Positions 1 through 64,000 of a stretch of 64,000 nucleotides of DNA are shown piece by piece. Position 1 is the stretch's first letter. Each line of letters begins with the position of its first letter. The stretch lies in the NCBI GenBank assembly GCA_000091205.1, contig AP006496.2; one strand, given 5' to 3'. Origin of the DNA: Cyanidioschyzon merolae. Its lineage: Eukaryota. Under the pieces are notes generated by a model. That model ran no database searches and had not been told where the DNA came from. It was given only the letters and a program-made list of their open reading frames with translations. The position numbers and the translations under genes are program-made.

Positions 1-994
1 TGCGAACAGAATCGACATCATCCCTTTCCGCTTCCAATAAAGAATCCCCATCATCAAAAATCCAGCACCGAGGACCAGCGAGACGGCAACGACGACAAAC
101 CACGGCCAGGAGGGAGCCGTTTCCTCATAGGCTGGAATCGCAATGTTCATTCCGAAAAAATCCGCCGGAATCAGCATTATCAGGATCGTACAGAACCACA
201 GATGACAGCTGATGTTCACTGTCCATAGCCGAGTCTGTTTCGCTGCGAGCGCAATCACTGTCAGTTCTTCAATGTTGTGCAGCTGCTTCCGCAAGGCAGC
301 TGCAGACATTTCATGATCATGGCACTGCCATAGCGCCCATTCAATCAGCGTGTAGACGCTCTCTTGAGTCGAGGCAAATGATGCCCGCATCCCAGCGTCA
401 TCGCCGGGGATGCACTCTCCGACCCAGGCTGCGACGGTTTCCGCAATACCGTCGTCGAGGCTCTCCTCCAGGCAGACACGGAGGTTCCGGGCTCGCAGCG
501 CTACGAGTGCCACTTGTCGTGCTGCGCCTTGTAAAAGCCGCGGAGCCGCGGACTTTTCCACGGTATTGATGTGCAGTTGGCCGTGCTGCAGCTGCTGTTT
601 GATCCACTGCAGCTTGCGCTCATTCGACTGAACGCAGGTATGGAGCATCGCTGCAAGGGCACGAAATCCAAACGCCTCTCCTGGATCTGTTTCTGGCCCC
701 GTGAGCCGACCAGACACCATTCGATGCAGGATGCGAGCATGCTCGCAGTCGAAATCCTGTATCAGCAGGCGTTCGGGTTCCAGAACAGCGCAGAGATGAC
801 GATGAAGCGCTGCGATGATCATACGGGGTCGAACTCGAATGGTCGGCTGCATCTGGTACACCGGCATGAAAAGTCGACGATCCACCGAATGGATGAAGAT
901 GTTTCGAATCTCTGCGCCTGATGCGCTCGAGTTTGAGTGGGGTATCCGCGTCGTCGTCCTCTTCGTCTTTGCCGTCGCTGAAGCTATACAGCAT
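1..994 (-). CDS. CorA/MRS2-family Mg2+ transporter. It is 3'-partial because its C-terminus runs off the window start. The reading frame appears to shift near 905-935, moving from the frame of ORF 620..994 into the -strand frame that is open down to position 1
   Basis: Minus-strand translation of 1..867 gives ...ELTVIALAAKQTRLWTVNISCHLWFCTILIMLIPADFFGMNIAIPAYEETAPSWPWFVVVAVSLVLGAGFLMMGILYWKRKGMM. This is two C-terminal TM helices with the CorA signature GMN loop and a basic tail. Upstream, HSVDRRLFMPVYQMQPTIRVRPRMIIAALHRHLCAVLEPERLLIQD matches the MRS2 ARDLRxLDP...ILxREkAIVvNLE..kAIiT.eeVLLlD block. The N-terminus MLYSFSDGKDEEDDD lies in the other frame (ORF 620..994), which implies an indel or frameshift. 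This frame is absent from the ORF track because it has no stop inside the window. Confidence 0.7.
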
Positions 995-1704
995 TCGTCA
1001 TTGCGACATGGATCTTTTGAGCTGTACGCTGAGCACGAAAGCGTTTCGTAATGTTCGCGCGCGCCTTGCTTGCTTTCGACTCGACCGGCTCGAGGAACGC
1101 GATGCTCCGCGAACATACACAGACCGGCGCACGGCTGCGTCTCGCAGTAACATGTTCGCGACCAGATGACCTGTCCCTGATAGCCCGACGCTCTGTATTC
1201 GTGAAATCGATAGTTGAGCACGAGCAGTGCCTCCTGGCCGACGGCAGAGAGCCCCGAAACTCCGCCAGGGAAAGCGCCGGCACTCGCGAGCGTCTCGACG
1301 GAGCTGGCGAGTCGACTCGCTGGATTCTGCGCTATGCTCCGCAGAGGCCCAGACTCGAGACCATCGAAGATCGTTTTCCGCGGCTTGTTCTCTGACGCTG
1401 CAGTGAACCGCCGCTGAGGCATACTGTGGCGAAAGTCTTCAGCGAGCCTGCTTTCTACGGCGACTCACACTTGCAGTCCTTGACTCGTGCAACAACTGGT
1501 GCGTATCAAAGTGCCAAAATGATGAGTCAAAGAAAAAGACCTTCAAACACCAGGAAACGCCTTATTGGTAAACAGAAAAGTCTTTTACCAAGAAAGGAAC
1601 GAGTGTCGAGTGGATGGACGGATTGCAGCCCCACATTGTTGCCCGAGCATGCGCCGGTGCTGCAGGCGACAGCGCCGTACCTCGGGTCGCCTCTCAGGTT
1701 CTTA

Positions 1705-2100
1705 GAGTCTTTCATTTGAATCGTGTTTCAATCCTCAAGTAAGTGTAATCAAGTGATTTTTCAGGGTTTGTAGCTGGAGCATTCAGAGTGTGTTCTTTTT
1801 AAAAAATAAACTTACGGGAATGGAAGTGAAGGATCCTGGAGGCCGTCATCGCCGGATGCCAGAGAAAAAGGACGAAAATTTCGATCTTCTCGCCGACCAT
1901 CGAGGGAGAAGTGCAAGTGACGAAGAAGAAGAAGAACAGGGTAGGTAGATGACAAAAGATGTTTGTCCGACAGGATGATGACGAGACTGTAGTCGAATAG
2001 AGGCCACGAGTTCTGGCAATCCTTGCGATGGTGAGTTCAACCAGAGGCAATGCACGCATGGAGATCGTGAACTTTGACTTTAACGCCACCATCAATACCA
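1705..2100 (+). mobile_element. 5' fragment (copy 4) of the multi-copy repeat family also found at 21.6-24.4 kb, 44.6-47.4 kb and 51.3-54.1 kb. It is truncated after about 400 bp
   Basis: It shares the conserved 5' box tcaatcgtgtttca..cctcaagtaagt..a.tcaagtgattttc, then ATGGAAGTGAAGGATCC (MEVKDPGG, compare MEVEDPGG in copy 1). Similarity is lost after about 2100. Confidence 0.5.
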
Positions 2101-2833
2101 GACGATGTGTGGTGCTGAAGACGACTGCTGACGATATGAGGCCATCTATGTTTGTTGGGAAACCTCTCAGATGCGAAGTGTGCTAGGAGAAACTGAAAAC
2201 GGCTGCAGGCGGCCAGTCAAAAAAGGCCGGGAGGCGTCTGAGAGGGAGTATATTTCTTTACACTCTATGGATCTACAGTTTTTTCGTTTCATTGAACACA
2301 AGGGTGCTTTTCCTTTTGATGGACAGAACGCTCAACATGACCAGGGACGCTGTATTGCGGTATGGATTCGGGTAACCGGTAATGCATCTGTCGGTCCATA
2401 CCCTTGGTTCAAGTTCTGGAAGCCACTCTTCGTACTTCCCCACGACGATACTGGTCATTCCGTACGTTCCATCGTGCGACGTTTCTCCTATGAGTTTTCG
2501 CAATAGTGCTTTTACAGTGCTGTTGCCAGCGCTGAATGTCCTCTGGCTGCCGGGGTGCTCGGATCACCGTCCAGGGTGTTGTCGGTCGCACCGCGATGCC
2601 ACTTGGGGAGCCACTCGGCATGCGCTTGGCGCGCTTCTGTTGTCCCTGCTTCTAAGGTCTTCGGTGACCTCGGCATCCAACGAGCGCCTTGACTACACCA
2701 CGCTCTAGTCGTCGGGATGTAACCTGAAGCAGCATCGTACGCGGAAGAGGTGAGGTTTACGTCCAGTGAACCGCGAGCATTTGCATATGCCCAGGGTGGG
2801 TGCCTCGACGCATCGACCCAGCGCCATCGACAC

Positions 2834-2857
2834 GTGTGTGCTGTGTGTGTGTGTGTA
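2834..2857. repeat. (TG)n microsatellite
   Basis: gtgtgtgctgtgtgtgtgtgtgtg read directly. Confidence 0.9.
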
Positions 2858-3490
2858 GCACACGAGGATCTAAAGCGTTAAACGAATGCCGCAGTTCTTC
2901 GCTGAAGAAGCACCACATACGCGACGTATTAAGCATGAGGCTCCCATCGACACGGGTGCTTTTGCGTTACGGTGGCACCCAGCCCGGCATAGCGTTAGCG
3001 CAACGACACTGTCGCTCCGTTTCGAAAATACGTATGGTTTGTGGCAGTGGGTGGGCCCTGAAGATATGGTGCGGGAACCGCGGACGCTCTCCCGAAGGTC
3101 GATGACAACTGCGCAGTCGGGGATCCGCGGACTCGGGCAAACCTTCCGTCCATGAAGAGAAACAGGCGCAACGCCCAATCGGGCCGCATCGTGTCTCAAC
3201 CGCAAGCTTCTGGTGCACTTCAGCTGCGCCCAGTTCGCATTTGCTGGGACTCGATAGGTGTTGGTATTCGACGGGTCGTACTGAGCAACGACATCGAGTC
3301 GCCATACAGGGCACTGCCAGCGTTTTCGTAGTTGCTGTCCCATTCAGGAGTTTATACGCGGCAAAACGCGCGCTTCGGACTCGGCACCGGCAAGTCGTCG
3401 CTACCACCGGGCGTCTTGCCGAGAAACTGGGCTTGGCATCGATTTCGCTGCAGTGAGTGGCCTTTATAAAAGTATTCTTACATAGTACTG

Positions 3491-3955
3491 GTGCACATGT
3501 GGCGAACTGTACTGGTGCGTGGAAGCACAGGCGCGCTGGTGTGGCGCGCCGTCACCCCGTCGTTGCCCGGGCTCGTGCCGAGCACCCCGCACTTGACCAC
3601 GCCTTTGCCGCTGTTGGGGCGAAGCTTTGCAACCGACGCCCTCGCACTCAAAGACGGGTTGATTCGGTATCGAATGCACTATCCCGACGGACAGGTACCG
3701 CCCAAGGTTGACCGGAACCTTGTGAGGTCCAAGTGGCACTCCGACGCCATGGAGCTCATCGAGCAGGTTCCGCCGCTTGTCGTCGAACGCGAGGTCATCG
3801 CATGCAACGGTGGACCCAACGTTGCCATGGGTCATCCCATCGAATACATTCGTGTGGATGCTGCGGATCCAGCACCCAGCGTGTGCAAGTACTGCGGTTT
3901 GCGCTACATCCATCGGCACGCTGCCACCGCAGAGGCTGGATCCGAGCATCCCTAA
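3491..3955 (+). CDS. NDUFS6: NADH dehydrogenase (ubiquinone) Fe-S protein 6 (complex I 13-kDa zinc-finger subunit), with an N-terminal presequence
   Basis: C-terminal LIEQVPPLVVEREVIACNGGPNVAMGHPIEYIRVDAADPAPSVCKYCGLRYIHRH matches the NDUFS6 zf-CHCC block (VIACDGGGGALGHP.V.INLDK....CGYCGL.F...HH). The N-terminus is Arg-rich. Confidence 0.75.
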   Translation: MHMWRTVLVRGSTGALVWRAVTPSLPGLVPSTPHLTTPLPLLGRSFATDALALKDGLIRYRMHYPDGQVPPKVDRNLVRSKWHSDAMELIEQVPPLVVEREVIACNGGPNVAMGHPIEYIRVDAADPAPSVCKYCGLRYIHRHAATAEAGSEHP

Positions 3956-4179
3956 AGTCTGCTTCCGGTAGCGGGAAAGCAGACCGGGAATCCTGTACTG
4001 GCTGGCACCGGTTTTTCACATACGATGGGTGCGTACTGCTCATGAACCTGCGTGGAAGCTCCAACTCGGACGGTTCACTCGGCAACGCCTATCGCAAACG
4101 CTCGACTGGAAAATTCGGCACGCTCTTGTCCGTTGCTGCGGTTGCTCCCTGAAACACACAGGCATCTCAATGATAGCTT

Positions 4180-4881
4180 TTACGTTTGTCTGGGCTCGCT
4201 CGCTACAGTCTCTGAATCCGGAGCGGATGAGGAGTGCATGCGAACAGTGAACACCGCACTCGGTGGTGCCGGCTCGCAGACGCCCTGCACCGTACACGGG
4301 TGTCCAAGCTGGGCGAGAAAGCCCCGAATAAGGCCGGCTGGAAACACACAGTACCAGGATGGTGCTCCTACGCTCTCGGGAAGTTCCTGCACATGGCGAA
4401 GCCAGCGAAAGCTCGCATCGAAAATCACGTAAACGCCACGGTGGTTTGTTTTCAGGCTGTCCACTTGTTTGCCGAAAACAGTTCGCCACAGGTCACGACA
4501 AAGTACTTTCAAGGCATCGAGCTCTGAGACGGGGTTTCCAGCGAGGGCCCCGACCCTTGGCACTCGGGGGCCAAGTCGCTCGCCGACGTAGAAGCCGGCC
4601 TCCTCGACTCGAGCGAGCGCCAGGGTCTCGGTTGTGAGTGCTTCAGTGCCCTGGTCGTTCTCGCTTGTCGTGTGGAGGTGCTGAGGTTTTCGTGGTCGCT
4701 GCCACAGCGGTGCTGGTACCGACCCGTGGCGCACTGGTGCGTCCGGTTTTCCAAAACCCGCTGCTGAAGCAGGCAACAGCGATGCGGTATTTTCGGCAAC
4801 CAGTTCCATAAGAAGAAAGTCTAGCACGGCCGAGTCGAGCAGCACTACTGGTGCGCCCTCACTCGTGGCCTGAGCGTTCAT
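4180..4881 (-). CDS. TRAPP complex subunit of the Bet3 family, closest to TRAPPC6/Trs33
   Basis: VLCRDLWRTVFGKQVDSLKTNHRGVYVIFDASFRWL...AGLIRGFLAQLGHPCTV matches the TRAPPC6 motif F(I/L)CKDFWTTVFKKQIDNLRTNHQGIYVLQDNKFRLL...CGLIRGGLSNLGI. An N-terminal VVLLDSAVLDFLLMELVA helix is present. Confidence 0.65.
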   Translation of the reverse strand: MNAQATSEGAPVVLLDSAVLDFLLMELVAENTASLLPASAAGFGKPDAPVRHGSVPAPLWQRPRKPQHLHTTSENDQGTEALTTETLALARVEEAGFYVGERLGPRVPRVGALAGNPVSELDALKVLCRDLWRTVFGKQVDSLKTNHRGVYVIFDASFRWLRHVQELPESVGAPSWYCVFPAGLIRGFLAQLGHPCTVQGVCEPAPPSAVFTVRMHSSSAPDSETVASEPRQT

Positions 4882-7103
4882 CCTCGCTCTTGTCGAAGAA
4901 CGCAGCAGACGCGCTGGTACACACCGGGTGCCCCTGAGAGCACCTACGCCTTCAAGCGGTTACACGAAGTAAGCCAGGAGTGTGTTCGTCGGGAAAAACG
5001 CACAGACATCTGCACTGCACCCAGGTTGTCTGAGAGGTACCTGGTTGCTGCGTAGCGCCCTTTCCACAGTCACAAGAGCGGCTTGCCGCCTGCCGTCGCG
5101 ACCAGCCATAGCGGGATAGGTGGCTGCTCAGATGCATCGGTGCCGTTTCCCTGCTCGAAACAGGATCGATAACCAGAGAAGCGACTAGCGTTCGTTCGTG
5201 ATCCCTTTCGCATTCCAATAGCTCCAGACCGGTTTTAGGCCTTGCGATAGAGCTTTGATCGATCCGGCGACTTTTTCTTGTTGCCAGTCTTCTGAGGATG
5301 CTCGTGGCGGTGCTGGATGTATCGTTGCCCAAGTTGCTGTAGAGAGCGCGCACGCGCGGGTACGTGGTACCTCTAGGGGCATCGATTCGAGATGCGCTGG
5401 TGATGCCCTCGATCAGCTGTGTTTCCCTCTTGGGAAGTGCATTTGTAAAGTTGGCCGGATTCCAACGCGTTCCACGGGCTCCTGCGTCGCGATCAAAGTG
5501 CCGTAGATACGTTGAACCTCAGCAGTAGCAATGATAACAACACGCTGCATTCGAAGAGGTGAGCAACGCACCCAGGTTTTGGATGCGCAGCACAAGTGCT
5601 CGTTCCGATTCCATGGTATCGGGGCTTTGACGAAAGCTATCCCTTGGAACAAAGAGTCTTGACCCGGCGATGCCGAGATACATCCTCATTTGTCTGTGAC
5701 GCAGTCCTGAAACCTTACTGGTATTCGCTGCCACCGGTTACCTACAGGCAGCGTTTGGCACTAGCAGACGCAGCCGCGGATGCACCCACCCTGCAAATAT
5801 GATCTTTTTTTGACTGGCAGAACGTTTATAGGAACTGGGTGTCCGATTGTGCGATGTGGATCGGCAGCACAGATGCAAACATCGTAGAGAGCGGCGACTT
5901 GGACGAGGCGCACTCTTCGACGAACGGTGAACAGGTGCGTGCAACAGCCATCTCACTACACTGTAAGAAAGAAACGCACCAGGTGGAGTAACTTGGATGT
6001 AAAGAATAATGTATGGGTCTCTTTCCAAAGTCGTGAACAGCAGCCTGTTCGGAATTTTCGTGCGACTGTTTCGCTTTCCGGTCTGCGATATCCGATTTTT
6101 ACTACGGGGTCTCTCCTTTCCTTCCAGCTCTGTTGCTCGCAGTCAAAGAATACTGATTTCAGCGTTAGGGTCCCGACTTCACTGCTTCGAGGTGTGGTCG
6201 ACGCATATTGTCCCCAGTCGGAAGCTTCAATCTAAGCTTCAGCTGCCGTTTCGGTCCTCTGCCGTAGACAGCGACGGTGCGCTCTTCGCATCGATAACCC
6301 TTGACTGTGCTTAGGGGTTGTTGTTCGTGCACCGCAACCACTCTTTCGACGGGGTCACCCTGGAGAATCCCGTGATCGTGGAATACTGTACCATGTGCGA
6401 AACGAAGCATGGCATCGAGACGAGCCTTGTGTACCCATCAACCGCATGCACCGAGCGATGCAGCAAGCGTTCAGGCGTCATAGACCGGACCTCGGACGCC
6501 GAGAAGCGGTGAACATACCCGACAATCTGACCATAGTCAAGTGTCACCGAGGCAAAATGCGCACCGATCAGTCTACAAATAAGATAAGAATGGCAAGCGA
6601 AGCGCACATTCCAACGACCACCTATGCATACCCTGTGTTGACAACAGCCAGAATTAGGGAAATCGCGACTTTCATGCTATCATCAGCATCTTTTTCTGCG
6701 TATAACAATGCTGGGGCCAAGGAGAAACCTGCGAAATGAAAGCCGGAGTTAAGACAAAGGACAAGGGAGCATTCGCAGAACTTGCCCACAAATGCTTGTG
6801 CTGGTTACACGTAGAAAAGACCCAAACTTTAGTGTATACCCCGAGTTAGCCAGGCATCCCTGTTTCGGTCTTGTCTGACATGGATGTAGTATTCTGGAGT
6901 ATCTACGCTCTGAATCCGAGCAGAGCGTTGCAAACTGTCAAACGAAAAAAATGTCGCCGTGTCAGAGCGCAACCCCTGCCGGGGCGCGTGTCTCGCAGAG
7001 AGGGCGGCGCGAGCGCACTGCTTCCATTGGCGTGGCGTTTTCTCTACCACGTGTCTGAGCGCTTGCACGCACTGCATCCACCCTGCACTTTGCTGCACTT
7101 GTA

Positions 7104-7910
7104 GTGCTCGTTTTTCTTCGAATTGCAATGCGCTTTCTTTGTCCAAATAAGCTCTCGTTGCAAATGCGCGATTGGACGGTACTATTACTGGTGTCGGTGA
7201 CGCTCACACTGCTCCACTACGGTGCCGTCGCGCCGGCTACCGCAGCTGCAGTTGACCTCCGCTTTCTGCCCGCTGGAGACTTGGAAATAGCTGCGGCAAA
7301 GGAGCTCCTTTTTCCAGTGGATCGCGTTTCTCTAAACATAACGAGTTTCGACTCTGCCTTGCTACAAGAGGTCAATAAAACCTGGGTGAACACCACGCGG
7401 CACTTGAGCGAGAGCGGGGGAGCGAACGCCAGCCACCCCATCGACCACGTTGCGCAGGGGTTGTGTTTCACGCGTATTCTTCAAGAGGCCGCCGATCGTG
7501 TCGTATTGGCCGTGGAAGCGCAGTGCACACCGGTAGACGTTCAGGACGGAAACTGCAGCGATGTGGTGCAGGGAGCTGCTGATCGAGCTCTCCTTGATCG
7601 CGGCTGGACAAGTCCGGCTATCGAAGTGCTGTCTGAGGCGTCGCAGCTCCCGTTCCATTTGGACTCTCTGAACTCGACTGGATCCGGTGGGGTTGGTCCT
7701 GGCGACTACGACATTCTGATTGGCATCGCCAAGCTAGTTGCTGAGCGCATCAAACCAGAAGTAGAGCGCGCGGCCGCGCTGTTTCATAGCGATGGCCTGG
7801 CAGGCATCAGCAGCGCGCTGCAGCCAGTTGCAGGGAACTCTTCCGCAACGAACCTTTACATAATCATATTCTTTGGGAAGGATAGCACCCAGCACTGCCT
7901 TGGAACCTAA
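7104..7910 (+). CDS. hypothetical secreted or N-glycosylated protein (268 aa) with a signal-anchor-like hydrophobic segment
   Basis: It is a long ORF with a WTVLLLVSVTLTLL hydrophobic stretch near the N-terminus and at least seven N-x-S/T sequons. No family was recognised. Confidence 0.35.
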   Translation: MLVFLRIAMRFLCPNKLSLQMRDWTVLLLVSVTLTLLHYGAVAPATAAAVDLRFLPAGDLEIAAAKELLFPVDRVSLNITSFDSALLQEVNKTWVNTTRHLSESGGANASHPIDHVAQGLCFTRILQEAADRVVLAVEAQCTPVDVQDGNCSDVVQGAADRALLDRGWTSPAIEVLSEASQLPFHLDSLNSTGSGGVGPGDYDILIGIAKLVAERIKPEVERAAALFHSDGLAGISSALQPVAGNSSATNLYIIIFFGKDSTQHCLGT

Positions 7911-8382
7911 TCTGCGGCGCGTTCAGGTCTTGGAACAGGACGACGACTGCACACGGCGTGCGCCTGCAGAGCGAAAGCTGTCAGGCTGCAGGCAGCAAGG
8001 GCCATGCGGCTGCATGAATCGTGGCGCCAGCGGGGACCAGGTTACGATGTTCCGCGACACCGAGGCGCAGCAGCGAAGCATAATCGTGTGACAGGCGGTG
8101 ATGCATACATGACGCTGCTCGAGCATTGCTTTCAGCGATAGCATGAAGGTGGCCCCATCGTGACTGGATATGCGCGCGCTCGCCGATGCGTACACAGTGG
8201 GCAAATAGGCAATGTAAAGGTGAACCGGAAAGACTCTTCTTGAAGTTAGCCAACAAGGAACGCGCCGATTTCCCATCGAGCATCCGCCACGTGCTGGCCT
8301 ACGCGCTCCAGGAAAGTTCAAAAGGCATCCCTGGTGCCGATCGCATCATCGATCCCAAGGAGGCTCCGGTTGCGAGCGTTTC

Positions 8383-8901
8383 TCATGAGTGTTCTTCCTC
8401 GGGGGGCAGGTGGACAGTCGTGAAAGCCTCACCGTCAAAGTCCTCGCGGGTCGTGGCGGTGGCGGTGCGTTCCACGTGTTTCAGCTCGACGGGATACGGC
8501 ACGATCGACGGGATTCCTCGGGTCACCTCCGCATCGGGACGCGGAATATGGACCGGTATACCAATATCCGCGTCACACTCTTGAATATAGACGCGAACCA
8601 GCCCGATGCCGCTAGAGCAACGCAGATGGATCGGCAGATGCGTCTCTGTCTCGGTATCTGCGGGAACACTGGGGAACTGCGCGTCCGCCACGGGGTCGTA
8701 GGGCGGAAGCCCCCGGATTTCTCGGAACCAGTTACCTTGTTCTGTCGCTGGTACGATGACTGGACCAGGGCCCAGCGGTCCCGATAAGCGAACTCGAACG
8801 GTGAGCTCTCTCACGATCCCCCGAGGTTCGTGGCGCAGGATCAAGTCTATCGTTCGCTTGCCTGGAGCCAGGAGCAGCCGGGGCAACCTCAGCATAAGCA
8901 C
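8383..8901 (-). CDS. hypothetical protein (172 aa), family not recognised
   Basis: The ORF has non-repetitive, mixed composition (IDLILRHEPRGIVRELTVRVRLSGPLGPGPVIVPATEQGNWFREIRGLPPYDP...). Calling it a gene rests only on ORF length and composition. Confidence 0.3.
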   Translation of the reverse strand: MLMLRLPRLLLAPGKRTIDLILRHEPRGIVRELTVRVRLSGPLGPGPVIVPATEQGNWFREIRGLPPYDPVADAQFPSVPADTETETHLPIHLRCSSGIGLVRVYIQECDADIGIPVHIPRPDAEVTRGIPSIVPYPVELKHVERTATATTREDFDGEAFTTVHLPPEEEHS

Positions 8902-9437
8902 TTGTGCAATCGGTTGCGTCGCTCAGTCTACGCCCCTTATGCGTAGCTGAAGAACGGGTAGCGCAGACAGCCCAGCGTCTGTACGTAGCCGGATACTGGA
9001 GCGTGCACGAGGCAGCGGCAACGACCTCGCCGGGTCACCGGTTGAGGTTACGGCCTTGCGTGGACCGCTGACTCAGTGCAGGCAACTCTAAGAGAGCCGT
9101 GAATAGAGTTCCCCGAAGCAAACTATAGTCCAAGGCAAGTCAACGTCAATGCGAACACAAGAGCGGGACACTTGACGCGCGTTCACGGGATAACGCTTTC
9201 AGCACAGAGAGCAGTGCAAGTTCTGTCGCGGAAGCGCCGTGCGTCGAGTAGCTCGCACCAGCCGCACTGGAAACGTCGCTCGAGTGTACTGTATCCAGTC
9301 GCTGCCGCTTCTTCGAGTTGTCCTATTCAGATGCGCCTTTTCCAAATGTCTAAAGTCTGGGATGCGTAGGTACCAATGGCTGTGAGCGCTTCAGCACACG
9401 GGACAAGTGCAGTGCCATTCACTGATCTCAGACCGGA

Positions 9438-9838
9438 GAAGAATATCTTATCATCCAGGATCGAGCATTGAGTGCACTTTTGATTACACAAGGAGCAATC
9501 GTGTAGCATTCACGGATTACATACCGCAATGCGTCTCCTTGCATATATCGTTCATCGGTAGAAGAATATCTTATCATCCAGGATCGATCATTGAGTGCAC
9601 TTTTGATTACACAAGGAGCAATCGTGTAGCATTCACGGATCACATATCGCAATGCGTCTCCTTGCATACATCGTTCATCGGTAGAAGAATATCTTATGAT
9701 CCAGGATCGATCATTGAGTGCACTTTTGATTACACAAGGAGCAATCGTGTAGCATTCACGGATCACATACCGCAATGCGTCTCCTTGCATACATCGTTCA
9801 TCGGTAGAAGAATATCTTATCATCCAGGATCGAGCATT
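9438..9838. repeat. minisatellite of about 3.25 tandem copies of a 123-bp unit, in the intergenic region upstream of the aminotransferase gene
   Basis: The unit gaagaatatcttatcatccaggatcga(t/g)cattgagtgcacttttgattacacaaggagcaatcgtgtagcattcacggat.acata.cgcaatgcgtctccttgcata.atcgttcatcggta recurs at 9438, 9561, 9684 and 9807. It produces the repetitive pseudo-ORFs 9407..9961(+) and 9428..9823(-). Confidence 0.9.
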
Positions 9839-9985
9839 CCGTACTCAAGCGCCGTGTTCCCATGCCGCAGCGCGAAATGGCGTCGCTGCAGCGATCCGTC
9901 GGCGGGGCGCCCTTATAGCTGGATGAGCGCGCGCGGCCCGTCGTCGCGGACGTCTTGGTAATGCGGAGCGTTTCTCAGCGTTCTG

Positions 9986-11446
9986 TTGTGGAACAAGCAG
10001 GCACCTGTATCGGAACTTGTCATGTACGTAAACTCCTTATGTGGAAGCGGTTGGCTCCAGAAAGCATCGTTCTTAGGTAATAGGTCTCAAGATGCTGGAG
10101 CGAGCTTCCACCAAGTGGGTGTGTGCCGGGTAGCGCGACACGCCAACTGCCGCGCTTCGTCGCCGCTGCGGCGTTTCCTCGCCATGCATACCCGGGTGCC
10201 GCGCAACGAAAACTTTTCGAAGCTCCAGGGTGGGTACCTGTTTCCACAAATAGCTCAAAGACGACGAGAGTACCTGGAGAAGCACCCAGATGCAGCGCTT
10301 ATCTCGTTAGGTATTGGCGATACGACGCAGCCTATACCTCCGCATATCTGCGCGGGATTGACGCAAGGCGCTAAGAAACTTGCCACGAAAGAAGGCTATA
10401 GCGGTTACGGCGATGGCGAGGGTCTGTATGCGCTCCGAAAAAGCATCGCTTCACGTCTCTATGGCGATCGCATCAGGCCGGAGGAGGTGTTTGTTTCCGA
10501 CGGTGCCAAGTGCGACATCGCCCGTCTCCAGATGGTCTTCGGTAGCGAGGTCACTGTGGCGGTGCAGGACCCCAGTTATCCTGTGTACGTGGACACTGCG
10601 GTTATGACGGGCCAGACTGGTCGTATCAATGCCGATACCCGCCAGTATGCCGGCATCGTGTACATGCGCTGCGACGCTGCCAATGACTTTTTCCCGGACT
10701 TGTCTAAGACACCGCGCACGGATCTCATTTTCTTTTGTTCGCCGAACAATCCAACTGGAGCTGCCGCAACGAGAGAGCAACTGGCAGAGTTGGTGGCCTT
10801 CGCGCGACACAACGGCAGCATCATTGTGTACGATGCAGCATATGCGCCGTTTATTCGTGATCCCGCCGTCCCGCGCTCTATTCTGGAAATCGATGGAGCA
10901 CTTGAATGCGCTATTGAAGTGAACTCATTCAGCAAGTACGCGGGTTTCACGGGTGTACGCCTCGGCTGGACAGTTGTGCCTTCAGCGCTTCGTTTTGCTG
11001 ACGGAACACCAGTCGCGAAGGACTTTGGGCGAGTCATGAACACGGCTTTTAACGGTGCGAGTAATATCGCACAGCAAGGAGGCATGGCGTGCCTAGATGA
11101 TGAAGGTCTCGCGGAGATCGAGCAACTCATATCCTACTACCTGGAGAACACCCGCATCCTGCGAGAGGGTATGGAATCGCTTGGGTTCTCGGTCTACGGC
11201 GGCCGCAATGCACCCTATATTTGGGTCCGCTTTCCCGGTCGCTCGAGCTGGGACGTGTTCACCGAGTTTTTGGAAAAGTGCCAGGTCGTTACGGTCCCTG
11301 GGGCAGGATTTGGCCCAGCAGGCGTCGAGTATGTGCGTCTGTCGGCGTTTGCGCCGCGCGAGGCCTGCCAAGAGGCTGTGCGTCGCATCCAGACAGCGTT
11401 CGGGGGCCGCCCTGCCGACCCGATTGCCGCCTCATCATTCCAGTGA
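9986..11446 (+). CDS. dapL: LL-diaminopimelate aminotransferase (DapL/AGD2-type, plant-chlamydial lysine pathway). An N-terminal extension of roughly 60 aa is a possible transit peptide. The true start may be the internal Met in MHTRVPRNENFSKLQ
   Basis: It is collinear with and highly similar to plant LL-DAP-AT across NFSKLQGGYLFPQIAQRRREYLEKHPDAALISLGIGDTTQPIP...VFVSDGAKCDIARLQMVFGS.VTVAVQDPSYPVYVDTAVMTGQTG...FFCSPNNPTGAAATREQL...NSFSKYAGFTGVRLGWTVVP...AFNGASNIAQQGG...NAPYIWVRFPG.SSWDVF.E.LEK..VVTVPGAGFGP.G.EYVRLSAF. Confidence 0.9.
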   Translation: MWNKQAPVSELVMYVNSLCGSGWLQKASFLGNRSQDAGASFHQVGVCRVARHANCRASSPLRRFLAMHTRVPRNENFSKLQGGYLFPQIAQRRREYLEKHPDAALISLGIGDTTQPIPPHICAGLTQGAKKLATKEGYSGYGDGEGLYALRKSIASRLYGDRIRPEEVFVSDGAKCDIARLQMVFGSEVTVAVQDPSYPVYVDTAVMTGQTGRINADTRQYAGIVYMRCDAANDFFPDLSKTPRTDLIFFCSPNNPTGAAATREQLAELVAFARHNGSIIVYDAAYAPFIRDPAVPRSILEIDGALECAIEVNSFSKYAGFTGVRLGWTVVPSALRFADGTPVAKDFGRVMNTAFNGASNIAQQGGMACLDDEGLAEIEQLISYYLENTRILREGMESLGFSVYGGRNAPYIWVRFPGRSSWDVFTEFLEKCQVVTVPGAGFGPAGVEYVRLSAFAPREACQEAVRRIQTAFGGRPADPIAASSFQ

Positions 11447-12825
11447 CTGGTCATCGGGGTTGGACTCCGTGCGCGCCGTCGTCGAGGCGCTTCAGCGACT
11501 AGCAGGGGAGAGAAAGATCATGGACTGTACACACTTGGTGGAATCGTACGACACACCGGCCGGCTGTTTTACAGATTCGGGGGCCCGCAAACCTGTGCCT
11601 CACTGTCAAAAGCTTGAATCCTTCTTGTGGCTCGTCGTGCAGTTCCTCGATCTCATCCGAAATTTCTTCCTCTGATCTCTGTATATCGCCATGCCGAGGT
11701 GCTTGGGGGCCAGAACTGCGGCGCTGCCTCTCTTCTTGGCGCAGTCCGTTGGCGCTCCGGAGCCGTAACCCACGCGCTCACACAGCTTTCGTGGAGTGGT
11801 CCGTTTCCCATCGAGTTCGGGTGTGATTCACGACCACCTCGAGCCGTAGCCGCTTCGGTATTCGAGGAATTCGACGGCCGCTTGTGCGAGTTTCGAGGCG
11901 CACACGCGACGGTCGAGCGCTTTCGGGGGGTACCCGATTGTAGGCTCCTGGCAATGTTCGCGCGGCGGTGGCGGGATGCTCGCGGCAGTACCGGTTCATT
12001 CCCCGAAATGAATCGACATCAAATTGGCTCCGTAAGACGCATAAAGATGCAGAAGGTCCTCTAAATCGTGCACGCACGATGCTCTTCTCACCGCTCCGGC
12101 CGTGGCTCGTTTCAATTGATCATTCGAGAATATGATACGGTTTTCTGTTCAAAGCTTCAGGAAGTTTGCGTCTTCATCGCAGTCATACGCTGGCTTCGTA
12201 TCGCCCTGCCATTGACATCCAGTAATTCCGAACCAGAGCTCCATCGAAAGGGATGCGATGGCAAGCGCGCCGGCGCACCGCGAGGGATCGAGCGCTCGTG
12301 CACGACCCGCAAATGGGCAGTGAGTCGGGCGTCGTACCCGCGGGCAGCCCGCTGCACAACCGCTCCTGCAATCTCGCCATCGATTCAGCTACGCAAGAGC
12401 GGCTGCGCTAGGTTATCGCGTGCCCTTACCATGGAAATGCGTTCACCGCCTCACACTGCTGTATAGCGAATGCGGACCGCGCTACGAAGAAGCCTACCGC
12501 AAAGGTCCCTGTTCTCGCTAGAGTCTCGTAAATGCAAAAAATGCAGTGCGTCACGAGCGCTTAGATTCACGGAACGTTCCGGGGTTCCCGCTATTCACGA
12601 GAGAGAAAGAGCGCGCGCGCGCTCCAATGGCACCAGCACGACGCGCATAGCGAAGCTGGTCCAGTCGTTCGCGGATCGAAGCTTGCTTGCTTCGATCTAT
12701 CCGTTTCTTGGAAAACGCTACCGCTTTGCTAACGCACATAACACCTACAACAAGTGATACGTCCATGCGCACACGTAAAAGCGAAGCATGCGCTCGCACA
12801 CGACGCCTTCGAAGGCATTCGGATG

Positions 12826-12869
12826 ACATGCACGCATGCACGCATGCACGCATGCACGCACGCATGCTC
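12826..12869. repeat. (GCATGCAC)n-like short tandem repeat
   Basis: catgcacgcatgcacgcatgcacgcatgcacgcacgcatgc. It creates Cys/His/Ala-rich shadow ORFs on both strands. Confidence 0.85.
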
Positions 12870-13263
12870 GTAGCGTGCGTGTCCATGCGCGCCACTGCAT
12901 GACTTCATAGGGTGCATATCCGCGGTGCGTATTCGCGAAGCGCGCAACGATACCACTCGCGCAGCAGATCGCCTCCTTCAGGCGTACGGCCAGGGGTGCC
13001 GCACCATCCGTAAGCGACACACACGCTAGGTAGCACGCTCAGCGTCAGAACGAACGTCTGCGGTACGCGCATTATCCGTTCATTCACTGGATCAGATATG
13101 TCTGTGATCGATGAGCGAACACCGTACTGGATACTGTGGAGCGTGGTAGCGTCCGCGGTAACCCATGAGGAAAATCCTTGGCAAAGGGCACCGCTCGCGC
13201 AGCGTCCCGATGCGTCTGTTGGCATCGACCCATCGCATACAAATGAAAAACAAGTACCCACGT

Positions 13264-14391
13264 CTATTTCGTGACTACACAGAGGACATCCTCATCGGCA
13301 AGCTGATGAGATAGACCTACTCGTTGAGGGTCGTGTTTCGTGCTGCGTCCCCAGACCAGTGCGTAGCGGAACTGTGTCGGGTCGGCTAGGGATCGATGGA
13401 TCTTGCGACAGGCGTCCGCTACCCGCGCCTGGCTGGAGCGCAGAATCAGAGGTCGCTCAAAGTCTGGCGGTTCTCCGCGTTTCTTGGTGTAGACTCGGAC
13501 GATCTTCAGCGCTCGCCATATTTTCTCCAAGACCTCATCCATATTCAAGCGAAGTGCGCAACTGAGCACCACGCCGTGGTACGGATCCGACCGCGCCAGG
13601 CGGTCCAGCTCCTCTATGGTGATCAAGTCAATCTTATTATAGACGTGGATGCACGGAACATACACTCTGTTCCCCTCAATGACGTCAATAAACTCATCCA
13701 CGTTTACATCTTCACGAACCAGGATGTCGGCGTTATAAATTCGATACTCTTGAAGGATAGCGTACACCAGCTTTTCATCCAAATGGCTGAGCGGGCAGGT
13801 AGCGTTAAAGGTGATGCCCCCGCCCGCTTTCTTCAGCTGGAACATGACGTTCGGCGGGCGCCTGTTCAAGCGAATACCGGCCAATTCAACTTCCCTTTCG
13901 ATGAACCGCCGTTGCGCGTCCACGTCCTTACCGACGTCGAGCATCATAAGTACCAGGTCCGCAGAGCGTGCCAGCGCAATAACCTGTCGTCCACGGCCGC
14001 GCCCCTGTGCAGCGCCTTCGATGATCCCGGGCAGGTCGAGCAGCTGGATGCGAGCTCCGCGCAAGTGCAGCTCACCGGGGATGCAGTCCACAGTCGTGAA
14101 CTCGTACGCAGCCACGGCACTGTCGATACCGGTTACCTGCGATACAAACGTCGACTTGCCTATGGATGGTGCACCGAGCATGATTACCCGGGCGTCACCT
14201 TGTTTGGGGACCTCGAAGCCCTCGGCGCTGCCGGCGCCCTGCTTCCGTGCCTTCTCCTCGTCCAGAAGCAGCTGTGTTCGCAGGCGCGCCAGGCGCGACT
14301 TTAGCCTGCAAATATGGCCCATGGTAGCCTTATTTACCTGAGTCCGCTTGAGCTCCAGCTCTATGTCACGAATTCGATCCAGGATGCCCAT
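13264..14391 (-). CDS. DRG: developmentally regulated GTP-binding protein (DRG1/2, Obg-family GTPase with TGS domain), 375 aa, single exon
   Basis: Full-length collinearity with DRG proteins: MGILDRI..IE.E..RTQ.NKAT..H...LK.RLA.LR..L, G1 GAPSIGKST, DLPGIIEGAA.G.GRGRQVIA..R..DL.LMMLD, and a C-terminal TGS domain. Confidence 0.9.
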   Translation of the reverse strand: MGILDRIRDIELELKRTQVNKATMGHICRLKSRLARLRTQLLLDEEKARKQGAGSAEGFEVPKQGDARVIMLGAPSIGKSTFVSQVTGIDSAVAAYEFTTVDCIPGELHLRGARIQLLDLPGIIEGAAQGRGRGRQVIALARSADLVLMMLDVGKDVDAQRRFIEREVELAGIRLNRRPPNVMFQLKKAGGGITFNATCPLSHLDEKLVYAILQEYRIYNADILVREDVNVDEFIDVIEGNRVYVPCIHVYNKIDLITIEELDRLARSDPYHGVVLSCALRLNMDEVLEKIWRALKIVRVYTKKRGEPPDFERPLILRSSQARVADACRKIHRSLADPTQFRYALVWGRSTKHDPQRVGLSHQLADEDVLCVVTK

Positions 14392-14518
14392 GGTTTGTTA
14401 CGCTTCAACAAAACTCGAGGGAGGGATTGATGCTCACGCGGAGCCTGCATGCATTGTTGCGCCATGGTGGCTGCGGCTCTAGCTATTCGCCAGCTGCAGG
14501 CAGCGCAGCGAAGCGAAG

Positions 14519-17158
14519 TTGAAGCTTTCCCGGACCTCGTTAGCTGCGTTAAACGAGCATCCGTTTATGAGAGGCCGGCTTGCAAGCCTGGTGCACACTG
14601 TAGGACGAACAACCTGGAGTGCGCACTTGCAGCGGTTTGGGTTGGCGGAGTCTGCAGACTGCGTTCACCGGTGCGGAGTTGCGGGGCATTTGTCCTCGGT
14701 ACGTGCGCTACACGTGCAGTCGTTCATGAGTGGTCGGCTTGCAAGCCTGGTGCACGCGATAGGACGAACTCCTAGGAATGTGCACCGGCAGCGGTTACGA
14801 TTTGCGGAGTACGGGCCTAGAAATGCACGGCTTGAGGACTCTGCTGAGCGCCAGCTACAGGCAAGCGCTGCTCTTCGGCTCCGAGCATGCGCGAGCGCAC
14901 CGCTGCACAGCGAACTGTCCAGAGCGCTGCAACAGGACTACCGGACGCAGGTAGCGTCAGGGTGGACTCGGTTTGAGCAGGGATTGAAAGGGCGCTTCAA
15001 CGCTTCGCGAGCGCACGAGGCACGCGTTCGCCGCCAGAATCTGTCGACCAGCCGCAGCACCAGCGAGGCGACACCAACGGGACGAGCGGCAGAAGGTCCG
15101 CAGCACAGCACCAACGCCTCGACGAATGGTGCGAGCGAACTCGAATTCCGCTTCAAGCTACCAGACGCAGTGTCCATTCGACGCTTACTGCGCCTAGCAC
15201 AGCCGCATAGCCGGCTTCTAGCGGGAGCAGTAGCGACGCAGGTCGCCTCGGCGCTCTCCACCATGGCGTTTCCACTCGCTGTTGGACGCATGATTGATGC
15301 TCTCACTGCAGCAGACGGCCTCGAGCAGCTCCGACAAGTCGCTGTGATCATGGCGGTGGTATTCGTGCTGGGCGCCTTCGCCGTCGGTGCCCGGGTGCTG
15401 CTCCTGAACATCACCGGCGAGCGAGTCGCGCGAGCGCTCCGCAAGGACCTCTTCAGTGCGATGCTTCGGCAGGATACTTCGTTTTTCGATGCGCGTTCTA
15501 CGGGTGAGCTTGTTAACCGCCTCTCGGCGGATGCCTCTGCTGTGGCGCGAACCCTAACGGACAATCTCGCACGCAGCATTCGCGCCTCTATTACGACTGT
15601 ATCAGCGATAGGTTTCCTGGTGTATTTGTCGCCGCAACTCACCACAGTTTCACTGTGCATGGTCCCGGCCTTTGCCGCAGGCGTTGCTCTTTTCGGCCGA
15701 TACGCTCGGCGGTTGAGTCGCCAACTACTAGACGCGCTGGCAGCAGCGAATCAAGTGGCGGCGGAACGCATCGCAGCTATTCGAACTGTTCGATTGTTTG
15801 CAGCAGAGCAATTGGAACAGGCCCGATACGACCGTCGTATCGATGACACCTATGATATTGCCCGACGGGTAGCCGTCATTGAAGGAATCTACATGGGGGC
15901 GGGCTTCCTGACTGCGCAGACATCGCTGCTTGGGGTCCTCTGGTACGGAGGCACAATGGTCTACCACGGCTCCCTGACGGTTGGCGCACTCACCTCTTTT
16001 GCGATGTATGCTGTGAACCTGGGAGTTGGCGTCACATCGCTGAGCTCGGCTATTGGGCAGCTTGTGCGAGCCCAGGGCGCGGCAGCGCGCATCTTTGAAG
16101 TCCTCGATCGTGACTCCTGTGATGCAGGCTCGACAACCACGAGCGCGAAACCAGACAGCGACACGGGAACGCCCGCTCCAGAGCGTCCTCTGCCGTCCGG
16201 GAAAGTCGCTGCTGTTGAGCGTTCGTTGAGCGCGCGTCCAGAGCATCCCAACGATCGCAGCGGTAGCGCCGGATGCCGTACAGGAGGCATCGTGCTGCCG
16301 GTGGGGTACGCCCCACCGGCCATTGAATACGACAAGGTGCATTTTCGGTATCCGACTCGCCCCGATACACCCATACTGCGCGGTTTTCAATTAGCCATTG
16401 AACCTGGTGAGCTGTGCGCCCTCGTGGGTGGCTCTGGATCCGGCAAGTCGACATTGCACATGCTCCTGGCCCGGTTGTACGACCCGGATCACGGGACAAT
16501 ACGCTTTGCTGGCCATGATCTGCGCGTTTTGGATACTGCGTGGCTTCGGCGACAACTTGGAATAGTGCAGCAGGAGCCGGTGCTTTTCGCTGGTACAATA
16601 GCTGCGAACATCAGCTACGGACGAGATGCACAACGTTTTCCCGCGGCGCCCGACGCAGCTGCAGACAGGGTTTCTGCGCTGGATGCTGACGCCCTGCGTC
16701 GCGCTGCTGAGGCGGCTGCTGCCCACGAGTTCATCTCTGAGCTCCCGGGCGGCTATCAAACTCGGATTGGTGAGCGAGGCGCGGGCCTTTCTGGTGGCCA
16801 GATTCAACGTATTGCGATCGCAAGGGCGTTATTTCACGAACCCACTGCTCTGACGCTTGACGAGTGCACCTCGGCGCTTGATCTGGAGACCGAGCTCCGA
16901 GTACTCGAGAACCTCGTGCGCGTGATTCGAGAGCGTCGACTGACGACGCTGGTGATAACCCACCGGGTCCCGATCATGAAAGTTGCCGACCGCGTGGTGG
17001 TGCTCGCAGGCGGCGTCTGCGCTGAGCAGGGCTCGTTCGCGACCCTGATCCAGAACCCGCACGGCGTCCTGCCGCGAATGCTGCTCTCGGCTCAGGAGTC
17101 GCTTCTGGCTGGACGAACGGGAGCCTCGAAAGCTTCGATTGCGAGCGCCACTGCCTGA
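14519..17158 (+). CDS. ABC transporter, ABCB-type half transporter (TMD-NBD), probably mitochondrial Atm1/ABCB-like. The annotated N-terminal 220 aa are doubtful because they overlap a tandem duplication. The real start is probably downstream
   Basis: Six TM helices run from about 15180. Walker A is GGSGSGKST, the ABC signature is LSGGQIQRIAIARAL, Walker B is LTLDECTSALD and the H-loop is ITHR. A Ser/Pro/Ala-rich insertion of about 80 aa sits between the TMD and the NBD. Confidence 0.85.
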   Translation: MKLSRTSLAALNEHPFMRGRLASLVHTVGRTTWSAHLQRFGLAESADCVHRCGVAGHLSSVRALHVQSFMSGRLASLVHAIGRTPRNVHRQRLRFAEYGPRNARLEDSAERQLQASAALRLRACASAPLHSELSRALQQDYRTQVASGWTRFEQGLKGRFNASRAHEARVRRQNLSTSRSTSEATPTGRAAEGPQHSTNASTNGASELEFRFKLPDAVSIRRLLRLAQPHSRLLAGAVATQVASALSTMAFPLAVGRMIDALTAADGLEQLRQVAVIMAVVFVLGAFAVGARVLLLNITGERVARALRKDLFSAMLRQDTSFFDARSTGELVNRLSADASAVARTLTDNLARSIRASITTVSAIGFLVYLSPQLTTVSLCMVPAFAAGVALFGRYARRLSRQLLDALAAANQVAAERIAAIRTVRLFAAEQLEQARYDRRIDDTYDIARRVAVIEGIYMGAGFLTAQTSLLGVLWYGGTMVYHGSLTVGALTSFAMYAVNLGVGVTSLSSAIGQLVRAQGAAARIFEVLDRDSCDAGSTTTSAKPDSDTGTPAPERPLPSGKVAAVERSLSARPEHPNDRSGSAGCRTGGIVLPVGYAPPAIEYDKVHFRYPTRPDTPILRGFQLAIEPGELCALVGGSGSGKSTLHMLLARLYDPDHGTIRFAGHDLRVLDTAWLRRQLGIVQQEPVLFAGTIAANISYGRDAQRFPAAPDAAADRVSALDADALRRAAEAAAAHEFISELPGGYQTRIGERGAGLSGGQIQRIAIARALFHEPTALTLDECTSALDLETELRVLENLVRVIRERRLTTLVITHRVPIMKVADRVVVLAGGVCAEQGSFATLIQNPHGVLPRMLLSAQESLLAGRTGASKASIASATA
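14571..14820 (+). repeat. tandem duplication (about 1.5 copies of a 160-bp unit) in the 5' region shared by the divergent DRG and ABC genes
   Basis: Unit 14573-14732 and partial unit 14733-14820 match (ggccggcttgcaagcctggtgcaca.tgtaggacgaac..cctgg.gtgcgcac..gcagcggtt...). The duplication is reflected in the repeated peptide RGRLASLVHTVGRT / SGRLASLVHAIGRT. Confidence 0.8.
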
Positions 17159-17220
17159 TAGGTCAGCGGGGTCATGGAAGCGGCGCTGAAGGCAGTTGCG
17201 TACTGCGCAGACGCCATTGC

Positions 17221-18033
17221 TTATGGCTGGCGTCTGAGACTGGACGCCAGCTGCTGAGGCGGTAGCGCTCTTCTGCCGCTTCGAAACTGGACTTTCCTCA
17301 CTGTTTGCGGGGCGTGGGTTTGTAGTGCATCTGGTCGAGATATCAGCGCACCTTGGGTACCAGCTGGACGCAGTGTGCATTCCAACGGATACCGTCCCGA
17401 AGATAGCAGTAGCGGTGATTGGCTGCGCAACGTCGCGGAGACAACTGGCGATAGGCAGGAGATGGTGTGACCGGCGTTGCTGGCGTGCCACTGCGCCAGC
17501 TGCGGCATGGTCTTGGACGCCGGCTGAGCGCCGCTTCCTGCTGCTTGCATAGGTTGCATTCGTGGGTAGCGTTGCCGCCGCTGCCTCCAACGCCTTGCAT
17601 ACCATCTCCGAGGGCATCCTGTACCGATTCCAGATATGTTGTTCGGGCGACGAGCTTTACGCAAGTCAAAGTTGGCAATGGTTTGTACATAGATGAGGCG
17701 CTCTTTGTCAGAGCGCTCGATTTCGTGGACGCTGTTCTCTTCAGAGCGATACGGACTCGAGAAGCTGCCACGGAGCTCCAAGTCGACAAATGGTCCACTC
17801 AAATCTTGCAATCGCTGAAAGGCCGTGGATGGTGCGGCGGTTATCGCAGACGAGTGCTCGCCGATGGTGCCCCAGCGCTCTTTCAGCACGTCGTGTTCGG
17901 TCATGGATTTGCTGTATAGATCGTCGGCGTTGATCAAGATGCTGTGGATGGCGAAGCGGCTGCGGTACCAGCAGCGGCAGACAATCGTTCTGCCGCCCAC
18001 GACATCCCGCAGGTTTCCGATCCGGACGTGCAC
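17221..18033 (-). CDS. hypothetical ORF. Only the N-terminal 130 aa look protein-like and the remainder is Arg/Pro/Gln-rich
   Basis: There is no recognisable domain. It sits opposite an equally long shadow ORF. This is a weak call. Confidence 0.15.
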   Translation of the reverse strand: MHVRIGNLRDVVGGRTIVCRCWYRSRFAIHSILINADDLYSKSMTEHDVLKERWGTIGEHSSAITAAPSTAFQRLQDLSGPFVDLELRGSFSSPYRSEENSVHEIERSDKERLIYVQTIANFDLRKARRPNNISGIGTGCPRRWYARRWRQRRQRYPRMQPMQAAGSGAQPASKTMPQLAQWHASNAGHTISCLSPVVSATLRSQSPLLLSSGRYPLECTLRPAGTQGALISRPDALQTHAPQTVRKVQFRSGRRALPPQQLASSLRRQP

Positions 18034-18487
18034 CTATCAAGCGCTACCCCGCGTCGACAACGGAAGCGTGATGAATGAAGTATCCATGCAACCATGCGAC
18101 GCTCGGGGGCGCTTTCATTCCGGTCTACACGTTTGAATTCGTGTCGGCATGTGTCGGATTCAACTGCAGCAGCAACGCCAACTATTCGTAATGCCTTGAT
18201 GAATTCACCAGCACGCAACGGTAGCCAGCAGGCCGCTTGTATTCGTCGCGTCTGTTGCTCGTTGCCTGCACTGGTGGCGGCGCTCAAGGGCACTGCACGC
18301 CCGCGCAAGCCCTTGGCAAACTGTTTTAGCGAGGCCGCGCTTCAGCAGCCGGACAGAAAAGGAAAAGGCGCTCGAACGCAGGTTGTCACTGAGAAGACCA
18401 TCCCGGTGGAGTGTTTCATGAGCTTCGTTCCGCGTCGGAATCGCGGCATAAGAAGCGCTGCGCCCCGCAGCTTCAATACCAGCAGCA

Positions 18488-20962
18488 TCAGCAAAACCCT
18501 AACGTAGAGACGCAAGGAGGCTCCAACAGCGTCTGCACGCCGTGGCGTTGCTTCTCGAAAGCCATGAGCTGGCGCCAGAATCCAAGATTCGGTCGACTGA
18601 TGGAGCGTCGCTCACGCATCAATTCCCATGCTGCAGATAGTGTCCAGCCGCTGTAAACTAGGTAGGCAAGCACTGCGCTGACACTGCGGCTGATTCCAGC
18701 GTAGCAATGGACCAGTATAGTGCTGTCCGGGTCGCGACGGCTCTCATCGATAAAGGCGAATATCGCTGGATACAAGCTGTCGAGCGCTTCATCACTCGAG
18801 TCGAGAGCAGGCAGCTGTTTGTAGGTGAGCGCTCCAGGAAAGTGCGGCCGCAGCTCGCTGCCCACAACGAGAATATGTGTGATACCAGCGAACTGCAGGA
18901 AACTCCAATCCGATGCATCGCGCTCGCTACCAACATAGAGATAGGGCAGTATACGACTTGCAGGCTGCGCCCGCTCGTGTAAAAACTGATGTAGCAGCCG
19001 CTCGAACAGCGGTCCAACACGAGTGCGCATCGCTGCACAGAGGTTCATACCGATATCATCGTCGCAGACGCGGATGATATGTTGATGGTGTGCGCGAGAC
19101 ATCGCAGTGAATCCTCCTCTAAGCAGACATACGCGACGCACTTGCAGGTTGCGGAGCGCAAACTCTGCGTTCAGCAGACAGACAAGTTTTGCAGCGATCG
19201 ACAGCGGTTTGTCCATCGACTCTGTACAGTGGTCGTAGAGGACCACCAAGTCCAGCGGACCGCTTTCCTGCCGAACGCGCTTACAGACATGTCTCACAAA
19301 GGCCAGCTCCCGTTTCTCGTCGCTCGAGTAGCGGTCAGGTTCGACCCAGAGGTGCTCCGCGTGGCGGATATGCTCGAACACGAACGACATCCGGGGCCGT
19401 ACATCGAGCACCAAGAGCTGCTTCGCGGTACGCTGCTGTTCGTGCGTACCTCCGTGTACGACGCCTTGCGAGGCGGCACCTTTCGTAGCCTCTTCCGGTG
19501 AAGACGCTGCACTTGCGCACTGCTCCTGCTGCAGTGCAGCTTCGCGTGGTGATTCGATCGGGGCACCTGTTTCTGAAAGCGCGGTCAGTCGCCGCTGTTC
19601 CTTGTCAGCTTGCTCAGTCATGCGATCCAGATAACTGGCTAGTTCGCACGGCTCCAATAGTGCTGATGATGCCGGACTCCTCGGCTGTTTCAGTTGCTGC
19701 TCCGCAGCACAGCAATAGCCGGAAACGCCGTTCGAGTCGGACCAATTCAGCTGCCCGCTGCTAATGACTCTTGAATCGTCTTCAGGTGATCCCAGCCGAT
19801 GATTCCAGCGTGCTCCCGGTTTCGACGGTACCGTTGTTGTTGTTGTTGTTGTTGTTGTTGTCGATTCCTCTGTCGAATCTCCATCCTGGGCTTTCTGCTC
19901 TTCACAGAAAGCGCCTGGCGGCCGCATCATGCGCAGCGTCCGAGCCCCCAGCCCTGCGTCCGAATCCGCACGCCTGTCACCCGTGTCAGCTTGCGCCGCT
20001 AAGCGCGGGAAAAGCATCTCAGGACACGTTGCTTCTTCCGCGTGCATCGAACGTGCACACGCACGCGAGCACGCAGTCCAGGGCTGGTGGCGTTTCTCCA
20101 GTGCCGATGCATGCGACGCGCTGTCTGCTTTTTTGACGCATCCCTCAATAGGAGGCACCTGCTCAGATTCGAGAAAGCTGTCCTCAATGAAGCTTGTGGC
20201 GATGTTTCGCGTCTCCGTGTCAAGCTGAACATCGAGCTTCAGCGGTGGCTGTTCATCAACTGGGCTCGTCGCGAGCTCAAGACTGCACGCAGGGGGTTCG
20301 CCCCAGCGCCCAGCACCACATCCCTCGGGCACGTCACATGCCGCCTGGATGGTAACGAACTCTGGGTTCTGTGTTGAATGCTGGTCGCTCAGCAAACTCA
20401 GACGTGCCGTATTATGGAAAAGTCCTGGAGACCAAGCCGCACGTCCCAGAGGGTGTGCAGCCGCTGGTGTGCTGGCTGTGTGCTCGCTGGTTTCCGCCTG
20501 AGGTGCTAGAAAGCTAACAGAACCGGCCGCCTCCGCCAGCGTTGTCACGGACCAATGTTCCAGTTCGGGAGCCGTCAAAACGGCACGGCTGCCCGGTTGC
20601 TCCCGGACGGCTCCGTGCCAAGTGCATGCCGCCGCATTACCTGCGCTGGAAGTGCAGCTCACGAAACGGTACCCGTGCGGAGCGTGTCCCCAATTCAGGC
20701 ATAGCGACTTACCGGTAGAGGTTGACTCGAACCCTAGACAGCGCTCCGCGGCAGATAAATGTTTCAGACACCAGCGGCTCGACGAGTGTTGGCGCGGGGA
20801 CGTCAGCGGCGCACACAGACTTGTCGATAGGCGCCCTGCGCCTGCCTCCGTTTCGGACTCTGTTGCTCCCTTCCAGTCTAGGGGCGCACCGCACGTCGCT
20901 AGCTGAAGCCTCGGGGCAGCCTCGCTCTTCTGAGTGTCAGAAGCAGCTTCAGCGGCGCGCAT
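18488..20962 (-). CDS. dual-specificity protein phosphatase with an upstream rhodanese (CDC25-like) domain (MKP-like). It has a long low-complexity N-terminal region that includes a poly-Thr run. The N-terminal extent is uncertain
   Basis: C-terminal catalytic motif VHCYAGISRSVSAVLAYLV (HCxxGxxRS) with an AYLM-like helix. The rhodanese-like block is LLVLDVRPRMSFVFEHIRHAEHL. The T9 run is encoded by (GTT)9 at 19833-19860. Confidence 0.75.
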   Translation of the reverse strand: MRAAEAASDTQKSEAAPRLQLATCGAPLDWKGATESETEAGAGRLSTSLCAPLTSPRQHSSSRWCLKHLSAAERCLGFESTSTGKSLCLNWGHAPHGYRFVSCTSSAGNAAACTWHGAVREQPGSRAVLTAPELEHWSVTTLAEAAGSVSFLAPQAETSEHTASTPAAAHPLGRAAWSPGLFHNTARLSLLSDQHSTQNPEFVTIQAACDVPEGCGAGRWGEPPACSLELATSPVDEQPPLKLDVQLDTETRNIATSFIEDSFLESEQVPPIEGCVKKADSASHASALEKRHQPWTACSRACARSMHAEEATCPEMLFPRLAAQADTGDRRADSDAGLGARTLRMMRPPGAFCEEQKAQDGDSTEESTTTTTTTTTTVPSKPGARWNHRLGSPEDDSRVISSGQLNWSDSNGVSGYCCAAEQQLKQPRSPASSALLEPCELASYLDRMTEQADKEQRRLTALSETGAPIESPREAALQQEQCASAASSPEEATKGAASQGVVHGGTHEQQRTAKQLLVLDVRPRMSFVFEHIRHAEHLWVEPDRYSSDEKRELAFVRHVCKRVRQESGPLDLVVLYDHCTESMDKPLSIAAKLVCLLNAEFALRNLQVRRVCLLRGGFTAMSRAHHQHIIRVCDDDIGMNLCAAMRTRVGPLFERLLHQFLHERAQPASRILPYLYVGSERDASDWSFLQFAGITHILVVGSELRPHFPGALTYKQLPALDSSDEALDSLYPAIFAFIDESRRDPDSTILVHCYAGISRSVSAVLAYLVYSGWTLSAAWELMRERRSISRPNLGFWRQLMAFEKQRHGVQTLLEPPCVSTLGFC
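19833..19860. repeat. (GTT)9 / (AAC)9 trinucleotide repeat inside the phosphatase CDS (poly-Thr)
   Basis: gttgttgttgttgttgttgttgttgtt. Confidence 0.9.
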
Positions 20963-21599
20963 TCTTCCTGCCGGCCAAAGTGTGTGTGTGCGCTAGTGCC
21001 TGCAACGCTCCTGGTACGCCTCGGGGGAGTATAACGGAGAATTGCTCGCGGGCTGGTGACCCGGGCGACGCGATCTCCGGGAGGGGCTTGAGGCGGCGCG
21101 CGCCATTGCGCAGCGTCACGCTTTCGTCTGTTGACTGGTGTTAACGAGAAACGTCCAATAATTGTATTTAAATGTATTAAATGATACAAAAATGAAATAG
21201 AAGCGTCAGCCTCATCTGGATGTGCTCGGAGCACGGAGACGGCTGCGACGATTTTTACGGTTTGACAGATCGCTCACATTGACCATGGATCGCAGAATGC
21301 GGAGTTGATGGATATTGGCTTTCAGGAAAGCGTCCATCATGCCGCTGCACCCTATCTTCAGTTTCCATTATTCACGCTTCCTTTCGGCTGTACTGCTCGT
21401 CTAGTACGTTCTATCGTGCGCTGAGTTCCTGCTTTGAGCAGCCGCCGTAGCGCCTGTACCACTTGAGCGAATGCATCACGGAGACAGAACGGCTTTTTCC
21501 GTACCACTGAGGGCGTTGGCTCGAGGCGAGCATCATCCGGCACGGGGTCGGTGTATATCATCATTGTGGAAGCCTGCAAACTGCGCAGACAGACCAAGA

Positions 21600-24361
21600 G
21601 CTTGCGGTAATGGGAAGCGATATGCAAGGAGACCATCGCGACCAGAGCGACGCCCAGACGGTGCCTACCCGCTCCTCGTCCCAGCGTAGACTGCATTGGG
21701 GACGAGTCGCTCAGATCTCACTAAAGCACGTGCAAATGGGGCGAGCATCAAGCACGAGCGTGGGAGACTCGTCTCGCGTGCGGGACCTTCCGCACAGGCG
21801 GCAACCTTTCGACAATACGGGAAGATTTTCCCTCTTTTCATGTTTATCGTTGAGGGGGAATGAAATCGTTACATCTTTGCTATTTAATGATTAGTCTCTT
21901 TTCTTTTTTCCGTATTGTGCGGTCGATACGCGCATCTCCATATCTGGCAGGCATGAGACACGACGTGCATCTCGCTGTTGAGGGGAAACGAGATCCTGAC
22001 CTTTAGTGTGCAGCTCTAACCTACAAGTTGTATTATGGTTGAAGTCATAGCAGAGTATGCTCTCTCGATTCAATCGTGTTTCAGCCCTCAAGCAAGTACA
22101 TTCAAGTGATTTTCCACGATTTATAGCGGACGCATTCGAAATAGGATCTTTTTCAAAAATAAAAAAGAAAAGTAATCGAAATGGAAGTAGAGGATCCCGG
22201 AGGCGCGGTGTCACCTGCTGGTGGAAAAAAACGAAAAACAGAGTCAAACGTAGAGGAACAAGACATGACGAAGAAGCAGAAGAAGAAGGCCCGACGCCAA
22301 AGGCTGCGAGAAAGATGACAATACTACGAGATTGTTGTAAAAGCCTGTCTTCTTGGATAAATCAAGGATCTGTACAAGCAAAAGTTACGAGAGGCCATCA
22401 GAAACTGTGTAGATTCGTACTCCATGAGTGGTATAAAGGCTTCGTCAGGGCTAATGCATTTGGTGAAGGAGCTGTATCGGGACCTGATGGAAATCAAAAG
22501 ACGCGTGGTTCCGGAAGGTTTATTCAACAAGACCTTTTTTCGCCACCTGATTGTTGGCACAGGGGCAGCGTCGAGAAGAGATGAGGGAATGCACGCCCTC
22601 TACGAAAAATTCGCCGAATTCCGCTTCGACGGTACTCGATACATGGGTGATGCGGATATTTACGGATGCGGGGCAATGAAGTACCTCACGAATCTGAAGA
22701 ACAATATGCTCAGTATCCTCGAACGTTTCATGTTACGTTCTATCTTTGCGCTGTACCCGGGCCTGTCTCGCAATGGGATATGGGGCATCATCGAAAGTAT
22801 CACGAACAATCGCCAGCATGAAGATAGGATCCAATCCGTCGACGACAAGACATCACGCAGGAGCAGGAATGAAGCTTCTGTATTGCGTACGGCTATACAG
22901 GAGCATCGTGCGGTACGGGGACTGGCGAATCCTGCAGAAAAGGTAACGGAAATGAAAAAAGATGTTATCACCTCATCCTAAGCTATTTCGTGCTTCTGGA
23001 CCGAGAACTCGAACGCAAGGCAGAGATGGAGCTGGGCGTGAGAAAAAATGAAGAGTCGTTGGAACGGAAGGCTTTCCTGATGTGGAAGCGCTTCAACGTG
23101 GTTCCGTTGTGCAACATCAAGTCACATTTTGTGACTATCGACTCCGGAGTCGTTCATGGCATCGTAAGGGAGATCAGTCCGGAGTTCGATGTAAGCAAGA
23201 TAGAGTTCACCGATGAAACGCGGGAGACGTACTGGAAGAATATCTTCGATTTCAAACGTCTCAAAGTGAGCAAGCAAAAGCAGTTCACTGGGATGATCGA
23301 AACCGATGGAGAAGCCATCTGCGTACATCATCGGCGCTTGAAAGCAGATCGTCCAGTTCCGTCCTCGGCTTCGCCCTCGGCGAAGCATGAAGAAAAGAAG
23401 GTGGCGGATCCTGCGACACAGAAAGTGCAGGACAACGACTTTGTCGTTGGCGCGGCCCCCGGGAACTTGAATATCACAACCATTGAAGCACCCAAGTGTG
23501 CGGAACATGGTGACGACGGCAACTGACGTCAGAAGGACATGCGTCTTGTAAAGTTCTCAAGGGCGAGGTATCGCCTAGAATCGTGAATAATGAATGCAAG
23601 GAAGAAATTTGGGACTTGGAATGCAGGAGTGAAGGAGCGCCTGGAAGCTATGAGCGCGGTGACGAACCGCGGAGCGGGCTTTGACTATTTTCGGGAATTC
23701 ATGGAAGTTCGCATTGCTCATTGGGATGCGCTGTGAGGGGAGTACACCAAGTCACGATTAGCTCGTAAGTGTATGAGACTGTACTGTGGGAAGCAGCTTC
23801 GCGTCGCGAACTTCTTCAATGAATTGAGCGCCCTCAAAGAGGATGAAAGGCGGAGGCTTGTAACAGCATACGGAGCAGGACGCTAGGCTTCCAAAAAAGG
23901 AGCATACCTGTTCCATCGACAAGAGTGTACAAGGAGTGCACACATCGTTTTCTCACGATACGGGTAGATGAGTTCTGAGCGTCGTATACACACTTCGAGC
24001 TGGGGTGTATACTCCAGAGGGTCGAGATGGAAAAGTGCCAGCGGAGCTCTAAGGATGTAAAAAAGTACGGAGCGCTGAAAGAACAGGAAATGGAACGGAG
24101 GGCACAGGTTCGAGAACTCCTTGCACTGGTGGGTACAACCAACGGGGGCAAGAAACGCATGGAGTTCGAGAACGGTGACTTGTTCTCGCCGCAATCAATA
24201 GAACGAGATATGCGGTCCCGGAGAAGAGACCCGACGCGCTAACACGATCTAAAATTCGCAGGGCAGCCGTGCAGTGTCGAGGTGTACAACGAGAAACTGA
24301 AACCAGTAGCAGAGGGCCGGTCCAAAAAGACTGGAGGCGTCTGCACGTCAGTTGGAGATGT
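21600..24361 (+). mobile_element. copy 1 of the 2.3-2.8 kb repeat family (putative Fanzor/TnpB-like element), with a decayed ORF
   Basis: The 5' flank 21600-22056, the 80-bp 5' box, the ORF and the 3' terminus ...ctggaggcgtctgcacgtcagttgga are all shared with the minus-strand copies at 44569-47400 and 51339-54090. Confidence 0.6.
22181..24242 (+). pseudogene. decayed ORF of repeat copy 1, with in-frame TGA and TAA stops at positions that are sense in copy 2, plus frameshifts. The RuvC-I-like box is mutated (AAPGN)
   Basis: MEVEDPGGAVSPAGGKKRKTE... RER* ...LLG*IKD... is one frame carrying two stops. Later it gives [19 protein letters not shown] and TRVYKECTHRFLTIRVDEF*ASYTHFELGC. Confidence 0.55.
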
Positions 24362-25675
24362 ATTGTCTATGGCGGTCACTCGCCACTAATGTGCACCGGT
24401 TATGCAGCGTTTGATGATTGAACGGCATGCCTGTGCTGGTGGTGGTGGTGCTGCGATGCGCAGGACGCACAAACTCCGGCCTGCGTCGTTGCATCGCAAG
24501 GAGAAAAGATACGTCAGGGCAGGAGCAGGCGCCTACGAGTATCCCGCCTGTCATGTCTGCGCGGTGCAGGTTCATTTGGTGGCTGTGCATTGGGTGCAGC
24601 GCGATGCACGCTTCTACAATGACTTGGAACTGTGTAACGCAACGATTGGCGGTAGCGGGTTGCATCGCTGTTACTTCATGGTGCAGGTGCAGCCGCTGTA
24701 TGTATCCCGCGAACTGAGGTACCACTCTCATCGATTCATGCACAAGCGCTGCGGCCATGCACTGATGCTGCGTTATGGGCGTCGGTGAATCGGCGAACAG
24801 GCTTCTCGCTCCACGGACTAACCTTCAAAAGCTTCGATCAAAAAGCCTCTGGGAGCGGGTTTTCTCGTTGCGGACCTTAAAAGGCGATACCGTACAATTC
24901 TGTTGGCATCGTATTCGGAAATCGCAGCAGAGGAGCGCCAAGCATTCCGTGGCTGGTTTGCGAGATTCGCTGTCTGCTAGGCGAGGACTATGGACCTGAG
25001 CCACTCCCGACGCAGTGCCAGGCGAGCATGCATGCCACCCCTGGCACATCGCTATGATGCTCATATGTTCAAGGTCCAAGTATGCCCAGCCACGGCCATC
25101 GCTCCAATGCTGACTTGCTGGTGTCAACAGGACAACACCCCGTCTCCGCAAGGCTATTTCTTTATGAACCGGCCATGTCCGGAAACGTAAGCATAGCATG
25201 ACAGAATCCTGTATGATATAGGATAGAGACGATGGTTTTTAATTCTCTAATCAGCAGGAGAGAGAGCGTTGCCAGCGAGCACGCTGCGCGAACAACAGGA
25301 ACGGTTAGTGGTCGCTGCTACCTCTTGTCACGTAGATTATCACTCGATCACCCAGATGCACTTGTGAGCGTAGCGCCCATCATCCCTGAATTCCGAATCC
25401 TAGTGAAATGTTCCCCATGAGTGATAAAACTTGCCTGTGTAGACGATCCCCAAAGCGCCGGTGGTGCTGTAGCCGTCCACCTGCTGCGCCTCCGGCTTGC
25501 GCAGTCCTAACGCAGATGACGCGTACGCTGTCGTGCAGCGCCACAGTGTTACGCCTACCTGTTGCCGTTCGGGTTAGGTAGGTTTTGTTTTCGGGCGCTC
25601 CGTCTTGGTGTAAGCGGTAGTCAGAGGTGCTCGGCGCAGGAGCAGCGACAACCGAGTGTTGCGCGTGCGTTTCCC

Positions 25676-26092
25676 ATGGGCGCCGTTGACGAGGTGGTGG
25701 AGCCTCCTCTGGCCCACGACGTTCGGGCAGACGTGCTCGAGACGTTGAAGGCGAGCGGCGAGTGGTGGAGACTGCGTCGACTTTTTAGAGAGCAGCTTGA
25801 GGACTGTGGCTGGCGTGATGCGGTGAAACGGCGCTTCCGTAGACTTGTGCGTGAAGCCGAACAGCGTGCTGGAGCCACAGCGACGCTCGCCGAAGACTCG
25901 TCCTCGCCTCAAGCCCAGGGTCCCTTTCTCCTGAGTCAACTTGATCTTGACGAACTTATTGATAAGGCTACCTCGCAAATATTCCTCGCAATTCCAGAAT
26001 CTGTCCAGGAAGCACTGCTATGCAGTGTTCGCGAGAGTGTCTGTGCGGCAGTCGGTGAACTCGAGACTAGCTCCGCTCCTCCGAGCGTCTAA
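25676..26092 (+). CDS. ENY2: ENY2/Sus1-like transcription and mRNA export factor (SAGA DUB module, TREX-2 subunit), about 138 aa counted from the internal Met
   Basis: LRRLFREQLEDCGWRDAVKRRFRRLVRE...LSQLDLDELIDKATSQIFLAIPESVQEALLCSVRESV parallels ENY2 [30 protein letters not shown]...[34 protein letters not shown]. The ORF-track start at 25562 adds an Arg/Cys-rich leader that is probably not translated. Confidence 0.6.
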   Translation: MGAVDEVVEPPLAHDVRADVLETLKASGEWWRLRRLFREQLEDCGWRDAVKRRFRRLVREAEQRAGATATLAEDSSSPQAQGPFLLSQLDLDELIDKATSQIFLAIPESVQEALLCSVRESVCAAVGELETSSAPPSV

Positions 26093-28838
26093 CACCGACG
26101 CTCTGCCATGAACCCTGAAATGCAGTGGAGGACGTCTATCGGGCGGTTTTGCTATTCTAGGAGCTTCACACCGCGACACAGAATTTGGCGGCAGAATAAG
26201 TGCTATACGATATGCAGCGTTTTGCGAACGACCTTGCATGTGACTTGCCGTTATCCATCAGAGCAGAGAATCCTGGAGTATCTGCACTAGAACGCTCTGT
26301 TTGTTTTTGTTGTTTTCTTGAAGGAATTCAACGACGGCGTTCATGGTGTTGATTGGAGAAGTGTTGCTGAAAGCGTCGATGTTGTCTGTGCTAGCTGGAA
26401 AATTATCTCGTTATGCATTCAGGTCAGTCGATCAACGGTCAGCTGGACGATGAGCCGCCCTTCTCGACGTGGGTAACCTGCACATCGTGCACCTAAACCA
26501 TGTTTTATCAAAATCTTTCTTTACGATCGTCTCCTCGCCAATTCGTTCCACTCCATTCGTTCTTTATCAAAAAAGACCAAAGCAGCAGGCGTTGAAGTTT
26601 GCGTATCGTTGATACGAACGGAGATGAAGACCAGGATGGGCAAAGAAAATAGCGCGTTTGTATGGGAGACCATCGCGCGTTGAATACGACGCAATCTACT
26701 TTGTGCTGAAACGCGAATGTCTATTACAAGAGCAACGGGTTTTCGCGTCACTCGAAGACATCGCATTCAGCAGAAGAGGTAGACCTTTACATAGGCTATC
26801 AAAGAGAGGAGACCATTGTTCGTCGAGAAGCGCATTGCGTGCATTCCGAAAACGTTGGACTCAGCGGCAATTCAGTCGTCTCGTCGACGACAAGTCGCAA
26901 ACGGACCGAATTTTGTAACACCCAATCCATGTCGAAGCAATTCCTGGCTTCTTTCTTCACATTCTTCCGTCCTGCTCATACACAATTCGGTTTTTCATCA
27001 TTCAAATGCAGCTAAAGAATACGCAGCTCAGATTGGCATAGATCTGCTCTTCGTGCCAGCGATTGCTCTCTGGGTCAATCCAATCGCGGGCGTTTTCTAC
27101 GTTGTCAAACGCCACGTTTGCGCCCACGGATCCATAGACGAGTCGTTGGCATCAGTGATACCGTTCTTCGAGTAAATATGCTTCGGCACGTCGTTCTGAA
27201 TCTTCACCAGTTGGCAACTGGTCCGTTGTTCGTCAGTATGAGTGCGGAAAGGAGCGAAACGACGCGTCCCGGTTCGCGGGCGTCCTCGGGACGGAGGAGG
27301 TGACGGAAAAGTAACTGGCGAATTGAAGATACATATATTGAAAAGGTGCGCAGCCGTTCCACAGTGAACCTAGTGCATATGCGTGCGGTGCGAAAAACGA
27401 ATAAGACGTGTAGCGGTCATAACCATACCAATTCGTCAGGAGGACGATAAGGAATAGAAGGAGCTGGTCTCTGCGAGCAGATATGAAGCTTTCGAACAAC
27501 TTTACGATTAGCGTTGGCGAGACTCATTTGTGGTTTTTCCTACACACTGAGAAAATAAGAAACAAATGGACATGAACGATAGAACCCGATGGAATATCAC
27601 GATTAATGCACGTTTCGAACACCAGGACAGGCTCGAGTAACCACCCCGTATTCTGAACCGTTCGTAATAGAATAAGGGAATTTGTTTGCTGAAAGGCGTC
27701 AAGGCCTTCGCCCTACCGTTAGATCACGAGGGCGGAGCCAAATACCTGAACCGTAACCAGATGACGCCGCTCAGCTCTTCATGGACTTGGTATCATCGAG
27801 AGTCGGGCTTGATGGACCCCAGGAAGCACATCGCCAACTGGAATGACGACGACACGGCCTACCTTGATGCTCTGGGCACCATGCCATGCAGGCGCGGACA
27901 CTTTGAACGCCTCGTCTGGAGAATACGTGAGAGCGCGCCTGGGCCGCCAACAGTTTCGGTTACAAGGATTCGCGACGTTTGCATTCGTCAACGTCTCTAA
28001 TGACTTGGAAAAAGAAATGACCCACTGGTTGTGTCATTTGCTCGTAGCCAATCGCGCTGGACGTGCTGTAGCGCGCAAAGGCTGCACTCCTGGGGCCCCC
28101 GCCAGCACCCGAATCGAGTGCTGGAATCTCTTCTGTACGATTCGCATCGATGCGCTCTAGATGACGTACACGTTTCAAGATTCGAGGAAGACGCTGAAGC
28201 AGGCTGAGCAGGAAAGCTTCAAACAGAGCTGAATGCACGAGATGGTGTCCTTGAAGACGAACAGACGTCAAATGAGGATACAATAGAATAAGACAGGCCT
28301 GCACGGGGGTGTGTGCGAGCACCACCAACGATGCGCGCAAGCATTTTATGCACCAAGTCTTCAGCGCCTCAATCAACATCCGAAAATATCTCGTGCTTCT
28401 GGAGCGTTCACACGCTTTAATTCAAGCAAGCCTTGGACGGAAGCGTTGAGTACTCTGAGTAGACGTTATGCGGAAACGCTGAAAACTTGTTATGAAAAAA
28501 CCAGTCGCCAGTACAGTGGCAGTTGGATGCGCACCCGAAGCAAGGCACTGGTACAGTCCGCTTCGACAAGCCAGAGGCGCTGGACCGCCGCATGCATATA
28601 CCTGGAATTTGATTCCTGGTTCATCGATAGACGATTATGGTGCTCCATGTTTCGATGTGACTTAGAAGCGGACCGGTTCAACGCATGAGTGCCAAAATCG
28701 CAGCAGTATACACCAGAATGCACTAGGATATAGCGGCAAGAAAACAACAAGGATACAGGACCTTGTCAAGAGATGGAGTGAACTATGGTCTTTTACATTT
28801 CGCCGTCGCGCTTTTTCTCGAAGAGTTTGTTTCATGGA

Positions 28839-30023
28839 TCAGGCTTTTTTCACCTTACCGCCTCGCAGCGTCTTCACCTGGGAGTAAATGGCAACTCCAG
28901 CGAGTGCGATGACAGTCCCAATGATGTTCTGTCGTGAAACGGGATTTCGGAAAAAGAGCACGGAGCTCACAATAACCGCGACACGTTTCACGGTGTTTCC
29001 GATCGAATGCGTCACCGGCGAGACGCGCTGCAAGACCACATAGGAGAACTGGTTGTAGAGGTAATGCAGGAGTCCACAGAGCGCAAGCATCCCTAGCAAT
29101 GAAAGACCTCCAATGGACGCATTCGCAGCACTCCACACACCTGCATACTTCGTGTAATCGACGACTATGGCTAATGGGATAGCTGTAATCGCAGCTAAGC
29201 AGGATATCCAGCCGAAAAGGTTGACGTCATCGAACTCCACGCCTTTCATGAATTTTTTGCTTAGGACGTTGCGGGACTGGAAGGACACGTTGCTCGCAAC
29301 TGCAGTAAGAAAACCGGGCCAGTTGAAGCTGACTTCGCTCACGGAGGCGAGAACAACACCGAATACAATTGGAACCAGCGATGCATAGATTGGCCAGGAG
29401 AAGGTAGTACCGGGAAGAAAAATTTTCGCCAGAACCACGGAGAAGAAAGGTTCGCTTGCCTTGATGACATGGGTGAAACTAACCGCCATTTGTCGCAGGG
29501 AGAAGTTCGTGAAGAGGTTTCCAAAGAGATGCGCTAATGCCAGCGGATAGATTTTCCGCAAGTCGGCGGGTGTCGCGCGTTGAAACCGATGCATGCGCGT
29601 GCCCCACAGAAAAAGCGAAATAGTTGCCCCGGCGAGCATTTGTACGGCGGTGACACTCACGAAGAGCGGGAATGACTTCATCAGCGTCTTGTTGACGATG
29701 TTAAAACCAATGTTTGCAGCATACCAACAGGCGATGTATGCTCCTAGGGCCAGACGGCGCCCAAGTGAGGCGCTGAGATCAGTCGGCGCACTCGTGCCGC
29801 TCGCCGCTGGCTCTGATGCCGTCATCTGCAGCGTTGCGGGCGAGCAATGCTGAGTATGACGTTCAATCACGTGGGTCTTGGTCTTTCCAGGAAAAAGACT
29901 ACAGCGCTTGTACTGAATCGACTGCCAGCGCCTCGTGCTCGCTGGTGCCGTGTTCGAGCGAAAGGCTGCACCCGATAGCCGCCAGCACGGCGCAGGCGAC
30001 GTCATCACAAATGCTGGCTCCAT
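28839..30023 (-). CDS. plastidic phosphate translocator of the TPT/PPT/GPT family (DMT superfamily), with an N-terminal transit peptide
   Basis: 394 aa. The mature part carries the pPT family pattern [25 protein letters not shown] (here YIACWYAANIGFNIVNKTLMKSFPLFVSV) and shows collinearity with TPT TM helices. Confidence 0.85.
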   Translation of the reverse strand: MEPAFVMTSPAPCWRLSGAAFRSNTAPASTRRWQSIQYKRCSLFPGKTKTHVIERHTQHCSPATLQMTASEPAASGTSAPTDLSASLGRRLALGAYIACWYAANIGFNIVNKTLMKSFPLFVSVTAVQMLAGATISLFLWGTRMHRFQRATPADLRKIYPLALAHLFGNLFTNFSLRQMAVSFTHVIKASEPFFSVVLAKIFLPGTTFSWPIYASLVPIVFGVVLASVSEVSFNWPGFLTAVASNVSFQSRNVLSKKFMKGVEFDDVNLFGWISCLAAITAIPLAIVVDYTKYAGVWSAANASIGGLSLLGMLALCGLLHYLYNQFSYVVLQRVSPVTHSIGNTVKRVAVIVSSVLFFRNPVSRQNIIGTVIALAGVAIYSQVKTLRGGKVKKA

Positions 30024-30200
30024 TTTTATTTGTTCTCCTAAATTGAGTTGATGATGAACGAGGCTTCAAGATTCTGTGAACTAGTTACGATCTCGCACAA
30101 CGCTTACCCAGTTGCGTGGCCGGCAAGCTGCGCGTCCAGTGGAGGGTTTCGTATCCGTCGAGCTGCGAAGGCGGATAAGAGCAGTGCCTGGAAACGGATC

Positions 30201-30232
30201 GCCGCCGCCGCCGCCGCCGCCGTCGCCGCCGC
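30201..30232. repeat. (GCC)n trinucleotide repeat
   Basis: gccgccgccgccgccgccgccgtcgccgcc. Confidence 0.9.
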
Positions 30233-30933
30233 AGTTGTGCCATCAGCACAGGCCGCGTATATTCGCCGATCGTCGTTGCATTGAAGAGCAGAGGGGCATT
30301 TCGTACAGACTGTACATTTATGTCAGTTTTGAGATCAGACGGACATAGGGATGTTGTGGACGATTCGTGTTGTTCATTGATCGCGAGCTTGGTACCTGGA
30401 GCGTTGCATGATCGAGCTGGGATCCCTAACGATCGGACCAGTCTGAGGCTGGTGGAATGAAACAGGTACAGGATATACTAGATGATCTTTTTCGCGGCTG
30501 CTGGGAGAACTCGCGTATGCGCTGGGATTCCGATGGAGTGCATCGAGCTTCCATCATTAAAGCAGGGGTGACGCATAGTCTATTCCCGGCGGAATTGGTG
30601 CAGATCGGCAACGATCCCTGCACGCCCGATTACAAGCGGCACTTACGCATTTGCAAGAATTTGGGTAGATCCGCCTACCCGGGACGACGTGACAGGCAGC
30701 ATACGACCTTCGTTGGTGCGCACTAAATAATGCACATTTGTATTCCTAGCAAGTATAGTGCACCTGGTAGGCGTTGGCTTTGAGCCCCGATGGTCGTTCT
30801 GCGGAAAACATAAAGTATGTGTACGAAAGTCCTCGTTCACAGCAGAGGATTAGCACCGTCGTAGCCAAAACAAGGCCGGGTGACTGGCAGGTGTTCGGAT
30901 CTCTTGGTCAGCGATCTGGTCTCTCGGACATTG

Positions 30934-32129
30934 CACCCATATCAGACGAAACGGGAAGGCCTACAAACAGATGACTCGAGCGTCCGTTCAAAAGTTCGGG
31001 TCTATTGCCAATGCCATCCAACATGGGCCTCCGCGTGCCTTTGAGCTGCCTGCTGTTTTCGCTCTCTCTTACCTTCGGATTTACATGCGCCTGTCGCTCA
31101 TGAACCTCTCCCAGCTGCGATGTCAGCCGTCGACAGATGTCGACGGGAGCGTTCAAGTCCCGACTGCGCCGTTCCCGGCAGTTGTCGACGCATTTCGTGC
31201 ACGAGCGGAAGTTGCAATGCACAACCCGTCTGCCGTTTTTCATCCTCTCTGTACTCGGACGCAGACTGCCCGTCACCACGATGACATTTGATCGCACTCA
31301 GGTGTTTTCGCAGGTTAAGAACACGTGCCTCTCTGAACGCCGCTCTGTGGCGCGTGAACGCTTGCCTCAGTGCTCGGTAGACGCCCTTGGCGGGTGCAGG
31401 AGGCTCCACTCGATGCACTCTTCCATATCCCCGCCCAGTGCCGTACATCTGAATCACGGGCTTGTTCTGGGCGGTGCCTTTGGTATCTACGTTGTTCGCT
31501 GTATGTGCACGCGCACGGTGCTCGCTCCAATAAAGGACTTGCGGGACGCCTTCTTGCCCATATGAAACAAGTGCCAGAGGGAAGTCCGGCCAGACGAAGA
31601 ATTCGCGGCGGTGCGATTCGCCCACGCGCGCGTCTTGCACAGCGCTGACGCGTTCTCCAGTGGAGGCGCTCGCTGCGATAACTAGGGTCCGAGTCCAGTA
31701 CACGGTGCTGTGTAGGCACAGGAGCCGCGATGCTCTGTGAGCGTACTCCCTGAGAGGCAACATGCTGCTGCTGAATGCCGCTGGGTCGATGGCCACGAAC
31801 CAAAGAGCATCTGCCTTCGGAACCAGGTCAATGATCTCCGGCGACAAGCACAGTGAGCTTTAGGCATCGTGCTGTGAGCAAGATGTCGAAAGCAGACTTT
31901 GAGCGTTTCTCGGCGTCCATAAAGCAGCGCAGGCCTCTGCGCCAACGTGTTGCCTTGAAACAGAAATGCAGGATAGCTGACGCATATGTGATTTGAGCAT
32001 TCTGCACATAAGGAAAGGAGAAGTGTGCAGGCGTGAATGTAGGTATTGGATCATGGTATTGGTTTTGCTACAAACCGCTGTCCCATGATGTCGCGAGTCG
32101 CCTAGAGTCCGGTGAGCCACCGAATACCA
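30934..32129. repeat. left arm of a large inverted repeat. It is 1196 bp and about 98-99% identical to the reverse complement of 35270..36464
   Basis: Read directly. Identity begins at cacccatatcagacgaaacggg (the reverse complement of 36443-36464) and ends at ...ggtgagccaccgaatacca (the reverse complement of 35270-35290). All ORFs in one arm reappear on the opposite strand of the other arm. Confidence 0.95.
31098..31847 (-). CDS. hypothetical 249-codon ORF carried by the left inverted-repeat arm. Its function is unknown and the track ORF begins at a TTG
   Basis: It has mixed amino-acid composition and is intact in both arms with only 3-4 aa differences (for example FSSSMLPLREY versus FNSSMSPVREY). 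In both arms a same-frame ORF lies immediately upstream, separated by one stop codon. The true start is unresolved. Confidence 0.35.
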   Translation of the reverse strand: MSPEIIDLVPKADALWFVAIDPAAFSSSMLPLREYAHRASRLLCLHSTVYWTRTLVIAASASTGERVSAVQDARVGESHRREFFVWPDFPLALVSYGQEGVPQVLYWSEHRARAHTANNVDTKGTAQNKPVIQMYGTGRGYGRVHRVEPPAPAKGVYRALRQAFTRHRAAFREARVLNLRKHLSAIKCHRGDGQSASEYREDEKRQTGCALQLPLVHEMRRQLPGTAQSGLERSRRHLSTADIAAGRGS

Positions 32130-33029
32130 ATTTCAAACAAAAAAAAACACGCGAAGAAGCTACTCCTAAAACACGACCGAGACTCCCGGAATTCTGCATG
32201 CATCTGCAGGCCCTCCATACTGCACTTTAAATACCAATGCGGTGCACCCAAGAAATGTTAAGAAAAAATCGAAAGGCAGGAACAGATCGAGCAGATCAGT
32301 GTTCTATCCATATCTGAAACGGGTGTCGCGCATACGCTGCGTGCGATGGGCTCGGCACCGGCGAAGCGTCTCGTCGCCCGTCTCAGACAACAGCTTTTGA
32401 GACAACATTGTACCAGGGCGCACCGCCAGCTGCTAGAACGCATCCGCATCGATCATCGCCTGCGCCGCGCTCCGCGGGCGCTTCACACCGGGCAGCGTCG
32501 CAGGCCGTCGACACCACCTCTTTTCTGAGACAAAAAGGACACAGATCCATCGACCGGCGATCGCCGCATGGCTTCGCCAGCCGGCATGCCTGCATGGTGG
32601 CGCTCAGCGCGTTTTCCGCAGCCGCACCCGGACGCTGCGCCGTTCAGATTGAGACGATTTGAATCCGGGTCTGCGCGCGCGGCAGTTCGTGCGCGCGCAC
32701 CCTCCTCAGAGCGCGCAAACGTGTTGTTTGGTGTCTTTGACCCAGAGGCTAACCTAACGAGGTTTCCGCAAGGCGTCTACGTACGTACTAGATAGAAACT
32801 TTCAAGGACGACTTTACCGCCTTGATATCTTAGTGGATTCAGCGCATAGAACAAGTGTTTCTCTCTCGAACCGAGGAGTCGCGCCACCGAAACCTGACGA
32901 GTCCGTTATCCGGTTCGCGCCGCCACGTTTTACCCGCTGCTTAGCTCAGGTCGGCAAAACACCAGGGAACTGAAGTGAAGTTCATAGTTTTCACTGTTTC
33001 GTGAGTATTTTAATTGGAAAGGTCATCAA

Positions 33030-33311
33030 ATGGTTGGTAATAATACGGAAGCAGGAATGGCGAAGTTTCTGGAGTTAAAGGCAGCTTTCGAGGACGTGTA
33101 TGAGGACACGACAAAGTTTTTCGAGAAAGGGAACAAGGCCGCAGCCGTTCGTGCTCGTAAGAAGCTTTTAAGGTTGCGAGAAATTGCACAAGAAATGCGT
33201 GTTCTCATTCAGCAGACGAAGGCGCAGCTAGAGCAGGAGCACAAAACCGCTCGAACCAGCGGCGGGGGTGGCGGTTTGGGCGCAGACAACCAAGTGTCCA
33301 TGGGAGAGTGA
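33030..33311 (+). CDS. small basic coiled-coil protein (93 aa) with a KGNKAAAVRARKKLL core resembling the N-terminal domain of bacterial histone-H1-like Hc1 (chlamydial HctA). It lies in the spacer of the inverted repeat
   Basis: MAKFLELKAAFEDVYEDTTKFFEKGNKAAAVRARKKLLRLREIAQEMRVLIQQTKAQLEQ, compared with Chlamydia Hc1 ...LLKAEKGNKAAAQRVRTESIKLEKIAKVYRKE (recalled from memory). It ends in a Gly-rich tail. Confidence 0.35.
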   Translation: MVGNNTEAGMAKFLELKAAFEDVYEDTTKFFEKGNKAAAVRARKKLLRLREIAQEMRVLIQQTKAQLEQEHKTARTSGGGGGLGADNQVSMGE

Positions 33312-35269
33312 GCTTTCCTTCACCGGAGCGCTGCTAAGCCACGATGGCTTTTTCGTGCTGTATTTGTTGAATCGGTAAGCGTTCAGGCTCTTGAGGTCCG
33401 CGCCCTTGAACTATTTGCTCCTGTATGACCGCAACTCGTACTGGTTTTGTTTTCTGGACATCGTCCTGAGCCTTCCCACGGTTCGTCGCCTGTTTCGGCC
33501 GCCACAGCTGATACTTTGCAGGCCACGTGCAGGGTCTCCAGAGGCAGGCCGAAGTTTTCTCCGTACGCGGAGGGTTCGTGGCGGATCGATGAGTCCGTCA
33601 GGTTTCTCTAATTCCGAAACTATGCATAGAATCGACGTTCTCTGTGATGAAAGATAGTTTGAGCCAAAGATATTGCAGCAACGAATTGTGAGCCGCTTGC
33701 ATCGGACTCAACGTGACTAGCAGCCGTACCAGAGGAAGTAAAGATCCCGAATGGTTCCTAAATAGTTCTCTCGTGTCATGGTTGGAACTCCCGGTCAAAT
33801 GAATGGTCAGGGGATTTTCTGGAATGTGTTCCACGACGAATACTGGGGCTCGTTTTGATTGTATTCCATTTTGCGGCCTGAGGGTTTCCGAATGAAGGGT
33901 TTCCAATTCTGATTAATTTATGCTGCGAAGATCGGACACTCTTGCTGATAGAAGCTGCTGACGCCCGTAAGGAATGCCCCACACGAGAGCAAACTTGCCA
34001 ACGGCTCTTCGATACCAGCACGCTCTTCGTTAGAGCGAAGCCGTTCACCCTAGAGCCACAGGTGCGTCGAGAGGACTTAGAGTTCCCGGTTAGTTTTGGA
34101 CGTGCCTGTTACTCGTTGTTTTGGCCGCCAGTCGTGTCGGATAAGGCGACTCGACCTGACACGGAGCGGGCTCTTGACATATAAAAGAAGAGGCGGCGCG
34201 GCAAGGGATCCAACGGGAAGCAGGGAGGGAACGTGTCCGTCTGTTCCATCACGGACCTGATCAGTGATCCTGCAGCTAAGTCTTTCGATTGGGGAGGGTC
34301 TGCACCAATGTATACCTTTGAACAGAGGGATCCAGAGCGATCGAGGCCGTTCGCCTCGCACAAGGCACGAGGCGTCGTTTACAGAGCGACGCCCCTTTCA
34401 TGAGGCGTACCCGGCGTGCTCGCTGCTGCCTTACCGAGCGGAACGTTATCCCTGGCGTCTGATGAGAACACTTTCCCGCTATATTCTACAGAACCGCTTT
34501 CGGCTCCTGGGCTCAAGACAGCTCTTGTCCTCTACATCCAGCGCGTTGCAGCGCATGAATCTACAGTGAGTCTGCTGCATATCCTGCACGTTTGCGAACC
34601 AAGCTGAGCACAGCTCGTGCACTCCTATGCAAAAATGGCTACTCTTTTGATCTTCAGCATGTTGCAGCATTCGAATCGGAACAGCGACCCGTTACCGAAC
34701 ATGTCTCCAGTTTTTGGACGTCGCTGCGGAAAGGAAATGCACCAGCCGATGATGCAGAGTGTACAGATCCGTATCATCCTGATGGTGACGCTGCTGGCTT
34801 GGATTCGTTCAAACTATCGGGACACTGGGTCGGAGCCTCGCTATCACTTTAAATGCAATCCGCGTGAGCCTCGAGTGTACCTGTTGATGGAGGAATTTCG
34901 AATCTTTGGAAACTGGAGCGCTTGGTGCCCACGGCGCTGCATTTACCCCACTCGTCCCGTGGAGAGAAGCTCGCTCTGACTTCTATCCTGGTTGTCCAAC
35001 TGGTGCATTCTATAGCCGGATCGGGCCATGGACGAACGATTGGGCATTCAGCGACCGCCTGAGACACGTCGCATCTACGTACTGTACTTGCGTGCGATGA
35101 AAATGGAACACTGATCTGCTCGCTCTGTTCCTGTCTTTCTATTTTTGCTATACTTTTTTAGACTTGCAACCTCGGCATTTGAAGTGCAGCAATACGCGCA
35201 GACGAAGTCAGACGTCGTTTCAGTATCGTCGGCAGTATTTTTGGAATGCCTCCCTCGGCACTCTGGCGC

Positions 35270-36464
35270 TGGTATTCGGTGGCTCACCGGACTCTAGGCG
35301 ACTCGCGACATCATGGGACAGCGGTTTGTAGCAAAACCAATACCATGATCCAATACCTACATTCACGCCTGCACACTTCTCCTTTCCTTATGTGCAGAAT
35401 GCTCAAATCACATATGCGTCAGCTATCCTGCATTTCTGTTTCAAGGCAACACGTTGGCGCAGAGGCCTGCGCTGCTTTATGGACGCCGAGAAACGCTCAA
35501 AGTCTGCTTTCGACATCTTGCTCACAGCACGATGCCTAAAGCTCACTGTGCTTGTCACCTGAGATCATTGACCTGGTTCCGAAGGCAGATGCTCTTTGGT
35601 TCGTGGCCATCGACCCAGCGGCATTCAACAGCAGCATGTCGCCTGTCAGGGAGTACGCTCACAGAGCATCGCGGCTCCTGTGCCTACACAGCACCGTGTA
35701 CTGGACTCGGACCCTAGTTATCGCAGCGAGCGCCTCCACTGGAGAACGCGTCAGCGCTGTGCAAGACGCGCGCGTGGGCGAATCGCACCGCCGCGAATTC
35801 TTCGTCTGGCCGGACTTCCCTCTGGCACTTGTTTCATATGGGCAAGAAGGCGTCCCGCAAGTCCTTTATTGGAGCGAGCACCGTGCGCGTGCACATACAG
35901 CGAACAACGTAGATACCAAAGGCACCGCCCAGAACAAGCCCGTGATTCAGATGTACGGCACTGGGCGGGGATATGGAAGAGTGCATCGAGTGGAGCCTCC
36001 TGCACCCGCCAAGGGCGTCTACCGAGCACTGAGGCAAGCGTTCACGCGCCACAGAGCGGCGTTCAGAGAGGCACGTGTTCTTAACCTGCGAAAACACCTG
36101 AGTGCGATCAAATGTCATCGTGGTGACGGGCAGTCTGCGTCCGAGTACAGAGAGGATGAAAAACGGCAGACGGGTTGTGCATTGCAACTTCCGCTCGTGC
36201 ACGAAATGCGTCGACAACTGCCGGGAACGGCGCAGTCGGGACTTGAACGCTCCCGTCGACATCTGTCGACGGCTGACATCGCAGCTGGGAGAGGTTCATG
36301 AGCGACAGGCGCATGTAAATCCGAAGGTAAGAGAGAGCGAAAACAGCAGGCAGCTCAAAGGCACGCGGAGGCCCATGTTGGAAGGCATTGGCAATAGACC
36401 CGAACTTTTGAACGGACGCTCGAGTCATCTGTTTGTAGGCCTTCCCGTTTCGTCTGATATGGGT
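35270..36464. repeat. right arm of the large inverted repeat (1195 bp)
   Basis: See the left arm at 30934..32129. The spacer between the arms runs 32130..35269 (3140 bp). Confidence 0.95.
35552..36301 (+). CDS. second copy of the 249-codon hypothetical ORF, in the right inverted-repeat arm
   Basis: It is 98-99% identical to 31098..31847(-). Confidence 0.35.
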   Translation: MSPEIIDLVPKADALWFVAIDPAAFNSSMSPVREYAHRASRLLCLHSTVYWTRTLVIAASASTGERVSAVQDARVGESHRREFFVWPDFPLALVSYGQEGVPQVLYWSEHRARAHTANNVDTKGTAQNKPVIQMYGTGRGYGRVHRVEPPAPAKGVYRALRQAFTRHRAAFREARVLNLRKHLSAIKCHRGDGQSASEYREDEKRQTGCALQLPLVHEMRRQLPGTAQSGLERSRRHLSTADIAAGRGS

Positions 36465-36727
36465 GTAGGTATGCAACGCATCCGCGTGCTTGCGAACGTG
36501 CGTCGATTATGTACATAACTGGACACTACTGGCCACTTGCTCTGATCGTCGCCGCGGGGAGCTGGCGCACGGCCTCGGGGCCTGCCCTCGGCACCGGCCC
36601 CGCAGCCGATGCCGGTACGCGCCGTGGGCCGTGCCAATCCAGAATCGTATCCACGACACTAGTGCTTACGATTCGGTGTGAAGCACAGTTTTCGCAAGCC
36701 ACAGTTGTTCACTTTTGCGCTATCAAC

Positions 36728-38125
36728 ATGGTTAACTCTGTGTATAGAGAGTGCTATGATGACAGTCACTATCGACCGGAGTTTGAGGGGTTCATTGGGA
36801 ACCGTCCTCTGGAAGAAGTAGATCCCGAGGTTGTGACGCTCATCCGGGCCGAGAAACAACGTCAGGCCGGCGGTTTGGAACTGATAGCCTCCGAGAACTT
36901 TACCTCAAGGGCCGTTATGGAAGCACTTGGATCATGTTTCACAAATAAATACTCGGAAGGGTATCCTGGAAAGCGATACTATGGTGGCACGGAGGTTGTT
37001 GATGAATTGGAGCGCCTGGTGCAGCAACGTGCGCTGAGCCTCTTTGGGCTCGACCCACAAGAGTGGGCGGTTAATGTCCAACCGTACTCTGGGTCGCCGG
37101 CCAACTTTGCAGTGTACACCGCGTTACTAAAGCCGCATGATCGAATCATGGGCCTGGGGTTACCCTCGGGTGGGCACTTGACGCACGGCTTTTACACTGC
37201 GAAAGGAAAGCGGATCTCCGCAACCTCGATATACTTCGAGTCCCTTCCGTACCAGGTCCATCCTCAGACAGGTTATGTTGACTACGATCGTCTAGAAGAG
37301 CTGGCACTGCTGTACCGCCCTCGACTCATTATCTGTGGGGCGTCGGCGTACGCACGCGACTGGGACTATGCGCGGATGCGCGAGATCGCCGACAAGGCCG
37401 GCGCGATGCTCATGTGCGACATGGCGCACTACTCGGGTCTCGTCGCTGCAGGGGAGCTCACTTCGCCGTTTCCGTTCTGCGATGTTGTAACGACAACTAC
37501 GCACAAGTCGCTGCGCGGGCCAAGACAGGGCATGATTTTCTGTCGCCGTCAGTACGAAGCGGATATAAATGAGGCGGTCTTCCCGGGGTGTCAGGGAGGC
37601 CCTCACAATGCAACAATGGCAGCGCTTGGTGTTGCTTTGAAAGAAGCGATGACGCCTGAGTTTCGCGCCTATCAGCAGCAGGTTCGCGCAAATGCGAAAG
37701 CACTCGCCGGGGCATTGCAGGCCCGGGGCTATACAATCGTCACCGGTGGTACGGATAACCACCTAGTGCTTTGGGACCTGAGGCCAGAGGGCCTCACGGG
37801 TAACAAAGTTCAGAAGCTCTGCGATCAAATCAACATAACCCTGAATATGAACGCGGTTCCTGGTGATACGAACGCACTCTCTCCTGGCGGCGTGCGTCTA
37901 GGCACGCCTGCGCTCACTAGCCGTGGTTTCAGGGAAAAGGACTTTGAGCAGGTGGCTGAGTTTCTCCACCAGGCCGTCCAACTTTGTCTCAAAATCCAAA
38001 AGGATTCCGGAAAGAAGCTTGCAGATTTCGAGCGTGCCCTTGAAGGTCGTCCTGAGCTCGCAACGCTGCGCGACCAAGTGCGGGCCTTTGCCTTGCGGTT
38101 TCCAATGCCCGGCGGGCCGCGTTAA
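36728..38125 (+). CDS. SHMT: serine hydroxymethyltransferase (glycine hydroxymethyltransferase). It is probably cytosolic because there is no leader after Met-74 of the track ORF
   Basis: [12 protein letters not shown]...[107 protein letters not shown]...A....[13 protein letters not shown]. The PLP-lysine context is [12 protein letters not shown]. The 73 codons before Met-74 lie inside the inverted-repeat arm and are discounted. Confidence 0.9.
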
Positions 38126-39319
38126 TGTGGACTATACCTCGAAGCAGAACATGCTGGTCATGCGCTTATTCCGATGAGACTCTCTCGCTTTCATCTGCAC
38201 AGTGCGCAAATACCATTGGGCGGACAAATGCAATCCCAGTGTACATTTGCTTGGATTCTAAACAAGAGACCTGGTGTTGAGCATCTTCGTGGATTCCGCA
38301 TTGCCATTAGATATGGCCTAATGGAGTCTGCTCGAGCTGCGCGGAAACCTCCGTTTTCTAGACCACTCTCCACAGTGGACAAAGTCCGCGTATTCTGCCT
38401 TTAATCGGCATCCATGGAGCGCTGCCGTGCGACAGATGCCGAGACCCTGGCGTTCTTCATCCATTATCGTACCAATATCAGCGCCGGAGGCACAGTTTAC
38501 ACAAGAGACGATTGCCATCGCAGCCGGTTAGACGAGGCACTCGGAGCGTTGCGTCGTTCTCTCCCAGACACGCCTGGTGCGTCTTCGCTGTGCACGTCAT
38601 TTGCGTCAATGGACACGCATGACGCGTCTACGACACGCATGTGATGGGTATCAGCGACACACGCATGGTGTCGTCGGGTGAAGCGTTCCACACCGTTTCG
38701 CATCCAAGAATGGCGCTAAACAGCGCTTCTTCGGACGCGTCTCGCGAGGCTGTAGTGACTCACTGCTCGCAGAGGTAACCTGTCGCTATCATGAGGCATC
38801 GTCACTTGACCGTGCGCATTTTGGCCGCTATTCCGTCGGAAACGGATCTGGATAGGTAACGTACCTATGTCCAGTGCGCAAATCGGCCTCGCATTCCCAC
38901 CGGCCATCGTGCTTTTTCCGGGAATACCCCATGCGCATGTCAAGCGCACATCACGAGGGCTGTTCGGGCATACCGGCATTGTTCGGATGCCTTGACGAAC
39001 GTCTCGATTAGGGCGCCAGAGGCGTAGCGCGGCAGCACCGAATGGCCCGGTACACTCGTCTTCTATGAGATGTGCAGTCCCGCTCGATGCGCCGTGCTCG
39101 AAACGTACACATCGCACAGCAATGCATCGGGTAACCGCATAAACACGTGAACATACAGCAACAGATTTCCTGATCGCCTACAATATGCTCTTCTCTGAAT
39201 GTCTGTGTTCCATGATATGAATCGCATGCACCAATCTCTTCATGGACACTGTGCTGGCGAGCGAGCAATCCTCCAGTCGCTAGCATACGGTGACAAACTC
39301 CGCGACTCGGCAACCGGCG

Positions 39320-41686
39320 CTATCGCAGCCCCGTGCTCGCGTCATCCTGCACGGCCGCGTATGGTGAACGCGGCACTGGCACGAATACTTTTTCGAGAAA
39401 GCGGCGAAATCGCCGCGCATACGAGCTCGGTTCGATAACACTAATGCTATCGTGAAGACAGAGTAGGTGCGCTTTCCCGAAATGTTCGAGTTTCTTTTCT
39501 GCATTATATCGATCGAGGACGTCGATAATACCGAAAAAGAGCCGCGCCTCCTCCCCGTTCTCCAGCAAACCGACCCAACTGTTTGCATGTCGGGCGTCCC
39601 GTTCGCGCAGACGGCGCCATGATTCTGCTGAAACCGGCAAGTTTGCCGATGTGTCCACGTACTGCAAGCCGAGCAGAAAAGAGTAATCCATGATATGAAC
39701 GCTTTCCAGGAACAGGCAATCCATATCGATTTGGTTGAGCATTCTGCGTCTCAGTCGTCGGTCAATAGCGATAGGACCCACACCGTCTCGAAACAGGTCT
39801 AGGTCCTTTCGGGGTTGTCTTGGATCCAACTCCTGGGACGCTCTGCAGAGAAGGCTTGGTCGAAACCGCTGCTGCGGGGCCGTCTGCTGCTCGTCGTCGT
39901 TTGAGAGAACATGCGACGCCGGAGTCCGTGAAAACCTGCCATGCGTACTGCCTTTGAGATCATAGCGCAAATGAATTGGTGTTCGGGTTGGCAGGAAATT
40001 GCTCATGACGACCATACGGATGCGACGCCGCCGCAATCCAAGACGGTGGGTCGTTACACGATGCAGGCCGAAAAAGCGCGTGATGAGAGATTCCGGATTC
40101 TTCATCATGTGAAAGTAGTACTGGGGAAGAATGCTGAGCAGGACACTGGCTTCCTGCTTGGACAGTGTCTTCAGAATGAAACGGTCATCGCTGCTGTAGT
40201 AGAAGAGCGAGCCGCTCTTTCCGGCAGTGGTCGCCTCCCTGAGGGCCTCCTCGCCGCACAGCGAGCGCAGATACGATGTAGGACTAATCCCATAACGCTG
40301 CCTCAATTGGCGGAATACCATCGGGGCATAGTCTTTGAAAGTGAAGCACTTCTCGATGGGGGGCGTGTCTGATGAGCCCACTGCCGGAAAGCGGATCGTG
40401 TTGCTGGTCCGAAAATCAGCCATGCAGAGGTTCCGCGGCGCCAACGCGTTCTGTCGCTCCACCGTGTAGCGTATTCCAGCTTTGATCTGCATCATCAAAT
40501 GATAAGAGCGATGACCCTTGTAGATGACCTCGCCGTGGCGGATTTGGAAATTGCCGCGCCTGGTGAATGGATGCAGTAGGTTGTAGGTGCCAATGACACC
40601 GGCTGAATGGCACGATCCAGTTGCTGACGCATGGCCAACCGGTTGGAGCGCGCCCCGTGCAGACCCCGGAAGCGGCGACTTGGGCGGCATCGCCGGCAGC
40701 GCATCAATGTACAGGTGCACGGCGGGTTCCACAACGAGCGGCGGCAACGGTGGCGGCAGCACCGTATGGGATCCGCGTCTCACGTCGCGTCGGCGGTGTG
40801 TACTTCGCGCATCGGCATGCACAGCGGCATAGGCGCCATGCTCGAAACTGCCGTCCCCGAGGCCTGCAGCACCTACAATGGTGGCCGGCCTGGATTCGGA
40901 AAAAGGCACCGAGGCGAATCCGTTCACAGAAAGTTGCTGCCCACTGCTAGCACTCGAAGATGATTGTGGTTCAATGGATGAGCTATGCGCGGTACCCATA
41001 GCGTGCTCGGCGCGCATGACGCGCGAGGTAGCGCTTGTCGAGACGCTCAGGGGCGCTACTTCCAGGGTACCCGATTGCTGTGAATACGTGCTATTGGTCG
41101 TTCCGGAGTGTACAGAGTTATTTTCGGCGTTCGTCAACAAGACTAGCCTTGACTTTGTTGGTTCGGCGTTCTCTTCGGTAGCTGCAACAGTGACCTGAAG
41201 CGGTGGCGGTCGTCGAAGTCGTCTACCAAGCGACATTCGCACTTCAGTTCTGCTTTCCGCACGTTTGCGTGCGTCCGAGTCGTCTGTTGCGTCGTCGAGT
41301 GTTGTGCCAGCGCTACCGCTACCACTGCGGTCGCTGCCGCCCTGTTCCATTGTTCCCTGCTTTTCGGGTGTGTCCGAGGCAGGCGCTGCGCAAGCGCTGG
41401 ACACCAAAAGAGAACCAGCAACTGCAGGCGCAACGGCCGCTTTCTGTAAGCTTTCTGCTGCCTCAACGGTAGCTAGATAGCTTCCCGCATCATTAGACAA
41501 CGAGCTGTTGTTTTTGGGGTCGGTGAAATGGACCTCCTCAGTGTTGTTGGCGTCCTCAGCGGCAGCGCCCAGCTCGGTCGTCAGTGTTCGCGCCATAGAC
41601 ACATGCTGCTCCTTCTCTTTGCCAGATGTTCGGGACAATCTAGAGGTTTCAGTATGAGTATCCTCCAGAGAAAGAGCGACGCCCAT
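39320..41686 (-). CDS. PIP5K: phosphatidylinositol-4-phosphate 5-kinase (PIPK family), 788 aa, single exon, with a long Ser/Ala-rich N-terminal region
   Basis: The PIPK catalytic core runs RGNFQIRHGEVIYKGHRSYHLMMQIKAGIRY... GKSGSLFYYSSDDRFILKTLSKQE... LPQYYFHMMKNPESLITRFFGLHRV... RMVVMSNFLP... DLKGSTHGR... MDYSFLLGLQYVD... GIIDVLDRYNAEKKLEHFGKA. Confidence 0.85.
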   Translation of the reverse strand: MGVALSLEDTHTETSRLSRTSGKEKEQHVSMARTLTTELGAAAEDANNTEEVHFTDPKNNSSLSNDAGSYLATVEAAESLQKAAVAPAVAGSLLVSSACAAPASDTPEKQGTMEQGGSDRSGSGSAGTTLDDATDDSDARKRAESRTEVRMSLGRRLRRPPPLQVTVAATEENAEPTKSRLVLLTNAENNSVHSGTTNSTYSQQSGTLEVAPLSVSTSATSRVMRAEHAMGTAHSSSIEPQSSSSASSGQQLSVNGFASVPFSESRPATIVGAAGLGDGSFEHGAYAAVHADARSTHRRRDVRRGSHTVLPPPLPPLVVEPAVHLYIDALPAMPPKSPLPGSARGALQPVGHASATGSCHSAGVIGTYNLLHPFTRRGNFQIRHGEVIYKGHRSYHLMMQIKAGIRYTVERQNALAPRNLCMADFRTSNTIRFPAVGSSDTPPIEKCFTFKDYAPMVFRQLRQRYGISPTSYLRSLCGEEALREATTAGKSGSLFYYSSDDRFILKTLSKQEASVLLSILPQYYFHMMKNPESLITRFFGLHRVTTHRLGLRRRRIRMVVMSNFLPTRTPIHLRYDLKGSTHGRFSRTPASHVLSNDDEQQTAPQQRFRPSLLCRASQELDPRQPRKDLDLFRDGVGPIAIDRRLRRRMLNQIDMDCLFLESVHIMDYSFLLGLQYVDTSANLPVSAESWRRLRERDARHANSWVGLLENGEEARLFFGIIDVLDRYNAEKKLEHFGKAHLLCLHDSISVIEPSSYARRFRRFLEKVFVPVPRSPYAAVQDDASTGLR

Positions 41687-43211
41687 AAAGTTTACAACAA
41701 TCGTCCGGAAATCATGGCACTGCGTCGGAGAAAGCTCAAATCCAGTTGAAAGACAAAACGGTTGTCGACGAATGCCGCTGGCGCCGCTGGCGAACGCTGC
41801 TGGTGCTCTTGTAAATCTGGGGTTTTGTAGCTGCAGTCTATGCTGTGGCGCTTGACTCGGGTGGATCTTTTCTTGTGAAGATGTTGTGTCTGTATTTATA
41901 AGTGAGCAGGTTACAGCAACTCTGGCCTAGAGCAGGTTTTTTTGTATGTTTGATCTCTGCTAGACAGCGTTCTTTCTGTGCAGGTATTTTGTCTGTATGA
42001 CGGAGTGACTGGGCCACTGCACCTTTAAACTTGAACGTACTTTTGTGTGTGATCGCCACATGTAGAAATTTGTTTCTTTTGGTGTCGAGGCCCTGAAGTT
42101 CACTTACTACGAACGATGCTCATAGACTTATCAATCTCGTAAAGCAGACTTTCGGGTCAAAGGTTGAGAACTGAGCAGGCATTGCATACGAATATTCAAT
42201 CTTGTGCTGAAGCCTTCCTGCTGCTTCTGGAAACATATCGCCCCCGCCTGAGTGTTCCGAAAAGGAAGCGAAACTTCTTTGGTCGTCATCGGCTAGAAGA
42301 CTGACAGCGATCAACAGCGTATTTGGTGTGGTATTCGCCCGCAATGCCGCTTTGACGCGCACCTGCACCATACGTTCACAGTGTCGGAGCAGCGCGTGCT
42401 GCGCGCTCAGCAGGCGCATACGAAGCTGCGGGTAGTCGTCTGAGAAGCGATCCCATGACCTGCGGTACTGGAGGCAACTGGCCTAATGCACATCCGGAGG
42501 AACCGCAGCAGGCCAGATGCAGGGGATCGTAGCCGCTTCGAGCGCATCAACACTCCATCTAGCTGCGAGATTAGAGAGCGCATTGTTGACAGATGCGCTC
42601 AGGGTCATTGACGAGCAGAAAACCGCAGTTTAAAAACATTGAATCCCACTTGTGATCCTGGGGTGCACCCAAAACATGATGCTATGGCCATTAACTTGTA
42701 TGCAATACGGCGATCTTCGCCCTCGCGCGTTACTGCAGAGGCGACAGGGAAAGATCGCCTCGCAGGCGTCACCGCCTGCGAGGCGATCGACTGCATCGCA
42801 AATGGCTCGCCATGAACCTGTTTCCGGTATACGGTTGGCGGTACGCAGAGGGTCTCGATCAGATTGAAGCTCGTTCTCCAGGCTGACGACAGCAAACGCA
42901 CATTCAGGGCATTCTCGTTAGGTTCATCGATGTTACATGATCAAACAGTAAACCTGAAGTTCCGGTGGTGGCCAGCTGCCTGTATCCACGCCACGTCTGA
43001 GCTCAGCGTCGCTGGGGCTGTTCAGTCTGCAGACGCATTAGCAGGTATCCCGCTAATCGTTTGCGATTCGTTCCATAAGATCCAGGCGCACCAGATCCTA
43101 TGCTTCGGTACTGGGGGAGGGTAGTGTGCCAACCTGAGAAAGCCCCGTGAGCGCTCGTTGCGGAGGCTGCCGGTCACGTGCGAGCCTGCCGTTTCGCACG
43201 CGGGTGCGGTA

Positions 43212-44498
43212 TCATTGCCGCTTTAGCGAGTGGCGCTTTCCAGCGAACCTTTCAGTTGGAGCAAAGTTCTGCCTGTAAGCGTATAACGCTCCCACCGCCG
43301 CCCACGACCAGAGCAGACAGAAAAGCAGGAGACGCCATCGACGCGGGCGTTGTTGCTGATGCGGTTGTGGCCCCGAAGGCGATTCTGCGGCTTGGTTCTT
43401 TTTCGATGCTTTCGGAGGCTGCCCGATACTGAAGGACGGTTCGTCCATTAAACGGGTATTTTCATCGATTTTTTCGCGTGGAATCGTCATCATCGGCTCC
43501 TGGCTCCATGCTGAAGTAGGCGAGAGGCGCTGTCCAAAACGACTCAAAGCCCTCCATTCCTCTTCGCTCACCAGACCATGGAGTTCGCTATCAAGTGAAG
43601 CGTCGCCTTCGCCATTTGAATTGTTTGCTGGGGCGATCCTCAGTTGCAACCAGGAAGTGTAGAGACGTTCGATGCGCAGGTCGCCTACATTTTTAACATA
43701 TTGAGGCCACGGCGTCACGGGCACACCTGGAGTCAGAGAGAGACTGATTGGCGGCTCTGGTATGGCATCGTCTGGTGCGCTCCTGCAGGGCTCCTCAGGG
43801 CGCTCTCGAACGGCGGTGTTGGATTCAAGTTTCAGGAGCTGCATGGTGCTCCGGCTCCAGCACGCGTCCGCCGCGGTGACCGTCATCGCTTCGGCCTCGG
43901 GAAGGTCCGCCCATTGATAAGCAAGATCGTCGCCCCACAGTACCTCTGAGCTGTCAATAGTCATTTCGCCACGCCAGATATCGGTTGCGGACCACTGCAA
44001 GACGCAGACACTCTCGCAGCACTTTACCACTACGAAGCGTCCAAAAGCTGTATGAACCTTCAAAGCGAAGCGAACACGTACGATCGTATCGTCGAAACTG
44101 TATACAGGTACTTGCGGAGCTGCGTGGGGCTCAGTGTTATCTCCGAGCACGGCAACCAGCCACCGCACGGGTACAGTTCGCTCAAGGCGGCAACTCTGGC
44201 GATCCTGGTAACCATAGCAGTAGGAAAGCCGCCCATGGTGCGGGTAGCCCCAGAGCGTCTCAGCTGTGAGCGCACCCTCTGAGGCGTCAGCTGCTCGCAC
44301 ACAAGTCTGCGGCTGCTCGTCTGGTGAAGCACGCTCACTCCGCTGGAGTAGCACGCTTACGTCCCCACCTTCGCAGCTGGCGACTGGCCGTGGTACCAGA
44401 AATCGCAACCGAACTTGCATGATGCAGCCACTAGCTGCACTAGTTGAGCCGTTTTTCAAGACTCGCTGCTCAAGTCGAAAGTGACACCGGCCACACAC
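43212..44498 (-). CDS. hypothetical protein (428 aa) with a single C-terminal transmembrane helix (tail-anchor-like). Family not recognised
   Basis: The long ORF has balanced composition. A C-terminal RWRLLLFCLLWSWAAVGALYAY hydrophobic helix is followed by a short basic tail. The internal region is Trp/Tyr-rich and beta-like. Confidence 0.4.
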   Translation of the reverse strand: MCGRCHFRLEQRVLKNGSTSAASGCIMQVRLRFLVPRPVASCEGGDVSVLLQRSERASPDEQPQTCVRAADASEGALTAETLWGYPHHGRLSYCYGYQDRQSCRLERTVPVRWLVAVLGDNTEPHAAPQVPVYSFDDTIVRVRFALKVHTAFGRFVVVKCCESVCVLQWSATDIWRGEMTIDSSEVLWGDDLAYQWADLPEAEAMTVTAADACWSRSTMQLLKLESNTAVRERPEEPCRSAPDDAIPEPPISLSLTPGVPVTPWPQYVKNVGDLRIERLYTSWLQLRIAPANNSNGEGDASLDSELHGLVSEEEWRALSRFGQRLSPTSAWSQEPMMTIPREKIDENTRLMDEPSFSIGQPPKASKKNQAAESPSGPQPHQQQRPRRWRLLLFCLLWSWAAVGALYAYRQNFAPTERFAGKRHSLKRQ

Positions 44499-44568
44499 AC
44501 CAACAACGCCGTTCTACGTCGACCGACGTCAGTGTACAGTAGTGGCGAGAAACTCGCCCTGGCCAAGA

Positions 44569-47400
44569 AGTCTGCAACTGACGTGCAGACGCCTCCCTGT
44601 CTTTCTGGGCCGGCCACCGACTACATCTTACATATTCTTCTCATATAGTTCCACTTTGAGAGGTTGTCCAACAAAGTTCGTTCTTGGCGTCTCTGGAGGT
44701 CTCTTCTCCAGCACCGCACATCTCCATATATTTAATGGCGGCATTAAAATCTCGGTTCACGACTTCCATCCGTTTCTTGCCATTGATTGTACTCACTAGT
44801 TTAAGTAGCCCTCACACTTTTGCCCTCCTTTCCATTTGCTCTTCCGTCAGCGGTCCGTACTTTGCTATTTCCTCAGGACTCCGCTGCCACTTTTCCATCT
44901 CCACTCTCTGAAGTGTACTACCCAGGTCATGGTGTGTATACGACGTTCGAAACTCATCTACAGGTATCATAACAAAATGCCGTGCAAACTCCTTGTACGC
45001 CCTCGTCGTTGGAGCTGGCGTGGTCCCATTTTTCGACGCCGAACGCCCTGCCCCATAAGCCGCAACCAGCCTTTGACTTTCATCCTCCTTCAAGTCGCTC
45101 AAATGATTGGAAAAGTTGGCAAATGCCCGCTGCTTCCCACAATACAAATTCATACACAAAACGGGTCCACTGGAGCTTGGTATATTCATTCCACAGCGCA
45201 TCCCAATGAGCAATGCGAACTTCCATGAATTTCCGAAAAGCTTGAAAGTCCGCTCTGCGGCTCGTCACCTCGCCCATAGCTTCCAGGTGATCCATCATTC
45301 CTGCATTCCATGCAGCAATTTTCTTCCTCGCATTCATTATACCGACTTCTCGATAGAATCTTGCTCTTGAGAACCTCAACAGACGCATGGCTTTCTGACG
45401 TAATTTACCATCAGCACCATCTTCCACACGCTTGGGTACCGCAATGGTGATGACATTCGTATTCCCAGGGTCCGCGTCAACGACAGAGTCGCTCTCATGC
45501 ACTTTCTGTTCCGAAAGACCCGCCTCCTTCTCATCTTCTTGCTTCGCCACGGGCGAAGCCGAGGTCGGAAATGGCCGATCTGTCTTCAAACGCCGATAGT
45601 GTACACACATGGCTACTCCATCAGTTTCGCTCATCCCAGTGAATACATTTTGCTTGCTCACTTTGAGACGTTTGAAATCAAAGATATTCTTCCAGCACGT
45701 CTCCCGGTTCTCGCCGGTGAACTCTGTCATCCTTACATTGAACTCCGGACAGGTTTCTCTCATTATGCTGTACAGGACTCTGGAGTCGATTGGCATAAAA
45801 TGCGACTTGATCTCGCACCTCGGAACGACGTTGAAGCACTTCCCCATCCGGGCAGCTATCCGTTCCAACAACGCTTCATTTTCCCCACTCAGCTGCCTTT
45901 CGGCCTTGCGTTCGAGTTCCCGGTCCAAAAACACAAAATAGCGCAGGAAGAACGGATAACATTTTTCTTATCTTTTTTCGTAGCTGATACCTTTTCCGCT
46001 GTATTCGCCAGCCCCAAGACTGCACGGCGCTCTTGAACAGCGGCACAGATCACAGAAGCTTCATTCTTTCTCCTGCGTAATGTCCTCTTGTCGAAGAATT
46101 CGATCTCCCGTTCATGGAAGCGATCGTTCTTGATGCCATTGATGATGGCCCATATCCCTTTGCGAGATAGGCCCGGGCAGAGTGCAATCACGGCGCTTAT
46201 CATGAAACGTTCGAGATTCAAAGTCAAATGTTCGTTCAGGTTCTTGACGCACTTGATCGCCCCCTATGCGCAAATATCCGTGTTATACTTCTAGCGAGTA
46301 CCGTTGAGGCGGTAGTTGGGGTATTTTTCGTGGAGGGCATGCGCTCGATCGTTTCTCCTCGACGTTTCCCCAGTGCCGAACATCAAGTGACGAATAAAGG
46401 ACTTGTTGAAAAACTCTCCCAGAACGCCGACTATTTTGACGTCCTTCATATCGCGATACATCTTCCTCACCAAATGCATCAGTGCTAAAGAAGCGATGTG
46501 AACACTCATGGGGTAAGACTCGACACGGTTTCTCATCGCTTCTCGCAACTTTTGCTGGCAGGGATCCTTGATATGGCCGAGAAGACAGGATTTCACCACC
46601 ATAACGTCGTATGATCGTCTTTCTTGCAACCTGTGACGTAGGGCCTCCTGCCATGGCTTCTCCGCCTTGTCTCGTTCCTCTTTGCTTGGCTCTGTTTTTC
46701 GTTTCTTTCCGCCAGCCAGCGTTACTGGCGCTTCAGGATCCTCCATTTCCATTTCCATAACTTATCTTCTCTTTATTTTTGAAGACGAACGCACATGGAA
46801 GGGTTTTGCTGTAAACCGCGAAAAATCAATTGAATTAACTTACTTGAGGGTTTAAACACGACTGAATTGAAAGACTATAGTTTGCTCTGACTTTTACGCA
46901 TATACAACTGGGCCGTTAGAACAACAAGTCAACGAGTGATCATGATAGCGTCGCTCTTCTCAACGGTAACATGCGCGTCGTGCTCGTGACTGCCAGATCA
47001 CGAGGTGCGCTGACCGACCGCACTATATACCACGATAAACAGAGACCAGCTACTAACTAGCACCGAGATAACAATTTCTTTGCCCTCTACGATAAACGCT
47101 GAACGGAGAAAAGGTTTCCATCTATCGAAAGTTTACCTTCAAGGCAGAGGGTCTTGGGATCAGGGTGTCTGCCGGGCTTGCGCTCCGTGCAACTCTGCAG
47201 TGGCGAGTGGCGTGACGCGACCTGAGCTGCTCGTCCCCAACGTAGTTTATTCTTGTAGAACGGGCAGATAGGCTGCGTCTGGGCGTCACACTGGTCACGC
47301 TGGACTCCTTGTAAATCGCTTCCCGCTGCCGCAGGCAGTACGCCTGTCTGCGCAACTTGCTGGTTCCCAGAGTGCTTATGAATCGCGACCCCGTGTCGAG
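44569..47400 (-). mobile_element. copy 2 of the repeat family (putative Fanzor/TnpB-like element). It is the most intact copy and retains the D-A-D-P-G-N box
   Basis: The 3' terminus (on + coordinates 44569-44800) tctgcaactgacgtgcagacgcctccctgtctttct...ttccactttgagaggttgtccaacaaa matches 51339-51470 and the reverse complement of 24250-24361. The 5' box lies at 46780-46880. The 5' flank to about 47400 matches 53600-54090. Confidence 0.6.
44812..46758 (-). pseudogene. ORF of repeat copy 2, split into four frame-shifted pieces (46291..46758, 45889..46227, 45080..45934, 44812..45213). It is a putative TnpB/Fanzor-like RuvC nuclease with a degenerate zinc finger
   Basis: The N-terminal basic stretch GGKKRKTEPSKEERDK looks like an [25 protein letters not shown] is RuvC-I-like (compare TnpB vGIDlGiknlatlsdG). 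RLLRFSRARFYREVGIMNARKKIAAWNAGMMDHLEAM resembles the TnpB helical bundle (l.r..rkk.ks.nrkKar.kiaklh.kianqRkD). TTRAYKEFARHFVMIPVDEFRTSYTHHDLG aligns with TnpB l.YKAe..G..V..VdP.YTSQ.Cs.CG, but both Cys pairs are lost. Confidence 0.45.
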
Positions 47401-47843
47401 TGCACCACCCCTAGAGCCCACGCTCTCAATGGTATGGCAAAAACGTCCTGTCGCCGCGATGCATCGGCTCCAGTAAGATAGGCGGTATGCTGGGTACTTA
47501 CGATAGACACGCGGCTCACGATAGAACGTACAAAGCGACCACTACATCTGAGTACAGGTGATGGAACTTGAAGATAAGCCCATCATGATGGACGCTTTCT
47601 CAATAGCCATTATCCATACATCCCAAAATCTGGAATGTATGGACCATGTAAACGTTTTGGTTTCGAAAACAAATCGGACACCAGAGCGACGCACGGCATC
47701 GAAGCGCTCACGTCAATTAAATAGCGAGCGCGAGGCGGTATCGGCCCTGGAACTTGTGGTAGCGGCAGCGCCAGCGTCAGAGGAGTTTCGTGGGATAGCT
47801 GCTTTGTGCTGCTTGGCCATGGCAATCCACAACTAACTCAGAT

Positions 47844-50800
47844 ATGTTGAATTGCAGTAGAGAGCTTGGAAGAGCGACTTTAGCGACTGTTTGGCAGAAG
47901 GGGCAAGTTTCGGGCTTGCGGGCGTGGTACGCACAGGTTACAGCTTGTGATGCTGCCGGGGGTTACCGCCTAGGAGGCAAACGTTTGATCACGCAGCTCA
48001 TCTCACCTGCCGATAGTGTGGGATCACGGAAAATGGGGGTACCGACGGCGGTTTCGGTGCAGAGACTGTCCTCGTCATGCGCTGGAGAAACGGGCACTGC
48101 TGCGAGCGAACGCAGCGCGAGCGTGCCGCGCTTCGATCCGTCTGTGCACATCGTGACGCGTCGGACTCGCGTCCGAGAGCAGCTGGACGCAATTTTCAAA
48201 CCACGAGCTGTGGCAGTGATTGGTGCGACGGAAAAGCCCGGCTCCGTCGGTCGCAATATTTTCCAGAACCTGCTCTCGCCTTTCGGCGGTGCCGTGTACC
48301 CTGTGAATCCCAAACGAAGCCACATTTTGGGTATACGCGCATATCCGAATGTGTCGTCAATTCCGGAGCCAATAGATCTCGCTGTTATCACGACACCCGC
48401 GAGAACAGTGCCGTCGATTATGCACGAACTCGCTGACAACCGCGTTCCAGGCTGTGTGATTATTTCGGCGGGTTTCGCCGAGGCGCAGGTTGGTGGCGAG
48501 GGTCGAAAGCTTCTCGATGAGACACTCGCAGAGGCTCGGCGTGGAGGCACGCGTATCATCGGACCAAACTGTTTGGGTATCCTCAATATCTCGACAGGGA
48601 TGAATGCGTCGTTTGGTGCACGGGCAGAGTACGTTAAAGGCGATGTGGCTCTGCTGAGTCAGAGCGGAGCTTTGGTCTGCTCGCTTCTCGACTGGGCACT
48701 GAAGGAACGATTTGGTTTCAGCAAAGTTGCATCGTTAGGAACGATGTGCGACGTCGACTGGGCGGATATGATTCGGTATATCGGTGAGGATACGCATTCG
48801 AGGTCGATTGTTGCCTACGTTGAATCGATTGGGAATGTTCGCGCCTTCATCTCGGCTGCTCGAGAGGTTGCAACCACGAAGCCAATTGTGGTGATTAAAG
48901 CTGGACGCACGCCCGCTGCGGCTGCGGCAGCAGCGTCACACACCGGCAACCTTACTGGGTCGGACGAAGTGATTGGGGAGGTCTTGCGCCGTGCCGGAGT
49001 GCTGCGCGTGGATCGAATCGATGATCTCTTCCTCACTGCAAGAGTGCTGGCGCAGCAACCTCGACCTCGCGGAAAAAATCTTACGATCATAACGAATGCG
49101 GGAGGGCCGGGGATCCTAGCGGCAGATGAGTTGGTTTCGGGTGGTGGTGCGCTCACCGAGCTCTCATCAGAAACCATGGATGCACTGGACAAGGTGCTCC
49201 CGGCAGCCTGGTCGCATGCGAACCCGGTTGATATCATTGGAGATGCGACACCAGAAACGTATGCGAAGGCGCTTGAGATCTGCTCCAAGGATGTGAACAC
49301 GGACGGCACGCTTGTGATTCTGACGCCGCAGGTCATGACCGATGCTACTGCAACCGCAGATATTCTGGTACGCGCGGCAGCCACAGCGCGTGCCGAGGAC
49401 AAACCAGTGCTTGCGAGCTGGATGGGGGGCATTGATGTTTTAGCGGGCCAGGAAATTCTGAAACGCAACGAGATCCCCAACTTCGCGTTCGCGGACGTGG
49501 CTGTTCGCATTTGGAACTATCTTCATCGTTACAATTCGATTCTCGAGAGCCTCTACGAGGTACCAGAGGGCCCCTCAACCCGTGTTGCAGGGATGCGCCA
49601 GATTAAGCGTTCTGCAGAAGAAATGCTCGAGCAAGCACGCCAAGCAGGGCGAATCGTGCTGAACGAGTACGAGAGCAAGAGACTTCTCAGCATGTACGAA
49701 ATTCCAGTTTTGGAGGCGAAGCTAGCGCATTCGGAGGATGAAGCCGTTGAGATCGCGAAACGTATTGGTTTTCCGGTCGTAGCCAAGCTGTTGAGCCACA
49801 CGATCACACACAAGACCGACGTTGGTGGCGTGAAGGTGAATCTCCACACACCGGATCAAGTTGTCGAAGCCTTCCATTCGATTCGCGAGAGCGTCACCAA
49901 GCTCCGCGGCGCAGAACACTTCCAGGGCGTTATTCTGGAACGAATGATCGATCTTCGCCCCGGAGGATACGAGGTCTTGTTGGGGAGTACACTCGACCCG
50001 CAAGCAGGACCTATTGTGGCGTTTGGCACCGGTGGAACCCTTGTGGAAGTCTACAGGGACGTCAGTCTCGGCATACCGCCGCTGAACTCTGCGCTCGCGC
50101 GTCAAATGATGGAACGAACTCGCATTTACAATGCACTGAAGGGCGTGCGGGGCCATGACCCGGCTGATCTTGAGCAGCTGCAAACAGTGGTATCTCGCTT
50201 CTCTCGAATGGTGTGCGAACAACGCCTTATCAAAGAGTGTGATATCAATCCGCTGTTTGTGACTCCACGCGGTATTGTGGCAATTGATGCCCGTGTCGTC
50301 TTGCATGACCCGCACGTGTCACTGGATACTGTACCGCAGCCGGCCATCCGCCCGTACCCCTCGGAGTATGTCAGCCCCTGGAGCGGCGACAGTATGGGGA
50401 ACCTCCCGGTGGTGATTCGGCCCATCCATCCCTCGGATACACCAAAGCTTTTAGAGTTCTGGGACGCTCTGTCAACAACAGGCACTGGTTATTTAGTGCC
50501 ACAAGTCGTTGCCGCAGCGCCCACTCGTGACGTGAACCTACGGGATCGATGGCTGCGCAATCGTTTGCTTCGCATAGCCTTTTGCGACTTTAACTCGGAA
50601 ATGGTGATCATCGCCGAGGCCCGTGATGCCGAAGGGAGCGCTGCAATCCACGCTCTAGCCCAGCTGCGTTTGGAGCCGGAGCCGGACCCCGGTCATTTTG
50701 CGATTAACGTCTTGGACACGGACCGTGGGCACGGCCTCGGGACAGAGATGCTCCGCCGACTCATGGATATTGCGCGTCGCGAGGGCTTGACTCGAATATG

Positions 50801-50924
50801 GAGCGAGATCGCACCGGAGAATCGGGCTATGCAGCGCATTTGTGAGAAACTCGGTTTCCAGCTGGGACCATTACCAGACCAGGAGAATGGCAATATTCTC
50901 GCCGAGTACGTTTTGAGCGCGTGA
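47844..50924 (+). CDS. Pat-like fusion of an NDP-forming acyl-CoA synthetase (CoA-binding, CoA-ligase and ATP-grasp domains) with a C-terminal GNAT acetyltransferase, the architecture of bacterial protein lysine acetyltransferase Pat/YfiQ. The first 100 aa or so may be a leader or not translated
   Basis: IFKPRAVAVIGATEKPGSVGRNIFQNLL.PFGG.VYPVNPK is the CoA-binding Rossmann domain of succinyl-CoA-synthetase type. Next come ...GPNCLGI.N...G.NASF and the ATP-grasp block YESKRLLSMYEIPV...FPVVAKL.S..I.HKTDVGGVKVNL. The C-terminal GNAT has RGHGLGTEMLRRLMDIARREGLTRIWSEIAPENRAMQRICEKLGF. Confidence 0.85.
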   Translation: MLNCSRELGRATLATVWQKGQVSGLRAWYAQVTACDAAGGYRLGGKRLITQLISPADSVGSRKMGVPTAVSVQRLSSSCAGETGTAASERSASVPRFDPSVHIVTRRTRVREQLDAIFKPRAVAVIGATEKPGSVGRNIFQNLLSPFGGAVYPVNPKRSHILGIRAYPNVSSIPEPIDLAVITTPARTVPSIMHELADNRVPGCVIISAGFAEAQVGGEGRKLLDETLAEARRGGTRIIGPNCLGILNISTGMNASFGARAEYVKGDVALLSQSGALVCSLLDWALKERFGFSKVASLGTMCDVDWADMIRYIGEDTHSRSIVAYVESIGNVRAFISAAREVATTKPIVVIKAGRTPAAAAAAASHTGNLTGSDEVIGEVLRRAGVLRVDRIDDLFLTARVLAQQPRPRGKNLTIITNAGGPGILAADELVSGGGALTELSSETMDALDKVLPAAWSHANPVDIIGDATPETYAKALEICSKDVNTDGTLVILTPQVMTDATATADILVRAAATARAEDKPVLASWMGGIDVLAGQEILKRNEIPNFAFADVAVRIWNYLHRYNSILESLYEVPEGPSTRVAGMRQIKRSAEEMLEQARQAGRIVLNEYESKRLLSMYEIPVLEAKLAHSEDEAVEIAKRIGFPVVAKLLSHTITHKTDVGGVKVNLHTPDQVVEAFHSIRESVTKLRGAEHFQGVILERMIDLRPGGYEVLLGSTLDPQAGPIVAFGTGGTLVEVYRDVSLGIPPLNSALARQMMERTRIYNALKGVRGHDPADLEQLQTVVSRFSRMVCEQRLIKECDINPLFVTPRGIVAIDARVVLHDPHVSLDTVPQPAIRPYPSEYVSPWSGDSMGNLPVVIRPIHPSDTPKLLEFWDALSTTGTGYLVPQVVAAAPTRDVNLRDRWLRNRLLRIAFCDFNSEMVIIAEARDAEGSAAIHALAQLRLEPEPDPGHFAINVLDTDRGHGLGTEMLRRLMDIARREGLTRIWSEIAPENRAMQRICEKLGFQLGPLPDQENGNILAEYVLSA

Positions 50925-51338
50925 AGGTTTTGTCGGAGGTGCTTGCTCGTGTCCAGCTTTTTACTGCGAAGCGTGTGCGGAGTATCGGGCTCGAGCGACT
51001 GCCTGAAGGGGGGAGGGGGGTGACGAAGCCGAACGGGGAAAGCGTATAACGTTTGATGCAGTTTTATAGGAAGGACGGTTTAAAGCATGTTTTGCTTCGC
51101 GACGCTTTTACAATACGACTTGATTGCGCGCTTCGAATAGCCTGCCGCGTACTGGAAAGATCGCTGTGGTACGCGTAAATCCATTACAAACTTTTGAGCT
51201 GGTGCTGCCTGAGTATTCAGATTATGCTGGGGAAAGATCTGTCAATGGTCTTGCCTCATCGCTTTTTATCCAACTTCGGTGCGACCTTCGCAGCGGTGTA
51301 CAGTGGTAGCGGTGAACGCGTCCTAGACATGACGTCTC

Positions 51339-54090
51339 CAACTGACGTGCAGACGCCTCCCCGTCTTTCTCGACCGGCCACCTACTACTGACTTCAACTT
51401 TTTTTCATATAGTTCCACTTTGAGAGGTTGTCCAACAAAATTCTAGCCTGTCAACTGTGGAGGTCTTTTCTCCATCACCGCACATCTCCGTATAATGATT
51501 GCGGCGTTAAAGTCTCGGTTCACGAAATCCATACGTTTCTTGCCATCATTCGTTGTACTTACTAATGCAAGTAGTCCACGAACTTTCGCCATCTTTTTCA
51601 TTTGCTCCTCCGTCAGCGGTCCGTACTTTTGTATATCCTCGGGGCTCCGCTGGCGCTATTCCATCTCCACAATCTGAAGTGCGCACCCCAGTTCATGGTG
51701 TGTATGGGACGTTCGGAAGTCATCTACGGGTATTGTAACAAAACGCCTTGCGCACTCCTTGTACGTTCTTGTCGTTGGAGCTGGCGTAGTCCCTTTTTGG
51801 GTCTTCAAGCGCCCCTGTCCGTACGCTACTACGAGCCTCTGACTTTCATCCTCCTTCAAGGCGCTCAACTCATTGAAAAAATTCGCGAATGCACGCTGCT
51901 TCCCACAGTACAAGTTCATTCGCAGACGAGCCCACCGGGGCTTGGTATACTCCTCCCACAGCGCATCCCAATGGACAACACGAACTTCCATGAATTTCCG
52001 GAAAGCTTCAAAGTCCGCTCCACGGATCGTCACCTCGCTCAAAGCTTCCATTTGATCCTTCATTCCTGAATTCCAATTCCCGATTTTCTTCCTTGCATTC
52101 ATGATTCCCGATTCTCGATTGTATCTCGCTCTCGAGAACCTCAAATGACGCAGGTTTTACCTACGTAAGTTTCATTCAGTGCCATCTTCCCGACGCTTGG
52201 GTACAGCGATGGTTATGATATTCGTGTTCCAGGGACTAAGGCCGAAGACAAAGTTGTTTTCGTTGGGATTATACGTCCCATGGCCCGTCTTCTTGTTTTC
52301 GTGCTTCGGCAAGTGAGATAATGAAGACGGGATAGGACGACCTGCCTTCATCCGCTGATAGTGTACACATATGTATACTCCATCGTTATCGATTGTCCCA
52401 GTGAATACCTTTTTTTGCCCGGTTTGGGACGCTTGGAATCGAAGATATTCTGCCAGTAGGTGTCCCGGTCTTCGCTGATGATCTCTTTGTTGGTTACATC
52501 GAGCTCTGGACAGATCTCCTTCATGAAGTTGTAAAGGACGATGGAGTAGATATTCACAAAATGTGACTTGAACTCGCATAACCGAACACCAATGAAGCGC
52601 AACCGTAGAAGCGATTGAATATCATCTCTCCAACTCTTCATTTTTTCCATACTCAGCTCCATTTCGGCCATGCGTCCGAAATTGGTCCAAAAACATGAAG
52701 TAGGGGAGAATAAGGGATAACATCTCTCTTCGTTTTTTCTCATATCTGACAATTCTCCTCTTGGGTTGACAAGCCCCAAGACCGAAGGATGCTTTTGAAT
52801 AGTCGCGCGGATAACAGAAGCCCTATTTTTTCTACAGCATGATGTACCCTTGTCGATGAATTCAATCTCCTGTTCATGCTGGCGATCGTTTTTCATACCA
52901 TCGATGATTGCGCATATCCCTTCACGAAACAGGCCCGGATACAGCGCAAGGACGGCGCGTACCATGAAACAATCGAGGTATACGATCTTATTTTTCCTCA
53001 CATTCGTGAGGCACCTCATTGCCCTGTATTCGTATGTATCTGCGCCACCCTTGTATTTGGCACCGTAAAAGCGCGAGTTTGCGTAATTTTTCGGAGAGCA
53101 TGGACTGTCCCATTTCTCCACGAAGTTTCCCAGGTGCCAAACATCAACTGGCTGACAAAGGTCGTGTTGAAAATTTCTCCCTCTCCAAATGCACCAGTCC
53201 CAAAAGACGCGTTACAAACATAGCTTGAGCACGAATCGCCATCGTTTCTGAAGGCCTCTCGCAACTTTTCCTTGTACGGATCCTTACCATGCCCAAGAAG
53301 ACACGATTTCATCACCATTTCATCGCTCTGTCGTCTTTCTTGCAGCATTTGACGTAGGGCCTCCCTTTTTTGCTTCTTTGCGTTATGCTATTCCTCTACA
53401 CTCGGCACAGTCCTTTGTTCTCTTCCGGCGGCCGGCAATACCGGTCATCCAAAAACCTTCTACCTCCAGTTCCATAAGTTTTCTATTTTATAAAAAACAT
53501 TATGGACGCTTCTAGTTTAAACGGCGGCAAAGCAGTAAAATACTTTAACTTGAATATTGAAACACGATTGAAGTAATACCGACACTTTGCTACCATTTGA
53601 TCGCAAACACAACTGGCCCCGATACAGCCGCAGGTCAAAAAGTAGCCATTATCGCATTTCTCTTCACCGGCGAGACAGGTTGCGTGTTGTGACGGCCACA
53701 TATCGTGGTTCGCGTACGGGCCACACAATACAAAAAAAGAACGGAGTGTGGCCGATTACTAGCAACGAGGTAACGGTTCCTTTCCACATCTGTTGCAGAC
53801 CTTGAAAAGAGGAACCTTTTGCTCATGGTCTAACGATTACCTTAGAGGTGGAGGGTCCCACAAACCGGAAGACGCTACCTGCTTTTGCTCCGCGTGACTC
53901 TTAGTGGTGGAGAATGTGACGCACCTGAGTATCTCGTCCGAATCGCGTATGGTTCTGGGACTAGGAGCGGGTGTGCTGCATTTGGGCGTCACCTTGGTCG
54001 CGGTGGACTCCTAGTATACCGCTTCGCGCAACCGCAGGCTGATGGTCTGCATGTACAGCTTGGGGGCTCCCAGAAATATAAATAGCCCTG
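51339..54090 (-). mobile_element. copy 3 of the repeat family (putative Fanzor/TnpB-like element), decayed
   Basis: Its termini and ORF are homologous to copies 1 and 2. The 5' box is tgaaacacgattga at 53551-53564. The flank 53600-54090 matches 46900-47400. Confidence 0.6.
51656..53477 (-). pseudogene. decayed ORF of repeat copy 3 (pieces 53016..53348, 52348..53121, 52172..52579, 51656..52144). The RuvC-I-like box is mutated (LSPWNTN)
   Basis: The N-terminus MELEVEGFW...RRKRTKD...* carries a stop. [26 protein letters not shown] is the RuvC-I-like box. The C-terminal piece is TTRTYKECARRFVTIPVDDFRTSHTHHELGC. Confidence 0.5.
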
Positions 54091-54827
54091 ATTCCGTTTT
54101 GCGTGAACCAAGCCTCTTCTGACGCGCTCAGTGGTATACCAAGGCTGTTCTGTTTCCGTAGCGCATCCGCACCAGCGCCTTAATCGCGACGGTGGGTGCA
54201 TACGACTGGCACTCGACGCACGAGAGAACGTATGAAACGGCCAGTGCATTCGAGAACTGGTAAAAGCGATGGAACGTACAGATATTGCTCAGCATGATGG
54301 ACGCTTTCCCGAAAGGCAATATCGATCCGGCAAGCTGGGATACATGGTCAGTGGAAATGTTCTGTCGAACTAAAGAAAGCATATCGCGGGAGGGAATTCC
54401 TTAATGGCTCTGGTGTTCGAAGCATCGCCTTGGCAGTGCGTATGCGCTGATATCATCCTGCCGGAGGGAATTCCCTTATACTTCCGCTGGGCCGAGCCCT
54501 TGCGTTCAGCGGCGAAGTTTATCCACGATCGTCGTGATCTCCGAGCGGAACGTTGCGCAGCGCTTAGCGCGAAGTACTTGCGAGGTTACTGGTCGGAAAA
54601 CTGGGAGCTTTACCTAGTTTCTGAAAAGGACATAGACCACTTGTGCTAGTTCCACTCAAAGCTTGAAATTCTACAGGAGGCTTAGGTAAGAATCTGTGCA
54701 ATTGACGGACGATCACTCGTGCAGCTACACAACAGAGGTTTTTGACTGGATACGCACGCTTACGCGAACCTTCCTAGGTGGTGACGCACTCGGCAGCTTT
54801 GCACCGGAGAAAACCTAATCCAAGAAA

Positions 54828-56039
54828 ATGCAAGCCCTTTTCGTTTCTGTCCCGTTGTACCAGGAAAGATACATTGTTCGCGCGCGCGCTGCAACTCGAG
54901 CACCGTTCCCGCTGCGTACGCCTCGTAACGGGTGCTTCGCAGCTGGACATTGTCACCACTGCCAGCATCCGCTTCCTTTGGTGGTGCAGCGTTTGCCTGT
55001 AGCGCGCCGGCACCACGCGCTGCATCTTCGTATGGGCCCGAAACAGTCGCAGATCGCTGTGATCACTGGCGCGTCCTCTGGGGTCGGTCTGTATGCAGCT
55101 CGCGCTCTGGTCAACAAGGGCAACTGGCACATCGTCATGGCATGTCGTGACATTGATCGGGCGGAGCGCGCAGCAGACAGCGTGAACCTCCCAAAGGACG
55201 CCTATACAGTGCTGCATTGTGATCTGGCTGATTTCGCCTCTGTACTAAAGTTTGTGAGAGAGCTGTCAAGTGTGGCGCGCGTCGATCACCTGGATGCCCT
55301 GATCTGCAATGCCGCAATCTGGCATCCGCGGGACAAGAAACCGCGTTTCACGGTGGACGGCATCGAGGAAACCATGCAGGTATGCCATCTGAGCCATTTG
55401 CTTCTATGTCGGGAGCTGTTGCCGAAGCTGAAAATATCGCGCGGGCGCATTGTGTTTCTGACGACTCAGACACACTCGCCGAATTCGTTGCCGGGAAAGA
55501 TCCCCCCGCAGGCTCGTCTCGGTGATTTGTCTGGTCTAGCCGCGGGGCTTGGTCCGCAGACGACGGGCATGGTGGACAGTGGCCCGTTTGAGCCCACAAA
55601 AGCCTACAAAGACGCCAAAGCCGCGAACGTGTTGACAATGAAGGCGCTCAGTGATCGATACGGCCGCGACGGGGTGACCTCTGTGGCAATCTTCCCGGGA
55701 TGTGTCGCCGACAGCAACCTCTTCCGCGAAAAGCGTGGCTGGTTCCGGCACGTATTCTTCCCGATTCTTCAGAAGTATATCACTCGGCAATACGTTCCGA
55801 ATGATGAGGCCGGCCGCCGCGTAGCCGAAGTGGCGACCCAGGGACAGTTCTCTGACTCGGGCTCGTATTATCAGTGGCGTGGCAAATATACTGAAGGTCG
55901 AGAGAAGACGAAACCGCAGGTTATTGAACCAACTTACGAAATCGACAAGGCAGATCAGCTTTACGAACTGAGTCTTGATCTGATCGACCAGGCGTTACGG
56001 AGGCGAGGCCTCAAGTCGACTATCTTGGCCCCTGTCTAA
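54828..56039 (+). CDS. POR: light-dependent NADPH:protochlorophyllide oxidoreductase (SDR family), with an N-terminal plastid transit peptide
   Basis: AVITGASSGVGLYAARALVNKGNWHIVMACRDIDRAERAA matches POR [37 protein letters not shown]. The catalytic YKDAKAANVLTM matches YKDSKVCNMLTM. The region between those two blocks, CNAA.......P.FT.DG.E....NHLGHFLL...LL..L, aligns with POR. The POR-specific loop and the C-terminal YW.W block are both present. Confidence 0.9.
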   Translation: MQALFVSVPLYQERYIVRARAATRAPFPLRTPRNGCFAAGHCHHCQHPLPLVVQRLPVARRHHALHLRMGPKQSQIAVITGASSGVGLYAARALVNKGNWHIVMACRDIDRAERAADSVNLPKDAYTVLHCDLADFASVLKFVRELSSVARVDHLDALICNAAIWHPRDKKPRFTVDGIEETMQVCHLSHLLLCRELLPKLKISRGRIVFLTTQTHSPNSLPGKIPPQARLGDLSGLAAGLGPQTTGMVDSGPFEPTKAYKDAKAANVLTMKALSDRYGRDGVTSVAIFPGCVADSNLFREKRGWFRHVFFPILQKYITRQYVPNDEAGRRVAEVATQGQFSDSGSYYQWRGKYTEGREKTKPQVIEPTYEIDKADQLYELSLDLIDQALRRRGLKSTILAPV

Positions 56040-56376
56040 GGTTTGTTAGTGATGAAAATGAGATGCGGCTTCGGAGCGCAGACCGCTGCTTCAAGAACAG
56101 ATGTAAGAGCAACAGCGTAACGATGAGACGACACCCCACTGTCACAATCGGATAGCGGACGGATGGGTGGGCACTCCTCCTGATGTGGAGAACCAAAATT
56201 GCTTCGCAAGTCATAAAGCGTACTGCAGTAGTGATTAATATAGCTATAGCTATGACCTACTTCGCATCGAATGCGCCAGAGACTGCCAACTGCGGTCGTT
56301 CAAGAGGGCAGAGCGCGTTTATTTGGGTAATTTTGTGCGGTGAAGAATACGGCAATAGAAGCGCACTTGCAGACTT

Positions 56377-57802
56377 TTGAACGCTCTGTGGGTATTCGAT
56401 ATCAAACTGGGTCAACGGGCATGGATTAATGGAAGCTCGGTAGTGAATACTCTAGCAGTATATGGGGCATTGAGCGAGTCAGGCCCGAATAGTGTACCAA
56501 GTACTCGCTATGGATCAGCTTTCTGGGACACTAGTAGGACTGATCCGATCGTATTTGTTGGAAATGGATACATAAACACGAGCGGCAGTGACTTTCTCAA
56601 TGATGTCTTTGCATTAAAGAAAACATTCCCTACTCCAACACCGAAACCTACGCGGACACCCACCCCATTGCTCCAATGAGCTCTGCGGATCTCCAGGACA
56701 GTGCATCAACCAGGACGCATGCGAGCAAGTCGGGTGCTGCTTTAACTCCCAGACAAACGCGTGCATCCTGAAGAGCGTCTCAGCGGCGTGCAGCGCTGTT
56801 GAAGTGACGCAACGCGTCCCCTGCGGCTGGAACTATATCTACCCCGACGAGTGCACTGCGATACCGGGATGCTGCTGGCAGCCAACGGCAAACGGCATCC
56901 TGGCACCCTGGTGCTACTACGACATCAACCATGCACCGCAGGCTTCCGTAGCGCTGCAGGAGATGCAGGCACCGGTTCCCGTCTGCGCATCACCGGGAGC
57001 GCAGCGCCAGCCATGCGGCGACGTGGGTATCAACCAGTTTACCTACTATGCCCAGGGCTCCTGCTACGACTCGCAGGCGCAGAACCAGTGGGTGCAGAAC
57101 GGCAAGCAGCAGAGCGACTTTGCGTCGAACCCGTACTGCTTCCAGCCTGAGAAGACGTGCGCGGTGGGCGAGTTTGAGCGCCAGCCGTGAAATAACGTGG
57201 TGAATCAGAACCAGCAGCGGAGCAACAATAACATCAACAGTAGCCAGTTTGTGCGTCTGCTGAACACGGTCCTTTACGGAGAGCAGCACGGGACGCAGCG
57301 CACGAGCTACGCGTCGCAGCAGTGTCTGGAGGCTGGTTGCTGCCTGGGGATCGGCAACGAGTGCTTCCAGCCGGTTACTGAGTATGTTTGCCAGACCTAT
57401 GGGTATGCGTCGAACTCGCTGAGCGGCACGACCGGCAAAGTGTCGAACTCGACGTATATTCCATGCGGCTCCGAGTGCTGCAACGCCGAGACGCAGAACT
57501 GCACGTAAAACCCGTTCAGTAACAACAATAACCAGCAACTGCAGCAACAGCAGGTGCTGTTGCCGTCATTCTGTGTGTGCAAGGACCCTACAGTTCAGTC
57601 CGGGACGTACCTGATCGCTTCGGATAACCTTGTGCACAAGGTGCGTTGCTGCCGCTCTGGCGAGGAGTGCATCAACAACAAGTGTATGATGATTAGTCCT
57701 ACGCCGTCTCCGAGTGCCGTTATTGCGACTGCAACTGCGTCTGCAAGTGCGTTGGTATTGGTGTCGACCTCGACGCGTGCCTCAGCAAGTACTTCAGTAT
57801 GA
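56377..57802 (+). pseudogene. decayed or truncated paralog of the downstream Kelch gene. It comprises a last Kelch blade plus a Thr/Pro linker (56377-56679), then, after a frame change, a single frame 56618-57802 encoding trefoil(P)-like Cys-rich modules separated by N/Q-rich linkers and interrupted by in-frame TGA (57188) and TAA (57506)
   Basis: SAFWDTSRTDPIVFVGNGYINTSGSDFLNDVFALKKTFPTPTPKPTRTPTP parallels AVLWNTDQNDPVLFGGQGSSGSYNDLFTLYIATSTPMPTATPTPT at 59700-59870. The frame 56618.. encodes LCGSPGQCINQDACEQVGCCFNSQTNAC... and VPCGWNYIYPDECTAIPGCCWQPTANGILAPWCYY (pattern C-x9-C-x5-CC-x12-C). ORFs 56804..57190, 57197..57508 and 57554..57802 are all in the same frame. Confidence 0.5.
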
Positions 57803-58429
57803 ACCACTGCGTAGACGGCAGCTATCTGTACGGCCCCGCGCGCGCGAACCCAGAACTAAATATATGTTTCAGTTATTGATATACTCATTCCATGAGGAAC
57901 GTGGGTGTACAATATAGTTCGCACGTGCATGCAAGCAACCTTTCAGTCCGGGTTGGGGGCCCATAATTTAATGTTGAGGGTATCTGGACACCAAACATAC
58001 CCCTAGACGGGATGTCAACAAATATGCAGATGGCCTGCAGAAAGAGGGAGTTTTTCGTACTGCGTCATAGCGGGTCGGGTCCGAATGTGCGACGGGCATG
58101 CCATTAGCCTTTTTGGATGTTTGGACTCTGCATGGGTATCTGAAATACGACTGCGGCGTAGACTGCTACTTTGTATTGCCATTACGAGAGCGCCTTCATG
58201 AAACTCGGTAGAAGACGCTGCAAAATATCTTTGTCCGTTTATTATAGAAATGTCCTGTTGTGGGAGCGCCGTGCGCAGATCTGCGTCATTCAGACGGCGG
58301 TGCTTGACCCGCTCCCGTACTGCTTACCTCAGAATACTTCGTGGAGGCTCGTAGGGGTACGGACGGAGACAACAGTGACAACAGTACCAGCAGCTGGAGG
58401 CTCCCCTATCCCAATAGATAGTAAGCAAC

Positions 58430-60676
58430 TTGTTTCTCTGGGAGGCGTTTACTTTTCACTGGTGCAGAACCCCTTTCTTATCCTATATGCGAAAAAGGTA
58501 TTTTTCTATTGTGAGACTCCTGGTTATAGTATTGGTTGTGTCGGGAACACACACAGTTCGTGGAGTTTTGTCCGCAGAGAATACTGTATTATGGACCTGG
58601 ATCGGTGGTAGTAGCTCTAACGGCAGTTCAGGTAGCTACGGTGTTCAGGGTGTGCCGAACACCAGCAACGTGCCTCCGGCGCGGTTCGGTGCGGCCTTCT
58701 GGAACGGCGCTGACGGGGTGCTCTGGTTGTTTGGAGGTGGCAGCGACTTGAGAGACGTCTTCGGTGATCTCTGGAACTACAATCTAAGCACGTTCTCTTG
58801 GACCTGGGTTGGAGGCTCTTCATCCCTCAACTCTGGAGGGGTATACGGCTCCCTCGGAGTTCCCAACAAGAGCAACTATCCGCCTTCGAGGACGGAATCC
58901 GCTGCTTGGAGTGACAGCAACGGAAACCTTTGGTTATATGGAGGCTGGAATTTGAACTTGGGCTATAGTGATATGTGGATGTATAATGTATCGTCGGGCG
59001 AATGGACATGGGTGCAGGGATCCAACGAGACCAATGTTCCCCCGACATATGGTCCTCTTGGGAAGTCGTCTTCAAGCAACACGCCTGGCGGTCGTTACCA
59101 ACCCGCGACCTGGGTTGGCCTAGATGGCCAGTTTTATCTCTTTGGTGGATTTTATCCTTTTGGTCATTTTTACGGTGACCTGTGGCAGTACAACACAGTG
59201 ACCAACGAATGGAGCTGGATAGGTGGCACTCAACAGCAGACTCCCTCTGGAAGCTATGGTACGTTTCGCCAGGCATCGCCGAACAATTATCCCGCTGGAC
59301 GTGCCGGAGCCACATCGTGGCGAGACCTTGATGGGAACTTTTGGCTCTTTGGAGGTTTCGGACAGATTGTCGGATCTAGCAATCTTCTCAATGATTTATG
59401 GCTGTACAATGTCAGCTCCAAAGAATGGACTTGGATGTCTGGAAATGACAGTGTTGGTTCGAATGGGTCGGTATACGGCGAGAAAGGAGTGCCGTCATCG
59501 AGCAACACTCCGGGGTACAGATCCGGTTCCTCTGGATTTGTAGACTCGTCAAACACTCTGTATCTCTTCGGTGGTAGTTCACCCGGTGTCTGCAACGACC
59601 TGTGGACGTTCAATATTACGAGTCTTGAATGGACTTGGGTAGACGGTGACGATACAACGAATGGAGCCTATAGCTACGGCGAGGTTAACAAGACAAGCAA
59701 TACAACGCTTCCACCTCCGCGATACGGTGCAGTTCTTTGGAATACCGATCAAAACGACCCGGTCCTATTCGGAGGCCAAGGCAGCTCCGGTAGCTATAAC
59801 GACCTCTTCACATTATACATCGCAACATCGACGCCTATGCCGACCGCAACACCGACTCCGACGGCATCACCGACGCCCTCCGTTACTGCATCACCGTCGG
59901 CAACAACGAATGTGACGCAGACCGCTGTAGGCGAAGGTTCTGCGGTCTGCTTCCCCGCGGATGCCTCGGTGCTGATCGATGGTCTGGGCAACAGTCTGCT
60001 TATAAGCGAGCTTCGATCAGGTATGGCCGTGATCGGCGTCAATGGGCGTGGGCAACTGGTCGAAGACAGTGTACTAGGATGGTTGCATAACGAGCCCGGC
60101 GCTACTGCAGAGATTCTTGCGATCAAGACGCTTTCCGGAAAGCAGCTGCGTCTGACGAGACAGCATCTGGTATATCGAGTGATCGAACACTCTAGAGACT
60201 TTGATAGTATGACGACCGCTTTCTCGTGTATTTCACAGAAGCAGCAGCAGCAGCATCAGAAGCACGTAGGTCAGAGCCTTGAGCTGGGTACCTCCGCCGT
60301 TGTGGCAGTTTTCGCGGAAGATATCCGCGTTGGCGACGCTCTGCTGGACGTTGCTGCGCAGCTGCCGGACCCCGTTGTGGCAATCGAGACTTTAGTAACG
60401 CACAATGGTCTCTATGCGCCGTTGACTCGCTCAGGGCGCCTTGCGGTCGACGGTGTTCTCGTGAGCTGCTACGGGACGTACGCATCGCATGCCGTGGCAC
60501 ATGCAGTGTTGTGGCCTGCGCGGGTCGATGCTCTGCGCAAGGTATGGGGATCAGGGCTCGGCACAGAGGGTATTGTGGGTATCATGCCGTATGCAGAAAG
60601 GCTCTATCACATTTGGACGAGTGCAGCACGTGTTTTAACGGAGGCTCGCGTAAGTGTTGTAGTTGCAGCCTGCTGA
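58430..60676 (+). CDS. secreted Kelch-repeat beta-propeller protein with a C-terminal Hedgehog/intein-type Hint (Hog) autoprocessing domain. The likely start is Met-20 at 58487, with a signal peptide
   Basis: Six Kelch-like blades repeat the pattern YG..G.P..SN.P..R...A.W.D..GNLWLFGG......NDLW.YN....EWTW. A TPMPTATPTPTASPTPS linker follows. The Hint N-terminus EGSAVCFPADASVLIDGLG matches Hedgehog GCFPG.S.V. The C-terminal LAVDGVLVSCYGTYASHAVAHAVLWPAR is Hog-like. Confidence 0.8.
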   Translation: MFLWEAFTFHWCRTPFLSYMRKRYFSIVRLLVIVLVVSGTHTVRGVLSAENTVLWTWIGGSSSNGSSGSYGVQGVPNTSNVPPARFGAAFWNGADGVLWLFGGGSDLRDVFGDLWNYNLSTFSWTWVGGSSSLNSGGVYGSLGVPNKSNYPPSRTESAAWSDSNGNLWLYGGWNLNLGYSDMWMYNVSSGEWTWVQGSNETNVPPTYGPLGKSSSSNTPGGRYQPATWVGLDGQFYLFGGFYPFGHFYGDLWQYNTVTNEWSWIGGTQQQTPSGSYGTFRQASPNNYPAGRAGATSWRDLDGNFWLFGGFGQIVGSSNLLNDLWLYNVSSKEWTWMSGNDSVGSNGSVYGEKGVPSSSNTPGYRSGSSGFVDSSNTLYLFGGSSPGVCNDLWTFNITSLEWTWVDGDDTTNGAYSYGEVNKTSNTTLPPPRYGAVLWNTDQNDPVLFGGQGSSGSYNDLFTLYIATSTPMPTATPTPTASPTPSVTASPSATTNVTQTAVGEGSAVCFPADASVLIDGLGNSLLISELRSGMAVIGVNGRGQLVEDSVLGWLHNEPGATAEILAIKTLSGKQLRLTRQHLVYRVIEHSRDFDSMTTAFSCISQKQQQQHQKHVGQSLELGTSAVVAVFAEDIRVGDALLDVAAQLPDPVVAIETLVTHNGLYAPLTRSGRLAVDGVLVSCYGTYASHAVAHAVLWPARVDALRKVWGSGLGTEGIVGIMPYAERLYHIWTSAARVLTEARVSVVVAAC

Positions 60677-60899
60677 GCTGGCAATCTGCCCTGCAGGACA
60701 GGGGCGAACAGTACCGATGGTACCACTCTAGGTGCTGCTTTTTCTGCCATAGGATAGTGTTTGAGCAATGATGGTAAAACGCGCTCTATCGCGAAAAAGC
60801 ATCCCGCAGCATATTGCCAGGCATTTTTGATATGTGATGGTACCAGATCCACTTATATAAACGAGCGGAGTTGCAAAGAAGTATTCGTGTGTGTGTGTA

Positions 60900-63800
60900 A
60901 TCGAGGCACGCCGCGAAATACAGTTTTATGTACCAAGATGTACTGTAGCGCTAATACTTGCGGAGAGCAATAGCAGCAGCTGCCGGTTACATGAGACTGA
61001 GTGAGCAGAGGTTTGCATGCATCTATGCTTCGAAATAGTATTGTGGCTGGGTAGTTGTGGAACGCTCCGCTCGGACATATATTCAGATATGAAAATTGGC
61101 TCTTAGCACTGGGGCGTGGTTCTTGGAACGGTGCAGTGAGAGCGATAAGGATTTCACAGTTGGGAAGATACGAGAAAAATCTATGAAAATTTTTTCAAGA
61201 AAGAAGAGCTGTATTGAATGCAATATGATCAAGATTCGCGACTGAATGTGGAGAAATAGAATTGGTTATAGTCGTACAATTCTACAGCTCCTGCAGTGGA
61301 AAGCATGAAAACGGAAAGTTATAAGGCCAAGGAGTAAATATCTCACGGTTATTCCGTTGATGCACTGCAGATGAGAAGGACTACCAGGAAAAATATCGGC
61401 AGTGAAATGAACCTGGCTGTCAGTAGACTTCACTAGAAAGAACGTAACCACAGCCTGATCCCCATAGTTATAAGGCAGAGTGTACTGTGCCAGAGGCTCT
61501 GCACACTGCTCCAAACTTTGTGTAAGAAGATGTTTATATTTATGTTCTGGTGCCCTGGAGGGTGCACAGTATGTATATACTTCATAATTAATGTAAAGCA
61601 AGTTCCCGTGCTGATGAGCTCAGTCGTGCCAGTCCTGCTGATCGCACAAGGCAGCCTACTGGTAGCAACAAACCGGTGCTTATGGAACGATCGACCTGAT
61701 TGGGCCTGTCGCCACGACTCCGACCGACGAGGCGTACCGCAGAGCGAATCCTGCATACAGTGGAGCTAGTCAGAAAGTCCATGATGTAAGTCTAGATGAA
61801 GCTCAAGTGGGCGCGCGACATTCAACTGGTACCTTGGAGTTTGCTACAGTCTCGTCCTGACAAGCTCCGAGTCTGCCGCGGTACACGCGTTTGGAGTTGT
61901 TCGAGTTCTGGCTCTAGTGCGTTTATCGGCAAAAACCGCTACATGTCCGGAGTGAGCTACAGGTGAAGCCAGTCTGTGCTTTGTGGATACGGTGCAGCCA
62001 GCATGTGCCAGGAGCTGCATCCGGTAAACTCTGGGTCATAAGGAATGAAGGCGAGACGCCAAGCAGCAAGCTTTGAAAAATAAACAAGAAGCAAGGACGC
62101 TAAGGTCAGAGTTTGGGTGCTCGCGATCTTTGCCTCCAACCAAGCATCCCTGAAGCAGCCGCAAGCAGACCTGTATGGGCGAAAAGCTCATTGTCATATC
62201 GGGGCCAGCTGCTCTTCGATGCCGAGGCGGCGCGGTGGCTGATTCCGCCTTCCAGGAACGGTAGCGCGGAACATTGCTATTGCTACTCTAGAGATGTGTA
62301 GGGGCAATAACTAGATAGATTAGTGAACAGTGGTGCGTGAATTCAGTGTACGCGTACAAGAAAGAGCATAGGGAACAATGTTGTGCGTGAATCCAACGAA
62401 TCAGAATACAGACCAGAAAAAGAGGCCTCGATCATGGTCTGTTTCTAGTGCACATGTAGTTCCCTGCATGCTGCCCTGCGACAATGTGTTCATTCCTGTA
62501 AACAATCTATATTGATGGTAAACAATGTTGGATCTCAGCTTGTATGAAAATATGCCTGGTACCGCAAGCACTGCCAAAGCGATAGACTGAGGTGCATTGC
62601 TAGACCGTATTGATGGGCATGGGGGAGGGTAATCAGCTGTACTGGATCTTCTCAACTTCACTGAAAACGGTATCCGAGTCGGAATGCTGAATACGGGTCG
62701 GCAGCAGAAAAACAGTTATAACGTACGCTTAGCGCCTGTGGATGCTTATGGTAAGGACGCGAAGCTAGACGTACATTCAAATCCTGAATAGACCCAACAA
62801 ATTATATCCATGTACTTTGTCTGAACAACCACGGCACGCGCATCGATACGTAGGGTCGCATTCCCGTATACGGCGATTCCTCCGGAGGCCTGCCCTGTCG
62901 ACGTGCGACGCGCAGCTGCTGTTCGCAGTGGCGCCTATTCCGGTGTGCTGCGTGCTGCATAGCGACCGCGCAAAGTGATTACGAGCGCCTCCTACACAAT
63001 GATCGGTAGGCCGAAAAGGAGATTGGAGCTCCTAATAGAAGTAACGTGCCCACCGCTACTGTATTGCTGCCTGAGACCCAAGGGCCGGGTCGTCTTTTTT
63101 TTCCAACATTGCTCTCGGATCATCCATGAATCGGATCCACACGCAGGCAACAACAGGTCCCGGACCTACAAGCTGTCGACGAAGAAACCGCACCAGAGTC
63201 GCCTGGAAGCTAGCCACTAGCAAATTTGAGCTTAGTTACGGCTAGTGCTAGGAACGCTGACAGGGAAGAGATAGAGTTGCAACTGAGAAGATGTTCCAAA
63301 AAAGATATGTAGCTTTGTGCTTGCAGCTGAGTAGGGTGACTTACAGCAAGTTCATAACAATGAAAGAAATACGAACAATGATGACTACTGTGGATATTCG
63401 GAAAGCTCTGAAACGCGGTGGATATGAATGTATGGACGAAGGGCTTGCAAACAACCATCAAAATCGTGTGAAGAAAAACGATGAGGATAGCAGAGTTACT
63501 AAGCGGAGCAAACAACGCACACAGCCATTGGGCTGGTCTGAAGTCGCAGATAATTGAAAGCTCAACAATACCAAGCCATGTGCAGATAAAAGGCCATTCA
63601 TTAGGTACGATGGGAACACAATTCGACAAGAATATAAGCAGAAATATATCGAAAATAACATGAAAAGAGCACTTTCTTTGTTCAGTTAAGATATTTGTGT
63701 AACAATGGAGACAACCTAGCACCGAAAAAGCAGCATTTAAGTACTGTGAGATGTTGAGAGAAGAAAACGGAGACAAAAAATGTTGAAGAACGACACACAC

Positions 63801-64000
63801 GAAACCAACACAAGCGAGCGCGCGATTCAGACCACGCGCGAAGGCCGGGGCCCAAAACATAGGAAACGACGAGGCGGTCAAGCTAAAATGCATCGATACT
63901 ACTGCGCGTACTGGAGTATCCAGGTGGCCACACACAGTCCAATGATGGAAAAGATTCCCCTCGGATCAATCGCTAGAGACATTAATACTGGAATGGGGGG
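60900..64000. other. AT-richer tail of the window with no confident gene. Its long ORFs are Phe/Leu/Ser-rich compositional artefacts
   Basis: There is a visible drop in GC relative to the 1-60 kb region. ORF 63210..63935(-) is low-complexity (F/L/S/C/I). Confidence 0.4.

What the first reader, a model, noticed from the sequence alone, without database searches (positions are those of the whole stretch)
30934..36464. 5.5-kb palindromic structure with 1.2-kb near-identical inverted arms, each carrying an intact 249-codon ORF, around a 3.1-kb unique spacer
The arms 30934-32129 and 35270-36464 are reverse complements at about 98-99% identity. The ORF 31098..31847(-) = 35552..36301(+) is open in both arms with 3-4 amino-acid differences. 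In both arms a same-frame ORF lies immediately upstream, separated by a single stop. There is no obvious target-site duplication at the outer boundaries (ggacattg versus taggtatg). The structure could be a recent inverted duplication or a conversion-maintained palindrome. It could also be a foldback or long-TIR DNA element whose arms encode an unknown protein. The outer end of the right arm lies only about 260 bp from the SHMT start codon, so it probably overlaps that promoter
Basis: seen in the sequence. Interest (0 to 1): 0.6.

Follow-up and report, generated by a model that had tools for sequence, protein, structure and literature searches.

The report
Inverted pair of dead transposon copies
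The 5.5-kb "palindrome" is two inverted copies of a dead, internally deleted Mariner/IS630-Fanzor transposon on either side of a resident small red-alga gene; gene conversion keeps the copies near-identical and the 249-codon ORF is a pseudogene, so the structure is real but ordinary.

Summary
Arms 30934-32129 and 35270-36465 are 1,196 nt, ungapped, with 6 mismatches (99.5%). Both outer junctions also occur in independent metagenome assemblies, so this is not an assembly artefact.

The window is Cyanidioschyzon merolae or a very close relative. Each arm is most of a ~1.36-kb non-autonomous transposon relic (right copy 35105-36465). It consists of the N-terminal two-thirds of an IS630/Tc1-mariner DDE_3 transposase fused to the C-terminal RuvC/zinc-finger part of a Fanzor1 (TnpB-like) nuclease.

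The 249-aa ORF is a chimeric pseudo-ORF. Essential catalytic parts are deleted or substituted, and the ancestral frame shifts at about 36161-36168. All other strains have a stop at codon 204. Between-strain changes look neutral (3 synonymous, 7 non-synonymous, 1 nonsense).

The copies are old: the left copy's inner 177 nt are only 59% identical to the right copy. The rest was homogenised by gene conversion. Strain-specific alleles are shared by both arms, and the converted tract is 1,196 nt here but 1,361 nt in another strain.

The central Hc1-like gene is a host gene. Cyanidiococcus has the same TPT-Hc1-SHMT order with no repeats. Contigs show the central segment in both orientations, but short reads cannot settle that. 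Low-to-moderate interest.

The parts
35105..36465 (+). Right copy of the ~1.36-kb non-autonomous Mariner/IS630-Fanzor1 relic. 35270-36465 is the near-identical arm and 35105-35269 is its 5' segment.
   Evidence: Inverted repeat. In another strain the repeat runs from ~35105. Transposase and Fanzor homology span 35183-36356.
30934..32306 (-). Left copy of the same relic. 30934-32129 is the near-identical arm. 32130-32306 is a homologous 5' segment only 59% identical to the right copy.
   Evidence: alignment score 30 versus -25 +/- 6 for shuffles.
35183..35821 (+). Transposase-derived part of the right copy (DDE_3 residues 8-212, read through one stop at 35540-35542). It includes 'VAIDPAAF', the first Asp of the DDE triad. 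The mirror match in the left copy is 31578-32054 (-).
   Evidence: tblastn/blastp with the 317-aa DDE_3 protein of the intact element: E = 6e-12 / 1e-12. That protein matches PF13358 at E = 1.6e-25.
35861..36356 (+). Fanzor1-derived part of the right copy. Frame 2 runs to 36160 ('KPVIQMYGTGRGYG...LRKHLSAIKCHRGD'). After a frameshift, frame 3 covers 36168-36356 ('CTKC...RSRDLNAPVDI', second zinc-finger half plus RuvC-III). The mirror region in the left copy is 31043-31538 (-).
   Evidence: tblastn with P0143/P0144/P0082/P0003 (E to 1e-16). blastp places Fanzor residues 508-617 (E = 3e-16).
35552..36301 (+). The 249-codon ORF of the finding (mirror 31098-31847 -). It is a chimeric pseudo-ORF: tail of the transposase remnant, then Fanzor RuvC-II region, then about 45 out-of-frame codons.
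   Evidence: K204 is a stop in all 14 other contigs. Between-strain changes are 3 syn: 7 non: 1 stop. No Pfam match.
36444..36465 (+). 3' terminus of the transposon family, CCCGTTTCGTCTGATATGGGTG, followed by TA(G). The mirror terminus at 30934-30955 (-) is followed by CA.
   Evidence: Similar termini occur in the 6-kb relic (...GACATGGATG|TA) and in the intact element (...ACATAGGTG|TA). The motif has 3 hits in the window versus 0 expected.
32308..32322 (-). Third terminus-like motif, CCGTTTCAGATATGG, directly abutting the 5' end of the left copy. It may be a remnant of another copy's 3' end.
   Evidence: 0 expected by chance. No further DNA similarity nearby.
32307..35104 (.). Unique 2.8-kb central segment between the two copies. 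It has no homology to the relic family.
33030..33311 (+). Resident host gene for a 93-aa Hc1-like (PF07432) protein. It is 100% identical to C. merolae 10D BAM81398.1/XP_005537434.1.
   Evidence: Pfam E = 2.8e-15. Identity and orthologues. Invariant in 8 contigs. Syntenic in Cyanidiococcus and Cyanidium.
28839..30023 (-). Flanking gene: plastid-type triose-phosphate/phosphate translocator. Its start lies 911 nt from the left copy's terminus.
   Evidence: PF03151, E = 6e-93.
36728..38125 (+). Flanking gene: serine hydroxymethyltransferase (465 aa). Its start lies 263 nt from the right copy's terminus.
   Evidence: PF00464. Exact 465-aa product found in independent contigs.

Best explanation
Two copies of an old, dead, non-autonomous DNA transposon sit in opposite orientation in the two intergenic regions on either side of a resident Hc1-like gene of Cyanidioschyzon merolae. 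Their 3' termini face outward. The transposon is a ~1.36-kb internal-deletion derivative of a Mariner/IS630-type element that originally carried a DDE_3 transposase and a Fanzor1 (TnpB-like) nuclease. The deletion fused transposase residues ~1-212 to Fanzor residues ~508-end (shown). Neither activity can survive. The second Asp and the Glu of the DDE triad are deleted, and so is the RuvC-I region. The conserved RuvC-II Glu is Lys, the first CxxC is CxxG, and the frame shifts before the second zinc-finger half and RuvC-III (shown). Intrachromosomal gene conversion between the inverted copies then homogenised 1,196 nt in this strain and the whole 1,361 nt in another strain. This produced the near-perfect 'palindrome' (inferred from allele patterns). 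The same homology could mediate crossover that inverts the 2.8-kb central segment (suggested, not shown). The structure has no demonstrated function. It is a by-product of transposon insertion followed by concerted evolution.
For: Transposon origin of the arms:
- The arm ORF matches 76 proteins in an exhaustive search. Long intact ones (P0143-P0149, P0021) are Fanzor1 by profile-profile comparison with the published Fanzor1 set: 99.6% probability, E = 5e-24, 470 columns.
- In contigs they always follow a DDE_3 transposase gene. The 3,477-8-bp unit is 100% identical in at least 7 contexts.
- The arm aligns to DDE_3 residues 8-212 (E = 1e-12) and then Fanzor residues 508-617 (E = 3e-16), followed by a frame switch.
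- Five other relic ORFs carry a similar transposase-to-Fanzor fusion, with junction points that vary somewhat.
- The arms' outer edge equals the family's 3' terminus.

Pseudogene status:
- Codon 204 is a stop in all 14 other contigs.
- Between-strain changes are 3 syn: 7 non: 1 stop, against 9: 2 in SHMT.

Concerted evolution:
- Position 892 is A in both window arms and T in all others.
- Position 1177, 20 nt from the outer edge, is C/C in the window and A at both the TPT- and SHMT-attached arms of another strain.
- The inner 177 nt are 59% identical here but identical in strain B.

Later insertion: Cyanidiococcus and a related lineage have TPT(-)-Hc1(+)-SHMT(+) with no inverted repeat and no relic homology.
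Against: - No 5' TIR was found, and both copies begin at the same point (~35105/32306). This fits one insertion plus an ancient inverted duplication as well as it fits two insertions.
- The left outer flank is CA rather than TA.
- The arm translation has no direct Pfam hit. Its assignment rests on transitive homology through metagenomic intermediates.
- The structure model of the intact Fanzor was too poor to test the fold (pLDDT 51).
- How conversion could start between copies that were already strongly diverged is not explained. The diverged 177 nt might instead come from a third copy.
Confidence: 0.85

Rival explanations
1. A single recent inverted segmental duplication of 1.2 kb, with no ongoing exchange. 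The arms are similar simply because they are young.
For: 99.5% identity and sharp boundaries. Both copies start at the same internal point of the element.
Against: The inverted pair with the same outer junctions exists in at least three diverged strains. Alleles that distinguish strains are shared by both arms (positions 892 and 1177). Beyond the inner edge the copies remain homologous at 59%, and another strain is identical there. A single young duplication cannot produce that.
Confidence: 0.08
2. One mobile unit: a foldback, long-TIR or composite transposon of 5.5 kb that carries the Hc1-like gene as cargo.
For: Two transposon 3' termini face outward and would form a perfect TIR pair. Intact relatives are active Mariner/IS630-type elements.
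Against: Hc1 lies between TPT and SHMT in Cyanidiococcus and the L029 lineage without any repeat or relic, and next to TPT in Cyanidium. There is no TSD (CA versus TA). No second context for the whole unit was found. All well-supported flanks are TPT or SHMT; the other joins (L010-L013) look chimeric.
Confidence: 0.03
3. The arms are kept alike because each encodes a functional 249-aa protein or a functional RNA (for example an omega-RNA-like transcript).
For: The ORF is open in both arms of this strain. Fanzor elements encode a guide RNA at their 3' end (PMC10530073).
Against: Every other strain has a premature stop, substitutions look neutral, and the ORF is chimeric and frameshifted. There are no Rfam or tRNA hits. 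The 3' 266 nt fold no better than shuffles (z = -0.33).
Confidence: 0.02
4. Assembly artefact: a collapsed or mis-joined repeat in the source assembly.
For: Some metagenome contigs around this locus are clearly chimeric (L010 hairpin; L011-L013 left parts).
Against: Both outer junctions, the right inner junction and the whole window-like path recur in independent assemblies from different projects.
Confidence: 0.01

Closest known systems
Fanzor1 in Tc/mariner-type elements (Bao & Jurka 2013, PMC3627910; Jiang et al. 2023, PMC10530073)
   Same: The intact relatives have the same architecture: a DDE transposase gene followed by a Fanzor1 gene, short imperfect TIRs, and TA at both ends. The Fanzor part is homologous to the published Fanzor1 set.
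   Different: The copies here are ~1.36-kb internal-deletion derivatives. They lack most catalytic parts, have no detectable 5' TIR, and are not mobile or functional units.
CMe-1A, the only Fanzor1 family Bao & Jurka 2013 (PMC3627910) list for C. merolae
   Same: Same host, and also an old, decayed Fanzor1-bearing repeat family. Three full-length CMe-1A copies lie in this window.
   Different: The arms have no DNA or protein similarity to CMe-1A or CMe-1. The arm family is transposase-associated, whereas CMe-1A has no transposase or TIRs. The arms therefore belong to a second Fanzor1-related family in this genome.
Conversion-maintained inverted repeats (plastid-genome inverted repeats, human Y-chromosome palindromes, inverted IS/TE pairs)
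   Same: Arm-to-arm identity is far above that of the unconverted adjacent homologous sequence. Strain-specific alleles are shared by both arms. There is potential for flip-flop inversion of the spacer.
   Different: The arms here carry no functional genes, the scale is small (1.2-1.36 kb arms, 2.8-3.1 kb spacer), and flip-flop is not demonstrated.
Bacterial composite transposons (Tn5/Tn10-like: two inverted IS copies around cargo)
   Same: Two inverted copies of an IS630/mariner-related element bracket a small gene, with equivalent termini facing outward.
   Different: The bracketed gene is ancestral at this locus. There is no TSD, the copies are dead, and there is no evidence that the unit ever moved.

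Membership tests
Fanzor1 / TnpB-like RNA-guided nuclease | Sequence homology to the Fanzor1 RuvC-containing C-terminal half | tested here: met
   Arm versus intact relatives: E to 1e-16. Intact relatives versus published Fanzor1 alignment: hhalign 99.6%, E = 5e-24. Pfam PF07282 hits on the relatives are only sub-threshold.
Fanzor1 / TnpB-like RNA-guided nuclease | RuvC-I Asp ('GxDPG' region) | tested here: not met
   Arm homology starts at Fanzor residue ~508. The RuvC-I motif (residues ~431-437 of P0143) lies in the deleted part.
Fanzor1 / TnpB-like RNA-guided nuclease | Conserved Glu before the zinc finger ('WEHxTT' / 'DEFRTS') and first CxxC | tested here: not met
   The arm has 'RKHLSAIKCHRGD': Glu is replaced by Lys and CxxC by CxxG.
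Fanzor1 / TnpB-like RNA-guided nuclease | Second CxxC and RuvC-III Asp ('RDFNAA') in the same reading frame | tested here: not met
   'CTKC...RSRDLNAPVDI' is present only in frame 3, after a frameshift at ~36161-36168.
Fanzor1 / TnpB-like RNA-guided nuclease | Structured guide (omega) RNA at the 3' end of the element | tested here: inconclusive
   The 3' 266 nt fold with z = -0.33 versus shuffles. No Rfam hit. No set of related copies was available for a covariation test.
IS630 / Tc1-mariner (DDE_3) transposon | Homology to a DDE_3 transposase | tested here: met
   Met through an intermediate only. The 317-aa protein of the intact element matches PF13358 at E = 1.6e-25 and matches the arm at E = 1e-12. 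The arm translation alone has no Pfam hit.
IS630 / Tc1-mariner (DDE_3) transposon | Complete DDE catalytic triad | tested here: not met
   Only residues 8-212 of 317 are represented. The first Asp ('VAIDPAAF' versus 'VAIDETGF') is present. The second Asp and the Glu lie in the deleted part.
IS630 / Tc1-mariner (DDE_3) transposon | Terminal inverted repeats at both ends of each copy | tested here: not met
   The 3' terminus is defined. Its reverse complement does not occur at or near either copy's 5' end (only three hits, all in 3' orientation).
IS630 / Tc1-mariner (DDE_3) transposon | TA target-site duplication | tested here: inconclusive
   The right copy, the 6-kb relic and the intact element are followed by TA. 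The left copy is followed by CA. The 5' sides are undefined.
CMe-1A (published C. merolae Fanzor1 element) | DNA or protein similarity to the CMe-1A consensus / CMe-1 protein | tested here: not met
   blastn and tblastn find three full copies elsewhere in the window but nothing in the arms.
Conversion-maintained inverted repeat | Alleles that differ between strains are shared by both arms within a strain | tested here: met
   Position 892: A/A in the window, T in all 14 others. Position 1177: C/C in the window, A at both TPT- and SHMT-attached arms in L007, L008, L011, L013.
Conversion-maintained inverted repeat | Step change in identity at the tract edge, with homologous but diverged sequence beyond it | tested here: met
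   99.5% over 1,196 nt, then 59% over the next 165-177 nt. Another strain is identical over all 1,361 nt.
Conversion-maintained inverted repeat | Both orientations of the spacer present (flip-flop isomers) | tested here: inconclusive
   Window-like: L006, L007, L008. Flipped: L009, L033, L036, L011, L013. All are short-read assemblies that cannot phase a 1.2-1.36-kb repeat.
Composite / foldback transposon carrying cargo | Cargo absent from the orthologous site in relatives; unit flanked by a TSD; unit present elsewhere | tested here: not met
   Hc1 is present at the same site without repeats in Cyanidiococcus and the L029 lineage. There is no TSD. All well-supported contexts have the TPT or SHMT flank; other joins look chimeric.

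The most novel reading that the evidence does not exclude
The inverted relic pair may act as a natural recombination switch. Crossover between the 1.2-1.36-kb copies would flip the 2.8-kb segment carrying the Hc1-like chromatin/nucleoid-type gene, and both orientations would then persist in natural Cyanidioschyzon populations. Contigs that cross the repeat from the SHMT side are split 3:3, and both TPT-side contigs are flipped. If real, this would be a documented TE-mediated inversion polymorphism in a very compact eukaryotic genome. It might change how Hc1, TPT and SHMT share their upstream regions.
Probability: 0.25. Interest if true: 0.45.

Novelty: new member of a known kind. Interest (0 to 1): 0.3.

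Why it matters
The main value is in cleaning up the annotation. The intact-looking duplicated 249-codon ORF should not be annotated as a gene, and the palindrome is not a new kind of mobile element.

Two modest positives remain. First, C. merolae appears to hold relics of a second Fanzor1-related family, associated with a Mariner/IS630 transposase. Bao & Jurka list only CMe-1A for this species. Intact, apparently active relatives of the second family exist in environmental metagenomes. Second, the locus is a compact, well-delimited example of concerted evolution between inverted transposon copies. The conversion tracts differ between strains, and the locus may carry an inversion polymorphism. 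Because C. merolae recombines homologous DNA efficiently, it could serve as a natural reporter for intrachromosomal recombination.

Tried and rejected
- tRNA and Rfam scans of the window found nothing.
- Pfam on the arm ORFs found nothing.
- The word-indexed protein search with the ORF found only the same-species fragment. Only the exhaustive search found relatives.
- Exact-product look-ups for TPT, PIP5K and the junction ORF found nothing.
- The AlphaFold model of P0143 from an 8-sequence alignment was too poor to use (pLDDT 51), so no fold search was run.
- PDB sequence and profile searches found nothing.
- My first reading of 'AIDPAAF' as RuvC-I came from a MAFFT over-alignment. It was corrected to the first DDE Asp of the transposase.
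- I first read Cyanidium synteny (Hc1 and TPT co-directional) as showing that the flipped contigs are ancestral. The closer outgroup Cyanidiococcus shows that the window's orientation is ancestral for the clade.
- A third tandem relic next to the left copy is not supported beyond a 15-nt terminus motif.
- The alternative contexts in L010-L013 (hairpin, unrelated left parts) were rejected as chimeras. They are mutually unrelated and all break next to the GC-rich palindrome at 32669-32720.
- The composite-transposon and functional-ORF readings were rejected as described under rival explanations.
- The metagenome scan with the exact terminus returned only SHMT-side junctions, because the other strain carries a variant inside the pattern on the TPT side.

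Full report
**Observation.** The inverted repeat is real. The arms are 30934-32129 and 35270-36465: 1,196 nt, ungapped, 6 mismatches (99.5%), sharp boundaries and a 3,140-nt spacer. The 249-codon ORF is open in both arms. It starts at TTG and has 3 amino-acid differences and 2 synonymous differences between arms. A same-frame ORF lies upstream, separated by one stop. There is no target-site duplication at the outer edges. The right arm ends 263 nt before the SHMT start at 36728. tRNA and Rfam scans of the window are empty.

**Organism.** The window is intron-poor and eukaryotic, with genes on both strands and about 53% GC. It holds three full-length copies of CMe-1A, the Fanzor1 element of Cyanidioschyzon merolae published by Bao & Jurka 2013 (PMC3627910). 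They lie at 21263-24412 (+), 44532-47659 (-) and 51291-54366 (-), and are 77-83% identical to the consensus from that paper's supplement. The 93-aa Hc1-like protein encoded in the spacer is 100% identical to BAM81398.1/XP_005537434.1 of C. merolae 10D. The window is therefore C. merolae or a very close relative.

**What the arms are.**
- The word-indexed protein search found only a same-species fragment. An exhaustive HMMER search then found 76 related proteins.
- The long, intact ones (P0143-P0149, P0021; 710-860 aa) are Fanzor1 proteins. A profile-profile comparison with published Fanzor1 sequences (CMe-1, CRe-1, CRe-4, VCa-1, CVu-1) gives 99.6% probability, E = 5e-24 and 470 aligned columns. 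The 'WEHxTT' and 'RDFNAAINI' motifs align.
- In metagenome contigs these proteins always follow a 317-aa DDE_3 transposase gene (PF13358, E = 1.6e-25).
- The 3,477-8-bp unit is 100% identical in at least 7 different contexts. Its ends are TACAATC... and ...ATAGGTGTA. This is the Mariner-type Fanzor1 architecture described in PMC3627910 and PMC10530073.
- Read in frame 2 from 35183, the arm aligns first to transposase residues 8-212 (E = 1e-12) and then to Fanzor residues 508-617 (E = 3e-16). After a frameshift at about 36161-36168 it continues in frame 3 through 'CTKC...RSRDLNAPVDI'.
- Each arm is therefore an internal-deletion derivative of such an element.
- Five other independent relic ORFs carry a similar transposase-to-Fanzor fusion. 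The deletion derivative was therefore probably a non-autonomous family in its own right.
- The arms have no similarity to CMe-1A. They represent a second Fanzor1-related family in this genome.

**The ORF is a pseudogene.**
- The second Asp and the Glu of the DDE triad are deleted, and so is the RuvC-I region.
- The conserved Glu before the zinc finger is Lys, and the first CxxC is CxxG.
- The last ~45 codons of the 249-aa ORF are out of the ancestral frame.
- All 14 arm sequences from other strains have T at 36161, which makes codon 204 a stop.
- Between-strain changes in the ORF are 3 synonymous, 7 non-synonymous and 1 nonsense. SHMT has 9:2, and the Hc1-like gene has no changes at all.
- The 3' end folds no better than shuffled sequence (z = -0.33).

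**True extent and age of the copies.** In another strain (L006, L009) the inverted repeat runs the full 1,361 nt, from about 35105. In the window, the left copy's inner 177 nt (32130-32306) align to the right copy at only 59% identity. That is still well above shuffled controls (score 30 versus -25 +/- 6). The outer edge of the arms is the genuine 3' terminus of the family. Compare ...GATATGGGTG|TA (right copy)...GACATGGATG|TA (relic at ~6.9 kb) and ...ACATAGGTG|TA (intact element).

**Concerted evolution.** Position 892 of the arm is A in both window arms and T in all other contigs. Position 1177 lies 20 nt from the outer edge, so it is reliably linked to the flank. It is C at both window arms, but A at both the TPT-attached arms (L011, L013) and the SHMT-attached arms (L007, L008) of another strain. 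Differences between arms, in contrast, are private to a strain. These patterns, together with the strain-specific tract length, indicate recurrent gene conversion rather than a single young duplication.

**Origin.** Cyanidiococcus yangmingshanensis (L028) and a related lineage (L029-L032) have the same order and orientation: TPT(-), Hc1(+), SHMT(+), PIP5K(-). Their intergenic regions are shorter, there is no inverted repeat, and there is no relic homology. Only the coding regions are conserved, at 72-83%. In Cyanidium caldarium, Hc1 lies 717 nt upstream of TPT. Hc1 is thus a resident host gene, and the transposon copies arrived later in the Cyanidioschyzon lineage. The composite-transposon reading is rejected. 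It remains open whether there were two insertions or one insertion plus an ancient inverted duplication. Both copies start at the same internal point, no 5' TIR was found, and the left outer flank is CA rather than TA.

**Inversion.** Contigs that cross the whole repeat from the SHMT side are window-like in L006, L007 and L008 and flipped in L009, L033 and L036. The two contigs that cross from the TPT side (L011, L013) are flipped. Short-read assemblers cannot phase a 1.2-1.36-kb repeat, and several contigs here are chimeric. Inversion polymorphism is therefore plausible but unproven.

**Verdict.** This is a real structure with an ordinary explanation: two inverted relics of a dead Mariner/IS630-Fanzor1 deletion derivative, homogenised by gene conversion around a resident gene. 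It is a new member of a known kind. Interest is low to moderate.

Noticed in passing
window 21263-24412 (+), 44532-47659 (-), 51291-54366 (-); fragments 1703-1872 and 2009-2240: Three full-length, decayed copies of CMe-1A, the published C. merolae Fanzor1 element, at 77-83% identity to the consensus, plus fragments. This 64-kb window is unusually transposon-rich for this genome (~150 copies reported genome-wide).
   Followed up: partly
window 6107-6274 (-) and 6275-6888 (+): A second, older relic of the same family as the palindrome arms. Two 5'-truncated Fanzor fragments meet head-to-head at 6274|6275. The plus-strand fragment ends in the family terminus ...GACATGGATG|TA. There is no DNA-level inverted repeat between them.
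   Followed up: partly
window 26978-27154 (+) and 27746-28229 (+): A weak DDE_3 C-terminal match (E = 8e-5) is followed by a Fanzor-like stretch that is 33-35% identical to CMe-1 (E = 1e-12). This may be a third type of Mariner-Fanzor relic, just beyond the 3' end of the TPT gene.
   Followed up: no
window 32308-32322 (-): A 15-nt copy of the transposon 3'-terminus motif (CCGTTTCAGATATGG) directly abuts the 5' end of the left copy. There are 3 hits in the window against 0 expected. It may be the remnant of a tandem third copy, but nothing else nearby is similar.
   Followed up: partly
window 35628, 35640, 35645 (right arm): Three of the six arm-to-arm differences lie within 18 nt. Two are private to the window's right arm and the third is shared only with L012. 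Either a clustered mutation or a short patch copied from another family member could explain this.
   Followed up: no
window 32669-32720; loci L010-L013: A GC-rich palindrome (GCGCGCGC-type) in the spacer coincides with breakpoints of several metagenome contigs. L010 is a perfect hairpin contig centred at 32689. L011-L013 join three unrelated sequences at 32762-32799. These are probably assembly or amplification chimeras.
   Followed up: partly
loci L019-L026 (metagenome contigs, GC ~43%): An apparently active 3,477-8-bp DDE_3 + Fanzor1 transposon is 100% identical in at least 7 contexts. The 5' flank is always C|TA and the 3' flank is TA|G in 4 of 7 copies, a CTAG-like target. The neighbouring genes resemble a giant virus or a protist (Ank, Lipase_3, DNA_pol_A, Skp1). 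L019 holds two convergent copies of related elements.
   Followed up: partly
window 33030-33311 (+); L027, L028, L029: The small Hc1-like (PF07432, bacterial 'histone H1-like') protein is conserved across Cyanidiales (Cyanidioschyzon, Cyanidiococcus, Cyanidium) and is invariant among Cyanidioschyzon strains. Its role in a red alga is unknown.
   Followed up: partly
locus L036 1279-1467 and 1468-1656: One metagenome contig carries a 189-nt tandem duplication of arm positions 36080-36268. It could be a real variant or a misassembly.
   Followed up: no

Follow-up and report, generated by a model that had tools for sequence, protein, structure and literature searches.

A short open reading frame in the spacer of a palindrome on chromosome 14 of the red alga Cyanidioschyzon merolae raises the question of what its product is. 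The protein carries a motif that is shared with the chlamydial histone H1-like protein Hc1 (HctA), and the initial annotation of the 64,000-nucleotide stretch of DNA analysed here (the window) proposed a chlamydia-like DNA-compaction or nucleoid factor. The analysis points elsewhere. The best overall account, which we hold with moderate confidence, is that of a genuine nuclear gene whose Hc1 domain belongs to a branch shared with Bacteroidota and allied phyla (the FCB bacteria) and whose product would be a nucleocytoplasmic, self-associating α-hairpin; in contrast to this composite reading, the identity, family placement and conservation of the protein are held with high confidence. The gene and its surroundings comprise the following features:

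30934..32129, no strand assigned: left arm of the inverted repeat, 1196 nt, from a repeat search; context, outside the gene
32985..32987, plus strand: in-frame TAG, 45 nt 5′ of the ATG, read from the sequence
33030..33311, plus strand: complete single-exon CDS, from ATG to TGA with the stop codon included, for the 93-aa Hc1-domain protein, from the ORF list
33030..33056, plus strand: nine-residue N-terminal extension MVGNNTEAG, particular to copy 1 of the Cyanidiales and kept in Cyanidiococcus and Cyanidium
33057..33221, plus strand: Hc1 domain (PF07432), residues 10-64, from the Pfam match
33126..33158, plus strand: core motif KGNKAAAVRAR (K33-R43), the hairpin turn and start of helix 2, family-wide in the alignments
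33222..33308, plus strand: C-terminal tail, residues 65-93, Gly-rich and slightly acidic, from the charge count and low pLDDT
35270..36465, no strand assigned: right arm of the inverted repeat, from a repeat search, ending 44 nt ahead of the SHMT start codon

The product of the plus-strand ORF at 33030-33311, MVGNNTEAGMAKFLELKAAFEDVYEDTTKFFEKGNKAAAVRARKKLLRLREIAQEMRVLIQQTKAQLEQEHKTARTSGGGGGLGADNQVSMGE, is a protein of about 10 kDa that is 100% identical to a database entry of C. merolae 10D (BAM81398.1 / XP_005537434.1, 'hypothetical protein, conserved'); the database contigs carrying the exact protein are genomic. The peptide that the initial annotation quoted does lie in this ORF, but it begins at Met10, and the reading frame starts nine residues earlier. 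The 93-aa ORF contains the KGNKAAAxRxR core as described, in the form KGNKAAAVRAR, and the chlamydial core had been quoted correctly, as the same core is present in the retrieved sequence P0246, which contains AEKGNKAAAQRVRTESIKLEK. We take P0246 to be a C. trachomatis-like Hc1 (99% identical to the Hc1 sequence of that species). An Hc1 profile match had been set beforehand as a test of family membership; Pfam PF07432 matches residues 10-64 at profile positions 1-55 of 57 with 56.3 bits against a gathering cut-off of 23.5 (E=2.8e-15). The protein was rightly placed in this family, a placement already in the databases, where PF07432 had been precomputed for the same C. merolae protein under its UniRef/UniProt entry M1VJD1, automatically named 'Histone H1'; the chlamydial-origin and DNA-compaction readings are unsupported. 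In the literature searched, neither the C. merolae Hc1 protein nor the Hc1-domain proteins of red algae and nucleomorphs turned up in any paper.

The predicted fold of the domain is a hairpin of two antiparallel helices. In particular, an AlphaFold2 model built from a 28-sequence alignment places one helix at residues 2-33, a turn at G34-N35 and a second helix at residues 36-77, with a mean pLDDT of 85.9 that rises to 96-98 over residues 11-60 and falls to 51-58 in the tail, confidence being low past residue 77. The turn residue N35 and the helix 2 residues R41 and R43 are invariant in both family alignments (A2, A3). A PDB sequence search with the family profile returned nothing below E=1, so that the sequence family has no solved structure there, and Foldseek comparisons with PDB and BFVD yielded generic helical hairpins only, with 0 matches at E<=0.001. 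The nearest PDB folds, all non-significant, were designed homo-oligomeric hairpins and the dimerisation domains of ING3/ING4, and a PHROGs search gave no match.

The part of Hc1 that is retained bears on function. The Pfam model spans just residues 4-58 of chlamydial Hc1, beyond which lies the H1-like, Lys/Ala-rich region. Pedersen et al. (1996, J Bacteriol 178:994), as reported in PMC3469542, describe the N-terminal part of chlamydial Hc1 as a potential dimerization site and map nucleic-acid binding to its C-terminal region. Of Hc1, the C. merolae protein has the N-terminal helical-hairpin domain alone, with the polycationic tail absent: the N-terminal domains are homologous and share the core, whereas the chlamydial proteins add a Lys/Ala-rich, H1-like tail of 29-68 residues that the red algal protein does not have. 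In its place is a tail with 2 K/R and 4 D/E (net -2), as against 15-28 K/R, 0 D/E and a net charge of +15 to +28 in the tails of six chlamydial Hc1 proteins. The description of a small basic protein stands as far as the pI of 9.05 goes, but is overstated, as the net charge is only about +1.6 to +2 (domain +4.5, tail -2). A DNA-compaction role, which had been drawn from the Hc1 likeness, loses its footing, since the shared domain is the part with the dimerization site and the nucleic-acid-binding polycationic tail is missing, which argues against H1-like DNA condensation.

Further, charge is distributed unevenly along the family. Every branch keeps helix 2, and keeps it strongly basic (residues 36-64 of the C. 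merolae protein contain nine K/R and two D/E, net about +7). The red algal tails, in contrast, vary in sequence and length and carry net charges from -9 to +3, and the 59-aa Galdieria protein is nearly tail-less; with tails unconserved, the conserved function must reside in the hairpin. The whole proteins are net acidic in Pyropia, Porphyra, Agarophyton-2 and Madagascaria-2, which argues against a general nucleic-acid affinity. In a heptad register assigned by eye, R43, R50, R57 and K64 of helix 2 lie opposite D26, D22 and E15 of helix 1, and in the modelled hairpin these conserved basic residues may form intramolecular salt bridges instead of a ligand surface.

The domain is widespread in red algae. 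Searched exhaustively with HMMER, a set of 1.84 billion representative proteins yielded 412 matches at E<=1e-3; the best of them look eukaryotic and have flanks of low complexity. In a second, source-named profile search, 120 of 1739 matches were listed, and taxa were assigned only from the named matches among them; the red algae among them are Cyanidioschyzon, Cyanidiococcus, Cyanidium and Galdieria partita (which we take to be Cyanidiophyceae), Porphyridium and Erythrolobus (presumably Porphyridiophyceae), Rhodosorus and Bangiopsis (assumed to be Stylonematophyceae), Madagascaria (likewise taken as Compsopogonophyceae), Pyropia and Porphyra (by the same assumption Bangiophyceae), and Gracilariopsis and Agarophyton (presumably Florideophyceae). 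Hc1-domain homologues, whether orthologues or paralogues, are accordingly present, by profile match, in every red algal class sampled. The Cyanidiales also have a second, divergent Hc1-domain paralogue, and the best match outside the Cyanidiales lies on a eukaryotic contig with a TPT gene 3 kb away. No green plant or glaucophyte was found among the named eukaryotic matches (120 of 1739 matches listed). The expectation of a nuclear-encoded Hc1-domain protein in a plastid-bearing eukaryote is thereby borne out on C. merolae chromosome 14; calling it an unusual addition finds no support, as the domain is precomputed in databases and homologues occur throughout the red algal classes sampled.

Moreover, the domain is encoded in cryptophyte nucleomorphs. 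Matches were found in Cryptomonas paramecium (CPARA_2gp302), Chroomonas mesostigmatica (CMESO_300) and C. curvata (CcurKRNrm2_p149), together with an nr entry named 'histone H1 [Cryptomonas sp.]'; a further homologue adjoins Tic110 on a nucleomorph-like contig where housekeeping genes are about 50 nt apart. The ORFs CPARA_2gp302, CMESO_300 and CcurKRNrm2_p149 resemble the C. merolae protein in bearing the same domain at the extreme N-terminus (44-52% identical), in their red algal descent and in having no targeting peptide. They differ in their long tails (75-104 residues), which are AT-biased and Asn/Lys-rich, and in being encoded in a relict nucleus. Cryptophyte nucleomorph genomes are roughly half a megabase in size. 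A survey of the histones encoded in nucleomorphs had no linker histone gene to report (PMC4822330), so the Hc1-domain ORFs went unnoticed there; they are not linker histones. Overall, a bacterial-type 55-residue domain that is kept in each of the red algal classes sampled as well as in nucleomorphs is unusually strongly conserved for an uncharacterised 10-kDa protein.

The position of the start codon constrains where the protein could act. The N-terminal extension reads M[VT]GNN[TA]EAG across C. merolae, Cyanidiococcus and Cyanidium, and because Cyanidium has Ile at position 10, translation must begin at Met1. DNA similarity to these relatives begins at 33028, two bases ahead of the ATG, and a comparison of the TPT-SHMT interval with Cyanidiococcus and Cyanidium detected no conserved upstream exon. 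The in-frame TAG at 32985-32987 excludes a longer N-terminal extension or a transit peptide, and the nine residues themselves, too few and with an acidic residue, do not make a targeting peptide. The plastid nucleoid role, for which a transit peptide check had been proposed, is consequently unsupported, as the stop codon leaves no space for such a peptide. Most homologues begin at the domain's first residue. With no targeting peptide, and with nucleomorph and most red algal versions starting at the domain, the protein would be located in the nucleus or cytosol and not in the plastid; from these N-termini, a nucleocytoplasmic localisation is probable.

Within that compartment, the retention of the dimerisation-site part of Hc1 alone, its polycationic tail being absent, makes a self-associating α-hairpin the most likely form of the protein. 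The proposed mechanism is that the protein acts in the nucleus or cytosol, that the hairpin self-associates as an α-hairpin module, and that this module docks onto a chromatin or ribonucleoprotein partner through the conserved basic helix 2; DNA condensation by charge neutralisation would not be expected. Chlamydial Hc1 itself does condense the nucleoid when it is produced in E. coli. The combination of self-association and docking is offered tentatively.

A role confined to protein binding has to be taken seriously as a rival, although in our judgement it is somewhat unlikely. It holds that the oligomerising hairpin would not bind nucleic acid but would serve as a chaperone or as an adaptor between proteins, its acidic Gly-/Gln-rich tail engaging histones, ribosomal proteins or other basic partners. 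The charge data speak for it, in that the tails range from neutral to acidic in red algae, where some entire proteins are net acidic, as do the closest folds, which are dimerisation hairpins, and the placement of nucleic-acid binding in the C-terminal region of chlamydial Hc1, outside the domain, in the work of Pedersen et al. (1996) as relayed by PMC3469542. However, a tail that is unconserved, and almost missing in Galdieria, makes a poor seat for a function that must lie in the hairpin, and the helix 2 that all branches conserve is strongly basic. Returning to the self-associating hairpin that docks through helix 2, a broader version would make it a nuclear factor of great age that is found throughout the red lineage, taken up from bacteria before Rhodophyta radiated, indispensable enough to persist in nucleomorphs and acting on chromatin or RNPs; this extension is improbable as a whole.

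The comparison with bacteria indicates which branch of the Hc1 family the gene belongs to. A prokaryote scan with one genome per species, using the pattern F[FY][EDS]KGN, confirmed at least 533 loci, of which the best 80 are nearly all from the FCB group (about 36-60% identity); the pattern is unable to match chlamydial-type sequences, so this FCB dominance is partly built in, and the direct comparisons given below compensate. The FCB taxa among the best 80 are Balneolales (Fodinibius, Gracilimonas), Rhodothermales (Salinibacter, Salinivenus), Chitinophagales, Cytophagales, Ignavibacteria and Chlorobi, and these best 80 of at least 533 prokaryotic loci encode stand-alone proteins of 57-63 aa. 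The stand-alone FCB proteins, which are also named 'histone H1' (for example in Fodinibius, Gracilimonas, Salinibacter and Chitinophagales), share the same domain over its entire length, with 40-56% identity, and the signature KF[FY]xKGNKAAGxRxRK...AQExR..IQ..K, and most have no polycationic tail. They differ from the C. merolae protein in being bacterial and in consisting of the domain only, to which the alga adds the nine-residue N-terminal extension and a 29-residue Gly-rich tail. The gene neighbourhoods at the 80 loci offered no functional hint: an amino-acid kinase, a cytidine deaminase and a bPH_2 membrane protein recur, because the genomes are related.

The direct comparisons separate the chlamydial proteins. 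With the C. merolae protein as blastp query, FCB proteins score 50-62 bits over the whole domain, as against 24-33 bits in partial alignments for chlamydial Hc1 (Chlamydia, Neochlamydia, Simkania, Rhabdochlamydiaceae and further relatives). Neighbour joining on 63 columns separates a chlamydial clade from the eukaryotic and FCB sequences in 200/200 bootstrap replicates, and the mean distance from eukaryotes is 0.70 to FCB and 1.42 to chlamydial proteins. The HctA equivalog model (NCBIfam NF051889) gives the C. merolae protein 18.5 bits against a cut-off of 100; in the controls, chlamydial Hc1 P0246 reaches 150.3 bits, and Fodinibius and Galdieria about 19-21 bits. Taken together, these comparisons place the C. 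merolae protein in an 'F[FY]xKGN' branch with the FCB stand-alone proteins, and the chlamydial Hc1/HctA branch is separate.

The initial annotation read the gene as a chlamydia-derived Hc1/HctA homologue, part of the set of chlamydia-like genes and a nucleoid or DNA-compaction factor. Three observations speak for this reading: the core shared with chlamydial Hc1, the Pfam Hc1 match, and a plant/chlamydial-type LL-DAP aminotransferase in the same window. The last of these is indeed encoded at 9986-11446 (TIGR03542, 538 bits against a cut-off of 364.7), but it lies 21.5 kb away with a GTPase, an ABC transporter and other genes between, and is uninformative on the origin of the Hc1 gene. As for the shared core, its third Ala (Ala39), which gave it a chlamydial look, is a peculiarity of the Cyanidiales; in FCB bacteria and the remaining red algae this position is Gly, in KGNKAAG[VT]RARK. 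Against a chlamydial affinity are the HctA score, the blastp preference for FCB proteins, the tree, the absence of both Lys/Ala-rich tail and transit peptide, and the named eukaryotic matches, which are all from red algae or cryptophytes (120 of 1739 matches listed). A chlamydia-derived nucleoid factor is largely refuted by the score, the tree and the two absences, and is very unlikely. The Hc1 gene adds nothing to the chlamydial contribution in plastid-bearing eukaryotes.

The history of the FCB-type gene can be outlined in part. As it is found in all classes sampled, and as nucleomorphs derive from the nucleus of a red alga, the gene would already have been present in the red algal ancestor. 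A bacterial donor of FCB type is most likely from the comparisons above, and a single ancient bacterial transfer would be the simplest history. On 63 columns, eukaryote monophyly receives 4% bootstrap and red algal and FCB proteins are not separable, so that a single transfer, its donor and its direction are matters of inference.

The name 'Histone H1', which UniRef gives to M1VJD1 and several red algal homologues and nr to the Cryptomonas sp. entry, would imply a true eukaryotic linker histone, and that is exceedingly unlikely. The name is the only likeness: the C. merolae protein has neither the winged-helix globular domain nor the Lys-rich tails of linker histone H1, and no Linker_histone Pfam match appears even at E<=10. 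C. merolae has a single H1 gene in the chromosome 14 histone cluster, between BAT and ASM (PMC1955436), which is separate from the Hc1 gene between TPT and SHMT. The name appears to have been propagated from the title of the Pfam family; the H1-like part of Hc1 falls outside the Pfam model. A spreading annotation is thereby corrected, in which 'Histone H1' is given to eukaryotic proteins that share only the non-H1-like part of chlamydial Hc1.

Comparative evidence at the locus shows the ORF to be a genuine gene on which purifying selection is strong. The order DSPc phosphatase-EnY2-TPT-Hc1-SHMT-PIP5K is identical in C. merolae and Cyanidiococcus, and TPT and EnY2 also flank the Hc1 gene in Cyanidium; the PIP5K gene in the window at 39320-41686 matches CMN333C of PMC11808204. 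The orthologues in Cyanidiococcus yangmingshanensis (92 aa) and Cyanidium caldarium (111 aa) are syntenic, as the prediction of conservation in related genomes required. Compared with its Cyanidiococcus orthologue, the C. merolae gene differs at 2 of about 182 non-synonymous sites (pN 0.011), as against 41 of about 52 synonymous sites (pS 0.79), the synonymous sites being saturated. Within the 6.5-kb TPT-SHMT interval, the CDS is the sole block of DNA that is similar to Cyanidiococcus or Cyanidium. Many ORFs of similar length do arise by chance in this GC-rich interval, but chance, bacterial contamination and a very recent transfer without function have practically no probability left, being ruled out by the homology (E=2.8e-15), the synteny across three genera and the purifying selection, on a chromosome assembled from telomere to telomere (PMC1955436).

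The main point of value is an uncharacterised bacterial-type hairpin protein that is conserved across red algae and nucleomorphs. Genes of C. merolae can be targeted by homologous recombination, which makes localisation and a knock-out directly feasible. MEcPP is a metabolite of the plastid MEP pathway. It frees chlamydial Hc1 from DNA, and on H-NS it binds the dimerisation site (PMC11582573). If, more speculatively, MEcPP were also to modulate the C. merolae Hc1 protein, it would provide a direct metabolite link from plastid to nucleus.

The location in a palindrome spacer was described accurately: the arms of 1196 nt are 99% identical and enclose a 3140-nt spacer that contains the Hc1 gene. 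The inverted repeat, which neither Cyanidiococcus nor Cyanidium has at the corresponding locus, is therefore recent and has no bearing on the gene's conservation. The arms contain 249-aa ORFs that have no Pfam match and no homologue in related loci, and these are treated as chance ORFs. In assemblies of nearly identical DNA, the spacer occurs in both orientations relative to its flanks, which could reflect a flip-flop inversion or a mis-join across the repeat.

The Hc1 gene lies between the arms of a long inverted repeat, and two smaller features fall within the spacer that these arms enclose:

30934-32129 and 35270-36465: arms of the inverted repeat, 1196 nt, 99% identical, enclosing the Hc1 gene
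32253-32307 and 35103-35157: inner, degenerate extension of the inverted repeat, 55 nt
32669-32720: short GC-rich palindrome

The 1196-nt inverted repeat is absent from the compared loci of Cyanidiococcus and Cyanidium. Among other assemblies, the 3.1-kb spacer occurs both ways round, with DNA that is ~99.5% identical (loci L095, L096 and L099). In particular, L099 has the spacer order of the reference; in L096, the flank on the side of the TPT gene is joined to the Hc1-distal arm; and in L095, the junction of the SHMT gene's side with the spacer falls within the 55-nt inner repeat. The two orientations come either from a spacer that inverts in flip-flop fashion or from assemblies that were mis-joined across the repeat.

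Separately, the contig L093 (JGI Ga0506614_00412, 7322 nt) is a perfect palindrome that carries the Hc1 gene in two copies, arranged head-to-head. Its centre is located ~340 nt upstream of the Hc1 ATG (window ~32689), at the short GC-rich palindrome, and the contig is probably a fold-back artefact of assembly or library.

Members of the Cyanidiales also have a second, divergent Hc1-domain paralogue of 76-91 aa (proteins P0028, P0057 and P0220; loci L089-L092); two of these three proteins have YRYRF or YRYPF at the end of the tail. The locus of this paralogue is unrelated to that of the Hc1 gene, with an Mlh1-like gene on one side and a gene for a 2-hydroxyacid dehydrogenase on the other. The Pfam model that defines the domain (PF07432, 'Hc1') scores 83-84 bits for stand-alone proteins of Galdieria and the FCB group (Bacteroidota and allied phyla), compared to 64.9 bits for chlamydial Hc1, and its membership is now mostly non-chlamydial. 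The 'histone H1' names on proteins without any H1-like region appear to come from the title of PF07432.

Elsewhere, the window contains two other sets of repeats and two multidomain ORFs:

9437-9838: tandem repeat with a period of 123 nt; its three copies overlap, are 156 nt each and share 97% identity
22955-23900, 44532-45969 and 51296-52600: dispersed repeat family, ~0.9-1.4 kb, 74-81% identity, direct and inverted
47844-50924, plus strand: ORF of 1026 aa with CoA-binding, succinyl-CoA-ligase-like and ATP-grasp_5 domains and a C-terminal GNAT acetyltransferase
58430-60676, plus strand: ORF of 748 aa with Kelch repeats and, at the C-terminus, a Hint module (PF01079, 106 bits)

The ORFs within the three dispersed repeats have no Pfam match, and the family may be among the repetitive elements that have been described in C. 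merolae. The tandem repeat is directly upstream of the LL-DAP aminotransferase ORF (9986-11446). The 1026-aa ORF has a domain architecture similar to that of bacterial Pat-type protein acetyltransferases. The Hint module is a Hedgehog/intein-type autoprocessing domain, here in a red alga.

What the first reader, a model, noticed from the sequence alone, without database searches (positions are those of the whole stretch)
44569..47400. Multi-copy 2.3-2.8 kb element whose decayed ORF carries TnpB/Fanzor-like RuvC signatures in a eukaryotic algal genome
There are three full copies (21600-24361 +, 44569-47400 -, 51339-54090 -) and one 5' fragment (1705-2100 +). They share termini and a roughly 650-codon ORF that is broken differently in each copy. 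Copy 1 has in-frame TGA/TAA at codons that are sense in copy 2, and all copies have frameshifts. The ORF has an N-terminal KKRK basic stretch. It has a D-A-D-P-G-N-T-N-hydrophobic box where TnpB/Cas12 carry the RuvC-I GIDxG box, and this box is intact only in copy 2. It has a Lys/Arg-rich helical segment. It has YKE(F/C)ARxFVxIPVD(E/D)FRTS, which aligns with the TnpB bridge YKAexxGxxVxxVdPxYTSQxC, but the zinc-finger cysteines are replaced (YTHHDLG). This pattern of degeneration fits an old, inactive Fanzor-like (eukaryotic TnpB) family, or a domesticated derivative. Such families have not, to my knowledge, been characterised in this kind of alga. Because every copy is broken, the whole family could instead be an unrelated decayed gene family that matches these short motifs by chance
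Basis: partly seen in the sequence, partly recalled or inferred. Interest (0 to 1): 0.8.

Follow-up and report, generated by a model that had tools for sequence, protein, structure and literature searches.

The report
Decayed copies of known Fanzor1 transposon

Summary
The window is from Cyanidioschyzon merolae 10D. It contains three full copies of one element, each about 3.15 kb, and one internally deleted copy. A majority consensus of the three copies gives a 734-aa ORF. A profile of this ORF and its homologues matches solved Fanzor1 structures (Parasitella Fanzor1, E = 2.6e-15). An AlphaFold model of an intact homologue superposes on SpuFz, GtFz and PpFz (Foldseek E about 1e-15, TM 0.6-0.68). 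The Fanzor RuvC triad is invariant in the family: D in xDPG, the relocated E in VDEFRTS, and D in RDxNAAxNI.

This is not new. Bao & Jurka (Mobile DNA 2013) described this family as CMe-1A/CMe-1: 3,169 bp, about 150 copies, 734 aa, no TIRs. Their consensus aligns end to end with the three copies at 82%, 83% and 77% identity.

All window copies are pseudogenes, with 2-3 or more frameshifts and 5-8 stops each. The missing zinc-finger cysteines are a trait of the whole clade, intact members included, and are not decay.

Three minor additions:
- The 3' end is structured in a strand-specific way and ends in a hairpin, making it a candidate ωRNA.
- The nearest intact relatives sit in Tc1/mariner-type transposons.
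- A second, divergent Fanzor1 remnant with a DDE_3 transposase lies at 26.2-28.4 kb.

The parts
44495..47665 (-). CMe-1A copy 2 (the flagged copy), full-length pseudogene element
   Evidence: It aligns to positions 7-3137 of the published 3,169-bp CMe-1A consensus at 82.9% identity. The 5' and 3' junctions were mapped. It has 3 frame changes and about 5 stops.
44560..46758 (-). Remnant of the 734-codon Fanzor1 (CMe-1) ORF in copy 2, split over ORFs 46291-46758, 45889-46227, 45080-45934, 44812-45213 and 44641-44796
   Evidence: Based. The consensus was rebuilt. The stop position was projected from the published consensus.
46693..46713 (-). N-terminal basic stretch GGKKRKT (NLS-like)
   Evidence: Located. 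It is conserved in the published CMe-1 protein. Its function was not tested.
45455..45478 (-). RuvC-I motif DADPGNTN (catalytic Asp, consensus D431)
   Evidence: The Asp is nearly invariant (at least 90%; P0052 has Asn), and G433 two residues on is invariant, in the 13-sequence family alignment. The motif is intact in copy 2 only. It aligns to the DPGR motif of Parasitella and Spizellomyces Fanzor1.
45043..45066 (-). VAAYGAGR strand: the canonical RuvC-II position, where Gly replaces Glu
   Evidence: A568, Y569 and G570 are invariant or near-invariant. Loss of the canonical Glu to Gly or Pro is the published Fanzor signature (PMC10530073). The positional correspondence is inferred from the motif order.
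44941..44964 (-). PVDEFRTS: relocated RuvC-II glutamate (consensus E603)
   Evidence: It is invariant in the family. It aligns to DEFRTS and DEYKTS of solved Fanzor1 proteins. It lies 33 residues after the AYG strand.
44734..44757 (-). NRDFNAAI: RuvC-III aspartate (consensus D672)
   Evidence: It is invariant in the family. It is the only segment touched by Pfam PF07282, and that match is below threshold.
44495..44621 (-). Structured 3' end. The last ~60 nt of the ORF plus ~65 nt downstream form a three-stem junction closed by GUAGGUGG/CCACUAC, followed by a long terminal hairpin. Candidate ωRNA scaffold and/or transposition signal.
   Evidence: Based on RNAalifold, pair counts, the sense versus antisense folding asymmetry and a covariance-model hit of 111 bits.
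46759..47665 (-). 5' non-coding ~900 bp of copy 2. According to the 2013 paper, the first ~635 bp correspond to the separate element TE-N2_CMe. It contains a subterminal hairpin at 47608-47648.
   Evidence: Based.
21260..24440 (+). CMe-1A copy 1, pseudogene. The ORF remnant lies at about 22181-24367.
   Evidence: It is 82.4% identical to published consensus positions 4-3154. It has about 8 stops and 2-3 frame changes. The RuvC-I D is changed to A, and RuvC-III is frameshifted.
51255..54370 (-). CMe-1A copy 3, pseudogene
   Evidence: It is 77.2% identical to published consensus positions 5-3142. It has about 7 stops and 2 frame changes. The RuvC-I D is changed to S, and the RuvC-II E to D.
1703..2290 (+). 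Internally deleted CMe-1A copy (consensus 786-965 joined to 2849-3083, plus a degenerate 3' end)
   Evidence: Based. The covariance-model hit at 2205-2323 is weak (E = 0.15).

Best explanation
The region is one of three decayed full-length copies of CMe-1A in this window of Cyanidioschyzon merolae 10D; a deleted fragment of a fourth copy is also present. CMe-1A is a published, old, multi-copy DNA element with no TIRs. Its only gene is CMe-1, a Fanzor1 protein.

Shown here:
- Identity with the published family.
- Membership of the protein in the Fanzor1 lineage by profile and fold.
- Conservation of the Fanzor-type RuvC triad in the family (D, relocated E, D).
- Pseudogene status of every copy in the window.

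Inferred by homology with characterised Fanzor1 and TnpB:
- In intact copies the protein would be imported into the nucleus through its N-terminal KKRK stretch.
- It would bind an ωRNA transcribed from the element's 3' end. That RNA would overlap the ORF tail and run into the flanking DNA, which supplies the guide.
- It would cut matching DNA with its single RuvC site. This would favour retention or homing of the element rather than catalysing transposition itself.

The enzyme that actually moves CMe-1A is unknown, because the element encodes no transposase. The copies in this window can do none of this. They are fossils.
For: Organism: five window ORFs are exact matches to C. merolae 10D proteins BAM81395-81403, which lie on an 852,727-bp chromosome.

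Identity with the published family:
- Bao & Jurka 2013 describe CMe-1A as about 3 kb, about 150 copies, about 80% identical to the consensus and without TIRs, with some copies intact.
- Their supplementary table gives 3,169 bp and 734 aa.
- Their consensus sequence aligns to the three copies over positions 4-3154, 7-3137 and 5-3142 at 82.4%, 82.9% and 77.2% identity.

Fanzor1 membership:
- The family profile matches PDB Fanzor1 chains: 9cf0 at E = 2.6e-15, 8gkh at 2.7e-6 and 9cer at 0.011. The match includes the RuvC-I and RuvC-II/III segments.
- The AF2 model of homologue P0040 has pLDDT 80.8. Its best Foldseek hits are SpuFz, GtFz and PpFz (E 5e-16 to 1e-13, TM up to 0.68), followed by Cas12f.
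- E603 and D672 are invariant and D431 is nearly invariant.
- The Fanzor rearranged glutamate is documented in PMC10530073.

Decay.

Past function: divergence between copies is greater at codon position 3 (0.32-0.36) than at position 2 (0.21-0.23). There are 5,547 representative relatives, and most of the top 150 are full length.

3' RNA candidate: 87.9% of cells are paired, against 36-57% in shifted registers. The z-score is -2.2 to -3.4 on the sense strand against -0.2 on the antisense strand.
Against: - No Pfam TnpB model reaches threshold. The best is PF07282 at E = 0.039 on one homologue.
- A single-sequence search of PDB finds nothing.
- The C4 zinc ribbon, part of the original 2013 motif definition, is absent.
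- The fold evidence comes from a homologue only 43-44% identical to the consensus protein, not from a window sequence.
- The ωRNA is not demonstrated. Compensatory changes are few: 12 pairs, 1 of 500 shuffles. Much of the strand asymmetry in folding energy is compositional, because shuffled sequences show it too. The covariance model finds nothing in the 40%-identity relatives.
- Nuclease activity of this zinc-finger-less lineage has never been tested.
Confidence: 0.93

Rival explanations
1. This is an unrelated decayed gene family that matches short RuvC-like motifs by chance.
For: Pfam and single-sequence PDB searches are negative.
Against: The profile search hits only Fanzor1 in the whole PDB, at E = 2.6e-15 over more than 300 aligned positions. 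The fold search gives Fanzor1 and then Cas12f. The family was published as Fanzor1.
Confidence: 0.01
2. This is a domesticated, host-retained derivative of Fanzor rather than a transposon gene.
For: The clade has lost the zinc ribbon, which could hint at a changed function. Codon-position bias shows past selection on the protein.
Against: There are three copies in 64 kb, all with frameshifts and stops. About 150 copies are reported genome-wide. The element ends are defined and recur at unrelated loci in 80 metagenome contigs. Most of those copies are broken too.
Confidence: 0.02
3. CMe-1A is a transposase-less derivative of a Tc1/mariner (DDE_3) transposon that carried Fanzor1, and it was mobilised in trans by such a transposase. 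This rival concerns mobility only. It is compatible with the Fanzor1 identity.
For: The closest intact relatives (P0041-P0043, about 40% identical) lie directly downstream of a DDE_3/HTH_Tnp_Tc3 transposase. They sit inside ~30-bp TIRs that end in TATA. The window itself holds a decayed DDE_3 gene followed by a divergent Fanzor1 remnant at 26240-28410.
Against: None of the three copies has terminal inverted repeats linking its two ends, and the 2013 paper also reports none. No TA duplication is evident at the junctions. The 5' 900 bp shows no similarity to DDE_3.
Confidence: 0.2
4. CMe-1A is moved by a single-strand (HUH) mechanism, in the manner of Helitron2 or IS200/IS605, and uses its terminal hairpins as signals. 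This rival also concerns mobility only.
For: - There are no TIRs and no recognisable TSD.
- A long 3'-terminal hairpin shows compensatory variants between subfamilies (CGTTCGA/TCGAACG against CGTTTTTC/GAAAGACG).
- A subterminal 5' hairpin is present.
- The 5' junctions are consistently preceded by a T-run. Helitron2 elements of Chlamydomonas insert after TTTT and carry Fanzor1.
- A head-to-tail junction occurs at window ~2290-2300.
Against: No asymmetric terminal inverted repeat (ATIR), the defining Helitron2 feature, was found by eye, and there is no CTRR end. No RepHel or Y1 transposase was seen in the window or in the fetched loci, although no dedicated search was made. The T-run could belong to the element. 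G·U-rich stems fit an RNA role better than a DNA role.
Confidence: 0.2
5. This is a prokaryotic TnpB/IS605 insertion, contamination, or Fanzor2 rather than Fanzor1.
For: There is general homology to the TnpB/Cas12 RuvC core. Cas12f chains appear in the fold search at E about 1e-4.
Against: The sequence is embedded in a finished eukaryotic chromosome between exact C. merolae genes. The protein is 734 aa with a large N-terminal half, as in Fanzor1. The only PDB sequence hits are three Fanzor1 proteins. There is no TnpA or serine recombinase.
Confidence: 0.01

Closest known systems
CMe-1A element / CMe-1 Fanzor1 protein of Cyanidioschyzon merolae (Bao & Jurka, Mobile DNA 2013, PMC3627910)
   Same: It is the same family. 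The published 3,169-bp consensus aligns end to end with all three copies at 77-83% identity. The ORF is the same 734 aa, and the host, absence of TIRs and ~80% divergence from the consensus all match.
   Different: Nothing essential differs. The window copies are degenerate individuals. My junction mapping suggests the 3' hairpin extends about 10-20 nt beyond the published consensus end. A T-rich stretch regularly precedes the published 5' start.
Structurally and biochemically characterised Fanzor1 nucleases: SpuFz1 (8GKH, 9CEU-9CEZ), PpFz (9CF0-3), GtFz (9CER-T)
   Same: They share the overall fold (TM 0.5-0.68), the RuvC-I DPG motif, the relocated glutamate in DE(F/Y)(R/K)TS, the RDxNA RuvC-III motif and the hGLL motif before the last strand.
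   Different: Sequence identity is only 12-16%. The CMe-1 clade lacks the CCCC zinc finger of the NUC/TNB domain that SpuFz1 shares with ISDra2 TnpB. No ωRNA or activity data exist for it.
Mariner/Tc1-borne Fanzor1 elements (for example PUl-1, -2 and -4 of Pythium ultimum in Bao & Jurka; metagenome loci L083-L088 here)
   Same: The closest intact protein relatives, about 40% identical, belong to this type. A decayed example lies in the window at 26.2-28.4 kb.
   Different: Those elements have a DDE_3 transposase, ~24-33-bp TIRs and TA duplications. CMe-1A has none of these.
Helitron2 non-autonomous elements CRe-1, -2 and -3 of Chlamydomonas reinhardtii, which carry Fanzor1
   Same: Both are algal, high-copy and transposase-less, carry a Fanzor1 ORF, have hairpins at the ends, and have a T-rich sequence at the 5' junction.
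   Different: No ATIRs and no RepHel partner were identified for CMe-1A. The 2013 authors left its class 'unknown'.
Bacterial TnpB of IS200/IS605 (for example ISDra2)
   Same: It has the same RuvC nuclease core, and by analogy a guide RNA encoded at the 3' end overlapping the ORF.
   Different: In TnpB the canonical RuvC-II Glu is present, the zinc ribbon is present, and the protein is about 400 aa and partnered with TnpA. The Pfam TnpB models do not reach threshold on CMe-1.

Membership tests
CMe-1A (published C. merolae Fanzor1 element) | End-to-end nucleotide similarity to the published 3,169-bp consensus (copies are reported as ~80% identical) | tested here: met
   blastn gives positions 4-3154 at 82.4%, 7-3137 at 82.9% and 5-3142 at 77.2%. 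The consensus was taken from the paper's supplementary file.
CMe-1A (published C. merolae Fanzor1 element) | Host genome is Cyanidioschyzon merolae | tested here: met
   Five neighbouring ORFs are exact matches to C. merolae 10D proteins.
CMe-1A (published C. merolae Fanzor1 element) | A single 734-aa ORF and no terminal inverted repeats | tested here: met
   The three-copy consensus gives 734 aa, the same length as the published protein. No inverted repeat links the ends in any copy.
Fanzor1 | RuvC-I aspartate in a hydrophobic-x-D-x-G strand | tested here: met
   D431 is nearly invariant in the family (at least 90%; P0052 has Asn). It is present in copy 2 and mutated in copies 1 and 3. It aligns to the DPGR motif of PpFz and SpuFz.
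Fanzor1 | Rearranged RuvC-II: the canonical Glu is replaced by Gly or Pro, with an alternative conserved Glu some tens of residues downstream | tested here: met
   The AYG strand (G570) is followed by invariant E603 in VDEFRTS, 33 residues later. The feature is defined in PMC10530073. The assignment of G570 to the canonical position rests on motif order, not on a structure.
Fanzor1 | RuvC-III aspartate in RDxNAAxNI | tested here: met
   D672 is invariant. It is intact in copies 2 and 3.
Fanzor1 | C4 (CxxC...CxxC) zinc ribbon between RuvC-II and RuvC-III. This is part of the 2013 motif D-X-[TS][TS]-X-X-[C4 zinc finger]-X-RD. | tested here: not met
   There is no CxxC pair in the consensus, in the published CMe-1 protein, or in the 92 top representatives and 6 further intact family members whose segment could be extracted: 82 have no CxxC, 10 have one and none has two. 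The authors of the motif nevertheless classed CMe-1 as Fanzor1, so the feature is not universal within the family.
Fanzor1 | Significant sequence similarity to experimentally characterised Fanzor1 proteins | tested here: met
   hmmsearch of the family profile against PDB finds only three Fanzor1 proteins, at E = 2.6e-15, 2.7e-6 and 0.011.
Fanzor1 | Fanzor1 fold (WED/REC/RuvC/NUC architecture) | tested here: met
   The AF2 model of homologue P0040 (pLDDT 80.8, pTM 0.72) matches SpuFz, GtFz and PpFz by Foldseek at E 5e-16 to 1e-13, with TM 0.5-0.68. This was tested on a homologue, not on a window sequence.
Fanzor1 | ωRNA encoded at the 3' end of the element, overlapping the ORF end | tested here: inconclusive
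   A conserved, sense-strand-specific structure with a terminal hairpin is present. Covariation is sparse, there are no expression data, and the covariance model finds no match in distant relatives.
Fanzor1 | RNA-guided double-strand DNA cleavage | not testable with these tools
   This needs biochemistry on an intact CMe-1 protein.
Prokaryotic TnpB (Pfam OrfB_IS605 PF01385 / OrfB_Zn_ribbon PF07282) | A score above the Pfam gathering threshold | tested here: not met
   Only PF07282 appears, at E = 1.3, 0.23 and 0.039 and 9.7-14.5 bits against a cut-off of 26.3. PF01385 was not reported.
Tc1/mariner-type Fanzor1 carrier | DDE_3 transposase, TIRs and TA target duplication | tested here: not met
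   CMe-1A has no DDE_3 similarity and no TIRs. The relatives L083-L088 do have them.
Helitron2 non-autonomous element | A 3' hairpin, a 5' hairpin and short asymmetric terminal inverted repeats | tested here: inconclusive
   The 3' hairpin is clear. A 5' subterminal hairpin is present. No ATIR was recognised by inspection. No RepHel partner was searched for genome-wide.

The most novel reading that the evidence does not exclude
The CMe-1 lineage is a large branch of Fanzor1 that has dispensed with the CCCC zinc finger of the NUC domain: more than 5,000 representative proteins in public data, and most of the top-scoring ones are full length. In C. merolae it rides an element that has lost the Tc1/mariner transposase and TIRs still present in its nearest relatives. 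That element may now depend on its structured, G·U-rich 3' end, acting as an ωRNA and/or as a single-strand transposition hairpin, possibly for Fanzor-assisted homing. If so, it would be a zinc-finger-less RNA-guided nuclease from an organism that grows at about 42-45 °C and pH about 2 (my own knowledge of C. merolae), coupled to an uncharacterised way of moving.
Probability: 0.15. Interest if true: 0.5.

Novelty: already known. Interest (0 to 1): 0.15.

Why it matters
As a discovery it does not matter. The element, its copy number, its consensus and its Fanzor1 protein were published in 2013, and later surveys list Fanzors in rhodophytes.

The case is useful as a calibration. A reader with no tools identified a TnpB/Fanzor nuclease from short motifs in broken ORFs. 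Standard Pfam models missed the family entirely, and only a family profile or a fold search recovers it.

Small residual value lies in three points that I did not find stated in the papers I read:
1. The whole clade lacks the zinc ribbon that the original motif definition treats as strictly conserved.
2. The element's 3' end carries a conserved structure on the sense strand, with a long terminal hairpin. This gives a concrete candidate ωRNA for an experimentally tractable alga that grows at high temperature.
3. The nearest intact relatives are Tc1/mariner passengers, and a decayed example sits 2 kb away from copy 1. This bears on the unresolved classification of CMe-1A.

Tried and rejected
- Pfam on eight ORF fragments, on the consensus and on six homologues gave nothing significant.
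- phmmer of the consensus against PDB gave nothing.
- The fold_alignment tool on the 242-column 3' alignment returned an empty structure. RNAalifold with ribosum scoring in a script did give one.
- A covariance model of the 3' structure found only the CMe-1A copies themselves. It found nothing downstream of Fanzor1 in the ~40%-identity relatives L082-L088, so conservation across families remains untested.
- I tried to define the exact ends and target site from empty sites in related strains. The contigs carrying the neighbouring acetyl-CoA synthetase and phosphatase genes (L089-L091) hold the same insertions, so no empty site was obtained.
- I tried to place the clade taxonomically through cluster names. 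Ten representatives carried no organism names. Only a Gonium pectorale hypothetical protein is named.
- I looked by eye for TIRs or Helitron2-type ATIRs between the 5' end and the region upstream of the 3' hairpin. Nothing was convincing.
- I checked whether the 249-aa ORF in the 99% inverted repeat is Fanzor-derived. The result was only a weak hhalign match (probability 17%), with no homologues outside the species.
- I rejected the idea that the frame breaks are introns. The breaks differ between copies and are accompanied by in-frame stops, and the published consensus is one continuous ORF.
Full report
**Observation**

Repeat finding confirms three long related segments at the stated places. 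Copy 2 (about 44.5-47.7 kb, minus strand) is 79-81% identical to copy 3 (about 51.3-54.4 kb, minus strand). Both are 74-80% identical to copy 1 (about 21.3-24.4 kb, plus strand), and similarity runs along the whole length. The '5' fragment' near 1.7-2.1 kb is an internally deleted copy: a piece around the ORF start is joined to the 3' end.

ORF listings show the reading frame split into different pieces in each copy. A majority-rule consensus of the three copies restores a 734-codon frame after two frame joins. Measured against that protein, each copy needs three or four frame segments and carries 5-8 in-frame stops.

The quoted motifs are all present. The RuvC-I box is intact only in copy 2. 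The glutamate box is intact in copy 2; in copy 1 the glutamate is kept but a stop codon follows DEF, and in copy 3 it is changed to Asp. The RDFNAAI box is intact in copies 2 and 3.

**What the protein is**

Pfam finds nothing significant on the fragments, on the consensus or on homologues. The only trace is PF07282 on the RDxNAAxNI segment, far below its cut-off. A single-sequence search of PDB is empty.

A search of 5.8 billion proteins returns 52 relatives. These include intact 600-750-aa proteins at 29-64% identity and one named protein from the green alga Gonium pectorale. In the 13-sequence alignment, E603 (VDEFRT) and D672 (RDxNAAxNI) are invariant and D431 (xDPG) is nearly invariant (at least 90%; P0052 has Asn).

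A profile of that alignment hits exactly three proteins in the whole PDB, all Fanzor1:
- Parasitella parasitica, E = 2.6e-15.
- Spizellomyces punctatus, E = 2.7e-6.
- Guillardia theta, E = 0.011.

The alignments run through the TDG strands, the DPGR RuvC-I motif and the DEFRTS...RGLL...NRD C-terminal core.

An AlphaFold2 model of the intact homologue P0040 (pLDDT 80.8, pTM 0.72) has the seven Fanzor1 chains as its best Foldseek matches (E 5e-16 to 1e-13, TM up to 0.68). Cas12f comes next, at about 1e-4.

That glutamate is the relocated RuvC-II residue that distinguishes Fanzors and TnpB2 from canonical TnpB. The canonical position is occupied by Gly or Pro (PMC10530073); here it is the invariant AYG strand 33 residues upstream.

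An exhaustive profile search finds 5,547 representative relatives at E ≤ 1e-3 and 724 at E ≤ 1e-30, so this is a large lineage.

**It is already known**

Five neighbouring ORFs are exact matches to Cyanidioschyzon merolae 10D proteins on an 852,727-bp chromosome.

Bao & Jurka (Mobile DNA 2013; PMC3627910), the paper that named Fanzor, list one Fanzor1 family in C. merolae. They describe it as CMe-1A: about 150 copies, each about 80% identical to a ~3-kb consensus, no TIRs, TSD undetermined, class unknown. Its 5' 635 bp is shared with TE-N2_CMe, and some copies are still intact. Their supplementary table gives 3,169 bp and a 734-aa protein.

I retrieved their consensus. It aligns to the three window copies over positions 4-3154, 7-3137 and 5-3142 at 82.4%, 82.9% and 77.2% identity. 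Its ORF is 734 aa and begins MEKEVEDPGGPVSPAAGKKRKT. The 2023 survey of 3,655 Fanzors also lists rhodophytes. The finding is therefore a correct rediscovery.

The replaced zinc-finger cysteines are not decay. The published intact consensus has the same THHELGC...VRGLLALVSTT segment. In 92 top-scoring representatives and 6 further intact family members whose RuvC-II to RuvC-III segment could be extracted, 82 have no CxxC, 10 have one and none has two. In the profile alignment the CPKC and CxxxxC cysteines of Parasitella Fanzor1 face non-cysteine columns. This contrasts with SpuFz1 and ISDra2 TnpB, which share a CCCC finger, and with the 2013 motif definition. It is a lineage trait.

The family was also under selection for a long time. 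Differences between the copies are 0.32-0.36 per site at third codon positions, 0.21-0.23 at second positions and 0.32-0.38 in the 5' non-coding part. Part of the divergence therefore arose while the ORF was functional, before each copy decayed. That fits the 2013 authors' remark about long-lasting coding capacity, and it does not fit a domesticated single-copy gene.

**Element anatomy and likely mechanism**

I fetched 80 related loci from hot-spring metagenomes. Most are broken as well.

The 3' junctions are sharply defined. Conservation continues about 40 nt past the point I first took as the end, through an imperfect palindrome (...CACCGYTGGCGTCGTTCGA CTT TCGAACGGCGTTGRTGGTG) that forms a 15-19-bp terminal hairpin. 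Subfamilies carry compensated variants of its inner stem.

Upstream of this hairpin, the last ~60 nt of the ORF and the next ~30 nt fold into a three-stem junction closed by GUAGGUGG/CCACUAC. On 52 distinct copies, 87.9% of cells are paired, against 36-57% in shifted registers. Twelve pairs show double changes, a level reached by 1 of 500 shuffles.

Several stems use G·U pairs, and the structure is specific to the sense strand: the z-score is -2.2 to -3.4 on the sense strand and -0.2 on the antisense strand. However, much of the raw energy asymmetry is compositional. A covariance model scores the three window copies at 99-111 bits but finds nothing in the 40%-identity relatives.

This is what an ωRNA scaffold overlapping the ORF end would look like, as described for Fanzors. 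It could equally be, or also be, a single-strand transposition signal.

At the 5' end, the copies start at the published CGATGACAAAACG, regularly preceded by a T-run, and carry a subterminal hairpin. No inverted repeat links the two ends.

My best account is as follows. Intact CMe-1 is a nuclear, ωRNA-guided RuvC nuclease that promotes retention or homing of its element. The enzyme that moves the element is unknown. The window copies are inert. The first statement is homology-based inference, not something shown here.

**Relatives and the mobility question**

The nearest intact relatives (P0041-P0043) lie immediately downstream of a DDE_3/HTH_Tnp_Tc3 transposase, within ~30-bp TIRs ending in TATA. 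They are therefore Tc1/mariner passengers, a known arrangement for Fanzor1.

The window itself contains a decayed DDE_3 gene (26240-27223) followed by the C-terminal half of a second, divergent Fanzor1 pseudogene (27704-28410). CMe-1A may therefore descend from such an element. Alternatively, given its hairpins, the T-rich junction and the lack of TIRs and TSDs, it may move like Helitron2 or IS200/IS605 elements. I could not decide between these. Related strains carry the same insertions, so no empty site was available.

**Verdict**

The Fanzor interpretation is correct. The claims of novelty and of degeneration are not. Novelty: already known. Interest is low. The modest residue consists of the clade-wide loss of the zinc ribbon, a concrete ωRNA candidate, and the neighbouring DDE_3 plus Fanzor1 remnant.

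Noticed in passing
window 26240-28410 (+): A decayed DDE_3 (Tc1/mariner/IS630-type) transposase gene lies at 26240-27223. It is 26% identical to the intact 401-aa ORF of L084 (E = 1e-14) and has 7 stops. It is followed at 27704-28410 by the C-terminal half of a second, divergent Fanzor1 pseudogene (matches P0042 residues 429-676, E = 5e-25). The gene order is the same as in the intact metagenome relatives. The 2013 paper lists only one Fanzor1 family for C. merolae.
   Followed up: partly
window 30934-32129 and 35270-36465: A 99% identical inverted repeat with 1,196-nt arms 3,140 nt apart. Each arm holds an intact 249-aa ORF (31098-31847 on the minus strand, 35552-36301 on the plus strand). 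The ORF has no Pfam match. Its hhalign similarity to the AYG...PAP...FR region of the Fanzor family is weak (probability 17%, E = 1.4e-3).
   Followed up: partly
window 2290-2503 (+) and 3023-3164 (-): Two divergent copies of the CMe-1A 5' end, possibly solo TE-N2_CMe-like elements. The first begins directly after the degenerate 3' end of the internally deleted copy, giving a head-to-tail junction (...GGTG|CTTTTCCTTTTGATGGACAGAACG).
   Followed up: partly
L083-L088 (metagenome contigs of 3.5-4.9 kb): These are intact elements of about 3.4-3.6 kb with the order [DDE_3 transposase]-[Fanzor1, 698-702 aa]. They are bounded by ~30-bp TIRs (TATACTCTGTATACTAAATAATGGAACACC ... GGTGTTCC...GAGTATA). The right TIR lies about 150-180 nt after the Fanzor1 stop. 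They are apparently active relatives of the CMe-1 protein and could be better experimental material than CMe-1A.
   Followed up: partly
top-scoring representative proteins (P0119-P0266): All members of this Fanzor1 clade that I examined replace the CxxC...CxxC zinc ribbon with a conserved ...DEFRTS(x15-50)VRGLLWCxST(x4-10)FVNRDxNAAxNI segment that has at most one conserved Cys.
   Followed up: partly
L076 4143-6548 and L077 5070-7475: An 801-aa ORF starts inside the C-terminal part of a Fanzor copy (MERMSKVRGLLALVSRTSDGKKRMEFVNRD...) and reads on into unrelated downstream sequence. It may be a read-through or fusion, or an artefact of ORF calling.
   Followed up: no
L001 6001-8259 (P0001): This is the most complete metagenomic CMe-1-like ORF (752 aa). 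It carries a ~75-residue internal expansion made of repeated 'KHEE.K.A.PATQ.VQDNDF.VDA' units just before the RuvC-I motif. The linker between the WED strands and RuvC-I therefore tolerates tandem duplication.
   Followed up: no

What the first reader, a model, noticed from the sequence alone, without database searches (positions are those of the whole stretch)
47844..50924. Bacterial Pat-type fusion of an NDP-forming acyl-CoA synthetase with a GNAT domain, encoded in a eukaryotic nucleus
The order is CoA-binding, CoA-ligase, ATP-grasp and then a C-terminal GNAT (1026 aa). This is the architecture of bacterial protein lysine acetyltransferase Pat, which regulates acetyl-CoA synthetase. It is rare in eukaryotes. 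It may mark a horizontally acquired acetylation regulator, possibly organelle-targeted because there is a roughly 100-aa leader. Alternatively it is a bifunctional ADP-forming acetyl-CoA synthetase
Basis: partly seen in the sequence, partly recalled or inferred. Interest (0 to 1): 0.5.

Follow-up and report, generated by a model that had tools for sequence, protein, structure and literature searches.

The report
Bacterial-type ACD–GNAT enzyme in red alga
This is a real, intact nuclear gene of the hot-spring red alga Cyanidioschyzon merolae that fuses a bacterial-type ATP-making acetyl-CoA enzyme to an acetyltransferase domain; bacteria donated it long ago, its relatives are shared across this algal group, and it is already annotated, so it is a solid but only moderately novel finding.

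Summary
ORF 47844-50924 (+) encodes 1026 aa with the order CoA-binding, CoA-ligase, ATP-grasp, GNAT, after a ~110-aa disordered leader. It is 100% identical to C. merolae 10D XP_005537438 ("acetyl-CoA synthetase") and lies among eukaryotic genes in conserved synteny.

Its closest relatives outside red algae are bacterial ACD-GNAT fusions (~50-54% identity), and E. coli PatZ is the best full-length structural match. But it is not PatZ-like in its key residues:
- It keeps both ACD catalytic histidines (H366 in SHTG, H656) and the Asp/Asn of the D-I-N-P motif (Asn read as an Mg2+ ligand). PatZ/SePat lack the first histidine and the Asn.
- The GNAT keeps its acetyl-CoA P-loop, but PatZ's catalytic Glu is replaced by His951 (Gln in Cyanidium).

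It is also not a C. merolae oddity. Orthologues exist in Cyanidiococcus, Cyanidium and (degenerate) Galdieria (clade support 88-90%). Cyanophora is a possible sister (~55%), and apicomplexans carry a similar, separately acquired gene.

Best reading: an anciently acquired, probably organelle-targeted, probably active ADP-forming acyl-CoA synthetase carrying a modified acetyltransferase module. I class it as a new member of a known kind, of modest interest.

The parts
47844..50924 (+). Complete CDS (1026 codons + TGA) of the ACD-GNAT protein, identical to C. merolae 10D XP_005537438.1
47844..48179 (+). N-terminal leader (aa 1-112). It is disordered, basic, rich in Ser/Thr/Ala/Gly and poor in acidic residues. 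The first ~90 aa cannot be aligned among the three red algae (dN 0.54). Putative organellar targeting peptide; an alternative start is M64 at 48033.
48204..48584 (+). CoA-binding Rossmann domain (Pfam CoA_binding_2, aa 121-247) with an ACD-type GSVGR motif. The positions of PatZ's allosteric acetyl-CoA residues R26/R81 are Ser134/Thr188 here.
48636..49049 (+). Succ_CoA_lig flavodoxin-like domain (aa 265-402). It carries the swinging loop and the phosphohistidine motif S365-H366-T367-G368 (His codon CAC at 48939-48941).
49083..49493 (+). Ligase_CoA_2 domain (aa 414-550)
49632..50303 (+). ATP-grasp_5 domain (aa 597-820). It has the second catalytic His656 in T-H-K-T-D-V-G-G-V (49809-49811), the invariant Lys648, and Asp800/Asn802 in D-I-N-P (50241-50249), which I read as the Mg2+ ligands.
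50412..50861 (+). C-terminal GNAT domain (aa 857-1006). The acetyl-CoA P-loop R961-x-x-G964-x-G966 and K1002 are kept. The position of PatZ's catalytic Glu809 is His951 (CAT, 50694-50696). A red-alga-specific rewritten/inserted segment lies at aa ~876-905 (50469-50558), the region of PatZ's gating motif.
44532..47617 (.). Upstream copy of a ~3 kb dispersed repeat that brackets the gene. It is absent from the syntenic Cyanidiococcus locus. It is not part of the enzyme and is listed as context.
51296..54326 (.). Downstream direct copy of the same repeat (~76-81% identical to the upstream copy)

Best explanation
The ORF is the nuclear gene for C. merolae XP_005537438. The protein is a bacterial-type single-chain fusion of an NDP-forming acyl-CoA synthetase (ACD: CoA-binding, CoA-ligase, ATP-grasp) with a C-terminal GNAT.

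Origin. The gene entered the lineage from bacteria before the Cyanidiophyceae diversified, and possibly earlier, because glaucophyte copies may be sister. It then became compositionally indistinguishable from host genes and gained an N-terminal extension that most likely directs it to an organelle. A mitochondrion is my guess; a plastid is not excluded.

Mechanism (inferred). The ACD half is catalytically competent. ATP bound in the ATP-grasp phosphorylates His656. The phosphate passes to His366 on the swinging loop, which carries it to the CoA site to make or break an acyl-CoA thioester (acetyl-CoA + ADP + Pi <-> acetate + ATP + CoA). In an alga of hot, often micro-oxic acid springs, the likely direction is substrate-level ATP production or acetate formation from acetyl-CoA. 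The GNAT half still binds acetyl-CoA, and selection is maintaining it. However, a His (Gln in Cyanidium) replaces the usual Glu general base. It is therefore either a lysine/amine acetyltransferase with altered catalysis or an acetyl-CoA-sensing module coupled to the ACD core.

Shown: gene identity, architecture, residue conservation, purifying selection, bacterial affinity, red-algal monophyly.
Inferred: enzymatic activities, direction of the reaction, targeting, targets of the GNAT.
For: Architecture and fold:
- Pfam domains.
- PDB sequence hits. The best is the active ADP-forming 4-hydroxybutyrate-CoA ligase 8wzu (429 bits, aa 117-811). PatZ 9it0 follows at 385 bits over aa 113-1007.
- AlphaFold model, pLDDT 73.
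- Foldseek: PatZ TM 0.75, 8wzu TM 0.85 and ckcACD1 alpha 0.87 (TM normalised by target).

Catalytic residues:
- H366 and H656 align to Nmar_0206 H256 and H535, the two phospho-transfer histidines (PMC11494057).
- SHTG is present in 132/132 close homologues and absent from EcPatZ.
- N802 is Asn in 89/94 homologues and His in PatZ.
- PMC3195501 states that SePat lacks the critical histidine and cannot make acetyl-CoA.

GNAT:
- The P-loop glycines and K1002 are conserved. The E809 equivalent is H/H/Q in the three algae, against E in 76/94 homologues.

Selection:
- dN between C. merolae and Cyanidiococcus is 0.048 (ACD alpha), 0.11 (ATP-grasp) and 0.10 (GNAT), against 0.54 in the leader. dS is saturated.

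Origin:
- The top 120 hits after the three algae are metagenome or bacterial proteins of the same architecture, with every source-given name bacterial, at 51-55% identity.
- Named relatives span Verrucomicrobiota, Chloroflexota, Acidobacteriota, Cyanobacteria and others.
- Red-algal clade including Galdieria: 88-90% NJ bootstrap. With Cyanophora added: ~55%.
- Shared red-algal D-E-V/I-F-R-R signature.
- Conserved synteny and eukaryotic neighbours.
- Codon usage correlation r=0.82 with neighbours.

Leader:
- Present in C. merolae, Cyanidiococcus, Cyanidium, Galdieria and Cyanophora P0261 (57-112 aa), against 21 and 26 aa in the two full-length bacterial examples.
Against: - No biochemical, expression or localisation data exist for this protein in anything I could read.
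- Conservation of catalytic residues does not prove activity or direction.
- The protein falls below every NCBIfam equivalog cut-off (for example TIGR02717, 499 against 567 bits), so substrate specificity is open.
- I could not run a targeting predictor. The leader lacks an obvious N-terminal Phe motif and shows only a weak amphipathic helix.
- The phylogeny is distance-based (NJ with Kimura/gamma distances). Long eukaryotic branches could attract each other, the bacterial donor is unresolved, and the red + glaucophyte link is weak (~55%).
- The Galdieria orthologue has lost SHTG and the GNAT P-loop, so the function is dispensable or changeable in at least one lineage.
Confidence: 0.6

Rival explanations
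1. A true Pat/PatZ-type regulator. The GNAT acetylates the active-site lysine of AMP-forming acetyl-CoA synthetase or other enzymes. The ACD-like part acts only as an acetyl-CoA/nucleotide sensor and scaffold, not as an enzyme.
For: - Same domain order as PatZ, which is the best full-length fold match.
- GNAT P-loop, K1002 and F952 are conserved.
- The GNAT is under purifying selection.
- His can act as a general base in some GNATs (my own knowledge, not tested here).
Against: - The features that make PatZ/SePat a dead ACD are not shared. H366/SHTG and N802 are retained.
- PatZ's allosteric acetyl-CoA residues R26/R81 are Ser/Thr here.
- The catalytic Glu809 equivalent is not Glu, and in Cyanidium it is Gln, which cannot act as a base.
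- Identity to PatZ is only ~29-30%, and the ACD part scores higher against an active ligase.
- The target enzyme and a partner deacetylase could not be examined from this window.
Confidence: 0.2
2. Plain ADP-forming acetyl-CoA synthetase with a vestigial GNAT. The acetyltransferase domain is a decaying passenger inherited with the fusion.
For: - The catalytic Glu is substituted in all three Cyanidioschyzon-type algae.
- The GNAT diverges from bacterial homologues more than the ACD modules do: 34.6% identity to bacteria against 47.9% among bacteria for the GNAT, compared with 55.6% against 63.9% for ACD alpha.
- The gating-motif region is rewritten and modelled with low confidence.
- In Galdieria, in two Cyanophora paralogues and in several apicomplexan homologues, the GNAT is degenerate or undetectable.
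Against: - GNAT dN (0.10) is as low as that of the ATP-grasp (0.11) and five-fold lower than the leader's.
- The acetyl-CoA P-loop and the C-terminal beta-alpha-beta core are almost identical among the three algae.
- No frameshift or truncation is present.
Confidence: 0.15
3. Endosymbiotic gene transfer. The gene came from the cyanobacterial ancestor of the plastid and was lost from green plants and most red algae, so it is not a separate horizontal transfer.
For: - Cyanobacteria (Anabaena, Hydrococcus, Halothece and others) encode full-length homologues at 48-51% identity.
- Red algae and the glaucophyte Cyanophora may form a clade (~55%), which would date the gene to early Archaeplastida.
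Against: - Cyanobacterial sequences were never the sister of the red-algal clade (0/100, none in the sister lists). They nest within the Chloroflexota/Acidobacteriota cloud.
- Cyanobacteria are slightly more distant than several other phyla.
- No green-lineage homologue appeared among the closest hits that carried a name.
Confidence: 0.1
4. Bacterial contamination or an assembly artefact, not a eukaryotic gene.
For: The closest non-algal homologues are bacterial or glaucophyte proteins, and the gene has no introns.
Against: - The gene is embedded between eukaryote-specific genes on a chromosome-scale record.
- It occupies the same syntenic slot in an independent Cyanidiococcus assembly and sits among eukaryotic genes in Cyanidium.
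- Host-like GC3 and codon usage.
- ~46% amino-acid divergence from any bacterium.
- C. merolae genes are almost all intronless (my own knowledge).
Confidence: 0.01

Closest known systems
Bacterial 'bifunctional acetate--CoA ligase family protein/GNAT family N-acetyltransferase' proteins (~910 aa; Chloroflexota, Acidobacteriota, Verrucomicrobiota, Cyanobacteria, Rhodothermus and others)
   Same: - Identical domain order, alignable end to end at 50-54% identity.
- SHTG, HK(T/S)D and D-I-N-P motifs and the GNAT P-loop are conserved.
- A minority of these bacterial proteins also replace the GNAT Glu with Q/R/H.
   Different: - The algal protein has a ~90-110-aa leader.
- It has a rewritten or extended segment in the GNAT gating region.
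- It has His951 in place of the usual Glu.
- It sits on a long stem branch (0.34 substitutions/site).
- As far as I could find, this bacterial subfamily itself is uncharacterised experimentally.
E. coli PatZ (YfiQ/Pka) and Salmonella enterica Pat: type I GNAT protein lysine acetyltransferases (PDB 9isq/9it0)
   Same: - Same four-module architecture and overall fold (TM 0.75 to PatZ).
- GNAT P-loop, K860 equivalent and F810 equivalent are conserved.
   Different: - Only ~29-30% identical.
- PatZ lacks the swinging-loop histidine (a four-residue deletion; 'NTTAG' where ACDs have 'SHTG').
- PatZ has His676 where ACDs have the Asn I read as Mg-binding (PMC3195501, PMC12184503).
- PatZ's CBD acetyl-CoA residues R26/R81 are not conserved here.
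- PatZ's catalytic E809 is H951 here.
Archaeal/bacterial NDP-forming acyl-CoA synthetases (ACD superfamily: Nitrosopumilus Nmar_0206 8wzu, Ca. Korarchaeum ACD1 4xyl, Pyrococcus ACS)
   Same: - Domains 1-2-5 then the ATP-grasp, both phospho-transfer histidines, the swinging loop and the ATP-grasp Asp/Asn.
- Highest-scoring solved relative for aa 117-811.
   Different: - These enzymes have no GNAT domain and no leader.
- The window protein misses all NCBIfam equivalog cut-offs, so its acyl substrate is not assigned.
LGT-derived ADP-forming acetyl-CoA synthetases of eukaryotes (Giardia, Entamoeba; gregarines, Cryptosporidium muris, Porospora)
   Same: - Bacterial-type ACD in a eukaryotic nucleus with patchy distribution, explained in the literature by lateral transfer (PMC8051059).
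- Some apicomplexan members (Porospora, C. muris) also carry a C-terminal GNAT.
   Different: - The apicomplexan group is not robustly linked to the red-algal clade (0/200 bootstraps for the union). The literature attributes it to a separate transfer.
- Those enzymes are reported or predicted to be mostly cytosolic, whereas the red-algal proteins carry N-terminal extensions.

Membership tests
Type I GNAT protein acetyltransferase (Pat/PatZ/YfiQ) | N-terminal ~700-aa NDP-forming acyl-CoA-synthetase-like region followed by a C-terminal ~200-aa GNAT in one chain | tested here: met
   Pfam order. Full-length alignment to PatZ, aa 113-1007. Foldseek top hit PatZ, TM 0.75.
Type I GNAT protein acetyltransferase (Pat/PatZ/YfiQ) | GNAT acetyl-CoA-binding P-loop (Q/R-x-x-G-x-G/A; PatZ G822-G824) and ribose-phosphate Lys (K860) | tested here: met
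   R961-G-H-G964-L-G966 and K1002 are conserved in all three Cyanidioschyzon-type algae.
Type I GNAT protein acetyltransferase (Pat/PatZ/YfiQ) | Catalytic glutamate general base (PatZ E809 / SlPatA E123) | tested here: not met
   The aligned residue is His951 in C. merolae and Cyanidiococcus and Gln in Cyanidium. It is Glu in 76/94 homologues. PMC12184503 describes E809 as the key catalytic residue.
Type I GNAT protein acetyltransferase (Pat/PatZ/YfiQ) | ACD-like region is non-catalytic (critical histidine absent) and acts as an allosteric acetyl-CoA-binding regulatory domain (PatZ R26/R81) | tested here: not met
   SHTG His366 is present. R26/R81 correspond to S134/T188. SePat lacks the histidine (PMC3195501).
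Type I GNAT protein acetyltransferase (Pat/PatZ/YfiQ) | Acetylates the active-site lysine of AMP-forming acetyl-CoA synthetase; homotetramer | not testable with these tools
   This needs enzymology and structural work. The candidate substrate gene is not in the window.
NDP-forming acyl-CoA synthetase (ACD) superfamily | Subdomains CoA-binding (1, 2), CoA-ligase (5) and ATP-grasp (3, 4) | tested here: met
   (TM 0.85-0.87 to 8wzu and 4xym, normalised by target).
NDP-forming acyl-CoA synthetase (ACD) superfamily | Phosphohistidine on the swinging loop (Nmar_0206 H256) | tested here: met
   H366 in 'AAASHTGNLTGSDE' aligns to H256 of 8wzu. The motif is invariant in 132/132 close homologues.
NDP-forming acyl-CoA synthetase (ACD) superfamily | Second phospho-transfer histidine in the ATP-grasp (Nmar_0206 H535) and the ATP-grasp Asp/Asn pair (assigned as Mg2+ ligands from my own knowledge of ATP-grasp enzymes) | tested here: met
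   H656 aligns to H535. D800 and N802 lie in D-I-N-P, with Asn in 89/94 homologues.
NDP-forming acyl-CoA synthetase (ACD) superfamily | Assignment to a specific equivalog (acetate-, 4-hydroxybutyrate- or 3-hydroxypropionate-CoA ligase) by curated score | tested here: not met
   All NCBIfam scores fall below cut-off: TIGR02717 499 against 567; NF045493 521 against 1300. Substrate not assigned.
NDP-forming acyl-CoA synthetase (ACD) superfamily | Measured acyl-CoA + ADP + Pi <-> acid + ATP + CoA activity | not testable with these tools
   No experimental data found.
Horizontally acquired gene of Cyanidiophyceae | Closest relatives are prokaryotic; the algal sequences are monophyletic; the gene is integrated in a eukaryotic chromosome | tested here: met
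   (88-100% bootstrap for the algal clades). Donor phylum unresolved. The gene is not named in the main text of Rossoni 2019; that paper's supplements were not available.

The most novel reading that the evidence does not exclude
The protein is a genuinely bifunctional organellar enzyme inherited from early Archaeplastida and shared with glaucophytes. In this reading, phosphohistidine-dependent acetyl-CoA/ATP chemistry in the ACD core is mechanically coupled to a His-based GNAT that acetylates organellar proteins. It would be a eukaryotic, catalytically live ancestor-type of the bacterial Pat system, linking energy charge and acetyl-CoA level directly to protein acetylation in a mitochondrion or plastid.
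Probability: 0.12. Interest if true: 0.6.

Novelty: new member of a known kind. Interest (0 to 1): 0.33.

Why it matters
Bacterial-type ACD-GNAT fusions are numerous. The exhaustive search found about 10,000 family members (ACD with or without a GNAT) at E<=1e-30. Only the atypical enterobacterial Pat/PatZ, whose ACD part is dead, has been studied.

C. merolae is genetically tractable (my own knowledge). It carries a conserved copy that keeps every ACD catalytic residue but has changed the GNAT base. It therefore offers a clean system to ask whether the majority form of this fusion is an enzyme, a regulator, or both.

For algal biology, the gene would add an ADP-forming, ATP-yielding acetate branch, and possibly an acetylation switch, to the very small metabolic network of a model extremophile. 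It also adds a dated, multi-genus example to the debate on bacterial gene acquisition in Cyanidiophyceae.

The practical consequence is modest. The current annotation 'acetyl-CoA synthetase' should read ADP-forming acyl-CoA synthetase/GNAT fusion, and the Galdieria orthologue should be flagged as catalytically degenerate.

Tried and rejected
1. First phylogeny (94 taxa, top hits only, PatZ root). It suggested a gene found only in the three Cyanidioschyzon-type genera, with an unresolved bacterial sister. The exhaustive representative search then revealed Galdieria, Cyanophora and apicomplexan homologues that the top-120 list had hidden. I abandoned the reading of a transfer limited to those genera.

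2. All-eukaryote clade. The best NJ tree placed red algae, Cyanophora and an apicomplexan-containing group together, but bootstrap support was 0/200 and one member (P0272) is bacterial. Rejected as unsupported.

3. Conserved bacterial gene neighbourhood as a clue to function. I scanned 134 flanking ORFs from ~70 loci. No family occurred more than 3 times (PFOR, Usp and others). Uninformative.

4. Literature search for this gene (accessions, C. merolae + ACS/ADP-forming/localisation, Cyanidiales HGT catalogues). No paper discusses it. Rossoni 2019's supplements were not available.

5. dN/dS. dS is saturated between the algae, so only dN contrasts are reported.

6. Flanking repeat as a TnpB/Fanzor-like transposon (an impression from memory). 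No Pfam or PDB support for the window ORFs or for longer family members. Dropped.

I repeated it without PatZ.

8. Targeting prediction. No predictor was available, so only composition and helical-moment heuristics were computed. These do not discriminate mitochondrion from plastid.

Full report
**1. The observation**

An in-frame stop lies 10 nt upstream of the ATG, so M1 is the longest possible start; M64 is an alternative.

Pfam places the domains in the stated order:
- CoA_binding_2, aa 121-247
- Succ_CoA_lig, aa 265-402
- Ligase_CoA_2, aa 414-550
- ATP-grasp_5, aa 597-820 (E 8e-80)
- GNAT, aa 857-1006

An AlphaFold model built on a 35-sequence alignment has mean pLDDT 73. All four modules are folded, residues 1-110 are disordered, and residues 884-895 have low confidence.

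**2. The organism and the nuclear context**

The protein is 100% identical over its whole length to Cyanidioschyzon merolae 10D XP_005537438.1/BAM81402.1 (UniProt M1VEQ8). That entry is annotated 'acetyl-CoA synthetase' and lies on an 852,727-bp record.

The large ORFs around it are eukaryote-type genes: PIP5K, a plastid-type triose-phosphate translocator, a dual-specificity phosphatase with a rhodanese domain, a Kelch-Hint protein, SHMT and an SDR.

The order SHMT, PIP5K, unknown, ACD-GNAT, SDR, Hint is the same in Cyanidiococcus yangmingshanensis, whose orthologue is 87% identical. The Cyanidium caldarium orthologue (73%) also sits among eukaryotic genes such as TCP1, OSCP, a RING protein and TFIIE.

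GC (0.566), GC3 (0.592) and codon usage (RSCU r=0.82 against pooled neighbours) cannot be told apart from the host genes. The nearest bacterial gene has GC3 0.82. Contamination is excluded.

**3. What it resembles**

After the three algal clusters, identity in the 5.8-billion-protein search drops abruptly to 51-55%. All of those hits are ~910-aa proteins with the same architecture. Where a source names them, the name is 'bifunctional acetate--CoA ligase family protein/GNAT family N-acetyltransferase'.

In species-representative genomes the relatives (47-52% identity) come from Verrucomicrobiota, Chloroflexota, Acidobacteriota, Cyanobacteria, Rubrobacteraceae, Myxococcota, Rhodothermales and others.

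Among solved structures, the best sequence match to aa 117-811 is an active ADP-forming 4-hydroxybutyrate-CoA ligase (8wzu). The best full-length match is E. coli PatZ (9it0/9isq), and fold comparison agrees.

**4.

The ACD mechanism passes the gamma-phosphate of ATP to a histidine in the ATP-grasp, then to a histidine on a swinging loop. In Nmar_0206 these are H535 and H256 (PMC11494057). In the alignment they correspond exactly to H656 (T-H-K-T-D-V-G-G-V) and H366 (A-S-H-T-G-N-L-T-G-S-D-E) of the window protein.

- SHTG is present in all 132 full-length close homologues and absent from E. coli PatZ. PatZ has a four-residue deletion and 'NTTAG' there.
- Thao & Escalante-Semerena state that the critical histidine is not conserved in SePat, which prevents acetyl-CoA synthesis (PMC3195501).
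- The Asn of the D-I-N-P motif (N802), which I read as an Mg2+ ligand by analogy with other ATP-grasp enzymes, is kept here and in 89/94 homologues. It is His676 in PatZ, and the PatZ structure paper reports that no metal was seen there.
- PatZ's allosteric acetyl-CoA-binding arginines R26/R81 are Ser134/Thr188 here, which is the ACD-type GSVGR context.

The ACD half therefore looks like a working enzyme and not a PatZ-style dead sensor.

**5. The GNAT half**

The acetyl-CoA P-loop (R961-G-H-G964-L-G966), K1002 (PatZ K860) and F952 (F810) are conserved.

The residue aligned with PatZ's catalytic E809 is His951 in C. merolae and Cyanidiococcus and Gln in Cyanidium. It is Glu in 76 of 94 homologues; a minority of bacteria, mostly Chloroflexota and including the top bacterial hit, have Q/R/H.

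The region corresponding to PatZ's substrate-gating motif is rewritten and lengthened in the algae and is modelled with low confidence.

The GNAT has drifted further from the bacterial proteins than the ACD modules have. Even so, it is clearly under constraint. Between C. merolae and Cyanidiococcus, dN is 0.10 for the GNAT, 0.11 for the ATP-grasp, 0.048 for ACD alpha and 0.54 for the leader, with dS saturated.

I conclude that the GNAT is functional but altered. Whether it transfers acetyl groups, with His as the base, or mainly senses acetyl-CoA cannot be decided by computation.

**6. The leader**

The first ~90 residues cannot be aligned among the three algae. All three proteins nevertheless carry an extension (97, 90 and 57 residues before the conserved 'DPSVHIV'). 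It is basic, depleted in Asp/Glu and enriched in Ser/Thr/Ala/Gly. Galdieria (63 aa) and Cyanophora P0261 (97 aa) also have extensions, whereas the two full-length bacterial examples have 21 and 26 residues before the ACD.

This pattern is typical of organellar targeting peptides. No predictor could be run, so the compartment remains a guess.

**7. Evolutionary history, where my first answer was wrong**

A tree built from the top hits alone showed only a monophyletic trio with an unresolved bacterial sister, which was never exclusively cyanobacterial.

The exhaustive search of 1.84 billion representatives found 40,423 hits at E<=0.001 and 9,964 at E<=1e-30. It exposed eukaryotic homologues that the first list had hidden:
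- Galdieria sulphuraria XP_005704786 'acetyl-CoA synthetase (ADP-forming)'
- three Cyanophora paradoxa proteins
- Porospora, Gregarina niphandrodes and Cryptosporidium muris/andersoni/serpentis
- several proteins on eukaryotic metagenome contigs

In 195-taxon NJ trees of the ACD region with 200 bootstraps:

| Grouping | Bootstrap support |
|---|---|
| Cyanidioschyzon + Cyanidiococcus + Cyanidium | 100% |
| The above + Galdieria + transcript-like sequence P0346 | 88-90% |
| The above + Cyanophora P0261/P0264 as sister | 54-55% |
| Apicomplexan-containing group | ~50% |
| Red + glaucophyte + apicomplexan union | 0/200 |

A discrete signature (D-E-V/I-F-R-R after the swinging loop, against bacterial A-A-F-R-R) independently supports the red-algal clade.

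The gene therefore entered before the Cyanidiophyceae diversified, and possibly earlier. The apicomplexan genes match the separate LGT described by Salomaki et al. (PMC8051059).

The Galdieria copy is degenerate. Its swinging loop is remodelled with no SHTG, and its GNAT P-loop is deleted.

These are distance trees with long eukaryotic branches, so the deeper nodes should be treated as provisional.

**8. Mechanism and verdict**

The most likely reading is an anciently acquired, organelle-directed ADP-forming acyl-CoA synthetase that still carries a constrained but catalytically modified GNAT. Activities, substrate, direction and localisation are all inferred, not shown.

Bacterial gene neighbourhoods gave no functional clue. 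No paper I could search discusses the gene.

The gene is already in public annotation. Its architecture is a common bacterial one, and LGT-derived ADP-forming ACS in eukaryotes is an established theme. I therefore rate it a new member of a known kind, of modest interest.

Three specific points appear to be undescribed and are directly testable in transformable C. merolae:
- the intact ACD catalytic set, in contrast to PatZ
- the Glu-to-His/Gln change in the GNAT
- the pan-cyanidiophycean distribution, with a degenerate Galdieria copy

**9. Side observation**

In C. merolae the gene is bracketed by two direct copies (~76-81% identical) of a ~3 kb repeat, at 44532-47617 and 51296-54326. A third, inverted copy lies at 21461-24396. 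The syntenic Cyanidiococcus locus lacks this DNA.

Its ORFs belong to a large unnamed family (202 database hits) that carries the precomputed Pfam tag PF26935. I could not identify that family.

Noticed in passing
window 44532-47617, 51296-54326 and 21461-24396: A ~3 kb dispersed repeat family, ~75-81% identical between copies and of lower GC (0.47-0.51). Two direct copies bracket the ACD-GNAT gene, and a third, inverted copy lies 20 kb upstream. The syntenic Cyanidiococcus locus has only ~0.8-0.95 kb intergenic spacers, so these are C. merolae-lineage insertions. Direct repeats on both sides could promote deletion or duplication of the gene.
   Followed up: partly
window 45080-45934 (-), 52348-53121 (-), 51656-52144 (-), 22424-23526 (+): Degenerate ORFs inside the repeat belong to a large protein family: 202 hits at E<=1e-3, all unnamed JGI/ENA metagenome proteins of up to ~496 aa. 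The family carries a precomputed Pfam tag, PF26935, that the local Pfam copy does not report. No PDB or Pfam match was found even for the longest members. My initial impression of a TnpB/Fanzor-like C-terminus found no support.
   Followed up: partly
P0265/P0409 (Galdieria sulphuraria XP_005704786.1): The Galdieria orthologue, annotated 'acetyl-CoA synthetase (ADP-forming)', has a remodelled swinging loop without the SHTG histidine and has lost the GNAT P-loop. Its annotation as an active ADP-forming ACS is doubtful.
   Followed up: partly
P0367 (XP_061385343.1, 'Danaus plexippus trans-feruloyl-CoA synthase FCS1-like'): A protein filed under the monarch butterfly groups with gregarine and Cryptosporidium ACD proteins in the tree. 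It may come from a parasite of that host and not from the insect. The parasite identity is my speculation and was not tested.
   Followed up: no
P0280 (Porospora cf. gigantea, 1435 aa) and P0264 (Cyanophora paradoxa, 1216 aa): Unusual N-terminal additions to the ACD-GNAT core: a complete galactokinase/GHMP-kinase region in Porospora and TPR repeats in one Cyanophora paralogue. These could be real fusions or merged gene models.
   Followed up: no
window 58430-60676 (+): A 748-aa ORF combines Kelch repeats with a C-terminal Hint (hedgehog/intein-type autoprocessing) module in a red alga. A Hint-containing gene occupies the same syntenic position in Cyanidiococcus.
   Followed up: no
window 36509-38125 (+): In the SHMT ORF the Pfam domain begins only at residue 101, so this ORF also has a ~100-aa N-terminal extension. 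It is probably an organellar isoform and could serve as a local comparator for the ACD-GNAT leader.
   Followed up: no
L003/L004 (nearest bacterial homologue P0004) and loci L006-L085: In 3 of ~70 bacterial loci the ACD-GNAT gene lies next to pyruvate:ferredoxin oxidoreductase, which fits a pyruvate -> acetyl-CoA -> acetate + ATP route. There is otherwise no conserved neighbourhood.
   Followed up: yes

Follow-up and report, generated by a model that had tools for sequence, protein, structure and literature searches.

Coding content and right-end structure of a Fanzor1-carrying repeat in Cyanidioschyzon merolae

Copies of the repeat in the window

We analysed a stretch of 64,000 nucleotides of the Cyanidioschyzon merolae genome (contig AP006496.2; hereafter the window), in which we found three copies (A, B and C) of a repeat of ∼3.1 kb together with a relic, D. 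Copy A occupies positions 21263–24448 on the plus strand, whilst copies B (47670–44485) and C (54363–51261) lie on the minus strand. All three are pseudogenes of a CMe-1A-type Fanzor1 element; the right end is best preserved, among the window copies, in B, and the terminal hairpin is mostly lost from C. Copy D (1703–2240, plus strand) is an internally deleted relic without ends, in which 1703–1841 corresponds to element positions 792–940 and 2031–2240 to element positions 2875–3085. Pairwise identity among the window copies is ∼60–85 %. Upon three-frame translation, frameshifts and stop codons were seen in every frame of A, B and C, such that an intact ORF is present in none of the three. As their ORFs are broken and their hairpins eroded, these three loci are relics.

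Three segments of these copies, 24250–24361 (plus strand), 44569–44800 (minus strand) and 51339–51480 (minus strand), had been flagged in an initial annotation as the conserved non-coding termini of a repeat family. They are indeed homologous, lie within the three ∼3.1 kb copies and have the orientations assigned to them; the shared strings quoted for them are also present, clearly so in B and C, although copy A has diverged further over the first half. A search with filters turned off revealed no solo ('ghost') right-end modules in the window besides those of A, B and C. For orthologous empty sites, none of the fetched loci was ≥ 90 % identical to the window. One contig (L081) overlaps the window and carries a serine hydroxymethyltransferase (SHMT) identical to that of C. 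merolae 10D (XP_005537435.1), with BAM81399–81402 as neighbours.

Identity of the family and of the encoded nuclease

CMe-1A is a Fanzor1 family of C. merolae with ∼150 copies of ∼3 kb that are ∼80 % identical to their consensus; it has no TIRs, its TSDs were left undetermined and its class was left open in 2013 (Bao & Jurka, 2013; PMC3627910). The window repeat is assigned to CMe-1A on the basis of host and description: the two share the host, a length of ∼3 kb, an identity between copies of ∼70–80 %, the lack of TIRs and of clear TSDs, a single Fanzor1 ORF, and copies that are mostly degraded. In contrast to the account given here, the 2013 paper is silent on right-end hairpins and on any ωRNA (PMC3627910). 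The family itself is already known; for its right-end structure and candidate ωRNA, no description appears to exist in the literature that could be searched.

Three-frame translation of the repeat yielded one long reading frame with motifs of the TnpB/Fanzor RuvC nuclease, including VNRDFNAAI. The order of the RuvC triad, D…E (in xDEFRTS)…D (in NRDxNAAxNI), is present in the family consensus and in relatives as DPGNTN, VDEFRTS and NRDFNAAINI. A protein search identified 174 relatives from metagenomes, some of them nearly full length (P0016, 752 aa; P0001, 558 aa), and an exhaustive search raised this number to 1232, many of 600–700 aa with 30–40 % identity. Forty of the 1232 were used to build a profile (A5), and in this 40-sequence alignment the columns of D484, E656 and the RD/N motif are invariant. 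When compared with the PDB, the profile matched the Fanzor1 proteins of Parasitella parasitica (PpFz1, 9cf0; E-value 2.6 × 10−19) and Guillardia theta (GtFz1, 9cer; E-value 1.8 × 10−4), with the DPG, DEFRT and NRD…N.R motifs and the C-terminal RP..F/L.R aligned. Neither the window ORF pieces nor the full-length relatives had a significant match in Pfam, and a phmmer search of the PDB with one relative likewise gave none, such that only the family profile succeeded. That the repeat encodes a TnpB-type RuvC nuclease, as initially proposed, is borne out by the match of this profile to solved Fanzor1 structures. Between RuvC-II and RuvC-III, where a C4 zinc finger would be expected, the consensus (TSYTHHELGCTLQRVEMEKCQ) has the residues H, H, C and C rather than CxxC…CxxC.

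Coding character of the 51339–51480 interval

Translation, relatives, consensus and codon periodicity all place 51339–51480 (minus strand) at the end of the ancestral Fanzor1 ORF in copy C, of which it makes up the final ∼50 codons, in disagreement with the description of this interval as non-coding. The tail of the ancestral ORF reads …NRDFNAAINIRRCAVLEKRPPELTRENFVGQPLKVELYEKKL..GGRSKKTGRRLHVSW across it. The frame of copy C reads …NRDFNAAIIIRRCAVMEKRPPQLTG, a stop codon and NFVGQPLKVELYEKKLKSVVGGRSRKTGRRLHVSW; extended to the final stop it reads …NRDFNAAIIIRRCAVMEKRPPQLTG, a stop codon, NFVGQPLKVELYEKKLKSVVGGRSRKTGRRLHVSWRRHV and a second stop codon. The first of these stops, a premature TAG at 51445–51443 (minus strand), is a mutation of copy C, whilst the ancestral stop of the Fanzor ORF is the TAG at 51325–51323 (minus strand). 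The relatives P0001, P0002 and P0003 are open throughout the interval, to …GRRLHVSWR…, and the consensus of 42 non-redundant copies terminates in …GRSKKTGRRLHVSWRRFV followed by a stop at the position of 51325–51323 in C. Furthermore, the motif RP..L.R..F.G.PL is retained in a 40 %-identical relative and in the wider family.

Across the interval, third codon positions vary more than first and second positions (ratios of 1.3–1.7, weaker than in the catalytic core). This excess holds up to approximately codon 432, and the last 12 codons lose the periodicity (ratio of 0.95). Greater conservation than in the ORF interior, which had been ascribed to the termini, was not found: among the window copies the mean pairwise identity is 0.720 for the interval vs 0.718 ± 0.06 for the interior, with 52 % of equal-width interior windows conserved at least as much, and among the 42 non-redundant family copies the last 50 codons stand at 0.79 vs 0.83 for the interior. 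The sense-strand consensus fold of the last ∼55 codons (E −1.35, z −0.6) is no better than that of column-shuffled alignments. The antisense fold (z −4.4) is due to a CTGGAG-N7-CTCCAG palindrome in the codons for VLEKRPPE, for which no compensatory changes were seen. Nor does the interval abut unique flanking DNA as had been supposed, since family homology runs ∼65–110 nt beyond 51339, to ∼51261–51285 in C.

As such, the interval very probably encoded the C terminus of the nuclease in now-dead copies of the transposase-less, Fanzor1-carrying CMe-1A, with the functional terminus located after the stop codon. It has a non-coding appearance because the window copies are pseudogenes. The similarity of the interval between copies would reflect common descent and purifying selection on the nuclease in the source lineages; its conservation would accordingly have the same cause as that of the remaining ORF, with no separate non-coding element. 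The appropriate annotation of the flagged bases would be the 3′ portion of Fanzor1 pseudogenes, and not a guide or regulatory RNA.

At the 3′ edge of the interval, the codons for RRLHVSWRR form an inverted repeat, which we term candidate stem P1 (51329–51359, minus strand in copy C). On the sense strand it consists of GAGGCGTCT, a 13-nt loop GCACGTCAGTTGG and then AGACGTCAT (AGACGTYTC), with many G·U pairs. The stem can fold and lies where codon periodicity is lost, in the last 12 codons; its covariation is marginal, with 76.8 % of cells paired vs 75.8 % in shuffles, and one clear compensatory variant, GGTGTCT/AGACATC, was found (L012). Conservation in the region is highest at the same edge, in the string GGCGTCTGCACGTC, which is ≥ 90 % identical and includes four consecutive synonymous sites; third-position conservation in the LHVSWR window, however, ranks only 9th of 307. 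Of the flagged interval, only the last ∼25 nt (GGAGGCGTCTGCACGTCAGTTGGA, comprising the 5′ arm and loop of P1) could belong to a structured terminus.

A structured module follows the stop codon

A comparison of 70 distinct copies, obtained from 80 fetched loci, by BLAST and alignment revealed that homology persists past the stop codon and ceases at the foot of a terminal hairpin, where unique DNA begins; the exact right boundary is uncertain by ∼15 nt. The order after the stop codon is a hairpin (P2), the CGCCACTACTGTACAC block and the terminal hairpin (P3). P2 has the form GGCG-loop-CGCC, with a near-invariant stem and a variable loop in which conservation falls to its lowest in the region. 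The CGCCACTACTGTACAC block is near-invariant, with column identities of 0.82–0.95. P3 spans ∼45–55 nt; its base begins at the CAC(C/G) of the CGCCACTACTGTACAC block, and its 3′ arm is the apparent G/T-rich 'tail' of the element (GTTGTTGGTG or GTTTGTTTCCAG). At least two versions of its sequence are common, CGTCGTTCGA-CTT-TCGAACGGCG and AACGTTTTTC-TTTT-GAAAGRCGTT, and several rarer versions (a GC-rich stem of 15 bp in L055 among them) are all palindromic.

A covariance model (R1) built from one version of P3 matches 92 sites, three of which are in the window: the right-end modules of copy A (24366–24448, plus strand; 28.7 bits, E-value 6 × 10−10), copy B (44563–44485, minus strand; 59.3 bits, E-value 7 × 10−23) and copy C (51327–51261, minus strand; 26.5 bits, E-value 5 × 10−9). 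On the R1 alignment, all 12 of the 12 pairs of P3 are changed on both sides and 82 % of cells are paired, compared with 35–62 % in slid controls; in none of 500 shuffles were the observed values reached on any of five measures, although this significance is overstated because the alignment was fitted to the structure of the model and descent connects many of the copies. The terminal 46 nt fold at −15.0 kcal mol−1 in the sense orientation vs −10.0 in the antisense and −11.4 when dinucleotides are shuffled, and sense was more stable than antisense in 44 of 52 copies, for which the G/T-rich composition may be part of the explanation.

Well-preserved copies fold as P1-P2-P3, with z-scores of −4.1, −3.1, −3.8 and −2.1. 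In the window the module is decayed, as its fold z-scores are only +0.68 in C, −0.92 in B and −1.41 in A. Copy B retains GGCGAG-TTT-CTCGCC, ACTACTGTACAC and the terminal hairpin GACGTCGGTCGACGTAGAACGGCGTT, after which comes GTTGGTGTG; copy C retains a remnant of the P2 hairpin, CGCTACCACTGTACAC and a terminal hairpin shrunk to TGCGA-AGG-TCGCA. P1 and P2 contain almost no informative covariation. With plain MAFFT-aligned right ends as input, RNAalifold returned no consensus pairs, as the register of the alignment differs between the two main types of hairpin, and the right end matched no Rfam family. A short hairpin around the stop codon, AGACG-TTT-CGTCT, was also considered and was rejected, covariation being absent.

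Element ends and flanking DNA

The left end of the element reads ATT(T/C)…ATGACAAAACG, and the right end …GGCGTT(GTTGGTG) or …TTTCCAGGGG. Hairpins are also found near the left end. TIRs are absent, and the only inverted match found between the two ends is one of 7 of 9; comparison of paired ends gave no consistent TSD, only suggestive short G/T-rich similarities. No second gene or transposase was found in the ∼900 nt of 5′ sequence, and no transposase gene within or beside the copies examined. The canonical 5′-TC and CTRR-3′ termini of Helitron/Helitron2 elements are absent. A TAM-like flanking motif, which the initial annotation had raised as a further check, was not found 5′ of the left end, where position −1 is G (nine) or C (four) among 13 independent ends. 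At the other end, the bases that immediately follow the hairpin core tend towards G and T across many independent insertions (G 38 %, T 26 %, C 23 %, A 14 %), a composition not expected of a purely random guide.

Possible roles of the right end

[quoted passage not shown] Published Fanzor1 ωRNAs total 75–150 nt and have a 7-bp first stem-loop followed by one to three more before the guide (PMC11423790); in TnpB systems, and in some Fanzor systems, the ωRNA shares sequence with the 3′ end of the nuclease gene (PMC10432273). As the position, size and stem-loop layout of the module resemble those of published Fanzor1 ωRNAs, a role as an ωRNA and/or a transposition end is plausible by analogy. Specifically, like the SpuFz1, PpFz1 and GtFz1 ωRNAs (Saito et al., 2023; Xu et al., 2024), the module has a first stem of ∼6 bp and then a further stem-loop, and its conservation likewise halts at the flank (PMC10432273, PMC11423790). 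It differs from them in that CMe-1A has no TAM-like conserved flank and, unlike SpuFz1 with its 30-nt IRs, no flanking inverted repeats.

Two groups of transposons offer further comparison. With the TnpB elements of the IS200/IS605 group, CMe-1A shares the lack of TIRs and TSDs, a right-end hairpin with the nuclease gene running up to it, and the expectation of an RNA scaffold across the 3′ end of the gene and the right end. Unlike them, it is eukaryotic and, with ∼900 nt of non-coding DNA on its 5′ side, considerably longer; a Y1 TnpA was not found for it, nor does it have a conserved tetra- or pentanucleotide target 5′ of the left end. With the non-autonomous Helitron2/Replitron elements of Chlamydomonas (CRe-1,2,3) it has in common Fanzor1 cargo, no TIRs, and hairpins near the ends, the 3′ hairpin being close to the terminus (PMC3627910, PMC10288648); in contrast, it has neither the 5′-TC/CTRR-3′ termini nor convincing asymmetric terminal inverted repeats, and no RepHel or Rep partner was identified. 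Replitrons themselves combine short direct terminal repeats with a hairpin at the right end, and their proteins were not detected in red algae (PMC10288648).

We tentatively propose that P2, the CGCCACTACTGTACAC block and P3, possibly with P1, may represent both the ωRNA scaffold of the CMe-1A Fanzor1 and the IS200/IS605-like hairpin end of a transposon that lacks TIRs and TSDs. The functional terminus of the family probably comprises the ∼95–110 nt after the ancestral stop codon and may extend back over the final ∼35 nt of the ORF; the sequence of its P3 has been replaced several times with the pairing kept. In active copies this segment would be transcribed with, or from, the 3′ end of the Fanzor mRNA and would act as an ωRNA scaffold, for which the first ∼15 nt of flanking DNA would serve as the guide; the same hairpin, as DNA, would also mark the right end of the transposon. 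An ωRNA-like or transposon-end role had been suggested at the outset, and what stands of that suggestion is a Fanzor element with a structured right end that could be an ωRNA scaffold; it had been placed on the wrong bases, the candidate being the next ∼70–110 nt downstream.

This proposal has to be weighed against other accounts of the same bases. Were an ωRNA scaffold or transposon end to lie in 51339–51480 itself, non-coding, more conserved than the ORF and running directly into a target flank, one would point to the strong conservation of GGCGTCTGCACGTC with its synonymous sites at the 3′ edge, to the ability of P1 to form, and to the overlap of TnpB and some Fanzor ωRNAs with the 3′ end of the gene (PMC10432273). 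We regard this as very improbable, as the interval is coding, with codon periodicity and no conservation above the interior; its sense consensus fold is unexceptional (z −0.6), P1 pairs hardly more often than in shuffles, a further 65–110 nt of element separates it from the flank, and the third-position conservation of LHVSWR is only 9th of 307. About equally improbable is an interpretation of the post-stop block and hairpins as ordinary 3′-end signals of the Fanzor mRNA (for termination or for cleavage/polyadenylation) that take no part in guiding or transposition. The location directly after the stop codon would suit such signals, as would a near-invariant 16-mer containing TGTA and then a stable hairpin, but the end of the hairpin is also the end of family homology, which fits the terminus of a mobile element, and a hairpin of 45–55 nt with repeated compensatory replacement is atypical for a eukaryotic poly(A) signal.

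Less easily set aside, though still rather unlikely, is the possibility that the right-end hairpins operate at the level of DNA only, as signals for recognition and cleavage by a trans-acting transposase of the IS200/IS605, Helitron or Replitron kind that acts on single-stranded or hairpin DNA, with no part in a guide RNA. Hairpins lie at or near both ends of the element, with P3 exactly at the boundary, and neither TIRs nor detectable TSDs are present (also PMC3627910). End hairpins are, moreover, general in HUH/Rep transposons, including the right-end hairpin of Replitrons (PMC10288648), and top-strand DNA hairpins tolerate G·T pairs too. On the other side, no Rep, Y1 or other transposase ORF occurs in or next to the copies examined, Replitron proteins are undetected in red algae (PMC10288648) and the canonical 5′-TC and CTRR-3′ of Helitrons are absent. 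The DNA-level role is in any case compatible with the proposed ωRNA, as the ωRNA of IS200/IS605 elements is transcribed across the right-end hairpin.

The family-wide analysis defines a right end for CMe-1A and an ωRNA candidate of ∼100–130 nt. If the proposed ωRNA role is correct, the element would provide a red-algal Fanzor1/ωRNA pair and would support hairpin-end mobility (single-strand type) for a eukaryotic Fanzor1 element; the hitherto unclassified CMe-1A would gain a mechanism, and a natural RNA-guided nuclease would be at hand in a genetically tractable, intron-poor red alga. The candidate is directly testable, as C. merolae is easily transformed and some copies of the family are reportedly intact.

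Left end and junctions of the Fanzor element

The left end of the Fanzor element carries palindromes of its own, seen in window copy A (21250-21400) and in three fetched loci containing family copies or relatives (L010, 1564-1700; L052; L037). A palindrome of the form CGTTTT-N8-AAAACG occupies the tip, and a second, GATGGA…GCTTTC-GG-GAAAGC…TCCATC, lies ∼60 nt inward; the most conserved block of this end is ACGTTTACATTGACCATGGAT. When the left-end sequence GTTTACATT was set against the reverse complement of ACTGTACAC from the right end, 7 of 9 positions agreed, an agreement that may be due to chance.

Left and right junctions were compared as pairs for the loci L003/L008, L010 and L080, as well as for window copies A and B. 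In these pairs we observed short G/T-rich similarities between the right-end tail and the DNA at or just outside the left end, as exemplified by GCGTTGATTTTG versus GCGTTGTTGGTG in L010, and by GCTGCGAYG, which is found at both sides of copy A. Such similarities could stem from a degenerate target duplication, from a direct terminal repeat or from a target preference. Across L003/L008, L010, L080 and window copies A and B, the junction similarities showed no consistent pattern.

Coding sequence and protein features

The palindrome CTGGAG-N7-CTCCAG (window 51447-51470, minus strand) lies inside coding sequence, and every copy has it at its homologous VLEKRPPE codons; the antisense consensus fold owes its z of -4.4 to this palindrome, in which we observed no compensatory changes.

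Between RuvC-II and RuvC-III, the family consensus has THHELGC…EKC in place of the usual CxxC…CxxC zinc finger, and the protein ends in a basic, lineage-specific C-terminal extension (…VVGGRSKKTGRRLHVSWRRFV). Directly upstream of the RuvC-I aspartate, some members (loci L001 and L006, and the protein relative P0016) contain an acidic repeat of ∼20 aa in one to four tandem copies, in the region equivalent to window ∼23380-23450; protein length differs among copies as a result of this variation in repeat number.

Locus L083, from a lower-GC organism, encodes P0114, a relative that is 40 % identical and whose ORF of 702 aa is intact. Approximately 50 nt past its stop codon (L083, 3255-3400) lies CTACTGGAGTGTAGTCACCG, which is, as a single sequence, reminiscent of the CCACTACTGTACACCG block of the CMe-1A-type family.

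Relic copy and other repeats

A fourth copy of the Fanzor element, copy D, is an internally deleted relic (window 1703-1841 and 2031-2240) from which both termini are absent, its homology to the element breaking off directly past GGGAGGCGTCTG. Unrelated to the Fanzor repeat is an inverted repeat of 1196 nt, whose arms (30934-32129 and 35270-36465) are 99 % identical, are separated by 3140 nt and each contain an ORF of 249 aa. The window additionally holds a tandem repeat at 9437-9838, with 3.3 copies of a 123 nt period that are 97 % identical.
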